Shown here: positions 1-64,000 of the stretch, in pieces
Layout of the letters: the number at the start of each line of letters is the position of its first letter
Position numbering within the stretch: position 1 is the stretch's first letter
From: Eledone cirrhosa
Taxonomy: Eukaryota
Length of the DNA: 64,000 bases
Reading direction: 5' to 3'
Assembly (NCBI GenBank): GCA_964016885.1
Contig: OZ024744.1
Span: 115,444,001 to 115,508,000 of the forward strand
Translations under genes and position numbers: made by a program
Notes under the pieces: model-generated
What the model was told of the DNA's origin: nothing
Database searches by the model: none
What the model saw: the letters and a program-made list of their open reading frames with translations, nothing else

Positions 1-3000
1 AACTACCCATGTCTCACTACCATGTAACACTACATCGGATGACCATGTAACATGCTAGCTTCATTTCTCTCCAGTCTCTATATAACCTCTACATTAACTA
101 CCCATGTCTCAACACCATGTAACACTACATCAGATGTCCATTGAAACATGCTAGCTTCATGTCTCTCCAGTCTCTATATAACCTCTACATTAACTACCCA
201 TGTCTCATTACCATGTAACACTACATCAGATGTCCATTGAAACATGCTAGCTTCATTTCTCTCCAGTCTCTATATAACCTATACATTAACTACCCATGTC
301 TCACTACCATGTAACATTACATCAGATGTCCATTGAAACATGCTAGCTTCATGTCTCTCCAGTCTCTATATAACCTCTACATTAACTACCATGTCTCACT
401 ACCCTGTAACACTACATCAGATGTCCATTGAAACATGCTAGCTTCATTTCTCTCCAGTCTCTATATAACCTCTACATTAACTACTCATGTCTCACTACCA
501 TGTAACACTACATCAGATGTCCATTGAAACATGTTAGCTTCATTTCTATCTTGTCTCTATATAACCTCTACATTAACTACCCATATCTCACTACCATGTA
601 ACATTACAACAGATGTCCATCGTAACATGTTAGCTTCATATCTCTCCAGTCTCTGTATAACCTCTACATTAACTACCCATGTCTCACTACCATGTAACAT
701 TACATTACATGGCCATTGAAACATGCTAGCTTCATGTCTCTTCAGCCTCTATATAACCTCTACATTAACTACCCATGTCTCACTACCATGTAACATTATA
801 TCAGATGTCCATTGAAACATGCTACCTTCATTTCTCTCCAGTCTCTATATAACCTCTACATTAACTACCCAAGTCTCACTACCATGTAACATTACATCAG
901 ATGTCCATTGAAACATGTTAGCTTCATGTCTCTCAAGTCTCTATATAACCTCTACATTAACTACCCATGTCTCACTACCATGTAACACTACATCAGATGT
1001 CCATTGAAACATGCTAGCTTCATTTCTCTCCAGTCTCTATATAACCTCTACATTAACTACCCATGTCTCACTACCATGTAACATTACATCAGATGTCCAT
1101 TGAAACATGTTAGCTTCATTTCTCTCAAGTCTCTATATAACCTCTACATTAACTACCCATGTCTCACTATCATGTAACATTACATCAGATGTCCATTGAA
1201 ACATGCTAGCTTCATGTCTCTCCAGTCTCTATATAACCTCTACATTAACTACCCATGTCTCACTACCATGTAACATTACATTAAATGTCCATTGAAACAT
1301 GTTAGCTTCATTTCTCTCCAGTCTCTATATAACCTCTACATTAACTACCCATGTCTCACTACCCTGTAACACTACATCAGATGTCCATTGAAACATGCTA
1401 GCTTCATTTCTCTCCAGTCTCTATATAACCTCTATATTAACTACCCATGTCTCACTACCATGTAACACTACATCGGATGACCATGTAACATGCTAGCTTC
1501 ATTTCTCTCCAGTCTCTATATAACCTCTACATTAACTACCCATTTCTCAACACCATGTAATACTACATTACATGGCCATTGAAACATGCTAGCTTCATGT
1601 CTCTCCAGTCTCTATATAACCTCTACATTAACTACCCATGTCTCATTACCATGTAACACTACATCAGATGTCCATTGAAACATGATAGCTTCATTTCTCT
1701 CCAGTCTCTATATAACCTATACATTAACTACCCATCTCTCACTACCATGTAACATTACATCAGATGTCCATTGAAACATACTAGCTTCATGTCTCTCCAG
1801 TCTCTATATAACCTCTACATTAACTACCATGTCTCACTATCATGTAACATTACATCAGATGTCCATTGAAACATGCTAGCTTCATGTCTCTCCAGTCTCT
1901 ATATAACCTCTACATTAACTACCCATGTCTCACTACCATGTAACATTACATCAGATGTCCATTGAAACATGCTAGCTTCTTGTCTCTCCAGTCTCTATAT
2001 AACCTCTACATTAACTACCCATGTCTCACTACCATGTAACATTACATCAGATGTCCATTGAAACATGTTAGCTTCATTTCTTCAAGTCTCTATATAACCT
2101 CTACATTAACTACCCATGTCTCACTATCATGTAACATTACATCAGATGTCCATTGAAACATGCTAGCTTCATTTCTCTCCAGTCTCTATATAACCACTAC
2201 ATTAACTACCCATGTCTCACTACCATGTAACACTACATCAGATGTCCATTGAAACATGCTAGCTTCATTTCTCTCCAGTCTCTATATAACCTCTATATTA
2301 ACTACCCATGTCTCACTACCATGAAACACTACATCGGATGACCATGTAACATGCTAGCTTCATTTCTCTCCAGTCTCTATATAACCTCTACATTAACTAC
2401 CCATGTCTCATTACCATGTAACACTACATCAGATGTCCATTGAAACATGCTAGCTTCATTTCTCTCCAGTCTCTATATAACCTATACATTAACTACCCAT
2501 GTCTCACTACCATGTAACATTACATCAGATGTCCATTGAAACATACTAGCTTCATGTCTCTCCAGTCTCTATATAACCTCTACATTAACTACCATGTCTC
2601 ACTACCCTGTAACACTACATCAGATGTCCATTGAAACATGCTAGCTTCATTTCTCTCCAGTCTCTATATAACCTCTATATTAACTACCCATGTCTCACTA
2701 CCATGTAACACTACATCGGATGACCATGTAACATGCTAGCTTCATTTCTCTCCAGTCTCTATATAACCTCTACATTAACTACCCATGTCTCAACACCATG
2801 TAACACTACATCAGATGTCCATTGAAACATGCTAGCTTCATGTCTCTCCAGTCTCTATATAACCTCTACATTAACTACCCATGTCTCATTACCATGTAAC
2901 ACTACATCAGATGTCCATTGAAACATGCTAGCTTCATTTCTCTCCAGTCTCTATATAACCTATACATTAACTACCCATGTCTCACTACCATGTAACATTA

Positions 3001-6000
3001 CATCAGATGTCCATTGAAACATGCTAGCTTCATGTCTCTCCAGTCTCTATATAACCTCTACATTAACTACCATGTCTCACTACCCTGTAACACTACATCA
3101 GATGTCCATTGAAACATGCTAGCTTCATTTCTCTCCAGTCTCTATATAACCTCTACATTAACTACTCATGTCTCACTACCATGTAACACTACATCAGATG
3201 TCCATTGAAACATGTTAGCTTCATTTCTATCTTGTCTCTATATAACCTCTACATTAACTACCCATATCTCACTACCATGTAACATTACAACAGATGTCCA
3301 TCGTAACATGTTAGCTTCATATCTCTCCAGTCTCTGTATAACCTCTACATTAACTACCCATGTCTCACTACCATGTAACATTACATTACATGGCCATTGA
3401 AACATGCTAGCTTCATGTCTCTTCAGCCTCTATATAACCTCTACATTAACTACGCATGTCTCACTACCATGTAACATTATATCAGATGTCCATTGAAACA
3501 TGCTACCTTCATTTCTCTCCAGTCTCTATATAACCTCTACATTAACTACCCAAGTCTCACTACCATGTAACATTACATCAGATGTCCATTGAAACATGTT
3601 AGCTTCATGTCTCTCAAGTCTCTATATAACCTCTACATTAACTACCCATGTCTCACTACCATGTAACACTACATCAGATGTCCATTGAAACATGCTAGCT
3701 TCATTTCTCTCCAGTCTCTATATAACCTCTACATTAACTACCCATGTCTCACTACCATGTAACATTACATCAGATGTCCATTGAAACATGTTAGCTTCAT
3801 TTCTCTCAAGTCTCTATATAACCTCTACATTAACTACCCATGTCTCACTATCATGTAACATTACATCAGATGTCCATTGAAACATGCTAGCTTCATGTCT
3901 CTCCAGTCTCTATATAACCTCTACATTAACTACCCATGTCTCACTACCATGTAACATTACATTAAATGTCCATTGAAACATGTTAGCTTCATTTCTCTCC
4001 AGTCTCTATATAACCTCTACATTAACTACCCATGTCTCACTACCATGTAACACTACATCAGATGTCCATTGAAACATGCTAGCTTCATTTCTCTCCAGTC
4101 TCTATATAACCTCTATATTAACTACCCATGTCTCACTACCATGTAACACTACATCGGATGACCATGTAACATGCTAGCTTCATTTCTCTCCAGTCTCTAT
4201 ATAACCTCTACATTAACTACCCATGTCTCAACACCATGTAATACTACATCAGATGTCCATTGAAACATGCTAGCTTCATGTCTCTCCAGTCTCTATATAA
4301 CCTCTACATTAACTACCCATGTCTCATTACCATGTAACACTACATCAGATGTCCATTGAAACATGCTAGCTTCATTTCTCTCAAGTCTCTATATAACCTA
4401 TACATTAACTACCCATCTCTCACTACCATGTAACATTACATCAGATGTCCATTGAAACATACTAGCTTCATGTCTCTCCAGTCTCTATATAACCTCTACA
4501 TTAACTACCATGTCTCACTATCATGTAACATTACATCAGATGTCCATTGAAACATGCTAGCTTCATGTCTCTCCAGTCTCTATATAACCTCTACATTAAC
4601 TACCCATGTCTCACTACCATGTAACATTACATCAGATGTCCATTGAAACATGCTAGCTTCTTGTCTCTCCAGTCTCTATATAACCTCTACATTAACTACC
4701 CATGTCTCACTACCATGTAACATTACATCAGATGTCCATTGAAACATGTTAGCTTCATTTCTTCAAGTCTCTATATAACCTCTACATTAACTACCCATGT
4801 CTCACTATCATGTAACATTACATCAGATGTCCATTGAAACATGCTAGCTTCATTTCTCTCCAGTCTCTATATAACCTCTACATTAACTACCCATGTCTCA
4901 CTACCATGTAACACTACATCAGATGTCCATTGAAACATACTAGCTTCATGTCTCTCCAGTCTCTATATAACCTCTACATTAACTACCATGTCTCACTACC
5001 CTGTAACTCTACATCAGATGTCCATTGAAACATGCTAGCTTCATTTCTCTCCAGTCTCTATATAACCTCTATATTAACTACCCATGTCTCACTACCATGT
5101 AACACTACATCGGATGACCATGTAACATGCTAGCTTCATTTCTCTCCAGTCTCTATATAACCTCTACATTAACTACCCATGTCTCAACACCATGTAACAC
5201 TACATCAGATGTCCATTGAAACATGCTAGCTTCATGTCTCTCCAGTCTCTATATAACCTCTACATTAACTACCCATGTCTCATTACCATGTAACACTACA
5301 TCAGATGTCCATTGAAACATGCTAGCTTCATTTCTCTCCAGTCTCTATATAACCTATACATTAACTACCCATGTCTCACTACCATGTAACATCACATCAG
5401 ATGTCCATTGAAACATACTAGCTTCATGTCTCTCCAGTCTCTATATAACCTCTACATTAACTACCATGTCTCACTACCCTGTAACACTACATCAGATGTC
5501 CATTGAAACATGCTAGCTTCATTTCTCTCCAGTCTCTATATAACCTCTACATTAACTACTCATGTCTCACTACCATGTAACACTACATCAGATGTCCATT
5601 GAAACATGTTAGCTTCATTTCTATCTTGTCTCTATATAACCTTTACATTAACTACCCATATCTCACTACCATGTAACATTACAACAGATGTCCATCGTAA
5701 CATGTTAGCTTCATATCTCTCCAGTCTCTGTATAACCTCTACATTAACTACCCATGTCTCACTACCATGTAACATTACATTACATGGCCATTGAAACATG
5801 CTAGCTTCATGTCTCTTCAGCCTCTATATAACCTCTACATTAACTACCCATGTCTCACTACCATGTAACACTACATCGGATGACCATGTAACATGCTAGC
5901 TTCATTTCTCTCCAGTCTCTATATAACCTCTACATTAACTACCCATTTCTCAACACCATGTAATACTACATCAGATGTCCATTGAAACATGCTAGCTTCA

Positions 6001-9000
6001 TGTCTCTCCAGCCTCTATATAACCTCTACATTAACTACCCATGTCTCATTACCATGTAACACTACATCAGATGTCCATTGAAACATGATAGCTTCATTTC
6101 TCTCCAGTCTCTATATAACCTATACATTAACTACCCATCTCTCACTACCATGTAACATTACATCAGATGTCCATTGAAACATACTAGCTTCATGTCTCTC
6201 CAGTCTCTATATAACCTCTACATTAACTACCATGTCTCACTATCATGTAACATTACATCAGATGTCCATTGAAACATGCTAGCTTCATGTCTCTCCAGTC
6301 TCTATATAACCTCTACATTAACTACCCATGTCTCACTACCATGTAACATTACATCAGATGTCCATTGAAACATGCTAGCTTCTTGTCTCTCCAGTCTCTA
6401 TATAACCTCTACATTAACTACCCATGTCTCACTACCATGTAACATTACATCAGATGTCCATTGAAACATGTTAGCTTCATTTCTTCAAGTCTCTATATAA
6501 CCTCTACATTAACTACCCATGTCTCACTATCATGTAACATTACATCAGATGTCCATTGAAACATGCTAGCTTCATTTCTCTCCAGTCTCTATATAACCTC
6601 TACATTAACTACCCATGTCTCACTACCATGTAACACTACATCAGATGTCCATTGAAACATGCTAGCTTCATTTCTCTCCAGTCTCTATATAACCTCTATA
6701 TTAACTACCCATGTCTCACTACCATGAAACACTACATCGGATGACCATGTAACATGCTAGCTTCATTTCTCTCCAGTCTCTATATAACCTCTACATTAAC
6801 TACCCATGTCTCATTACCATGTAACACTACATCAGATGTCCATTGAAACATGCTAGCTTCATTTCTCTCCAGTCTCTATATAACCTATACATTAATTACC
6901 CATGTCTCACTACCATGTAACATTACATCAGATGTCCATTGAAACATACTAGCTTCATGTCTCTCCAGTCTCTATATAACCTCTACATTAACTACCATGT
7001 CTCACTACCCTGTAACACTACATCAGATGTCCATTGAAACATGCTAGCTTCATTTCTCTCCAGTCTCTATATAACCTCTATATTAACTACCCATGTCTCA
7101 CTACCATGTAACACTACATCGGATGACCATGTAACATGCTAGCTTCATTTCTCTCCAGTCTCTATATAACCTCTACATTAACTACCCATGTCTCAACACC
7201 ATGTAACACTACATCAGATGTCCATTGAAACATGCTAGCTTCATGTCTCTCCAGTCTCTATATAACCTCTACATTAACTACCCATGTCTCATTACCATGT
7301 AACACTACATCAGATGTCCATTGAAACATGCTAGCTTCATTTCTCTCCAGTCTCTATATAACCTATACATTAACTACCCATGTCTCACTACCATGTAACA
7401 TTACATCAGATGTCCATTGAAACATACTAGCTTCATGTCTCTCCAGTCTCTATATAACCTCTACATTAACTACCCATGTCTCACTACCATGTAACATTAC
7501 ATCAGATGTCCATTGAAACATGCTAGCTTCATGTCTCTCCAGTCTCTATATAACCTCTACATTAACTACCATGTCTCACTACCCTGTAACACTACATCAG
7601 ATGTCCATTGAAACATGCTAGCTTCATTTCTCTCCAGTCTCTATATAACCTCTACATTAACTACTCATGTCTCACTACCATGTAACACTACATCAGATGT
7701 CCATTGAAACATGTTAGCTTCATTTCTATCTTGTCTCTATATAACCTCTACATTAACTACCCATATCTCACTACCATGTAACATTACAACAGATGTCCAT
7801 CGTAACATGTTAGCTTCATATCTCTCCAGTCTCTGTATAACCTCTACATTAACTACCCATGTCTCACTACCATGTAACATTACATTACATGGCCATTGAA
7901 ACATGCTAGCTTCATGTCTCTTCAGCCTCTATATAACCTCTACATTAACTACCCATGTCTCACTACCATGTAACATTATATCAGATGTCCATTGAAACAT
8001 GCTACCTTCATTTCTCTCCAGTCTCTATATAACCTCTACATTAACTACCCAAGTCTCACTACCATGTAACATTACATCAGATGTCCATTGAAACATGTTA
8101 GCTTCATGTCTCTCAAGTCTCTATATAACCTCTACATTAACTACCCATGTCTCACTACCATGTAACACTACATCAGATGTCCATTGAAACATGCTAGCTT
8201 CATTTCTCTCCAGTCTCTATATAACCTCTACATTAACTACCCATGTCTCACTACCATGTAACATTACATCAGATGTCCATTGAAACATGTTAGCTTCATT
8301 TCTCTCAAGTCTCTATATAACCTCTACATTAACTACCCATGTCTCACTATCATGTAACATTACATCAGATGTCCATTGAAACATGCTAGCTTCATGTCTC
8401 TCCAGTCTCTATATAACCTCTACATTAACTACCCATGTCTCACTACCATGTAACATTACATTAAATGTCCATTGAAACATGTTAGCTTCATTTCTCTCCA
8501 GTCTCTATATAACCTCTACATTAACTACCCATGTCTCACTACCATGTAACACTACATCAGATGTCCATTGAAACATGCTAGCTTCATTTCTCTCCAGTCT
8601 CTATATAACCTCTATATTAACTACCCATGTCTCACTACCATGTAACACTACATCGGATGACCATGTAACATGCTAGCTTCATTTCTCTCCAGTCTCTATA
8701 TAACCTCTACATTAACTACCCATGTCTCAACACCATGTAATACTACATCAGATGTCCATTGAAACATGCTAGCTTCATGTCTCTCCAGTCTCTATATAAC
8801 CTCTACATTAACTACCCATGTCTCATTACCATGTAACACTACTTCAGATGTCCATTGAAACATGCTAGCTTCATTTCCCTCAAGTCTCTATATAACCTAT
8901 ACATTAACTACCCATCTCTCACTACCATGTAACATTACATCAGATGTCCATTGAAACATACTAGCTTCATGTCTCTCCAGTCTCTATATAACCTCTACAT

Positions 9001-12000
9001 TAACTACCATGTCTCACTATCATGTAACATTACATCAGATGTCCATTGAAACATGCTAGCTTCATTTCTCTCCAGTCTCTATATAACCTCTACATTAACT
9101 ACCCATGTCTCACTACCATGTAACATTACATCAGATGTCCATTGAAACATGCTAGCTTCTTGTCTCTCCAGTCTCTATATAACCTCTACATTAACTACCC
9201 ATGTCTCACTACCATGTAACATTACATCAGATGTCCATTGAAACATGTTAGCTTCATTTCTTCAAGTCTCTATATAACCTCTACATTAACTACCCATGTC
9301 TCACTACCATGTAACATTACATCAGATGTCCATTGAAACATGCTAGCTTCATTTCTCTCCAGTCTCTATATAACCTCTACATTAACTACCCATGTCTCAC
9401 TACCATGTAACACTACAACAGATGTCCATTGAAACATACTAGCTTCATGTCTCTCCAGTCTCTATATAACCTCTACATTAACTACCATGTCTCACTACCC
9501 TGTAACACTACATCAGATGTCCATTGAAACATGCTAGCTTCATTTCTCTCCAGTCTCTATATAACCTCTATATTAACTACCCATGTCTCACTACCATGTA
9601 ACACTACATCGGATGACCATGTAACATGCTAGCTTCATTTCTCTCCAGTCTCTATATAACCTCTACATTAACTACCCATGTCTCAACACCATGTAACACT
9701 ACATCAGATGTCCATTGAAACATGCTAGCTTCATGTCTCTCCAGTCTCTATATAACCTCTACATTAACTACCCATGTCTCATTACCATGTAACACTACAT
9801 CAGATGTCCATTGAAACATGCTAGCTTCATTTCTCTCCAGTCTCTATATAACCTATACATTAACTACCCATGTCTCACTACCATGTAACATTACATCAGA
9901 TGTCCATTGAAACATACTAGCTTCATGTCTCTCCAGTCTCTATATAACCTCTACATTAACTACCCATGTCTCACTACCATGTAACATTACATCAGATGTC
10001 CATTGAAACATGCTAGCTTCATGTCTCTCCAGTCTCTATATAACCTCTACATTAACTACCATGTCTCACTACCCTGTAACACTACATCAGATGTCCATTG
10101 AAACATGCTAGCTTCATTTCTCTCCAGTCTCTATATAACCTCTACATTAACTACTCATGTCTCACTACCATGTAACACTACATCAGATGTCCATTGAAAC
10201 ATGTTAGCTTCATTTCTATCTTGTCTCTATATAACCTTTACATTAACTACCCATATCTCACTACCATGTAACATTACAACAGATGTCCATCGTAACATGT
10301 TAGCTTCATATCTCTCCAGTCTCTGTATAACCTCTACATTAACTACCCATGTCTCACTACCATGTAACATTACATTACATGGCCATTGAAACATGCTAGC
10401 TTCATGTCTCTTCAGCCTCTATATAACCTCTACATTAACTACCCATGTCTCACTACCATGTAACATTATATCAGATGTCCATTGAAACATGCTACCTTCA
10501 TTTCTCTCCAGTCTCTATATAACCTCTACATTAACTACCCAAGTCTCACTACCATGTAACATTACATCAGATGTCCATTGAAACATGTTAGCTTCATGTC
10601 TCTCAAGTCTCTATATAACCTCTACATTAACTACCCATGTCTCACTACCATGTAACACTACATCAGATGTCCATTGAAACACGCTAGCTTCATTTCTCTC
10701 CAGTCTCTATATAACCTCTACATTAACTACCCATGTCTCACTACCATGTAACATTACATCAGATGTCCATTGAAACATGTTAGCTTCATTTCTCTCAAGT
10801 CTCTATATAACCTCTACATTAACTACCCATGTCTCACTATCATGTAACATTACATCAGATGTCCATTGAAACATGCTAGCTTCATGTCTCTCCAGTCTCT
10901 ATATAACCTCTACATTAACTACCCATGTCTCACTACCATGTAATATTACATCACAGGGCCATTGAAACATGCTAGCTTCATGTCTCTCCAGTCTCTATAT
11001 AACCTCTACATTAACTACCCATGTCTCACTACCATGTAACATTACATCACAGGGCCATTGAAACATGCTAGCTTCATTTCTCTCCAATCTCTATATAACC
11101 TCTACATTAACTACCCATGTCTCACTACCATGTAACATTACATCACAGGGCCATTGAAACATGTTAGCTTCATTTCTCTCCAATCTCTCTATAACCTCTA
11201 CATTAACTACCCATGTCTCACTACCATGTAACATTAAGTTACAGATCAATTGAAACATGCTAGCTTCATTTCTCTCCAGTCTCTATATAACCTCTACATT
11301 AACTACCCATGTCTCTCTACCATGTAACATTACATCACATGTCCATTGAAACAGGCTAGCTTCATTTCTCTCCAGTCTCTATATAACCTCTACAGTAACT
11401 ACCCATGTCTCACTACCATGTAACATTACATCAGATGTCCATTGAAACATGTTTGCTTCATTTCTCTCAAGTCTCTATATAACCTCTACATTAACTACCC
11501 ATGTCTCACTATCATGTAACATTACATCAGATGTCCATTGGAACATGCTAGCTTCATGTCTCTCCAGTCTCTATATAACCTCTACATTAACTACCCATGT
11601 CTCACTACCATGTAACATTACATTAAATGTCCATTGAAACATGTTAGCTTCATTTCTCTCCAGTCTCTATATAACCTCTACATTAACTACCCATGTCTCA
11701 CTACCATGTAACACTACATCAGATGTCCATTGAAACATGCTAGCTTCATTTCTCTCCAGTCTCTATATAACCTCTATATTAACTACCCATGTCTCACTAC
11801 CATGTAACACTACTTCGGATGACCATGTAACATGCTAGCTTCATTTCTCTCCAGTCTCTATATAACCTCTACATTAACTACCCATGTCTCACTACCATGT
11901 AACATTACATCAGATGTCCATTGAAACATGCTAGCTTCACTTCTCTCCAGTCTCTATATAACCTATACATTAACTACCCATGTCTCACTACCTTGTAACA

Positions 12001-15000
12001 TTACATCAGATGTCCATTGAAACATACTAGCTTCATGTCTCTCCAGTCTCTATATAACCTCTACATTAACTACCATGTCTCACTACCCTGTAACACTACA
12101 TCAGATGTCCATTGAAACATGCTAGCTTCATTTCTCTCCAGTCTCTATATAACCTCTACATTAACTACCCATGTCTCAACACCATGTAATACTACATCAG
12201 ATGTCCATTGAAACATGCTAGCTTCATGTCTCTCCAGTCTCTATATAACCTCTACATTAACTACCCATGTCTCATTACCATGTAACACTACATCAGATGT
12301 CCATTGAAACATGCTAGCTTCATTTCTCTCCAGTCTCTATATAACCTATACATTAACTACCCATCTCTCACTACCATGTAACATTACATCAGATGTCCAT
12401 TGAAACATACTAGCTTCATGTCTCTCCAGTCTCTATATAACCTCTACATTAACTACCATGTCTCACTATCATGTAACATTACATCAGATGTCCATTGAAA
12501 CATGCTAGCTTCTTGTCTCTCCAGTCTCTATATAACCTCTACATTAACTACCCATGTCTCACTACCATGTAACATTACATCAGATGTCCATTGAAACATG
12601 TTAGCTCCATTTCTTCAAGTCTCTATATAACCTCTACATTAACTACCCATGTCTCACTATTATGTAACATTACATCAGATGTCCATTGAAACATGCTAGC
12701 TTCATTTCTCTCCAGTCTCTATATAACCTCTACATTAACTACCCATGTCTCACTACCATGTAACACTACATCAGATGTCCATTGAAACATGCTAGCTTCA
12801 TTTCTCTCCAGTCTCTATATAACCTCTATATTAACTACCCATGTCTCACTACCATGAAACACTACATCGGATGACCATGTAACATACTAGCTTCATTTCT
12901 CTCCAGTCTCTATATAACCTCTACATTAACTACCCATGTCTCACTACCATGTAACACTAAATCAGATGTCCATTGAAACATGCTAGCTTCATGTCTCTCC
13001 AGTCTCTATATAACCTCTACATTAACTACCCATGTCTCATTACCATGTAACACTACATCAGATGTCGATTGAAACATGCTAGCTTCATTTCTCTCCAGTC
13101 TCTATATAACCTATACATTAACTACCCATGTCTCACTACCATGTAACATTACATCAGATGTCCATTGAAACATACTAGCTTCATGTCTCTCCAGTCTCTA
13201 TATAACCTCTACATTAACTACCAGTGTCTCACCACCATGTAACATTACATCAGATGTCCATTGAAACATGCTAGCTTCATGTCTCTCCAGTCTCTATATA
13301 ACCTCTACATTAACTACCATGTCTCACTACCCTGTAACACTACATCAGATGTCCATTGAAACATGCTAGCTTCATTTCTCTCCAGTCTCTATATAACCTC
13401 TACATTAACTACTCATGTCTCACTACCATGTAACACTACATCAGATGTCCATTGAAACATGTTAGCTTCATTTCTATCTTGTCTCTATATAACCTCTACA
13501 TTAACTACCCATATCTCACTACCATGTAACATTACAACAGATGTCCATCGTAACATGTTAGCTTCATATCTCTCCAGTCTCTGTATAACCTCTACATTAA
13601 CTACCCATGTCTCACTACCATGTAACATTACATTACATGGCCATTGAAACATGCTAGCTTCATGTCTCTTCAGCCTCTATATAACCTCTACATTAACTAC
13701 CCATGTCTCACTACCATGTAACATTATATCAGATGTCCATTGAAACATGCTACCTTCATTTCTCTCCAGTCTCTATATAACCTCTACATTAACTACCCAA
13801 GTCTCACTACCATGTAACATTACATCAGAAGTCCATTGAAACATGTTAGCTTCATGTCTCTCAAGTCTCTATATAACCTCTACATTAACTACCCATGTCT
13901 CACTACCATGTAACACTACATCAGATGTCCATTGAAACATGCTAGCTTCATTTCTCTCCAGTCTCTATATAACCTCTACATTAACTACCCATGTCTCACT
14001 ACCATGTAACATTACATCAGATGTCCATTGAAACATGTTAGCTTCATTTCTCTCAAGTCTCTATATAACCTCTACATTAACTACCCATGTCTCACTATCA
14101 TGTAACATTACATCAGATGTCCATTGAAACATGCTAGCTTCATGTCTCTCCAGTCTCTATATAACCTCTACATTAACTACCCATGTCTCACTACCATGTA
14201 ACATTACATTAAATGTCCATTGAAACATGTTAGCTTCATTTCTCTCCAGTCTCTATATAACCTCTACATTAACTACCCATGTCTCACTACCATGTAACAC
14301 TACATCAGATGTCCATTGAAACATGCTAGCTTCATTTCCCTCCAGTCTCTATATAACCTCTATATTAACTACCCATGTCTCACTACCATGTAACACTACA
14401 TCGGATGACCATGTAACATGCCAGCTTCATTTCTCTCCAGTCTCTATATAACCTCTACATTAACTACCCATGTCTCAACACCATGAAATACTACATCAGA
14501 TGTCCATTGAAACATGCTAGCTTCATGTCTCTCCAGTCTCTATATAACCTCTACATTAACTACCCATGTCTCATTACCATGTAACACTACATCAGATGTC
14601 CATTGAAACATGCTAGCTTCATTTCTCTCAAGTCTCTATATAACCTATACATTAACTACCCATCTCTCACTACCATGTAACATTACATCAGATGTCCATT
14701 GAAACATACTAGCTTCATGTCTCTCCAGTCTCTATATAACCTCTACATTAACTACCATGTCTCACTATCATGTAACATTACATCAGATGTCCATTGAAAC
14801 ATGCTAGCTTCATGTCTCTCCAGTCTCTATATAACCTCTACATTAACTACCCATGTCTCACTACCATGTAACATTACATCAGATGTCCATTGAAACATGC
14901 TAGCTTCTTGTCTCTCCAGTCTCTATATAACCTCTACATTAACTACCCATGTCTCACTACCATGTAACATTACATCAGATGTCCATTGAAACATGTTAGC

Positions 15001-18000
15001 TTCATTTCTTCAAGTCTCTATATAACCTCTACATTAACTACCCATGTCTCACTATCATGTAACATTACATCAGATGTCCATTGAAACATGCTAGCTTCAT
15101 TTCTCTCCAGTCTCTATATAACCTCTACATTAACTACCCATGTCTCACTACCATGTAACACTACATCAGATGTCCATTGAAACATGCTAGCTTCATTTCT
15201 CTCCAGTCTCTATATAACCTCTATATTAACTACCCATGTCTCACTACCATGAAACACTACATCGGATGACCATGTAACATGCTAGCTTCATTTCTCTCCA
15301 GTCTCTATATAACCTCTACATTAACTACCCATGTCTCACTACCATGTAACACTAAATCAGATGTCCATTGAAACATGCTAGCTTCATGTCTCTCCAGTCT
15401 CTATATAACCTCTACATTAACTACCCATGTCTCATTACCATGTAACACTACATCAGATGTCCATTGAAACATGCTAGCTTCATTTCTCTCCAGTCTCTAT
15501 ATAACCTATACATTAACTACCCATGTCTCACTACCATGTGACATTACATCAGATGTCCATTGAAACATACTAGCTTCATGTCTCTCCAGTCTCTATATAA
15601 CCTCTACATTAACTACCATGTCTCACTACCCTGTAACACTACATCAGATGTCCATTGAAACATGCTAGCTTCACTTCTCTCCAGTCTCTATATAACCTCT
15701 ATATTAACTACCCATGTCTCACTACCATGTAACACTACATCGGATGACCATGTAACATGCTAGCTTCATTTCTCTCCAGTCTCTATATAACCTCTACATT
15801 AACTACCCATGTCTCAACACCATGTAACACTACATCAGATGTCCATTGAAACATGCTAGCTTCATGTCTCTCCAGTCTCTATATAACCTCTACATTAACT
15901 ACCCATGTCTCATTACCATGTAACACTACATCAGATGTCCATTGAAACATGCTAGCTTCATTTCTCTCCAGTCTCTATATAACCTATACATTAACTGCCC
16001 ATGTCTCACTACCATGTAACATTACATCAGATGTCCATTGAAACATACTAGCTTCATGTCTCTCCAGTCTCTATATAACCTCTACATTAACTACCCATGT
16101 CTCACTACCATGTAACATTACATCAGATGTCCATTGAAACATGCTAGCTTCATGTCTCTCCAGTCTCTATATAACCTCTACATTAACTACCATGTCTCAC
16201 TACCCTGTAACACTACATCAGATGTCCATTGAAACATGCTAGCTTCATTTCTCTCCAGTCTCTATATAACCTCTACATTAACTACTCATGTCTCACTACC
16301 ATGTAACACTACATCAGATGTCCATTGAAACATGTTAGCTTCATTTCTATCTTGTCTCTATATAACCTCTACATTAACTACCCATATCTCACTACCATGT
16401 AACATTACAACAGATGTCCATCGTAACATGTTAGCTTCATATCTCTCCAGTCTCTGTATAACCTCTACATTAACTACCCATGTCTCACTACCATGTAACA
16501 TTACATTACATGGCCATTGAAACATGCTAGCTTCATGTCTCTTCAGCCTCTATATAACCTCTACATTAACTACCCATGTCTCACTACCATGTAACATTAT
16601 ATCAGATGTCCATTGAAACATGTTAGCTTCATGTCTCTCAAGTCTCTATATAACCTCTACATTAACTACCCATGTCTCACTACAATGTAACACTACATCA
16701 GATGTCCATTGAAACATGCTAGCTTCTTTTCTCTCCAGTCTCTATATAACCTCTACATTAACTACCCATGTCTCACTACCATGTAACATTACATCAGATG
16801 TCCATTGAAACATGTTAGCTTCATTTCTCTCAAGTCTCTATATAACCTCTACATTAACTACCCATGTCTCACTATCATGTAACATTACATCAGATGTCCA
16901 TTGAAACATGCTAGCTTCATGTCTCTCCAGTCTCTATATAACCTCTATATTAACTACCCATGTCTCACTACCATGAAACACTACATCGGATGACCATGTA
17001 ACATGCTAGCTTCATGTCTCTCCAGTCTCTATATAACCTCTACATTAACTACCCATGTCTCATTACCATGTAACACTACATCAGATGTCCATTGAAACAT
17101 GCTAGCTTCATTTCTCTCCAGTCTCTATATAACCTATACATTAACTACCCATGTCTCACTACCATGTAACATTACATCAGATGTCCATTGAAACATACTA
17201 GCTTCATGTCTCTCCAGTCTCTATCTAACCTCTACATTAACTACCCATGTCTCACTACCATGTAACATTACATCAGATGTCCATTGAAACATGCTAGCTT
17301 CATTTCTCTCCAGTCTCTATATAACCTCTATATTAACTACCCATGTCTCACTACCATGTAACACTCCATCGGATGACCATGTAACATGCTAGCTTCATTT
17401 CTCTCCAGTCTCTATATAACCTCTACATTAACTACCCATGTCTCAACACCATGTAACACTACATCAGATGTCCATTGAAACATGCTAGCTTCATGTCTCT
17501 CCAGTCTCTATATAACCTCTACATTAACTACCCATGTCTCATTACCATGTAACACTACATCAGATGTCCATTGAAACATGCTAGCTTCATTTCTCTCCAG
17601 TCTCTATATAACCTATACATTAACTACCCATGTCTCACTACCATGTAACATTACATCAGATGTCCATTGAAACATACTAGCTTCATGTCTCTCCAGTCTC
17701 TATCTAACCTCTACATTAACTACCCATGTCTCACTACCATGTAACATTACATCAGATGTCCATTGAAACATGCTAGCTTCATGTCTCTCCAGTCTCTATA
17801 TAACCTCTACATTAACTACCATGTCTCACTACCCTGTAACACTACATCAGATGTCCATTGAAACATGCTAGCTTCATTTCTCTCCAGTCTCTATATAACC
17901 TCTACATTAACTACTCATGTCTCACTACCATGTAACACTACATCAGATGTCCATTGAAACATGTTAGCTTCATTTCTATCTTGTCTCTATATAACCTCTA

Positions 18001-21000
18001 CATTAACTACCCATATCTCACTACCATGTAACATTACAACAGATGTCCATCGTAACATGTTAGCTTCATATCTCTCCAGTCTCTGTATAACCTCTACATT
18101 AACTACCCATGTCTCACTACCATGTAACATTACATTACATGGCCATTGAAACATGCTAGCTTCATGTCTCTTCAGCCTCTATATAACCTCTACATTAACT
18201 ACCCATGTCTCACTACCATGTAACATTATATCAGATGTCCATTGAAACATGCTACCTTCATTTCTCTCCAGTCTCTATATAACCTCTACGTTAACTACCC
18301 AAGTCTCACTACCATGTAACATTACATCAGATGTCCATTGAAACATGTTAGCTTCATGTCTCTCAAGTCTCTATATAATCTCTACATTAACTACCCATGT
18401 CTCACTACCATGTAACACTACATCAGATGTCCATTGAAACATGCTAGCTTCATTTCTCTCCAGTCTCTATATAACCTCTACATTAACTACCCATGTCTCA
18501 CTACCATGTAACATTACATCAGATGTCCATTGAAACATGTTAGCTTCATGTCTCTCCAATCTCTATATAACCTCTATATTAACTACCCATGTCTCACTAC
18601 CATGTAACATTACATCAGATGTCCATTGAAACATGCTAGCTTCATGTCTCTCCAGTCTCTATATAACCTCTACATTAACTACCCATGTCTCACTACCATG
18701 TAACATTACATTAAATGTCCATTGAAACATGCTAGCTTCATGTCTCTCCAGTCTCTATATAACCTCTACATTAACTACCCATGTCTCACTACCATGTAAC
18801 ATTACATCAGATGTCCATTGAAACATGCTAGCTTCACTTCTCTCCAGTCTCTATATAACCTATACATTAACTACCCATGTCTCACTACCTTGTAACATTA
18901 CATCAGATGTCCATTGAAACATGCTAGCTTCATTTCTCTCCAGTCTCTATATAACCTCTATATTAACTACCCATGTCTCACTACCATGTAACACTACATC
19001 GGATGACCATGTAACATGCTAGCTTCATTTCTCTCCAGTCTCTATATAACCTCTACATTAACTACCCATGTCTCAACACCATGTAATACTACATCAGATG
19101 TCCATTGAAACATGCTAGCTTCATGTCTCTCCAGTCTCTATATAACCTCTACATTAACTACCCATGTCTCATTACCATGTAACACTACATCAGATGTCCA
19201 TTGAAACATGCTAGCTTCATTTCTCTCCAGTCTCTATATAACCTATACATTAACTACCCATCTCTCACTACCATGTAACATTACATCAGATGTCCATTGA
19301 AACATACTAGCTTCATGTCTCTCCAGTCTCTATATAACCTCTACATTAACTACCATGTCTCACTATCATGTAACATTACATCAGATGTCCATTGAAACAT
19401 GCTAGCTTCATGTCTCTCCAGTCTCTATATAACCTCTACATTAACTACCCATGTCTCACTACCATGTAACATTACATCAAATGTCCATTGAAACATGTTA
19501 GCTTCATTTCTCTCCAGTCTCTATATAACCTCTACATTAACTACCCATGTCTCACTACCATGTAACACTACATCAGATGTCCATTGAAACATGCTAGCTT
19601 CATTTCTCTCCAGTCTCTATATAACCTCTATATTAACTACCCATGTCTCACTACCATGTAACATTACATCAGATGTCCATTGAAACATGCTAGCTTCATG
19701 TCTCTCCAGTCTCTATATAACCTCTACATTAACTACCCATGTTTCACTACCATGTAACATTACATCAGATGTCCATTGAAACATAGTAGCTTCATTTCTC
19801 ACCAGTCTCTATATAACATCTACATTAACTACCCATGTCTCACTTACATGTAACATTACATCACAGGGCCATTGAAAGATATTAGCTTCATTTCTCTCCA
19901 GTCTCTATATAACCTCTACATTAACTACCCATGTCTCACTACCATGTAACATTACATCACATGTCCATTGAAACATGCTAGCTTCATTTCTCTTCAGTCT
20001 CTATATAACCTCTACATTAACTACCCATGTCTCACTACCATGTAACACTACATCAGATGTCCATTGAAACATGCTAGCTTCATGTCTCTCCAGTCTCTAT
20101 ATAACCTCTACATTAACTACCCATGTTTCACTACCATGTAACATTACATCAGATGTCCATTGAAACATGCTAGCTTCATTTCTCTCCAGTCTCTATATAA
20201 CCTCTACATTAACTACCCATGTCTCACTACCATGTAACATTACATCAGATGTCCATTGAAACATGTTAGCTTCATTTCTTCAAGTCTCTATATAACCTCT
20301 ACATTAACTACCCATGTCTCACTATCATGTAACATTACATCAGATGTCCATTGAAACATGCTAGCTTCATGTCTCTCCAGTCTCTATATAACCTCTACAT
20401 TAACTACCCATGTCTCACTACCATGTAACATTACATCAAATGTCCATTGAAACATGTTAGCTTCATTTCTCTCCAGTCTCTATATAACCCCTACATTAAC
20501 TACCCATGTCTCACTACCATGTAACACTACATCAGATGTCCATTGAAACATGCAAGCTTCATTTCTCTCCAGTCTCTATATAACCTCTATATTAACTACC
20601 CATGTCTTACTACCATGTAACACTACATCGGATGACCATGTAACATGCTAGCTTCATTTCTCTCAAGTCTCTATATAATCTCTACATTAACTACCCATGT
20701 CTCACTACCATGTAACATTACATCAGATGTCCATTGAAACATACTAGCTTCATGTCTCTCCAGTCTCTATATAACCTCTACATTAACTACCATGTCTCAC
20801 TACCATGTAACATTACATCAGATGTCCATTGAAACATGTTAGCTTCATTTCTCTCCATCTTTATATAACCTCTACATTAACTAACCATGTCTCACTACCA
20901 TGTAACATTACATCAGATGTCCATTGAAACATGCTAGCTTCATGTCTCTCCAGTCTCTATATAACCTCTACATTAACTAGCCATGTCTCACTACCATGTA

Positions 21001-24000
21001 ACATTACATCAGATGTCCATTGAAACATAGTAGCTTCATTTCTCACCAGTCTCTATTTAACCTCTACATTAACTACCCATGTCTCACTACCATGTAACCT
21101 TACATCACATGTCCATTGAAACATGCTAGCTTCATTTATCTTCAGTCTATATATAACCTCTACATTAACTACCCATGTCTCACTACCATGTAACACTACA
21201 TCAGATGTCCATCGTAACATGCTAGCTTCATGTCTCTCCAGTCTCTATATAACCTCTACATTAACTACCCATGTCTCACTACCATGTAACATTACATCAG
21301 ATGTCCATTGAAACATGTTAGTTTCATTTCTCTCCAGTCTCTATATAACCTCTACATTAACTACCAATGTCTCACTACCATGTAACATTACATTACAGGG
21401 CCATTGAATCACGCTAGCTTCATTTCTCTCCAGTCTCTATATAAACTCTACAGTAACTACCCATGTCTCACTACCATGTAACACTACATCACAGGGCCAT
21501 TGAAACATGCTAGCTTCATTTCTCTCCAGTCTTTATATAACCTCTACATTAACTACCCATGTCTCTCTACCATGAAACATTACATCAGATGTCTATATAA
21601 ACATGCTAGCTTCATTTCTCTCTAGTCTCTATATAACCTCTACATTAACTACCCATATCTCACTACCATGTAACATTACATCACATGTCCATTGAAACAT
21701 ACTAGCTTCATGTCTCTCCAGTCTCTATATAACCTCTACATTAACTACCCATGTCTCACTACCATGTAACATTACATTACAAGGCCATTGAAACATGCTA
21801 GCTTCATTTCTCTCCAGTCTCTATATAACCTCTACATTAACTACCCATGTCTCACTACCATGTAACATTACATCAGATGTCCATTGAAACATGTTAGCTT
21901 CATGTCTCTCAAGTCTCTATATAACCTCTACATTAACTACCCATGTCTCACTACCATGTAACACTACATCAGATGTCCATTGAAACATGCTAACTTCATT
22001 TCTCTCCAGTCTCTATATAACCTCTACATTAACTACCCATGTCTCACTACCATGTAACATTACATCAGATGTCCATTGAAACATGTTAGCTTCATTTCTC
22101 TCAAGTCTCTATATAACCTCTACGTTAACTACCCGTGTCTCACTATCATGTAACATTACATCAGATGTCCATTGAAACATGCTAGCTTCATGTCTCTCCA
22201 ATCTCTATATAACCTCTATATTAACTACCCATGTCTCACTACCATGTAACATTACATCAGATGTCCATTGAAACATGTTAGCTTCATTTCTCTCCAGTCT
22301 CTATATAACCTCTACATTAACTACCCATGTCTCACTATCATGTAACATTACATCAGATGTCCATTGAAACATGCTAGCTTCATGTCTCTCCAGTCTCTAT
22401 ATAACCTCTACATTAACTACCCATGTCTCACTACCATGTAACATTACATTAAATGTCCATTGAAATATGTTAGCTTCATTTCTCTCCAGTCTCTATATAA
22501 CCTCTACATTAACTACCCATGTCTCACTACCATGTAACACTACATCAGATGTCCATTGAAACATGCTAGCTTCATTTCTCTCCAGTCTCTATATAACCTC
22601 TATATTAACTACCCATGTCTCACTACCATGTAACACTACATCGGATGACCATGTAACATGCTAGCTTCATTTCTCTCCAGTCTCTATCTAACCTCTACAT
22701 TAACTACCCATGTCTCACTACCATGTAACACTACATCAGATGTCCATTGAAACATGCTAGCTTCATGTCTCTCCAGTCTCTATATAACCTCTACATTAAC
22801 TACCCATGTCTCACTACCATGTAACATTACATCAGATGTCCATTGAAACATGCTAGCTTCACTTCTCTCCAGTCTCTATATAACCTATACATTAACTACC
22901 CATGTCTCACTACCTTGTAACATTACATCAGATGTCCATTGAAACATACTAGCTTCATGTCTCTCCAGTCTCTATATAACCTCTACATTAACTACCATGT
23001 CTCACTACCATGTAACATTACATCAGATGTCCATTGAAACATGTTAGCTTCATTTCTCGCCGTCTCTATATAACCTATACATTAACTACCCATGTCTCAC
23101 TACCATGTAACATTACATCAGATGTCCATTGAAACATACTAGCTTCATGTCTCTCCAGTCTCTATATAACCTCTACATTAACTACCATGTCTCACTACCA
23201 TGTAACATTACATCAGATGTCCATTGAAACATGTTAGCTTCATTTCTCTCCGTCTTTATATAACCTCTACATTAACTAACCATGTCTCACTATCATGTAA
23301 CATTACATCAGATGTCCATTGAAACATGCTAGCTTCAAGTCTCTCCAGTCTCTATATAACCTCTACATTAACTACCCATGTCTCACTACCATGTAACATT
23401 ACATCAGATGTCCATTGAAACATAGTAGCTTCATTTCTCACCAGTCTCTATATAACCTCTACATTAACTACCCATGTCTCACTTCCATGTAACATTACAT
23501 CACAGGGCCATTGAAACATGTTAGCTTCATTTCTCTCCAGTCTCTATATAACCTCTACATTAACTACCCATGTCTCACTACCATGTAACATTACATCAGA
23601 TGTCCATTGAAACATGTTAGTTTCATTTCTCTCCAGTCTCTATATAACCTCTACATTAACTACCCATGTCTCACTACCATGTAACATTACATCAGATGTC
23701 CATTGAAACATGTTAGTTTCATTTCTCTCCAGTCTCTATATAACCTCTACATTAACTACCCATGTCTCACTACCATGTAACATTACATCAGATGTCCATT
23801 GAAACATGCTAGCTTCATGTCTCTCTCGTCTCTATATAACCTCTACATTAACTACCCATGTCTCACTACCATGTAACATTACATCAGATGTCCATTGAAA
23901 CATGCTAGCTTCATGTCTCTCCAGTCTCTATATAACCTCTACATTAACTACCCATGTCTCACTACCATGTAACATTACATTACAGGGCCATTGAAACACG

Positions 24001-25293
24001 CTAGCTTCATTTCTCTCCAGTCTCTATATAACCTCTACATTAACTACCCATATCTCACTACCATGTAACATTACATCACATGTCCATTGAAACATACTAG
24101 CTTCATGTCTCTCCAGTCTCTATATAACCTCTACATTAACTACCCATGTCTCACTACCATGTAACATTACATTACAAGGCCATTGAAACATGCTAGCTTC
24201 ATTTCTCTCCAGTCTCTATATAACCTCTACATTAACTACCTCTGTCTCACTACCATGTAAGATTACATCAGATGTCCATTGAAACATGCTAGCTTCATTT
24301 CTCTCCAGTCTCTATATAACCTCTACATTAACTACCCACGTCTCACTACCATGTAACATTACATCAGATGTCCATTGAAACATGCTAGCTTCGTTTCTCT
24401 CCAGTCTCTATATAACCTCTACATTAACTACCCATGTCTCACTACCATGTAACATTACATCAGATGTCCATTGAAACATGCTAGCTTTATTTCTCTCCAG
24501 TCTCTATATAACCGCTACATTAACTACCCATATCTCACTACCATGTAACATTACATCAGATGTCTATTGAAACATGCTAGCTTCATTTCTCTCCAGTCTC
24601 TATATAACCTCTACATTAACTACCCATGTCTCACTACCATGTAACATTACATCACAGGGCCATTGAAACATGTTAGCTTCATGTCTCTCCAGTCTCTATA
24701 TAACCTCTACATTAACTACCCATGTCTCACTACCATGTAACATTACATCAGATGTCCATTGCAACATGCTAGCTTCATGTCTCTCCAGTCTCTATATAAC
24801 CTCTCCATTAACAACCCATGTCTCACTATCATGTAACATTACATCAGATGTCTATTGAAACATGCTAGCCTCATTTCTCTCCAGTCTCTATATAACCTCT
24901 ACATTAACTACCTCTGTCTCACTACCATGTAACACTACATCACAGGGCCATTGAAACATGCTAGGGTCATTACACTCCAGTCTCTATATAACCTCTACAT
25001 TAACAACCCAGGTCTCACTACCATGTAGTATTACATCCAATGTCCAATGAAACATGCTAGCTTCATTTCTCTCCAGTCTCTATATAACCTCTACATTAAC
25101 TACCTGTCTCACTACCATGTAACATTACAGCAGATGTCCATTGAAACATGTTAGCTTCATGTCTCTCCAGTCTCTATATAACCTCTACAGTAACAACCCA
25201 GCTCTCACTACCATGTAACATTACATCAGATGACTATTGAAACATGCTAGCTTCATTTCTCTCCAGTCTCTTTATAACCCCTACATTAACTAC

Positions 25294-25770
25294 CCATGTG
25301 TCTAACACACGTGGACATGCCTACAAGATCAGAAAACAGCACAGCTCCCATGACTTTCGTAGAGAACTTTTTCACGCTCAGAGTTGCTGAAGCATGGAAC
25401 AAACTGCCTGCGTCAGTTGTTAGCTGCCTAGACACTGCATCCTTTAAGACACTCATGCTTCCAGAAATACGCCAAAACTACACCTGATGTACCACTTCCA
25501 TACACATGCACACGTGTGTATCATGACTCGTGCACTGTTCATTTTACTGATGTTTGTGCATTGCCCTATGTACTGTACATGCACTTTTTTGATGAGTTGT
25601 GGTGCACCTGGGCACTGTACACAATATTTCATTATCGTTATTATTATTATATCATGACTCATACACTGTTCATTTTCCAGACATTTGTACATTGTTCTAT
25701 GTACTATACATGCACCTTTGATGAGTTGTAGTGCACCTGAGCACTGTACACAATAATTTCATTATTATTA
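25294..25770 (+). mobile_element. 5'-truncated CR1-type LINE 3' end inserted in the satellite (copy 1)
   Basis: Encodes FFTLRVAEAWNKLPASVVSC, matching the end of the RT ORF at 39835-40581. Followed by 3'UTR, GTGCACCTGAGCAC hairpin and (ATT)n tail. Confidence 0.92.
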
Positions 25771-28700
25771 TCCATTGAAAGAGTCTAGCTTCATGTCTCT
25801 CCAGTCTCTATATAACCTCTACATTAACTACCCATGTCTCACTACCATGTAACATTACATTAAATGTCCATTGAAACATGTTAGCTTCATTTCTCTCCAG
25901 TCTCTATATAACCTCTACATTAACTACCCATGTCTCACTACCATGTAACACTACATCAGATGTCCATTGAAACATGCTAGCTTCATGTCTCTCCAGTCTC
26001 TATATAACCTCTACATTAACTACCCATGTCTCACTACCATGTAACATTACATCAGATGTCCATTGAAACATGCTAGCTTCACTTCTCTCCAGTCTCTATA
26101 TAACCTATACATTAACTACCCATGTCTCACTACCTTGTAACATTACATCAGATGTCCATTGAAACATACTAGCTTCATGTCTCTCCAGTCTCTATATAAA
26201 CTCTACAGTAACTACCCATGTCTCACTACCATGTAACATTACATCAGATGTCCATTGAAACATGCTAGCTTCATGTCTCTCCAGTCTCTATATAAACTCT
26301 ACAGTAACTACCCATGTCTCACTACCATGTAACATTACATCAGATGTCCATTGAAACATGCTAGCTTCATTTCTCTCCAGTCTCTATATAACCTCTACAT
26401 TAACTACCCATGTCTCTCTACCATGAAACATTACATCAGATGTCTATATAAACATGCTAGCTTCATTTCTCTCTAGTCTCTATATAACCTCTACATTAAC
26501 TACCCATATCTCACTACCATGTAACATTACATCACATGTCCATTGAAACATACTAGCTTCATGTCTCTCCAGTCTCTATATAACCTCTACATTAACTACC
26601 CATGTCTCACTACCATGTAACATTACATTACAAGGCCATTGAAACATGCTAGCTTCATTTCTCTCCAGTCTCTATATAACCTCTACATTAACTACCCATG
26701 TCTCACTACCATGTAACATTACATCAGATGTCCATTGAAACATGTTAGCTTCATGTCTCTCAAGTCTCTATATAACCTCTACATTAACTACCCATGTCTC
26801 ACTACCATGTAACACTACATCAGATGTCCATTGAAACATGCTAACTTCATTTCTCTCCAGTCTCTATATAACCTCTACATTAACTACCCATGTCTCACTA
26901 CCATGTAACATTACATCAGATGTCCATTGAAACATGTTAGCTTCATTTCTCTCAAGTCTCTATATAACCTCTACGTTAACTACCCGTGTCTCACTATCAT
27001 GTAACATTACATCAGATGTCCATTGAAACATGCTAGCTTCATGTCTCTCCAATCTCTATATAACCTCTATATTAACTACCCATGTCTCACTACCATGTAA
27101 CATTACATCAGATGTCCATTGAAACATGTTAGCTTCATTTCTCTCCAGTCTCTATATAACCTCTACATTAACTACCCATGTCTCACTATCATGTAACATT
27201 ACATCAGATGTCCATTGAAACATGCTAGCTTCATGTCTCTCCAGTCTCTATATAACCTCTACATTAACTACCCATGTCTCACTACCATGTAACATTACAT
27301 TAAATGTCCATTGAAATATGTTAGCTTCATTTCTCTCCAGTCTCTATATAACCTCTACATTAACTACCCATGTCTCACTACCATGTAACACTACATCAGA
27401 TGTCCATTGAAACATGCTAGCTTCATTTCTCTCCAGTCTCTATATAACCTCTATATTAACTTCCCATGTCTCACTACCATGTAACACTACATCGGATGAC
27501 CATGTAACATGCTAGCTTCATTTCTCTCCAGTCTCTATATAACCTCTACATTAACTACCCATGTCTCACTACCATGTAACACTACATCAGATGTCCATTG
27601 AAACATGCTAGCTTCATGTCTCTCCAGTCTCTATATAACCTCTACATTAACTACCCATGTCTCACTACCATGTAACATTACATCAGATGTCCATTGAAAC
27701 ATGCTAGCTTCACTTCTCTCCAGTCTCTATATAACCTATACATTAACTACCCATGTCTCACTACCTTGTAACATTACATCAGATGTCCATTGAAACATAC
27801 TAGCTTCATGTCTCTCCAGTCTCTATATAACCTCTACATTAACTACCATGTCTCACTACCATGTAACATTACATCAGATGTCCATTGAAACATGTTAGCT
27901 TCATTTCTCGCCGTCTCTATATAACCTATACATTAACTACCCATGTCTCACTACCATGTAACATTACATCAGATGTCCATTGAAACATACTAGCTTCATG
28001 TCTCTCCAGTCTCTATATAACCTCTACATTAACTACCATGTCTCACTACCATGTAACATTACATCAGATGTCCATTGAAACATGTTAGCTTCATTTCTCT
28101 CCGTCTTTATATAACCTCTACATTAACTAACCATGTCTCACTATCATGTAACATTACATCAGATGTCCATTGAAACATGCTAGCTTCAAGTCTCTCCAGT
28201 CTCTATATAACCTCTACATTAACTACCCATGTCTCACTACCATGTAACATTACATCAGATGTCCATTGAAACATAGTAGCTTCATTTCTCACCAGTCTCT
28301 ATATAACCTCTACATTAACTACCCATGTCTCACTTCCATGTAACATTACATCACAGGGCCATTGAAACATGTTAGCTTCATTTCTCTCCAGTCTCTATAT
28401 AACCTCTACATTAACTACCCATGTCTCACTACCATGTAACACTACATCAGATGTCCATTGAAACATGCTAGCCTCATTTCTCTCCAGTCTCTATATAACC
28501 TCTACATTAACTACCCATATCTCACTACCATGTAACATTACATCACATGTCCATTGAAACATACTAGCTTCATGTCTCTCCAGTCTCTATATAACCTCTA
28601 CATTAACTACCCATGTCTCACTACCATGTAACATTACATTACAAGGCCATTGAAACATGCTAGCTTCATTTCTCTCCAGTCTCTATATAACCTCTACATT

Positions 28701-29952
28701 AACTACCTCTGTCTCACTACCATGTAAAATTACATCAGATGTCCATTGAAACATGCTAGCTTCATTTCTCTCCAGTCTCTATATAACCTCTACATTAACT
28801 ACCCATGTCTCACTACCATGTAACATTACATCAGATGTCCATTGAAACATGCTATCTTCATGTCTCTCCAGTCTCTATATTATCTCTACATTAAGTACCC
28901 ACGTCTCACTACCATGTAACATTACATCAGATGTCCATTGAAACATGCTAGCTTCGTTTCTCTCCAGTCTCTATATAACCTCTACATTAACTACCCATGT
29001 CTCACTACCATGTAACATTACATCAGATGTCCATTGAAACATGCTATCTTCATGTCTCTCCAGTCTCTATATTATCTCTACATTAAGTACCCACGTCTCA
29101 CTACCATGTAACATTACATCAGATGTCCATTGAAACATGCTAGCTTCGTTTCTCTCCAGTCTCTATATAACCTCTACATTAACTACCCATGTCTCACTAC
29201 CATGTAACATTACATCAGATGTCTATTGAAACATGCTAGCTTCATTTCTCTCCAGTCTCTATATAACCTCTACATTAACTACCCATGTCTCACTACCATG
29301 TAACATTACATCACAGGGCCATTGAAACATGTTAGCTTCATGTCTCTCCAGTCTCTATATAACCTCTACATTAACTACCCATGTCTCACTACCATGTAAC
29401 ATTACATCAGATGTCCATTGCAACATGCTAGCTTCATGTCTCTCCAGTCTCTATATAACCTCTCCATTAACAACCCATGTCTCACTATCATGTAACATTA
29501 CATCAGATGTCTATTGAAACATGCTAGCCTCATTTCTCTCCAGTCTCTATATAACCTCTACATTAACTACCTCTGTCTCACTACCATGTAACACTACATC
29601 ACAGGGCCATTGAAACATGCTAGGGTCATTACACTCCAGTCTCTATATAACCTCTACATTAACAACCCAGGTCTCACTACCATGTAGTATTACATCCAAT
29701 GTCCAATGAAACATGCTAGCTTCATTTCTCTCCAGTCTCTATATAACCTCTACATTAACTACCTGTCTCACTACCATGTAACATTACAGCAGATGTCCAT
29801 TGAAACATGTTAGCTTCATGTCTCTCCAGTCTCTATATAACCTCTACAGTAACAACCCAGCTCTCACTACCATGTAACATTACATCAGATGACTATTGAA
29901 ACATGCTAGCTTCATTTCTCTCCAGTCTCTTTATAACCCCTACATTAACTAC

Positions 29953-30429
29953 CCATGTGTCTAACACACGTGGACATGCCTACAAGATCAGAAAACAGCA
30001 CAGCTCCCATGACTTTCGTAGAGAACTTTTTCACGCTCAGAGTTGCTGAAGCATGGAACAAACTGCCTGCGTCAGTTGTTAGCTGCCTAGACACTGCATC
30101 CTTTAAGACACTCATGCTTCCAGAAATACGCCAAAACTACACCTGATGTACCACTTCCATACACATGCACACGTGTGTATCATGACTCGTGCACTGTTCA
30201 TTTTACTGATGTTTGTGCATTGCCCTATGTACTGTACATGCACTTTTTTGATGAGTTGTGGTGCACCTGGGCACTGTACACAATATTTCATTATCGTTAT
30301 TATTATTATATCATGACTCATACACTGTTCATTTTCCAGACATTTGTACATTGTTCTATGTACTATACATGCACCTTTGATGAGTTGTAGTGCACCTGAG
30401 CACTGTACACAATAATTTCATTATTATTA
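29953..30429 (+). mobile_element. CR1-type LINE 3' end inserted in the satellite (copy 2, duplicate of copy 1)
   Basis: Same sequence and junctions as 25294-25770, offset 4659 bp; identical translated ORFs in the track. Confidence 0.92.
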
Positions 30430-33400
30430 TCCATTGAAAGAGTCTAGCTTCATGTCTCTCCAGTCTCTATATAACCTCTACATTAACTACCCATGTCTCA
30501 CTACCATGTAACATTACATCAGATGTCCATTGAAACATGCTAGCTTCATATCTCCCCAGTCTCTATATAACCTCTACATTAACTATCATGTCTCACTACC
30601 ATGTAACATTACATCACATGTCCATTGAAACATGCTAGCTTCATATCTCCCCAGTCTCTATATAACCTCTACATTAACTATCATGTCTCACTACCATGTA
30701 ACATTACATCACATGTCCATTGAAACATGCTAGCTTCATATCTCCCCAGTCTCTATATAACCTCTACATTAACTATCATGTCTCACTACCATGTAACATT
30801 ACATCAGATGTCCATTGAAACATGCTAGCTTCATGTCTCTCCAGTCTCTATATAACCTCTACATTAACTACCCATGTCTCACTACCATGTAACATTACAT
30901 CAGATGTCCATTGAAACATGCTAGCTTCATGTCTCTCCAGTCTCTATATAACCTCTACATTAACTACCATGTCTCACTACCATGTAACATTACATCAGAT
31001 GTCCATTGAAACATGCTAGCTTCATGTCTCTCCAGTCTCTATATAACCTCTACATTAAATACCCATGTCTCACTACCATGGAACATTAACATCACAGGGC
31101 ATTTGAAACATGCTAGCTTCATGTCTCTCCAGTCTCTATATAACCTCTACATTAACTACCCATGTCTCACTACCATGTAACATTACATCAGATGTCCATT
31201 GAAACATGCTAGCTTCATTTCTCTCTAGTCTCTATATAACCTCTACATTAACTACCCATGTCTCACTACCATGTAACATTACATCAGATGTCTATTGAAA
31301 CATGCTAGCTTCATTTCTCTCCAGTCTCTATATAACCTCTACATTAACTACCATGTCTCACTACCATGTAACATTACATTACAGGTCCATTAAAACATGC
31401 TAGCTTCATTTCTCTCCAGTCTCTATATAACCTCTACATTAATTACCCATATCTCACTACATGTAACACTACATCAGATGTCTATTGAAACATGCTAGCT
31501 TCATTTCTCTCCAGTCTCTCTATAACCTCTACATTAACTACCCATGTCTCACTACCATGTAACATTACATCAGATGTCCATTGAAACATAGTAGCTTCAT
31601 TTCTCACCAGTCTCTATATAACCTCTACATTAACTACCCATGTCTCACTACCATGTAACATTACATTACAGGTCCATTGAAACATGTTAGCTTCATGTCT
31701 CTCCAGTCTCTATATAACCTCTACATTAACTACCCATGTCTCACTACCATGTAACGTTACATCAGATGTCCATTGAAACATGCTAGCTTCATGTCTCTCC
31801 AGTCTCTATATAACCTCTACATTAACTACTCATGTCTCACTACCATGTAACATTACATCAGATGTCCATTGAAACATGCTAGCTTCATTTCTCTCCAGTC
31901 TCTATATAACCTCTACAGTAACTACCCATGTCTCACTACCATGTAACATTACATCAAATGTCCATTGAAACATAGCAGCTTCATTTCTCTGCAGTCTCTC
32001 TATAACCTCTACATTAACTACCCATGTCTGACTACCATATAACATTACATCAGATGACCATGTAACATGCTAGCTTCATGTCTCTCCAGTCTCTATATAA
32101 CCTCTACATTAACTACCCATGTCTCACTACCATGTAACACTACATCAGATGTTTATTGTAACATGCTAGCTTCATGTCTCTCCAGTCTCTATATAACCTC
32201 TACATTAACTACCCATGTCTCACTACCATGTAACACTACATCAGATGTCTATTGAAACATGCTAGCTTCATTTCTCTCCAGTCTCTATATAACCTCTACA
32301 GTAACTACCCATGTCTCACTACCATGTAACATTACATCAGATGTCTATTGAAACATGCTAGCTTCATTTCTCTCCAGTCTCTATATAACCTCTACATTAA
32401 CTACCATGTCTCACTACCATGTAACACTACATCACAGTGCCATTTTAACATGCTAGCTTCATTTCTCTCCAGTCTCTATATAACCTCTACATTAACTACC
32501 CATGTCTCACTACCATGTAACATTACATCAGATGTCCATTGAAACATGCTAGCTTCATTTCTCTCCAATCTCTATATAACCTCTACATTAACTACCCATG
32601 TCTCCCTACCATGTAACATTACATCAGACGTCCATTGAAATATGCTAGCTTCATTTCTCTCCAGTCTCTGTATAACCTCTACATTAACTTCCTCTGTCTC
32701 ACTACCATGTAACATTACATCAGATGTCTATTGAAACATGCTAGCTTCATTTCTCTCCAGTCTCTATATAACCTCTACATTAACTACCCATGTCTCACTA
32801 CCATGTAACATTACATCACAGGGCCATTGAAACATGCTAGCTTCATTTCTCTCCAGTCTCTATATAACCTCTACATTAACTACCCATGTCTCACTACCAT
32901 GTAACATTACATCACAGGGCCATTGAAACATGCTAGCTTCATTTCTCTCCAGTCTCTCTATATAACCTCTACATTAACTACCCACATCTCACTACCATGT
33001 AACATTTCATCAGATGTCCATTGAAACATGCTAGCTTCATTTCTCTCCAGTCTCTCTATATAACCTCTACATTAACTACCCATGTCTCACTACCATGTAA
33101 CATTACATCAGATGTCCATTGAAACATGCTAGCTTCATTTCTCTCCAGTCTCTCTATATAACCTCTACATTAACTACCCATGTCTCACTACCATGTAACA
33201 TTACATCAGATGTCCATTGAAACATGCTAGCTTCATAGCTCTCCAGTCTCTATATAACCTCTACATTAACTACCCATGTCCCACTACCATGTAACAATAC
33301 ATCAGATGTCCATTGAAACATGCTAGTTTCATTTCTCTACTGTCTACCCATGTCCTCTGCAATCATTGCCCATGTTTCACTACCAAAAGAATTTCAGAAA

Positions 33401-33449
33401 GTATTAAAAGATTTAAAACATTCCAAAAATGAAAAGTACCACATCCTAC

Positions 33450-33647
33450 CTTCTACTTTAAAGAGGCCTGATAGACTTTCATCTCCATCTTGCCACTTTC
33501 GAGACCGCTCACTGCTGGTATATGAGGCACTCTTTGATGTTGGAAAATTAGCTGAGTTTGTATCTCGCAAAGTTTTTTTGTTCTGGAATGTTTTAGCTTT
33601 TTGAGAGACCTTTAGGTCAGAATACTGTAGCATCATTGCCATTAAAT
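33450..33647 (-). CDS. SYNRG: Synergin-gamma-like internal coding exon E5 (198 nt, phase 1-1)
   Basis: Acceptor ctaattttAG|AT, donor GAAG|GTAGG. Reads (D)LMAMMLQYSDLKVSQKAKTFQNKKTLRDTNSANFPTSKSASYTSSERSRKWQDGDESLSGLFKVE(G); phase fits exon 37231-37377. Confidence 0.8.
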
Positions 33648-33719
33648 CTAAAATTAGACATAAGAAATTCTTCAATAAAAGTTTATAAATATTGTGTACA
33701 TCAATTATTATTATTATCA

Positions 33720-33965
33720 TTATGGTTAGCTTTGCCTTTCATCCATACGGGGATGATAAAATTAAGTACCAGTAATATACTGGAGTAAATCTAATTGACT
33801 TTCCCTTTTCTCTTCAAATTGCTGACCTTGTGCCAACTGTAGAAACAATTATTATCATTATAGTTCATCCTTACATGTTCAGTAAAATAAAGTACCAGTA
33901 ATAAACTGGGATTGATTTAATCGATTTTTGCCCCCACCTAAAAATGGCTGGCCTTGTGAAACCAT
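33720..33965 (+). mobile_element. Two partial SINE copies (3' halves)
   Basis: CTTTGCCTTTCATCCATACGGGGATGATAAAATTAAGTACCAGT and a second ...AAATAAAGTACCAGT...GCTGGCCTTGTG, matching the SINE at 40706-40903. Confidence 0.75.
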
Positions 33966-34431
33966 TATTTTCAAATTAAGGCAGGATTCGTTAAAGAATT
34001 AAAATATTTGATTCGGCTCTATGCACTGTTAGTTCAACTATTATACAGTTTCACTTTGTCTTCCAACTTTCCAGATCAATAAAGAAATTATCAGTTCCAT
34101 GTTGGTGCATCCTTCTCTCTCCTGCCACTTCATGAATGTTCCTCAGGATCAAGGGAGGGGGGTTGAGAGAGAGGGTTCTGAGGTGGCTGTGTCTACTAAC
34201 AACTGACAAAAAGATATTTAAAACACTTAATGAAAGCAACATAGATACTACCATGTCATACCATATTGTGATTAACAACCATAGTTCATTTTTATGCCAC
34301 GTTACTAATCTAAAGTCAGTATTAAGCTAGATGGCTTGTTAGGCAGGTGCTTAAACTTATTTTGTGGTCTGGAGCGACTGATCACACATGACCCCACCCA
34401 CAGCAGCACACCACTACATGACAGGCTAACC

Positions 34432-35791
34432 CTGTCACTACCATGTAGCATTACATCAGATGTCCATTGAAACATGCTAGCTTCATTTCTCTCGAGCCTC
34501 TATATAACCTCTACATTAACTACCATGTCTCACTACCATGTAAAATTACATCAGATGTCCATTGAAATATACTAGCTTCATTTCTCTCCAGTCTCTATAT
34601 AACCTCTACATTAACTACCCATGTCACACTACCATGTAACATTACATCTGATGTCCATTGAAACATGTTAGCTTCATTTCTCGCCGTCTTTATATAACCT
34701 CTACATTAACTACCCATGTCTCACTACCATGTAACATTACATCAGATGTCCATTGATACATGCTTGCTTCATTTCTCTCCAGTCTCTATATAACCTCTAC
34801 ATTAACTACCCATGTCACACTACCATGTAACATTACATCTGATGTCCATTGAAACATGTTAGTTTCATTTCTCTCCAGTCTCTATATAACCTCTACATTA
34901 ACTACCCATGTCTCACTACCATGTAACATTACATCAGATGTCCATTGAAACAGTCTAGCTTCATTTCTCTCCAGTCTCTATATAACCTCTACATTAACTA
35001 CCCATGTCTCACCACCATGTAACATTACATCAGATGTCCATTGAAACATGCTAGGTTCATTTCTCTCCAGTCTCTATATAACCTCTACATTAACTACCAT
35101 GTCTCACTACCATGTAACATTACATCAGATGTCCATTGATACATGCTTGCTTCATTTCTCTCCAGTCTCTATATAACCTCTACATTAACTACCCATGTCT
35201 CACTATCATGTAACATTACATCAGATGTCCATTGAAACATGCTAGCTTCATGTCTCTCCAGTCTCTATATAACCTCTACATTAACTACCCATGTCTCACT
35301 ACCATGTAACACTACATCAGATGTCCATTGTAACATGCTAGCTTCATTTCTCTCCAGTCTCTATATAACCTCTACATAAACTACCCATGTCTCACTACCA
35401 TGTAACATTACATCAGATGTCCATTGTAACATGCTAGCTTCATTTCTCTCGAGCCTCTATATAACCTCTACATTAACTACCCATGTCTCACTACCATATA
35501 ACATTACATCAGATGTCCATTGTAACATGCTAGCTTCATTTCTCTCGAGCCTCTATATAACCTCTACATTAACTACCCATGTCTCACTACCATATAACAT
35601 TACATCAGATGTCCATTGAAACATGCTAGCTTCATTTCTCTCCAGTCTCTATATAACCTCTACATTAACTACCCATGTCTCACTACCATGTAACATTACA
35701 TCAGATGTCCATTGAAACATGCTAGCTTCATTTCTCTCCAGTCTCTATATAACCTCTACATGAACTACCCATATCTCACTACCATGTAACA
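34432..35791. repeat. Second 96-bp satellite array (~14 monomers), same orientation as the main array
   Basis: Same 96-nt monomer as 1-33386, separated from it by ~1 kb of unique sequence containing exon E5. Confidence 0.97.
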
Positions 35792-35804
35792 TTGGACTTC
35801 ATAA

Positions 35805-37135
35805 CCTTCTTCTCCTCCTCCTTCTTATTTGCCAATCTATTCCTGGGAAGATCATGGCGGCAGAGTCCTCAAATACCACCTTCCAGAAGGTCCTGTCAGA
35901 AGCAACCATCTCCAACTGGATCCCAGCCAAGCTCATCTATGTTATGTAACCATCTTGCTCAGTCTCTACCCCTGGGTCTCCGGCCAGTTAGTTTTGCCCA
36001 TAAAATCTGTCCAGAGATTTTTTTCCTGAGACATTCTAACCACATGTCTGTAGTATCAGAGCTGTATCTCTCAATTTAGAGATTCTTTCCTGAGACATTC
36101 TAACCACATGTCATAGTATCAGAGCTGTGATCTCTCAATTCAGAGATTCTTTATGAGACATTCTAACCACATGTACATAGTATCAGAGCTGTGATCTCTC
36201 AATTCAGAGATTCTTTCCTGAGACATTCTAACCACATGTACATAGTATCAGAGCTGTGATCTCTCAATTTAGAGATTCTTTCCTGAGACATTGTAACCAC
36301 ATGTCATAGTATCAGAGCTGTGATCTCTCAATTCAGAGATTCTTTCCTGAGACATTCTAACCACATGTACATAGTATCAGAGCTGTGATCTCACAATTCA
36401 GAGATTCTTTCCTGAGACATTCTAACCCCATGTCCATAGTATCAGAGCTGTGATCTCTCAATTCAGTGATTCTTTCCTGAGACATTCTAACCACATGTCC
36501 ATAGTATCAGATATGTGATCTCTCAATTTAGAGATTCTTTCCTGAGACATTCTAACCCCATGTCCATAGTATCAGATATGTGATCTCTCAATTCAGAGAT
36601 TTTTTCCTGAGACATTCTAACCCCATGTCCATAGTATCAGAGCTGTGATCTCTCAATTCAGTGATTCTTTCCTGAGACATTCTAACCACATGTCCATAGT
36701 ATCAGATATGTGATCTCTCAATTCAGAGATTTTTTCCTGAGACATTCTAACCACATGTCCATAGTATCAGAGCTGTGATCTCTCAATTCAGAGATTCTTT
36801 CCTGAGACATTCTAACCACATGTACATAGTATCAGAGCTGTGATCTCTCAATTCAGAGATTCTTTCCTGAGACATTCTAACCATATGTCATAGTATCAGA
36901 GATGTGATCTCTCAATTCAGAGATTCTTTATGAGACATTCTAACCACATGTCATAGTATCAGAGCTGTGATCTCTCAATTCAGAGAAGTAACCGCTCTAC
37001 TTTGAGTGATTCGCTGATTTCCGAGTTACGCACTCTATCAAGTAATGTTACTCCAAAGACCCTTGTGATGGACCCCATTTCAGCCACTTGTATTGGCGAT
37101 CATCTTTTTTCAGTCATTAACATTCATGACCCTAG
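35805..37135 (-). mobile_element. Degenerate RTE-clade LINE 3' fragment with an internal tandem array
   Basis: Minus strand reads approximately IQVAEMGSITRVFGVTLLDRVRNSEISESLKVERLLL*IERSQL, then the array, then the GRRPRG-type C-terminal segment; typical RTE ORF end. Confidence 0.85.
36012..36985 (-). repeat. 64/65-bp tandem array (~15 copies)
   Basis: Unit GAGATTCTTTCCTGAGACATTCTAACCACATGT(C)CATAGTATCAGAGCTGTGATCTCTCAATTCA; reverse complement of the unit at 47650-49090. Confidence 0.96.
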
Positions 37136-37230
37136 GTAAGGGTTGGAGCAAATACCAAATTGAAGATAGCTTCTTCTGATTATTGAATGTTTCAGAATAA
37201 AAATAATATAATCATATTCAATTGTTTTAC

Positions 37231-37377
37231 CTTTCGTTTCTTCTTCTTCATTGGCTTTACCCAAAGGATTAGTTACAGATGAAGATAAACCTAGAGAACC
37301 CATCCATGGTTTCTCAGACTGTTCAGAACTTGGTCCTTGCATAAAGTCTCCAAAACTATCTGGATCACTGTCTATTG
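37231..37377 (-). CDS. SYNRG: Synergin-gamma-like coding exon E4 (147 nt, phase 1-1) with DSFGDF motif
   Basis: Acceptor tatttcAG|CA, donor AAAG|GTAAAA. Reads (A)IDSDPDSFGDFMQGPSSEQSEKPWMGSLGLSSSVTNPLGKANEEEETK; FGDF fits the gamma-adaptin-ear-binding motif of synergin/aftiphilin. Confidence 0.85.
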
Positions 37378-37435
37378 CTGAAATAAGATAAGATAAATGG
37401 ATGGTCGTGGTGAGCGGATAATAATTATTATATAC

Positions 37436-37492
37436 ACCGTCTAACCGATGCTAGCGTAGAAGATAGACGTTAAATGTTAATGATGATGATGA
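37436..37492 (+). mobile_element. Short RTE-type 3' tail remnant
   Basis: CCGTCTAACCGATGCTAGCGTAGAAGATAGACGTTAAA...(GAT)n; reverse complement of the ends at 41258 and 47032. Confidence 0.6.
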
Positions 37493-37948
37493 CACAAACA
37501 AATACACATTCTTCTATTCGATATCAACAAAGGCTAGTTACACACAAACATAATACACAATTTTACTGTGACTCTGTTGTTTTTCCTATGTTATCACAAT
37601 AACTTCAAAGCAAGTTATTAACTTAATAACATTATTAAAGTAGCAGCTCTTGTTAATCGTTCATTCACTACTGGCTATGGAAAACATAGCTCTGAACTCT
37701 CTGAGACAAACAGACATATATCTGTCAGCCAATAATGAACAAACTGACCAACCTACCAAATCATATATACAATAAACACACATGAAAATCCCCTAACATT
37801 TGGTGAACACACCTGGTCACAACCAATAAACATATTGCTACTACAAATCTGCATACCTGTCGGTGTTAGAACAACAGCTTTAGATATATGTGGAATGTGG
37901 TATAGGACTTTAAGAGTTATGTACATATATATGTGAAAATCTACATAC

Positions 37949-38238
37949 CTGTTACTGTTGCATTAGAGGTTGGAACAGCTTTAGATGTATGTGGAATGTG
38001 GACTTTCGGTTTTGATTTTGGAACTTTACCAAACATGGACTCAATCATGCGGTCAGGATCAGAAGATACAACGCCTAATCGACCAAATAGTTTCAATTTC
38101 ATTTGTTGTTCATGGAAATGTTTTCCTTTTCTCTGGTCTTCAACAATATGAGCATTAACAGGCACTCCAGTTATCACTTGACCAGGAACGACACCATGTA
38201 CAATACCTGGCACCATTGTTGCATGGAACTGTTGGCTA
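37949..38238 (-). CDS. SYNRG: Synergin-gamma-like coding exon E3 (290 nt, phase 2-1)
   Basis: Acceptor tttctttgtcAG|T, donor ACAG|GTATG. Reads SQQFHATMVPGIVHG...EDQRKGKHFHEQQMKLKLFGRLGVVSSDPDRMIESMFGKVPKSKPKVHIPHTSKAVPTSNATVT; resembles the N-terminal coiled segment of synergin gamma (human FEEQKQKLRLL, recalled). Confidence 0.85.
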
Positions 38239-38481
38239 CTGACAAAGAAATTTAAAGAAATTAAATAAAAACCTTTTTAAAAAAAGAAAAAAAAAAAGAA
38301 AAGAAAAAGAAAAGAAAAAAAACGAAACAAAAATAAAATAGAATAAAATTTACAACTAATTTTTTTTTTTTTGTTTGTAACAAAATCTCTAATTAAATAA
38401 ATTCTTTATAATTGTTCTATGAAACCAAATAACAGAAGTCAACATAAGTCAAACAAGTGACATCATTCAATATCAGTCATA

Positions 38482-38707
38482 TACCGTCTATACTCGAATA
38501 CAAGACCCCCCCCCCCCCCCAAAAAAAAAAAATATATACTTGAATATAAGCTGAGGAATATGTGACCAAAAAAATGTATGGTAAAATGGGGTGGGGGTGG
38601 CTTATATAACCATCTAAACAATGTGTTGATTAGCTGCCTCGTTTTGGATTTTCACCTACCTCCCTGTCATCAAATATGAGAGTCAGCTTATATTTGAGTA
38701 TATACTA
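38482..38707. mobile_element. Degenerate Tc1/mariner-pogo-type MITE
   Basis: Left TACCGTCTATACTCGAATACAAG and right CTTATATTTGAGTATATACTA form imperfect terminal inverted repeats with TA ends. Confidence 0.6.
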
Positions 38708-38774
38708 AATCACCATGAATCATGAATCACCGAAGCTATGTGAATCACATGTCACATTACTCAATGTAAGTCTC

Positions 38775-39535
38775 ATGAGCCAACATGAGTCAACATAAGC
38801 CACACAACCCAATATGAGCCCTATGAGCCATATGACCCAATGTGAGCCAACATGAGCCACATGAGCCAACATGAGTCAACATAAGCCACACAACCCAATA
38901 TGAGCCCTATGAGCCATATGACCCAATGTGAGCCAACATGAGCCACATGAGCCAACATGAGTCAACATAAGCCACACAACCCAATATGAGCCCTATGAGC
39001 CATATGACCCAATGTGAGCCAACATGAGCCACATGAGCCAACATGAGTCAACATAAGCCACACAACCCAATATGAGCCCTATGAGCCATATGACCCAATG
39101 TGAGCCAACATGAGCCACATGAGCCAACATGAGTCAACATAAGCCACACAACCCAATATGAGCCCTATGAGCCATATGACCCAATGTGAGCCAACATGAG
39201 CCACATGAGCCAACATGAGTCAACATAAGCCACACAACCCAATATGAGCCCTATGAGCCATATGACCCAATGTGAGCCAACATGAGCCACATGAGCCAAC
39301 ATGAGTCAACATAAGCCACACAACCCAATATGAGCCCTATGAGCCATATGACCCAATGTGAGCCAACATGAGCCAACATAAGTCCTATGAGTGACATGAG
39401 CCAACATGGGTCCTATAAGTCACATGACCCAGTATGACCCAACATGAGCCAACATGAGCCAACATGAGCCAACATGAGTCACATGACCCAGTATGAGCCA
39501 ACATGAGTCCTATGAGTCAACATGAACCAACATGC
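38775..39535. repeat. 86-bp minisatellite (~7 copies) built from ~10-bp ATGAGCCAAC subunits, with a degenerate 10-mer tail
   Basis: ATGAGTCAAC recurs at 38871 and 39301 (5 x 86 bp); simple 10-mer repeats at ~39370-39535. Confidence 0.93.
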
Positions 39536-39727
39536 AGTATTTAAGTAGAGATTTGGTTGTTACTAAAAAAAAGCATGTAAAATATACAATCTATCTTCTA
39601 AATATTTTTTAGGTAATTTTCTGTTATTGTTTTACTTCTGGTTTTACGATGCATAACTCTATTTTTAAATGTTCACATATAACCCCTTTCACATCAAATT
39701 GCCCAAAACAGAACCTGGTTCTATGAT

Positions 39728-40700
39728 ATGACATAGATGCCAACTTAAGGAATGCCACAGTACTAAAGTACGCAGACGACATCAAGCTGTACCTTGAGAT
39801 AAAAAGGACAGATCCTGAACACTATAGATCTTGCTTGCAGTCTGACCTAGACACAATGCAACAGTGGATCTCAGACTGGCAACTCAAGCTAGCTGTGGAC
39901 AAGTGCACCACCATGCATTTTGGGAGTAAAAACCCAGCGTCCACATACTCCCTCCACAGCACTAATATCAAGAAGTCTTCCTGTGAACGTGACCTGGGCA
40001 TTACGGTCAGCAGCGATTTGCGTTGGACGAGGCACGTCTCTAAAATTGTCAAGAGGGCCGAGGGTGTCTTAGCATCACTCAGCAAGACCTTTGTCAGCCG
40101 CTCTCCAGATATCTATTTAAGGCTGTATACAGCTATGGTGCGACCACACTTAGAATTTGCATCACCAGTCTGGAACCCCTATCTTGCTCAGGACATTGAC
40201 TGCCTGGAAACTGTTCAGAGACGTGCAACCAAGCGAATACCCTCCATCAGGCATCTACCATACTCTGAGCGCCTTGCTTCCCTGGGCATGGTTTCATTGA
40301 AGCTCCGACGCCTGGCAACTGACTTGGTAAACACCCACAAAATTGTTAACCATGTTGCCAACAACAACCCTGAGTACTTTTTCGATTTCCATGTGTCTAA
40401 CACACGTGGACATGCCCACAAAGTAAGAAAACAACACAGTTCCCATGACTTTCGGAAACATTTTTTCACGCTCAGAGTTGCTGAAGCATGGAACAAACTA
40501 CCTGCATCAGTTGTTAGCTGTCGAGACACTACATCCTTTAAGGCCTCCATGCTTCCCGAGATCCGCCAACAGAACAGCTAACACATACACACATGTACTT
40601 CCCTGACATTTGTGTATTATTCTATGTACTATATTGACGAGTTGTAGTGCACCTGAGCACTTTACACAATAATTTCATTATTATTATTATTATTATTATA
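39728..40700 (+). mobile_element. 5'-truncated CR1/L2-group LINE: RT C-terminus, 3'UTR and (TTA)n tail
   Basis: Open frame from 39730: DIDANLRNATVLKYADDIKLY...LQSDLD...ERDLGI...MVRPHLEFASPVWNPY...LETVQRRATK...TRGH...FFTLRVAEAWNKLP, stop at 40581. YADD catalytic motif; 3' hairpin AGTGC-ACCTGA-GCACT at 40646-40661. Confidence 0.95.
39730..40581 (+). pseudogene. LINE ORF2 reverse-transcriptase fragment (uninterrupted, no start or endonuclease)
   Basis: Track ORF 39835-40581 extends upstream in frame through YADD to a stop at 39724-39726. Confidence 0.9.
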
Positions 40701-40705
40701 TAACA

Positions 40706-40903
40706 AAGGCGGTGAATTGGCAGTATCGGTAGAGGGTCGGACGCCATGCTTTCCAGCATAGTTACGTCCCTTTACGATCTGAGTTCAAATCCCGCCGAGG
40801 TTGACTTTGCCTTTCATCCTTACGGGGTCGATAAAATAAAGTACCAGTAATGCACTGGATAATTGCTGGCCTTGTGCCTAAAGTAGAAACAATTATTATT
40901 ATA
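40706..40903 (+). mobile_element. tRNA-derived SINE, near full length
   Basis: A-box-like TGGCAGTATCGG, B-box-like GAGTTCAAATCC, core GACTTTGCCTTTCATCCTTACGGGGTCGATAAAATAAAGTACCAGT, (ATT)n tail; resembles the abundant octopus SINE family. Confidence 0.88.
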
Positions 40904-41089
40904 TAACACTATTTATATTTATCTTCCATCATAATTTTATTTAAGAACCTTTGTTATGTTCCAAACACCATCTTAATAATGATAAAGTGTATTTCTAAAA
41001 TTATTTGAAAACCACAGAATGTTCTTCACCAGGAGTATTGTGATGGAACGGTTAAATTAAAACCTTTCATCATATTTTTATAAGAACAA

Positions 41090-41237
41090 TTATTTGCACA
41101 AGGCCAACAATTTTGGGCAAGGGGAAATTCAATTAAATAAACCCCAGTGCATTACTGGTACTTTATTTTATTGGACCTTGTAAATATGAAAGATGAAAGA
41201 CAAAGCTAACCTTGGCATGATTTGAACTCAGAATGTA
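41090..41237 (-). mobile_element. SINE copy, same family, antisense
   Basis: ACAAGGCCAACAATTTT...ACTGGTACTTTATTTTATT...ATTTGAACTCAGAA is the reverse complement of 40706-40903. Confidence 0.8.
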
Positions 41238-41257
41238 AACTAAATAGTAACTAAATG

Positions 41258-41540
41258 TCATCATCATCATCACCGTTTTACGTCCGTTCTTCCACGCTAG
41301 CATGGGTTAGACGGATTGTCCTGTTGTGGGCAGTGTCTGGTCAGCTGACCATGCCTTGCTCATACAGGAACTGATCCTGGCTTGATTTCTACAGCTGGAT
41401 GCCCTTCCTAACACCAACCTCATTTACAGTGAGTGCTAGGTGCTTTTTTGTGGCGCCTACACGTCCACTTTACAGTGTGGGCTGGGTGCTTTTTTGCCGT
41501 GGCACCTCCACGACCACCTTGCGGTGGGGGGTGTGGGGGC
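41258..41540 (-). mobile_element. SINE-like element with RTE-type 3' tail
   Basis: (CAT)n-CCGTTTTACGTCCGTTCTTCCACGCTAGCATGGGTTAGACGG...ACAGCTGGATGCCCTTCCTAACACCAA; second copy at 47032-47215. Confidence 0.7.
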
Positions 41541-41639
41541 AAATGTAGGGTAACTAAATAGTAACTAAATGTAGGGTAACTAAATAGTAACTAAATATAA
41601 AATTATATTGGAAGATTTTAATTTACATTTAAAATGGGA

Positions 41640-41898
41640 GGTTTTATTTGATAGAACCAGAGCTGGTTTTGGCCGGGTTGGTAACTAAAGGGTTAAATAG
41701 GGACTCTTTATAATGGGTGGTTTTATTTGATAGAACCAGAGCTGGTTTTGGCCGGGTTGGTAACTAAAGGGTTAAATAGGGACTGTTTATAATGGGTGGT
41801 TTTATTTGATAGAACCAGAGCTGGTGTTGGCTGGGTTGGTAACTAAAGGGTTAAATAGGGACTCTTTATAATGGCCGGGTTGGTAACTAAAGGGTTAA
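41640..41898. repeat. 79-bp tandem repeat (~3.3 copies) of a TTAA-type MITE right end
   Basis: GTTTTATTTG at 41641, 41720 and 41799; each unit contains ATAGAACCAGAGCTGGTTTTGGCCGGGTTGGTAACTAAAGGGTTAA. Confidence 0.9.
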
Positions 41899-41944
41899 TA
41901 AGTTAACATAAAAAAATGAAAGAAAATAAGAATAAAGAACTTAC

Positions 41945-42060
41945 GCTTGTTGTGCATGGAAACTGTGAGCCATTTGTGGTGTATATGGTGGAGGTGGAGG
42001 AATGTTGCCTGTATTCATCATGTTGGCTGGTATAGCCATTGGGGTGGCTATATAGGTTCC
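41945..42060 (-). CDS. SYNRG: Synergin-gamma-like coding exon E2 (116 nt, phase 0-2)
   Basis: Acceptor aattctttAG|GGA, donor GC|GTAAG. Reads GTYIATPMAIPANMMNTGNIPPPPPYTPQMAHSFHAQQ(A); not in the ORF track; PPYTPQM resembles human PPGPQYTPDM (recalled). Confidence 0.85.
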
Positions 42061-42607
42061 CTAAAGAATTTTTACAAAACAAAATGGTGTCAGGGACATA
42101 TTTACTAAAACAAAGACAACAGCATAAAGAAACCTACACATCACATGTAGCAATATCTCTGGTATTAATGTTACATGTAAATATATCACATATAGTGACA
42201 TACTTATTAGTATTACGACATGCGTTATATTTCTGGTAATATCTCTGATAACATCACCACATGTGTGATATCTGATAATATTGCCACGTGTGTTATATCT
42301 GGTAACATCACCACATGTGTGATATCTCTGGTAACATCATGACACAGGTATAATTACACAGGTATGGTCAGGTAAGGCTTTTGCCTGCTAGTAGTACCAT
42401 GTAACCCAGTACAACCAGCTTTGTGGTATAGTGGTCGGTGACTAAACCAGCTCCCCGACCAGACCTTGATAAAAAGGTAGATGAACTCCTCAGAGTCAAC
42501 AGTCATCCACCCCAACTATGGGTTAAATAGCCTCACAGTCCCACAATTGGCCAAGTGTGGTGAGTACAGCTACACCCCTGGCATGACCAAAACCAAACAG
42601 AAAGAGG

Positions 42608-43280
42608 TGGAGGTCAACCAGGGAGGGGTTCCTCCAACAGGAGTGACAAGGTCCTGGATTAGATGGAGGTCAACCAGGGAGGGGTTCCTCCAACAGGAGG
42701 GACAAGGTCCTGGATTAGATGGAGGTCAACCAGGGAGGGGTTCCTCCAACAGGAGTGACAAGGTCCTGGATTAGATGGAGGTCAACCAGGGAGGGGTTCC
42801 TCCAACAGGAGTGACAAGGTCTTGGATTAGATGGAGGTCAACCAGGGAGGGGTTCCTCCAACAGTAGTCACAAGGTCTTAGATTAGATGGAGGTCAACCA
42901 GGGAGGGGTTCCTCCAACAGGAGGGACAAGGTCTTAGATTAGATGGAGGTCAACCAGGCAGGGATTCCTCCAACAGGAGTGACAAGGTCTTGGATTAGAT
43001 GGAGGCCAACCAGGGAGGGGTTCCTCCAACAGTAGTCACAAGGTCTTAGATTAGATGGAGGTCAACCAGGCAGGGGTTCCTCCAACAGGAGTCACAAGGT
43101 CTTGGATTAGATGGAGGTCAACCAGGCAGGGTTCCTCCAACAGGAGTCACAAGGTCCTGGATTAGATGGAGGTCAACCAGGGAGGGGTTCATCCAACAGG
43201 AGTGACAAGGTCCTGGATTAGATGGAGGTCAACCAGCGAGGGGTTCCTCCAACACGAGTGACAAGGGTCTAGATTGGATG
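42608..43280. repeat. 56-bp minisatellite (~12 copies)
   Basis: Unit TGGAGGTCAACCAGGGAGGGGTTCCTCCAACAGGAGTGACAAGGTCCTGGATTAGA at 42608, 42664, 42720, 42776 and onward. Confidence 0.95.
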
Positions 43281-43634
43281 GAATGGAATTAGACAAGTAT
43301 AATTACATGAATATATGATAATATATTTGGCTGAGTGACACAGTTGTAGATATATCTTAACAACAACAAATATTTAAACAAGAAATAACATGATATTACA
43401 AATATTTCTATCACCATTTTACCTTTTAAAATAAGTGGAGGACAAACATTTCTATATGTATAAAATATTTGATAAAAATATTTAATAAATATGGCATCTT
43501 TAAAAAGGGCAAAGAGGGGAGTAAAATGAATGGAAACAAAATTTGGAAGTAAAAATAAAGAAAAAGGATAAGAAAGGGATGATGGATTATACTTATAAAA
43601 GGATACATCAGGGGTAGAGGGAAGCAATAATAAT

Positions 43635-44262
43635 GATTTCTTAGGCACAACAAGCACACCAATTTAGGGGGAAAAGATGATTAAATTGACCCCAGTACTT
43701 AACTGGTACATTATTTTATAGTCTCCCCCACCAGAAGGATGAAAAATGAAGTTGGGCTTGGTGAGATTTGAACTAAAAAGGGAAAAAAGCTGGAAAAAGT
43801 GCTCCAAGGTATTTATTCAAATGTTCAAAACAATCCTGCCAATTCTCTACACTAATTTCTTATAAGGCCCAAAATAATCAATATAAACCCCAGAACTTAA
43901 CTGCTACTTTATTTTATCAATCTTCAAACGAAGAAAGGTCAAGTTGACTTTGGAAGGATTTGAACTCAGAACATAAAGTGTCATAACTATATATTGCAAG
44001 ACATCTCGTCTAAGGCTCTGATTATTCCGGCATTAAAAAAATAATACTGGTTTCTGATTTAGGCACAAGGCCAGCAATTTTGGGAAAGGGAAGTTGATTA
44101 AATTAACCCCAGTATGTTACTAGTATTTTATTCTATCGACCTCATAAGGATGAAAGGCAAAGTTAACCTCGGCGGAATTTGAACTCAGAACATAAAGGTC
44201 CATAACTATATGTCATAAAGTATTTCATCGAATGCTCAAATGATTCTGCCAATCCACAATAA
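43635..44262 (-). mobile_element. Cluster of three head-to-tail antisense SINE copies
   Basis: Three occurrences of CCCCAG...(G)GTAC/TTATTTTAT...GATGAAA...ATTTGAACT at ~43640-43850, ~43860-44030 and ~44055-44255. Confidence 0.78.
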
Positions 44263-44399
44263 TAATAATGTGTGATCCGTAAAGGCAGGATTTTTCACAA
44301 TTGCATCTTGATTTGTCTTGACACAGTTTTTCTGATTCCAACTGTTCTGACAAACCAGAAAATCAGTTACTCAGTTGTTCAAGGTTAAATTTGAGATTA

Positions 44400-45620
44400 C
44401 CCTTTTTGTTTTCATGGCAAAGAGAAATTTATTCTGACCTTTGCTCTAACTAATCTATGATCTGATATTTCGGGCATGCTGAGAGCTATGTTGTCCAGAA
44501 TAATTTGACAAATGGAAGACTTAAATATCAGAATGAAATCAATCTAATTTTTGGTTTTTCCATCAGATGTCCAAGTGTGACACTTTTTTCTTTTGAAACA
44601 TGGAGTGGGTCACAATGAATTTGTTTCTAGTACAGAATTTTGCAAAGAGTTCATCATAGACATCGTCAATCCCAAGAGTTTACCAATGGAAGATGGATAG
44701 TTTGTAAGAAGATTCCCTATTTTGTAATTAAAGTCTCCCATAATAAAAAGATGATCTCTAGCTGGCATGTTGTCTACAATAGACTGGAGTCAGTCTGAGA
44801 GTTCAATAACTTCTTCAATAGGATGATTGGTCTCAGTTCAATAACTTCTTCAATAGGATGATTGGTCTCAGTTCAATAACTTCTTTATTAGGATGATTGG
44901 TCTCAGTTCAATAACTTCTTTATTAGGATGATTGGTCTCAGTTCAATAACTTCTTTATTAGGATGATTGGTCTCAGTTCAATAACATCTTTATTAGGATG
45001 ATTGGTCTCAGTTCAATAACTTCTTTATTAGGATGATTGGTCTCAGTTCAATAACTTCTTTATTAGGATGATTGGTCTCAGTTCAATAACTTCTTTATTA
45101 GGATGATTGGTCTCAGTTCAATAACTTCTTTATTAGGATGATTGGTCTCAGTTCAATAACTTCTTTATTAGGATGATTGGTCTCAGTTCAATAACTTCTT
45201 TATTAGGATGATTGGTCTCAGTTCAATAACTTCTTTATTATGATGATTGGTCTCAGTTCAATAACTTCTTTATTAGGATGATTGGTCTCAGTTCAATAAC
45301 TTCTTTATTAGGATGATTGGTCTCAGTTCAATAACTTCTTTATTAGGATGATTGGTCTCAGTTCAATAACTTCTTCAACAGAATGATTGTTCTGAAAGTT
45401 CAATAACTTCTTTAATAGAATGATTGGTCTGAGCATTCAATAACTTCTTTAATAGAATGTTTGGTCTGAGAGTTCTATAACTTCTTTAATAGAATGTTTG
45501 AAGAGAGTGACAATACTGGCAATATAGATACACACGTAAAATATCACTCGTTTGTTGCCTCGTTTAACATACACTCCCCGTACAGGAATTAATTTCTATG
45601 ATTGTGTATGTTAAAAGTTT
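44400..45620 (-). mobile_element. Decayed RTE-type LINE AP-endonuclease fragment interrupted by a 35-bp array
   Basis: Minus strand reads LQSIVDNMPARDHLFIMGDFNYKIG (~44715-44790), FCTRNKFIVTHSMFQKK, HTWTSDGKTKN*IDFILI (~44525-44585) and ISDHRLVRAKVRI (~44430-44468): GDFN, IDFIL and SDH motifs of LINE endonucleases. Confidence 0.8.
44801..45500. repeat. 35-bp minisatellite (~20 copies)
   Basis: Unit GTTCAATAACTTCTTTATTAGGATGATTGGTCTCA; 44941 to 45361 is 12 x 35 bp; degenerate at the right end. Confidence 0.96.
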
Positions 45621-45911
45621 TTATGAGACATTTGTTTATTTATAATTTATACATTTCATTGAGAGGTCATATACAGGGGTTCAGATTATTGTCTAGCAGA
45701 GATAACTTTCCTGTGGTGTTAGGATATGTCTATGAGAAACTCAACCTTCAGCCTCCAAGACCCATGGTAGATTTTTGAGACTTATTTTAGGAAGTAAGTA
45801 ACATCTTCACCGCTGGGAAATATGGTATATATAAATATATAAATATATATAAAATTAGAATTTTATTTCTCGCCCTAGCACAGCTGATACATAAATGTAA
45901 GTATGCATGCG

Positions 45912-45980
45912 TACACATATATATATATACATCATCATCATCATCATCATGATAATAATCATCATCATCATCATCACCAT
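45912..45980. repeat. (AT)n/(ATC)n microsatellite, tail of the adjacent RTE fragment
   Basis: atatatatatatac atcatcatcatc... seen directly. Confidence 0.9.
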
Positions 45981-46170
45981 TGTTTTTACATTTTTCCACG
46001 CTTGCAAGGGTTGGACAGATCCTTAAAAGACTCTCTCCACTCATTGTGTTACTTCGTCATCTCCTCTGTGAGTCTCAGCAGTTTGAGGTTAGCTTGAATC
46101 ACCTCTGCCCAAGTCTTTCTTGGTCTTCCTCTACTGCAGCTTCCTTCCACTGGGATTACTTGGCACTTCA
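45930..46170 (-). mobile_element. RTE LINE 3' terminal fragment
   Basis: Minus strand reads KCQVIPVEGSCSRGRPRKTWAEVIQANLKLLRLTEEMTK*HNEWRES, followed by a (GAT)n tail. Confidence 0.82.
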
Positions 46171-46738
46171 TATGGACTTGTAAAGTAGTTCCAATTTTGT
46201 GAGAAGATATGTTGTATTCCTACACCAGAGGTATTAGACACATACACATGGACTTGTAAAGTAATTCCAATCACTACATTTTTGTTGTTGTTTTATTGTT
46301 GTCCGTTTTTTTATTAATGTTATCCCACGGTAGGTTTATTTTATTCTATTAAATTTCTAGCATTTCCAAATGTTAGAAAATTGGGTGAATATGGATAAAA
46401 AATGGCAAGAAATATTAATTGAATGTAAAAAAAATAAACAAAAACAAATTAAAAATAAACATAGTGAAAAGAGGAATAAAATGGTAAAAGGAAGAAAAGA
46501 ATATAAAAAGTGAGATATGAAATACCTCTTCAGTATCACTAGAATTACAAGTCTCATCACATTGCTGTCCCATGGAGAATGGAGAAAGGAACTTTATTTT
46601 AAACAAATATAGATCTATTTACAGAAGATTATGGAGAAGAGCCCTTCAAATGTTGTTTCAAACAAAAAACAAATATAAACACAACATCGAATTTTGACCA
46701 CTTTTGTTACACATGTCAGATTATCTATTTTCACTGAC

Positions 46739-46966
46739 TTAACCCTTTAGCATTTAAACTGGCCATATCCGGCCAGAATTCTCTCACCTCTTTCTGTTCA
46801 AACTGGCTGTAACTGGCCACTCATACAGATGTTAAGTTATTGTTCTCAAAATAAATAATATCAAAATCTCAAAGATTCAATGTTATGTGAGATATTACGT
46901 GAGGTAAAGCCTTTACCACAAAAATACAATAGTATATATAGAGTAATGTAAATGCTAAAGGGTTAA
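46739..46966. mobile_element. TTAA-flanked (piggyBac-type) MITE
   Basis: TTAA-CCCTTTAGCATTTA ... TAAATGCTAAAGGG-TTAA: perfect 14-bp TIRs with TTAA on both sides. Confidence 0.85.
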
Positions 46967-47031
46967 TAATATTTCACTGACTTAATAATATATTATGAAG
47001 AACAAAAAATCACTTTCTAAGCCCTGTATAT

Positions 47032-47215
47032 GATATCATCATTTCCATTTAGCGTCAATTCTTCCATGCTTGCATGGGTTAGACAGGTCGTCCATGCCGA
47101 GAGGCAAGTATGGCCAGGGTTGGTCATGTCATACCTTGCTCCAACAAACTATAAATTTGGCCAGGTATTTCACAGCTGGATGCCCTTCCTAACACCAAGT
47201 ACATTTACTGTGTAG
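47032..47215 (-). mobile_element. SINE-like element with RTE-type tail (same family as 41258-41540)
   Basis: TTCCATGCTTGCATGGGTTAGACAGG...CAGCTGGATGCCCTTCCTAACACCAA. Confidence 0.7.
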
Positions 47216-47544
47216 GACTGGATGGCTCCATTATGAGGTGGGACAGGTGACATGGCCATGCCAAACCCTTCTCACAGTGGAACCACAATTTTGGAGCCCG
47301 GTACAGGATGGCACCAATACGAGGATATGAATATGTTAATTTATAAAAATTACATCTAATACCTTCTCATGGTATCTTCCTATTGTGAATTAACTACTTT
47401 CGTGGTCTCACAGAAAATATAGCTGTCCAGGCATGATCATGTTTAGATTAAAGAGGTATATACATTATACCTATATATATATCAGAATTATTCCATTCTA
47501 GTATGAAGTGAACAGATTATGCAGTGGAATCCATTTTACTGTTT

Positions 47545-49285
47545 TCAGTTGTGAAGGGTCGTTGGAGTAATCTTACTTGCTAGAGTGTGAAGCTCAGAGA
47601 TCAGAGACTCACTCCAGGTAGAGCCGCTCCTTCTCTGGGTTGACAGATCGAAGCTCTGATACTACCAACATGTGGTTAGAATGTCTCAGGAAAGAATCTC
47701 TGAATTGAGAGATCACAGCTCTGATACTATGACATGTGGTTAGAATGTCTCAGGAAAGAATCTCTGAATTGAGAGATCACAGCTCTGATACTACAGATAT
47801 GTGGTTAGAATGTCTCAGGAAAGAATCTCTGAATTGAGAGATCACAGATCTGATACTATGACATGTGGTTAGAATGTCTCAGGAAAGAATCTCTAAATTG
47901 AGAGATCACAGCTCTGATACTATGACATGTGGTTAGAATGTCTCAGGAAAGAATCTCTAAATTGAGAGATCACAGATCTGATACTATGACATGTGGTTAG
48001 AATGTCTCAGGAAAGAATCTCTAAATTGAGAGATCACAGCTCTGATACTATGACATGTGGTTAGAATGTCTCAGGAAAGAATCTCTAAATTGAGAGATCA
48101 TAGCTCTGATATTATGACATGTGGTTAGAATGTCTCAGGAAAGAATCTCTGAATTGAGAGATCACAGCTCTGATACTACAGACATGTGGTTAGAATGTCT
48201 CAGGAAAGAATCTCTGAATTGAGAGATCACAGCTCTGATACTACAGACAAGTGGTTAGAATGTCTCAGGAAAGAATCTCTGAATTGAGAGATCACAGCTC
48301 TGATACTATGGACATGTGGTTAGAATGTCTCAGGAAAGAATCTCTGAATTGAGAGATCACAGCTCTGATACTATGACATGTGGTTAGAATGTCTCAGGAA
48401 AGAATCTCTGTATTGAGAGATCACAGCTCTGATACTATGACATGTGGTTAGAATATCTCAGGAAAGAATCTCTGTATTGAGAGATCACAGCTCGGATACT
48501 ATGACATGTGGTTAGAATGTCTCAGGAAAGAATCTCTAAATTGAGAGATCATAGCTCTGATATTATGACATGTGGTTAGAATGTCTCAGGAAAGAATCTC
48601 TGAATTGAGAGATCACAGCTCTGATACTACAGACAAGTGGTTAGAATGTCTCAGGAAAGAATCTCTGAATTGAGAGATCACAGCTCTGATACTATGACAT
48701 ATGGTTAGAATGTCTCAGGAAAGAATCTCTGTATTGAGAGATCACAGCTCTGATACTATGACATGTGGTTAGAATATCTCAGGAAAGAATCTCTGTATTG
48801 AGAGATCACAGCTCTGATACTATGACATGTGGTTAGAATATCTCAGGGAAGAATTTCTGTATTGAGAGATCACAGATCTGATAATATGACAAGTGGTTAG
48901 AATATCTCAGGAAAGAATCTCTGTATTGAGAGATCACAGCTCTGATACTACAGACATGTGGTTAGAATATCTCAGGAAAGAATCTCTGAATTTGAGAGAT
49001 ATGTGGTTAGAATGTCTGAGGAAAGAATCTCTGAATTGAGAGATCACAGCTGTGATACTATGGACATGTTGTTAGAATGTCTCAGGAAAGAATCGCTGGA
49101 CAGATTTTACAAGCAAAACTAACTGGCAGGAGACCGAAGGGTAGATCCCGAGCAAGACGGTTGGATAACATTCATGAGAGTGGCTGGTCCTGCTTGGGAA
49201 TCCAGCCGAATCAGTTTGAGATGGCTGCCTCCAACAGGACCTGCTGGAAAGCATGTCTTGGGACTCTGCTTTGAGATCCCTCCCA
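47545..49285 (+). mobile_element. Degenerate RTE LINE 3' fragment with an internal tandem array
   Basis: Reads RVVGVILLARV*SSEIRDSLQVEPLLLWVDRSKL*YY, then the array, then MSQERIAGQILQAKLTGRRPKGRSRARRLDNIHESGWSCLGIQP. Confidence 0.87.
47650..49090 (+). repeat. 64/65-bp tandem array (~22 copies)
   Basis: Unit TGAATTGAGAGATCACAGCTCTGATACTATG(G)ACATGTGGTTAGAATGTCTCAGGAAAGAATCTC. Confidence 0.96.
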
Positions 49286-50523
49286 AGCAGCAGCAGTGTA
49301 GTTACAAAATTTATTCAAACTATTTCGTGATGAATCTACAAAGTAGGCTCCCTGCAGCTACTAAAACTAAATAGCACTCATATTTCACTTAAATTACACC
49401 CTACTGTCTTTCAAACCATGGAAGATATTTTAGATATTAGAATACTTTGACCATATGTATCTCTGCTTGACCAGGGCTGACCTGGCCTAAACCTTATTAG
49501 GTTAACCTTACCTTTAGTTCACAGTAGCATTCCAGTGCAAGAATTTCAACAAGTTTACCCTTACAGTGACAATGAGAGTCATTCGAACAATGAAACTTGT
49601 GAAAGTGGTGAGGAAAGTAGTGAATCAGGTGAATAAATAGTGTAGCCCTGACACAGCTGATACTGACAAGTGTGGTGGAGATTATAGATGAAGGGTGGTT
49701 AGACACATTTACTGTGCCTTGTGTTGGTTCTGTCCATTAGTTTGTCTGTAATCATTACTCTTGAGCTGTCTATGTAACTATTTATTTTTTTACCCAGGAG
49801 CCCAGGTGGAGGGTAGAGTTGGACACAGAAGCCCAGGTCTGAGAGGGTTAAAACTAGCACTCCAAGGAAACTCCTATGAATTGATGCCCTAGTTCTCATA
49901 GCTGAATCTGTGGGAGAGTTAGGAATTTCAAGAATGGAAGAAGAACCTAGAGCTGAAAGGCCTAAAAACAAACTTAAAAACTAACCTCATCACCACTGCA
50001 CCTTGCACCCATACTTCCTTTCAATACCACCCATTAGCTACTCCTCTTCTAACATCCTAGTAGCTACTCACTCTACCTCCTGTGCACTTCCTCCAGTACC
50101 ACCCTATCACAATCTCTCCATCACTACCCCATACACATGCACTATCAACCACACCACTATAACCCCTCTCCCAATACACTATTAACCACCACTTCACAGG
50201 TAGCTGACCCAGTCCTCTAGGCCCATCTGACCAAAGCAGATTTTCATTAGCATCTTCTTGTTCTGAGGTAGCAGTGAAGTGTGTAAAGTACATAAAAGTG
50301 AATTTCCTATCTTGACATGTAACTAAATACAGTTGATTTGAAACTATGAATTATGAGATGATAGAAAATATTGTTTGTTCAACCATAATTAAGTTTGCTG
50401 CAGTGTTTTTAGTCTCTTAGTTAAGGGAAGGAATAATTTAAGCTGTAATAGAAAACTATTTTAATACAATCCAGATAATAAATAAGTAAAAGTAAAGAAC
50501 TGGCTTATTTTCAGAATAATTAC

Positions 50524-50672
50524 CTGAACGGGATATATACCCTGGGCTATCATAGGATTTCCAGCCAGCATTCCAGGAGATACCATTCCATAGTGGGCAC
50601 TATTGGCAGGAACTGAGTAAAACTGGGCAGCTGAAGGTGATGCTGTTTGAGGACTCTGCAGTGGATTAAACC
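50524..50672 (-). CDS. SYNRG: Synergin-gamma-like coding exon E1, first seen in this window (149 nt, phase 1-0)
   Basis: Acceptor aattttAG|GG, donor CAG|GTAAT. Reads FNPLQSPQTASPSAAQFYSVPANSAHYGMVSPGMLAGNPMIAQGIYPVQ; P/M/G/Q-rich like the synergin N-terminus; phase 0 fits E2. Confidence 0.8.
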
Positions 50673-50939
50673 CTAAAATTACAATGAAATTGTCCCAGTG
50701 TCAGCAGTAATGATACACAGATATGGAAACAATATAAAGGATATCACATAAGACAGCATTGTCAGTAATAGAAGTGTAGAAATGATGAGAAACAAGAAAC
50801 ATGAGATGACATTTGTATTCCAGAAATACAAAGGGCAAACATTAGAGACATCATAGATATAAGAAGAAGAATGGTGGTTCTCCAATGATTTAAGTTAACA
50901 GTGAATAGAGGAGGGGATGACAAAGTGTATTCAGGCATT

Positions 50940-53900
50940 ACTGTCCCAGAGGTAAGAGATATACTGTAATGTAGTCTAGGATGTGTGTATGTAACACCAC
51001 TGTCCCAGATGTGGTAGCAGTACTGTAATGTAGTCTAGGATGTCTGTGTGTAACATCACTGTCCCCGATGTGGTAGCAGTACTGTAATGTAGTCTAGGAT
51101 GTCTGTATGTAACAACACTTTCCTAGATGTGGTAGCAGTACTGTAATGTAGTCTAGGATGTCTGTATGTAACACCACTGTCCCAGATGTGGTAGCAGTAC
51201 TGTAATGTGGTCTAGGATGTCTGTGTGTAACATCACTGTCCCCGATGTGGTAGCAGTACTGTAATGTAGTCTAGGATGTCTGTATGTAACAACACTTTCC
51301 TAGATGTGGTAGCAGTACTGTAATGTAGTCTAGGATGTCTGTATGTAACAACACTGTCCCAGATGTGGTAGCAGTACTGTAATGTAGTCTAGGATGTCTG
51401 TATGTAACTACACTGTCCTAGATCTGGTAACAGTACTGTAATGTGGTCTAGGATGTCTGTATGTAACAACACTGTACCAGATGTGGTAGCAGTACTGTAA
51501 TGTGGTCTAGCATGTCTGTATGTAACAACATTGTCCTAGATGTGGTAGCAGTAATGTAATGTAGTCTAGGATGTCTGTATATAACAACACTGTCCCAGAT
51601 GTGGTAGCAGTACTGTAATGTGGTCTAGGATGTCTGTATATAACAACACTGTCCCAGAGGTGGTAGCAGTACTGTAATGTGGTCTAGGATGTCTGTATAT
51701 AACAACACTGTCCCAGGTGTGGTAGCAGTACTGTAATGTGGTCTAGGATGTCTGTATGTAACAACACTGTACCAGATGTGGTAGTAGTACTGTAATGTGG
51801 TCTAGGATGTCGGTATATAACAACACTGTACTAGATGTGGTAGCAGTACTGCAATGTAGTCTAGGATGTCTGTATTTAACAACACTGTCCCAGGTGTGGT
51901 AGCAGTACTGTAATGTAGTCTAGGATGTCTGTATGTAACAACACTGTCCCAGATGTGGTAGCAGTACTGTAATGTGGTCTAGGATGTCTGTATGTAACAA
52001 CACTGTGCCAGATGTGGTAGCAGTACTGTAATGAGGTCTAGGATGTCTGTATGTAACAACACTGTCCCAGCTGTGGTAGCAGTACTGTAATGTGGTCTAG
52101 CATGTCTGTATGTAACAACATTGTCCTAGATGTGGTAGCAGTAATGTAATGTAGTCTAGGATGTCTGTATATAACAACACTGTCCTAGATGTGGTAGCAG
52201 TACTGTAATGTGGTCTAGGATGTCTGTATATAACTACACTGTCCCAGAGGTGGTAGCAGTACTGTAATGTGGTCTAGGATGTCTGTATATAACAACACTG
52301 TCCCAGAGGTGGTAGCAGTACTGTAATGTGGTCTAGGATGTCTGTATATAACAACACTGTCCCAGATGTGGTAGCAGTACTGTAATGAGGTCTAGGATGT
52401 CTGTGTGTAACAACACTGTCCCAGATGTGGTAGCAGTACTGTAATGTTGTCTAGTATGTCTGTATGTAACAACATTGTCCTAGATGTGGTAGCAGTAATG
52501 TAATGTAGTCTAGGATGTCTGTATATAACAACACTGTCCTAGATATGGTAGCAGTACTGTAATGTGGTCTAGGATGTCTGTATATAACAACACTGTCCCA
52601 GAGGTGGTAGCAGTACTGTAATGTGGTCTAGGATGTCTGTATATAACAACACTGTCCCAGAGGTGGTAGCAGTACTGTAATGTGGTCTAGGATGTCTGTA
52701 TATAACAACACTGTCCCAGATGTGGTAGCAGTACTGTAATGAGGTCTAGGATGTCTGTGTGTAACAACACTGTACTAGATGTGGTAGCAGTACTGTAATG
52801 TAGTATAGGATGTCTGTATTTAACAACACTTTCCCAGCTGTACCATATGTGGTAGCAGTACTGTAATGTGGCCTAGGATGTCTGTGTGTAACAACACTGT
52901 ACCAGATGTGGTAGCAGTACTGTAATGGTCTAGGATGTCTGTATATAACAACACTGTCCCAGAGGTGGTAGCAGTACTGTAATGTGGTCTAGGATGTCTG
53001 TATATAACAACACTGTCCCAGATGTGGTAGCAGTACTGTAATGAGGTCTAGGATGTCTGTGTGTAACAACACTGTACTAGATGTGGTAGCAGTACTGTAA
53101 TGTAGTATAGGATGTCTGTATTTAACAACACTTTCCCAGCTGTACCATATGTGGTAGCAGTACTGTAATGTGGCCTAGGATGTCTGTGTGTAACAACACT
53201 GTACCAGATGTGGTAGCAGTACAGTAATGTAGTCTAGGATGTCTGTGTGTAACATCACTGTCCCCGATGTGGTAGCAGTACTGTAATGTAGTCTAGGATG
53301 TCTGTATGTAACAACACTTTCCTAGATGTGGTAGCAGTACTGTAATGTAGTCTAGGATGTCTGTATGTAACACCACTGTCCCAGATGTGGTAGCAGTACT
53401 GTAATGTGGTCTAGGATGTCTGTGTGTAACATCACTGTCCCCGATGTGGTAGCAGTACTGTAATGTAGTCTAGGATGTCTGTATGTAACAACACTTTCCT
53501 AGATGTGGTAGCAGTACTGTAATGTAGTCTAGGATGTCTGTATGTAACAACACTGTCCCAGATGTGGTAGCAGTACTGTAATGTAGTCTAGGATGTCTGT
53601 ATGTAACTACACTGTCCTAGATCTGGTAACAGTACTGTAATGTGGTCTAGGATGTCTGTATGTAACAACACTGTACCAGATGTGGTAGCAGTACTGTAAT
53701 GTGGTCTAGCATGTCTGTATGTAACAACATTGTCCTAGATGTGGTAGCAGTACTGTAATGTGGTCTAGGATGTCTGTATATAACAACACTGTCCCAGAGG
53801 TGGTAGCAGTACTTTAATGTGGTCTAGGATGTCTGTATATAACAACACTGTCCCAGGTGTGGTAGCAGTACTGTAATGTGGTCTAGGATGTCTGTATGTA

Positions 53901-56900
53901 ACAACACTGTACCAGATGTGGTAGTAGTACTGTAATGTGGTCTAGGATGTCGGTATATAACAACACTGTACTAGATGTGGTAGCAGTACTGCAATGTAGT
54001 CTAGGATGTCTGTATTTAACAACACTGTCCCAGGTGTGGTAGCAGTACTGTAATGTAGTCTAGGATGTCTGTATGTAACAACACTGTCCCAGATGTGGTA
54101 GCAGTACTGTAATGTTGTCTAGTATGTCTGTATGTAACAACATTGTCCTAGATGTGGTATCAGTAATGTAATGTAGTCTAGGATGTCTGTATATAACAAC
54201 ACTGTCCTAGATGTGGTAGCAGTACTGTAATGTGGTCTAGGATGTCTGTATATAACTACACTGTCCCAGAGGTGGTAGCAGTACTGTAATGTGGTCTAGG
54301 ATGTCTGTATATAACAACACTGTCCCAGAGGTGGTAGCAGTACTGTAATGTGGTCTAGGGTGTCTGTATGTAACAACACTGTCCCAGGTGTTGTAGCAGT
54401 ACTGTAATGTGGTCTAGGATGTCTGTATATAACAACACTGTCCCAGATGTGGTAGCAGTACTGTAATGAGGTCTAGGATGTCTGTGTGTAACAACACTGT
54501 CCCAGATGTGGTAGCAGTACTGTAATGTTGTCTAGTATGTCTGTATGTAACAACATTGTCCTAGATGTGGTAGCAGTAATGTAATGTAGTCTAGGATGTC
54601 TGTATATAACAACACTGTCCTAGATGTGGTAGCAGTACTGTAATGTGGTCTAGGATGTCTGTATATAACAACACAGTCCCAGAGGTGGTAACAGTACTGT
54701 AATGTGGTCTAGGATGTCTGTATATAACAACACTGTCCCAGAGGTGGTAGCAGTACTGTAATGTGGTCTAGGATGTCTGTATATAACAACACTGTCCTAG
54801 ATGTGGTAGCAGTACTGTAATGAGGTCTAGGATGTCTGTGTGTAACAACACTGTACTAGATGTGGTAGCAGTACTGTAATGTAGTATAGGATGTCTGTAT
54901 TTAACAACACTTTCCCAGGTGTGGTAGCAGTACTGTAATGTAGTCTAGGATGTCTGTATATAACATCACTGTCCCAGATGTGGAAGCAGTACTGTAATGT
55001 AGTCTAGGATGTCTGTATGTAACAACACTACCAGATGTGGTAGCAGTACTGAAATGTGGTCTAGGATGTCTGTATATAACAACACTGTCCCAGATGTGGT
55101 AGCAGTACTGTAATGTGGTCTAGGATGTCACTATGTAACAACAGTGTACCAGATGTGGTAGCAGTACTGTAATGTGGTCTAGGATGTCTGTATGTAACTA
55201 CACTGTCCGAGATGTGGTAGCAGTACTGTAATGTGGTCTAGGATGTCTGTATGTAACAACACTATCCTAGGTGTGGTAGCAGTACTGTAATGTGGTCTAG
55301 GATGTCTGTATATAACAACACTGTCCCAGATGTGTTAGCAGTACTGTAATGTGCTCTAGGATGTCTGTATATAACAACACTGTCCCAGATGTGTTAGCAG
55401 TACTGTAATGTAGTCTAGGATATCTGTATGTAACAACACTGTCCCAGATGTGGTAGCAGTACTGTAATGTGGTCTAGGATGTCTGTATGTAACGTCACTG
55501 TCCCAGATGTGGTAGCAGTACTGTAATGTAGTCTAGGATGTCTGTATATAACAACACTGTACCAGATGTGGTAGCAGTACTGTAATGTGGTCTAGGATGT
55601 CTGTATGTAACAACACTGTCCCAGATGTGGTAGTAGTACTGTAATGTGGTCAAGGATGTCTGTATGTAACAACACTGTACTAGATGTGGTAGCAGTACTG
55701 TAATGTGGCCTAGGATGTCTGTGTGTAACAACACTGTCCTAGATGTGGTAGCAGTACTGTAATGTGGTCTAGGATGTCTGTATATAACAACACTGTCCCA
55801 GATGTGGTAGCAGTACTGTAATGTGGTCTAGGATGTCTGTATGTAACAACACTGTACCAGATGTGGTAGCAGTACTGTAATGTGGTCTAGGATGTCTGTA
55901 TGTAACAACACTGTACCAGAAGTGGTAGCAGTACTGTAATGTGGTCTAGGATGTCTGTATGTAACAACACTGTTCCAGATGTGGTAGTAGTACTGTAATG
56001 TGGGCTAGGATGTCTGTATGTAACAACACTGTCCCAGATATGGTAGCAGTACAGTAATGTAGTCTAGGATGTCTGTATGTAACAACACTGTCCTAGATGT
56101 GGTAGCAGTACTGTAATGTAGTCTAGGATGTCTGTATATAACAACACTGTACCAGATGTGGTAGCAGTACTGTAATGTGGTCTAGGATGTCTGTGTGTAA
56201 CAACACTGTCCCAGATGTGGTAGTACTACTGTAATGTGGTCTAGGATGTCTGTATGTAACAACACTGTACCAGATGTGGTAGCAGTACTGTAATGTGGCC
56301 TAGGATGTGTGTGTAACAACACTGAACCAGATGTGGTAGCAATACTGTAATGTGGTCTAGGATGTCTGTATGTAACAACACTGTCCCACATGTGGTAGCA
56401 GTACTGTAATGTGGTGTAGGATGTCTGTATATAACAACACTGTCCCAGATGTGGTAGCAGTACTGTAATGAGGTCTAGGATGTCTGTATGTAACAACACT
56501 GTCCCACATGTGGTAGCAGTACTGTAATGTTGTCTAGAATGTCTGTATATAACAACACTGTACCAGATGTGGTAGTAGTACTGTAATGTGGTCGAGGATG
56601 TTGGTATATAACAATACTGTACTAGATGTGGTAGCAGTACTGTAATGTAGTCTAGGCTGTCTGTATGTAACAACACTGTACCAGATATGGTAGCAGTACT
56701 GTAATGTAGTCTAGGATGTCTGTATGTAACGACACTGTACCAGATGTGGTAGTAGTACTGTAATGTAGTCTAGGATGTCTGTATGTAACAACACTGTCCT
56801 AGATGTGGTAGCAGTACTGTAATGTAGTCTAGGATGTCTGTATATAACAACACTGTCCCAGATGTGGTAGCAGTACTGTAATGTGGTCTAGGATGTCTGT

Positions 56901-59900
56901 ATATAACAACACTGTCCCAGAGGTGGTAGCAGTACTGTAATGTAGTCTAGGATGTCTGTATGTAACAACACTGTCCCAGATGTGGTAGCAGTACTGTAAT
57001 GTAGTCTAGGATGTCTGTATGTAACAACACTGTCCTAGATGTGGTAGCAGTACTGTAATGTAGTCTAGGATGTCTGTATATAACATCACTGTCCCAGATG
57101 TGGAAGCAGTACTGTAACGTGGTCTAGGATGTCTGTATGTAACAACACTGTACCAGATGTGGTAGCAGTACTGAAATGTGGTCTAGGATGTCTGTATATA
57201 ACAACACTGTACCAGATGTGGTAGCAGTACTGTAATGTGGTCTAGGCTGTCACTATGTAACAACAGTGTACCAGATGTGGTAGCAGTACTGTAATGTGGT
57301 CTAGGATGTCTGTATGTAACTACACTGTCCGAGATGTGGTAGCAGTACTGTAATGTGGTCTAGGATGTCTGTATATAACAACACTGTCCCAGATGTGGTA
57401 GCAGTACTGTAATGTAGTCTAGGATATCTGTATATAACAACACTGTACCAGATGTGGTAGCAGTACTGTAATGTGGTCTAGGATGTCTGTATGTAACAAC
57501 ACTGTCCTAGATGTGGTAGCAGTACTGTAATGTGGTCTAGTATGTCTGTATGTAACAACACTGTACCAGATGTGGTAGCAGTACTGTAATGTGGTCTAGG
57601 ATGTCTGTGTGTAACAACACTGTCCCAGTTGTGGTAGCAGTACTGTAATGTGCTCTAGGATGTCTGTATGTGACAACACTGTACCAGATGTGGTAGCAGT
57701 ACTGTAATGTAGTCTAGGATGTATGTATGTAACAACACTGTCCTAGATGTGGTAGCAGTACTGTAATGTGGTCTAGGATGTCTGTATGTAACAACACTGT
57801 CCTAGTTGTGGTAGTAGTACTGTAATGTGGTCTAGGATATCTGTATGTAACAACACTGTCCCAGATGTGTTGGCAGTACTGTAACGTAGTCTAGGATATC
57901 TGTATGTAACAACACTGTCCCAGATGTGGTAGCAGTACTGTATTGTGGTGTAGCATGTCTGTATGTAACTACACTGTCCCAGATATGGTAGCAGTACTGT
58001 AATGTAGTCTAGGATGTCATTATATAACAACACTGTCCCAGATGTGGTAGCAGTACTGTAATGTGGTTTAGGATGTCTGTAAGTAACAACACTGTCCCAG
58101 ATGGTATAGCAGTACTGTAATGTACTCTAGGATATCTGTATGTAACAACACTGTTCCAGATGTGGTAGCAGTACTGTAATGTGGTCTAGGATGTCTGTAT
58201 ATAACAACACTGTCCCAGATGTGGTAGCAGTACTGTAATGTGGTCTAGGATGTCACTATGTAAGAACAGTGTACCAGATGTGGTAGCAGTACTTTAATGT
58301 GGTCTAGGATGTCTGTATGTAACAACACTGTCCCAGATGTGGTAGCAATGCTGTAATGTTGTCTAGGATGTCTGTATGTAACAACACTGTCCCAGATGTG
58401 GTAGCAGTACTGTAATGTAGTCTAGGATGTCTGTATGTAACAACACTGTCCCAGATGTGGTAGCAGTACTGTAATGTAGTCTAGGATGTCTGTATATAAC
58501 AACACTGTACCAGATGTGGTAGCAGTACTGTAATATAGTCTAGGATGTCTGTATGTAACAACACTGTCCCAGATGTGGTAGCAATGCTGTAATGTTGTCT
58601 AGGATGTCTGTATGTAACAACACTGTCCCAGATGTGGTAGCAGTACTGTAATGTGGTCTAGGATGTCACTATGTAACAACAGTGTACCAGATGTGGTAGC
58701 AGTACTGTAATGTGGTCTAGGATGTCTGTATGTAACAACACTGTACCAGATGTGGTAGCAGTACTGTAATGTGATCTAGGATGTCTGTATGTAACAACAC
58801 TGTCCTAGATGTGGTAGCAGTACTGTAATGTGGTCTAGGATGTCTGTATATAACAACACAGTCCTAGATATGGTAGCAGTACTGTAATGTAGTCTAGGAT
58901 ATCTTTATATAACAACACTGTCCTAGATGTGGTAGCAGTACTGTAATGTGGTCTAGGATGTCTGTATATAACAAACGGTCCCAGATGTGGTAGTAGTACA
59001 GTAATGTGGTCTAGGATGTCTGTATGTAAGAACACTATACCAGATGTGGTAGCAGTACTGTAATGCAGTTTAGTATGTCTGTATGTAACAACACTGTCCC
59101 AGATGTGGTAGCAGTACTGTAATGTAGTCTAGGATGTCTGTATGTAACAACACTGTACCAGATGTGGTAGCAGTACTGTAATATGGTCTAGGATGTCTGT
59201 ATGTAACAACACTGTCCTAGATTTGGTAGCAGTAGTGTAATGTGGTCTAGGATGTCTGTATGTAACAACAATACTGTCCCAGATTGGTAGCACTACTTTA
59301 ATATGGTCTAGGATGTCTGCATATAACACTGTCCCAGGCGTGGAAGCAGTACTGTAATGAGGTCTAGGGTGTCTGTATGTAACGACACTGTCCCAGCTGT
59401 GGTAGCAGTACCTTAATGTAGTCTAGGATATCTGTATATAAAACTGTCCCGGATGTGGTAGCAGTACATTAATGTGGTCTAGGTTGTCTGTATATAACAA
59501 CACTGTACCAGATGTGGTAGCAGTACTGTAATGTAGTCTAGGATGTCTGTATATAACAACACTGTCCCAGGTGTGGTACCAATACTGTAATGTGGTCTAG
59601 GATGTCTGTATGTAACAACACTGTCCCAGATGTGGAAACAGTACTGTAATGTAGTCTAGGATGTCTGTATATAACAACACTGTCCCAGCTGTGGTAGCAG
59701 TACTGTAATGTGGTCTAGAATGTCTGTATATAAAACTGTCCCGGATGTGGGAGCAGTACATTAATGTGGTCTAGTATGTCTGTATGTAACAACACTGTCC
59801 CAGCTGTGGTAGCAGTACTGTAATGTAGTCTAGTATGGCTGTATGTAACAACACTGTCCCAGATGTGGTAGCAGTACTGTAATGTGGTCTAGGATGTCTG

Positions 59901-62900
59901 TATGTAACAACAGTGTCCCAGATGTGGTAGCAGTACTGTAATGTGGTCTAGGATGTCTGTATGTAACAACACTGTCCTAGGTGTGGTAGCAGTACTGTAA
60001 TGTGGTCTAGGATGTCTGTATATAACAACACTGTCCCAGATGTGGTAGCAGTACTGTAATGTAGTCTAGTATGTCTGTATATAACAACACTGTCCTAGAT
60101 GTGGTAGCAGTAATGTAATGTGGTCTAGCATGTCTGTATATAACAACACTGTCCCAGATGTCATAGCAGTACTGTAATGTGGTCTAGGATGTCTCTATGT
60201 AACAACACTGTCCCAGATGTGGTAGCAGTACTGTAATGTAGTCTAGGATGTCTGTATATAACAACACTGTCCCAGATGTGGTAGCAGTACTGTAATGTGG
60301 TCTACGATGTCTGTATGTAACTACACTGTCCGAGATGTGGTAGCAGTACTGTAATGTGGTCTAGGATGTCTGTATGTAACTACACTGTCCCAGATGTGGT
60401 AGCAGAACTGTAATGTGGTCTAGGATGTCTGTATGTAACTACACTGTCCCAGATGTGGTAGCAGTACTGTAATGTGGTCTAGGATGTCACTATGTAACAA
60501 CAGTGTACCAGATGTGGTAGCAGTACTGTAATGTGGTCTAGGATGTCTGTATGTAACAACACTGTACCAGATGTGGTAGCAGTACTGTAATGTGGTCTAG
60601 GATGTCACTATGTAACAACAGTGTACCAGATGTGGTAGCAGTACTGTAATGTGGTCTAGGATGTCTGTATGTAACAACACTGTACCAGATGTGGTAGCAG
60701 TACTGTAATGTAGTCTAGGATGTCTGTATCTAACACCACTGTACCAGATGTGGTAGCAGTACTGTAATGTGGTCTAGGATGTCTGTATGTAACAACACTG
60801 TCCCAGATGTAGTAGCAGTACTGTAATGTGGTCTAGGATGTCTGTATATAACAACACTGTCCCACATGTGGTAGCAGTACTGTAATGTGGTGTAGTATGT
60901 CTGTATATAACAACACTGTCCCAGATGTGGTAGCAGTACTGTAATGAGGTCTAGGATGTCTGTATGTAACAACACTGTCCCACATGTGGAAGCAGTACTG
61001 TAATGTTGTCTAGGATGTCTGTATATAACAACACTGTACCAGATGCGGTAGTAGTACTGTAATGTGGTCGAGGATGTTGGTATATAACAATACTGTACTA
61101 GATGTGGTAGCAGTACTGTAATGTAGTCTAGGATGTCTGTATTTAACAACACTGTACCAGATGTGGTAGCAATACTGTAATGTAGTCTAGGCTGTCTGTA
61201 TGTAACAACACTGTACCAGATATGGTAGCAGTACTGTAATGTAGTCTAGGATGTCTGTATGTAACGACACTGTACCAGATGTGGTAGTAGTACTGTAATG
61301 TAGTCTAGGATGTCTGTATGTAACAACACTGTCCTAGATGTGGTAGCAGTACTGTAATGTAGTCTAGGATGTCTGTATATAACAACACTGTCCCAGATGT
61401 GGTAGCAGTACTGTAATGTAGTCTAGGATGTCTGTATATAACATCACTGTCCCAGATGTGGAAGCAGTACTGTAATGTAGTCTAGGATGTCTGTATATAA
61501 CAACACTGTCCCAGATGTGGTAGCAGTACTGTAATGTGGTCTACGATGTCTGTATGTAACTACACTGTCCGAGATGTGGTAGCAGTACTGTAATGTTGTC
61601 TAGGATGTCTGTATGTAACGACACTGTACCAGATGTGGTAGTAGTACTGTAATGTAGTCTAGGATGTCTGTATGTAACAACACTGTCCTAGATGTGGTAG
61701 CAGTACTGTAATGTAGTCTAGGATGTCTGTATGTAACAACACTGTCCTAGATGTGGTAGCAGTACTGTAATGTGGTCTAGGATGTCTGTATATAACAACA
61801 CTGTCCCAGATGTGGTAGCAGTACTGTAATGTAGTCTAGGATGTCTGTATTTAACAACACTGTACCAGATGTGGTAGCAGTACTGTAATGTAGTCTAGGC
61901 TGTCTGTATGTAACAACACTGTACCAGATATGGTAGCAGTACTGTAATGTAGTCTAGGATGTCTGTATGTAACGACACTGTACCAGATGTGGTAGTAGTA
62001 CTGTAATGTAGTCTAGGATGTCTGTATGTAACAACACTGTCCTAGATGTGGTAGCAGTACTGTAATGTAGTCTAGGATGTCTGTATATAACAACACTGTC
62101 CCAGATGTGGTAGCAGTACTGTAATGTAGTCTAGGATGTCTGTATATAACATCACTGTCCCAGATGTGGAAGCAGTACTGTAACGTGGTCTAGGATGTCT
62201 GTATGTAACAACACTGTACCAGATGTGGTAGCAGTACTGAAATGTGGTCTAGGATGTCTGTATATAACAACACTGTACCAGATGTGGTAGCAGTACTGTA
62301 ATGTGGTCTAGGCTGTCACTATGTAACAACAGTGTACCAGATGTGGTAGCAGTACTGTAATGAGGTCTAGGATGTCTGTATGTAACAACACTGTCCCAGA
62401 TGTGGTAGCAGTACTGTAATGTGGTCTAGGATGTCTGTATGTAACTACACTGTCCCAGATGTGGTAGCAGTACTGTAATGTGGTCTAGGATGTCTGTATG
62501 TAACAACACTGTCCCAGATGTGGTAGCAGTACTGTAATGAGGTCTAGGATGTCTGTATGTAACAACACTGTCCCAGATGTGGTAGCAGTACTGTAATGTG
62601 GTCTAGGATGTCTGTATGTAACTACACTGTCCGAGATGTGGTAGCAGTACTGTAATGTGGTCTAGGATGTCTGTATATAACAACACTGTCCCAGATGTGT
62701 TAGCAGTACTGTAATGTAGTCTAGGATATCTGTATATAACAACACTGTACCAGATGTGGTAGCAGTACTGTAATGTGGTCTAGGATGTCTGTATGTAACA
62801 ACACTGTCCTAGATGTGGTAACAGTAGTGTAATGTGGTCTAGTATGTCTGTATGTAACAACACTGTACCAGATGTGGTAGCAGTACTGTGATGTGGTCTA

Positions 62901-64000
62901 GGATGTCTGTGTGTAACAACACTGTCGCAGATGTGGTAGCAGTACTGTAATGTGGTCTAGGATGTCTGTATGTGACAACACTGTACCAGATGTGGTAGCA
63001 GTACTGTAATGTAGTCTAGGATGTATGTATGTAACAACACTGTCCTAGATGTGGTAGCAGTACTGTAATGTGGTCTAGGATGTCTGTATGTAACAACACT
63101 GTCCTAGTTGTGGTAGTAGTACTGTAATGTGGTCTAGGATATCTGTATGTAACAACACTGTCCCAGATGTGTTGGCAGTACTGTAACGTAGTCTAGGATA
63201 TCTGTATGTAACAACACTGTCCCAGATGTGGTAGCAGTACTGTATTGTGGTGTAGCATGTCTGTATGTAACTACACTGTCCCAGATATGGTAGCAGTACT
63301 GTAATGTAGTCTAGGATGTCACTATGTAACAACACTGTCCCAGATGTGGTAGCAGTACTGTAATGTGGTCTAGGATGTCTGTATGTAACAACACTGTCCT
63401 AGATGAGGTAGCAGTACTGTAATGTGGTCTAGGATGTCTCTATGTAACAACACTGTCCTAGATGTGGTAGCAGTACTGTAATGTGGTCTAGGACGTCTCT
63501 ATGTAACAACACTGTCCTAGATGTGGTAGCAGTACTGTAATGTAGTCTAGGATGTCTCTTTCTAACAACACTGTCCTAGATGTGGTAGCAGTACTGTAAT
63601 GTGGTCTAGGATGTCTCTTTCTAACAACACTGTCCCAGGTGTGGTAGCAATACTGTAATGTGGTCTAGGATGTCTGTATGTAACAACACTGTCCCAGATG
63701 TGGAAGCAGTACTGTAATGTAGTCTAGGATGTCTGTATATAACAACACTGTCCCAGATCTGGTAGCAGTACTGTAATGTGGTCTAGGGTGTCTGTATGTA
63801 ACGACACTGTCCCAGCTGTGGTAGCAGTACTGTAATGTGGTCTAGAATGTCTGTATATAAAACTGTCCCGGATGTCGGAGCAGTACATTAATGTGGTCTA
63901 GTATGTCTGTATGTAACAACACTGTCCCAGCTGTGGTAGCAGTACTGTAATGTAGTCTAGTATGGCTGTATGTAACAACACTGTCCCAGATGTGGTAGCA
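50940..64000. repeat. 59-bp satellite array (~220 monomers, runs off the right edge)
   Basis: Consensus GTGGTAGCAGTACTGTAATGTGGTCTAGGATGTCTGTATGTAACAACACTGTCCCAGAT (59 nt). Confidence 0.98.

What the first reader, a model, noticed from the sequence alone, without database searches (positions are those of the whole stretch)
36012..49090. Inverted ~1-kb arrays bracket three exons: potential long dsRNA, circRNA or editing switch
Seen: the 64/65-bp arrays at 36012-36985 and 47650-49090 are near-identical reverse complements, in the E4-E5 and E1-E2 introns. Their RTE flanks extend the complementarity. Known: intronic reverse-complementary matches promote back-splicing and are ADAR substrates, and coleoid cephalopods edit heavily. 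Inference: the pre-mRNA can pair in many registers and loop out E2-E3-E4 (553 nt). This could give a circRNA, or a frameshifting skip because E1 ends in phase 0 and E5 starts in phase 1.
Basis: partly seen in the sequence, partly recalled or inferred. Interest (0 to 1): 0.75.

Follow-up and report, generated by a model that had tools for sequence, protein, structure and literature searches.

The report
LINE-born minisatellite pair in octopus introns
Two oppositely facing blocks of a 65-letter repeat sit in introns of an octopus membrane-trafficking gene; the same repeat sits inside dead jumping-gene copies all over the genome and is likely kept alike by copying between sites, so the predicted RNA pairing here is likely a by-product rather than a switch.

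Summary
The anatomy is real. A 15-unit and a 23-unit array of a 64/65-bp repeat (36012-36986, 47632-49098) are 92-94% reverse-complementary and bracket three exons (553 nt) of a synergin-gamma-like gene. The pair is not purpose-built. The unit is a piece of a LINE's ORF2 end, amplified in place inside truncated LINE remnants, and I found 33 such arrays on 11 contigs. Across loci the units are 92-93% alike while their LINE hosts are only about 81% alike, and two unit variants are largely confined to this contig. This points to exchange between loci. The window's two arrays match each other no better than other nearby pairs (lowest of 8). The one spliced contig available (depth 13) runs linearly E1-E2-E3-E4 and on, with no skip or back-splice; contigs cannot prove absence. 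The arms are 10.6 kb apart in different introns. Verdict: a new LINE-derived case of a known kind (retroposon-derived dispersed satellites, as in snake sSat). It incidentally makes a potential dsRNA; some intronic editing is plausible, a regulatory switch unlikely. The scan noted LINE-born satellites before on other DNA of this genome.

The parts
36012..36986 (-). Left minisatellite array, 15 units of 64/65 bp, LINE-sense on the minus strand
35800..36011 (-). 3' flank of the left LINE remnant (end of ORF2, broken)
36987..37110 (-). 5' flank of the left LINE remnant (5'-truncated)
47632..49098 (+). Right minisatellite array, about 23 units of 64/65 bp; first unit diverged like an old host copy
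47554..47631 (+). 5' flank of the right LINE remnant (5'-truncated)
49099..49290 (+). 3' flank of the right LINE remnant (end of ORF2, broken)
50524..50672 (-).
46526..46564 (-). Candidate 39-nt in-frame cassette exon, not included in the one spliced contig
   Evidence: an acidic 12-residue insert sits at the same junction in P0002
41945..42060 (-). Exon E2, 116 nt
37949..38238 (-). Exon E3, 290 nt; 95% identical to Octopus vulgaris synergin gamma-like protein
37231..37377 (-). Exon E4, 147 nt
33450..33647 (-). Exon E5, 198 nt, inside a 1.1-kb island of the 96-bp satellite

Best explanation
Two truncated copies of one LINE family sit in opposite directions in two introns of a synergin-gamma-like gene, each with the same 65-bp piece of its coding end amplified in tandem, and exchange between loci likely keeps the units alike, so the predicted kilobase RNA duplex is likely an incidental by-product. 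Shown: hosts are old and about 80% alike, the unit is colinear with host ORF2, the same array recurs at many loci, units are more alike than hosts, and the spliced contig is linear. Inferred: a duplication hotspot at this segment seeds short tandem copies; slippage or unequal exchange lengthens them; non-allelic gene conversion or reinsertion of excised repeat DNA, favoured by proximity, spreads and homogenises the dominant 65-bp type. In the nascent RNA the arms could pair only if the 8.5-kb upstream intron is still unspliced when the second arm is made 10.6 kb later. The likely outcome is occasional intronic A-to-I editing and at most trace circle or skip products, with no regulatory role.
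For: Family is dispersed: 33 arrays of the 64/65-bp type on 11 contigs, up to tens of kb. Most host copies have no such array: 0 of 50 copies fetched (of 80 matching a flank motif) carry a long 65-bp array, and a longer host copy encodes a reverse transcriptase (PF00078, E 7e-7). Units beat hosts: 93.0% modal and 92.0% random units among 22 arrays, against 81.2% for their 3' flanks; 82.4% for the same segment among 23 single-unit copies, only 1 of 253 such pairs reaching 94%. Array hosts do not cluster in a flank tree (14 changes, shuffle mean 15.4, 144 of 500 as low). Variants are regional: the 64-bp deletion unit is in 7 of 7 arrays on this contig and 1 of 26 elsewhere, a second variant in 4 of 7 and 0 of 26. 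Six arrays found only as neighbours, not by ranking, are still 92-94% like the window's. No special matching of this pair: 94.1%, lowest of 8 pairs under 25 kb. The spliced contig is linear and is the only contig on E1, E3 and E4.
Against: Arrays were mostly found by similarity to the right array, which inflates unit identity. The flank tree has no well-supported branch, so one array-bearing subfamily is not excluded. The same-contig excess (0 of 2000 permutations) comes mainly from one other contig: arrays on this contig are 93.3% alike, no more than against that contig (93.2%). An inverted pair of this length is uncommon: 8 of 9 neighbouring arrays at 23 other loci face the same way, and the longest inverted match there was 718 bp. 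RNA evidence is one run of contigs at depth 13, kind not on record, and rare forms are dropped from contigs. The arrays themselves were not examined in RNA.
Confidence: 0.75

Rival explanations
1. The pair is a working RNA switch: pairing loops out the three exons to make a circRNA or a frameshifted, decay-bound mRNA, and ADAR editing tunes it.
For: Strong predicted duplex in many registers; skip gives an immediate stop. Left arm ends 245 nt from the E4 donor. Most octopus editing is intronic or in 3'UTRs (PMC9699675, passages); young repeats are the main ADAR targets in animals (PMC9989829, passages). Inverted orientation is the minority among neighbouring arrays.
Against: Linear contig only. 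Right arm is 5.6 kb from the E2 acceptor and arms are 10.6 kb apart in different introns; Alu editing decays on an 800-bp scale and is weaker across segments (PMC4066801, passages; human data, shorter repeats). The pair is not better matched than unrelated neighbours. Transposon-driven circRNAs are argued to be mostly by-products (PMC8516420, passages).
Confidence: 0.07
2. An array-bearing LINE subfamily carried a few tandem units when it transposed; each copy then expanded on its own, and unit similarity reflects that shared start plus search bias rather than later exchange between loci.
For: Short 2-3-unit copies with parent-like letters exist, and other periods (70, 111, 123 bp) recur with shared junctions. 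The flank tree is unresolved.
Against: Units inherited with the hosts should have drifted as far as the flanks (about 81%), not stayed at 92-93%; derived variants are shared among arrays of one contig whose hosts are unlike; the window's own pair has 94.6% units in 72-78% flanks.
Confidence: 0.13
3. The pair arose by a local inverted duplication of one array-bearing element, or is an assembly artefact.
For: Adjacent flipped blocks of this satellite occur elsewhere on the contig.
Against: Flanks are only about 80% alike and have different 5' ends, sequence beyond them is unrelated; exons between the arrays keep order and strand in the spliced contig, and a second run's contigs match the flanking DNA exactly. 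No contig crosses an array.
Confidence: 0.05

Closest known systems
SINE-derived satellites (sSat) of squamates, PMC10702118 (abstract, Discussion and snake section read)
   Same: A short internal piece of a retroposon (67 nt in snakes) is amplified in place at many loci with host sequence still attached; units are more alike across loci (89%) than the parent elements (64%); rare other periods coexist with one dominant type.
   Different: Here the host is a LINE and the unit is coding sequence at the end of ORF2; many loci keep both host flanks; variants shared within one contig were measured; the species is an octopod.
Rsp-like spread into 1.688 clusters in Drosophila, PMC7403614 (abstract only)
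   Same: A satellite occupies dispersed older repeats, with microhomology and circular DNA as suggested routes.
   Different: There two unrelated satellites are involved; here the satellite is homologous to its host. Circular DNA was not tested here.
Intronic reverse-complementary repeats flanking circRNA exons and inverted Alu ADAR substrates (PMC8516420, PMC4066801, passages; PMC4201285, search listing only)
   Same: Inverted repeat copies in introns bracket internal exons and can pair in the pre-mRNA.
   Different: Arms are tandem arrays of about 1-1.5 kb, 10.6 kb apart; no circle, skip or editing is shown here.
LINE-derived satellites: cetacean common satellite, PROsat, chicken HinfI (PMC9659126, passages)
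   Same: Satellite sequence comes from LINE 3' or ORF2 sequence.
   Different: Those are described as satellites similar to LINE parts; here small arrays still sit in register inside individual LINE remnants.

Membership tests
Retroposon-derived dispersed satellite (sSat-like) | Unit is an internal segment of a retroposon, colinear with attached host sequence | tested here: met
   Both arrays continue into host sequence on both sides; single-unit copies carry the same segment once
Retroposon-derived dispersed satellite (sSat-like) | Many loci with the same unit and junction | tested here: met
   33 arrays on 11 contigs, a lower bound
Retroposon-derived dispersed satellite (sSat-like) | Units more alike across loci than the parent elements | tested here: met
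   92-93% against 81-82%; search bias noted, neighbours found without ranking agree
Retroposon-derived dispersed satellite (sSat-like) | Parent is a SINE (for sSat proper) | tested here: not met
   Parent encodes a reverse transcriptase: works like sSat, is not sSat
Retroposon-derived dispersed satellite (sSat-like) | Subtelomeric preference | not tested
   Hits lean to small contigs but no unbiased census was made
Non-LTR retrotransposon, RTE clade | Reverse transcriptase domain upstream of the unit | tested here: met
   PF00078 at E 7e-7 in a longer copy
Non-LTR retrotransposon, RTE clade | Placement in the RTE clade (Rex3/Expander-like) by tree or library | not tested
   Label is recalled from motif resemblance and comes from no call
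circRNA-promoting intronic complementary pair | Reverse-complementary matches in both flanking introns | tested here: met
circRNA-promoting intronic complementary pair | Back-splice junction in RNA | tested here: inconclusive
   No contig leaves E4 other than the linear one, depth 13, contigs only
ADAR hyper-editing substrate | Clustered A-to-G changes in RNA over the arms | not testable with these tools
Synergin gamma (SYNRG/AP1GBP1) | Sequence match and EH domain | tested here: met
   4 of 43 candidates hit, 3 named synergin gamma-like at 90-95%; EH domain in P0001 and P0003; 10 exons map in order

The most novel reading that the evidence does not exclude
A satellite born inside a LINE colonises and re-homogenises old, dead LINE remnants across the octopus genome, turning short 80%-matched inverted relics into kilobase 94%-matched duplexes. 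It would renew intronic dsRNA, ADAR targets and back-splice pairs without any new transposition, and this gene would show an edited duplex or a 553-nt circle as a result.
Probability: 0.2. Interest if true: 0.6.

Novelty: new member of a known kind. Interest (0 to 1): 0.3.

Why it matters
As an RNA switch it would matter, but that is unsupported. What is supported is a clean natural test system for how satellites spread: many small arrays, each tagged by an old host whose flanks record its ancestry, with units that cross those ancestries. It also suggests a route by which strong intronic dsRNA could be renewed in a heavily editing lineage, testable with existing kinds of RNA data.

Tried and rejected
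No RNA holder listed for exon E3; this is no evidence on expression, and one run of unknown kind proved to hold a spliced contig. Editing marks written into the genomic units, suggested by earlier scan notes: rejected, A>G 4.36 against T>C 4.35 events per base in 34 arrays. Special co-evolution of the two arrays: rejected. One array-bearing clade of hosts: not supported, tree unresolved. Pfam on five single exons gave nothing above cut-off. Orthologous introns of other octopods could not be reached with these tools, so conservation is untested. An exact count of array ends in the genome was not obtained; all counts are lower bounds. Supplements of PMC9699675: files 1 and 3 had no hit for synergin or circRNA terms, the PDF (file 2) was not searched and may bear on octopus circRNA lists. 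Literature searches for this family and for a synergin circRNA (listings only) showed no matching report by title or abstract start; the library lacks most subscription papers. Rows dropped before counts: 9 of 31 arrays and 6 of 29 single-unit copies lacked a usable flank or segment; arrays under 8 units or of other periods were left out.
Full report
Observation. Tandem Repeats Finder gives arrays at 36012-36986 (period 65) and 47632-49098 (period 64). They align on opposite strands at 92-94% over about 1 kb in many registers, and the flanks continue the match at 80-84% for about 100-150 bp. Five minus-strand exons with canonical splice ends lie at 50524-50672, 41945-42060, 37949-38238, 37231-37377 and 33450-33647; the three between the arrays total 553 nt.

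The gene. Exon E3 matches synergin gamma-like proteins of Octopus vulgaris, O. bimaculoides and Argonauta at 90-95% (4 hits among 43 candidates), and these carry an EH domain. Most of that span is satellite: about 111 kb of a 96-bp repeat and 53 kb of a 59-bp repeat. A possible 39-nt in-frame cassette exon at 46526-46564 keeps the frame open and sits where the O. bimaculoides protein has an acidic insert.

What the arrays are. Each array is embedded in a truncated LINE remnant and is colinear with the broken end of its ORF2. Longer copies of the family encode a reverse transcriptase; the RTE, Rex3-like label is recalled from motifs and was not tested. A third copy 65 kb beyond the right array has the segment once. 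Of 80 genome matches to a flank motif I fetched 50. None carried a long 65-bp array; 7 had two to eight units, mostly with longer periods. Searches ranked by similarity found the array at many other loci, some tens of kb long, and other periods of 70, 111 and 123 bp ending at nearly the same place in the host. So this segment is a duplication hotspot and the 65-bp type dominates: 33 arrays on 11 contigs, a lower bound.

Why the two arrays are alike. Among 22 arrays with a usable 3' flank (of 31), modal units are 93.0% and random units 92.0% identical, but flanks only 81.2%. Among 23 single-unit copies (of 29) the same segment is 82.4% identical, and 1 of 253 pairs reaches 94%. In the window itself units are 94.6% alike in flanks of 72-78% by global alignment. 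Array hosts do not cluster on a flank tree, though the tree has no firm branch. The 64-bp deletion unit occurs in 7 of 7 arrays of this contig and 1 of 26 elsewhere, a second variant in 4 of 7 and 0 of 26. First units are more diverged than interior ones (93.0% against 97.1%; 18 of 28 arrays), and the right array's first unit looks like old host sequence. These patterns fit exchange between loci after insertion (inference). Limits: ranking by similarity inflates identity, although six arrays found only as neighbours are still 92-94% like the window's; and overall identity among arrays of this contig (93.3%) is no higher than against another contig (93.2%).

Is the pair special? The two arrays are not each other's best match and are the least alike of 8 pairs under 25 kb (94.1%, mean 95.7%). 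A second array within 10-20 kb is common: 7 of 23 other loci. Orientation is mostly direct, 8 of 9 neighbours, some of which look like one split or duplicated array; one is inverted at 12 kb. Inverted matches of 300 bp or more at 88% or more occur in 9 of those 23 regions, of 500 bp or more at 90% in 4, the longest 718 bp. So this pair is at the long end but of an ordinary sort. The same gene has a 1.37-kb inverted LINE pair (84%) 5 kb apart within one intron and flipped blocks of a 29-bp satellite further downstream.

RNA. The predicted duplex has 1137 pairs and is far more stable than self-folding, loop cost ignored; a skip would stop at the second codon of E5. One public run holds a 1787-nt contig at depth 13 that joins E1 to E2, E3 to E4 and continues beyond; depth over E1, E3 and E4 equals that one contig. 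Contigs drop rare forms, so this shows the linear form dominates in that sample and nothing more. No raw reads were listed and the arrays were not examined in RNA. Genomic units show no A>G strand bias. In human Alu pairs editing decays with a scale of about 800 bp and is weaker across gene segments (PMC4066801, passages); longer arms may reach further. In octopus most editing is intronic or in 3'UTRs and circRNAs are low overall (PMC9699675, passages). Transposon-driven circRNAs in mammals are argued to be mostly by-products (PMC8516420, passages). My estimates: detectable editing on the arms about 0.4, detectable circle about 0.2, regulatory role under 0.1.

Comparison and verdict. The closest described case is the SINE-derived satellites of snakes: a 67-nt internal unit, host ends attached, units 89% alike against 64% for the SINEs (PMC10702118, two sections). 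This is the LINE-coding-sequence counterpart in an octopod: a new member of a known kind. The finding as an RNA switch is unsupported; as a marker system for satellite spread it is of modest interest. Score 0.3.

Noticed in passing
window 1-35793 and beyond (about 111 kb), 50962-64000 and beyond (53 kb): The synergin-gamma-like gene is stretched over at least 195 kb by giant intronic satellites; exon E5 survives in a 1.1-kb island (33327-34448) inside the 96-bp array, and the gene still gives a correctly spliced contig.
   Followed up: partly
window 1-35793 against G000:C28 about 115.561-115.604 Mb: The 96-bp satellite and a 43-kb 73-bp satellite upstream of the gene share a core in inverted orientation (about 68-74% over 130-340 bp).
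   Followed up: partly
window 25300-25784 and 29959-30443: Two apparently identical 485-bp LINE 3'-end inserts in the 96-bp array, 4.66 kb apart, likely duplicated with the satellite; a related LINE end lies at about 39700-40700.
   Followed up: no
window 46526-46564: Candidate 39-nt in-frame cassette exon inside the proposed loop, absent from the one spliced contig.
   Followed up: partly
G000:C28 about 115.344-115.353 Mb (L040): A 29-bp satellite with many alternately flipped blocks just downstream of the last mapped exon, a closer-range hairpin source than the pair studied.
   Followed up: partly
G000:C28:120344735-120346423 (L098): A 1.7-kb flipped block inside a 50-kb-plus array of the same 64/65-bp repeat.
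   Followed up: no
L115, L117, L121-L123, L125, L128, L215-L217: The same LINE segment is also amplified with periods of 70, 111 and 123 bp at other loci; the 123-bp type shares one junction across several contigs.
   Followed up: partly
L102 and L110 (C25:7.385 and 4.762 Mb); L051 and L052: Pairs of loci with identical flanks megabases or hundreds of kb apart: recent segmental duplicates or assembly duplicates.
   Followed up: no
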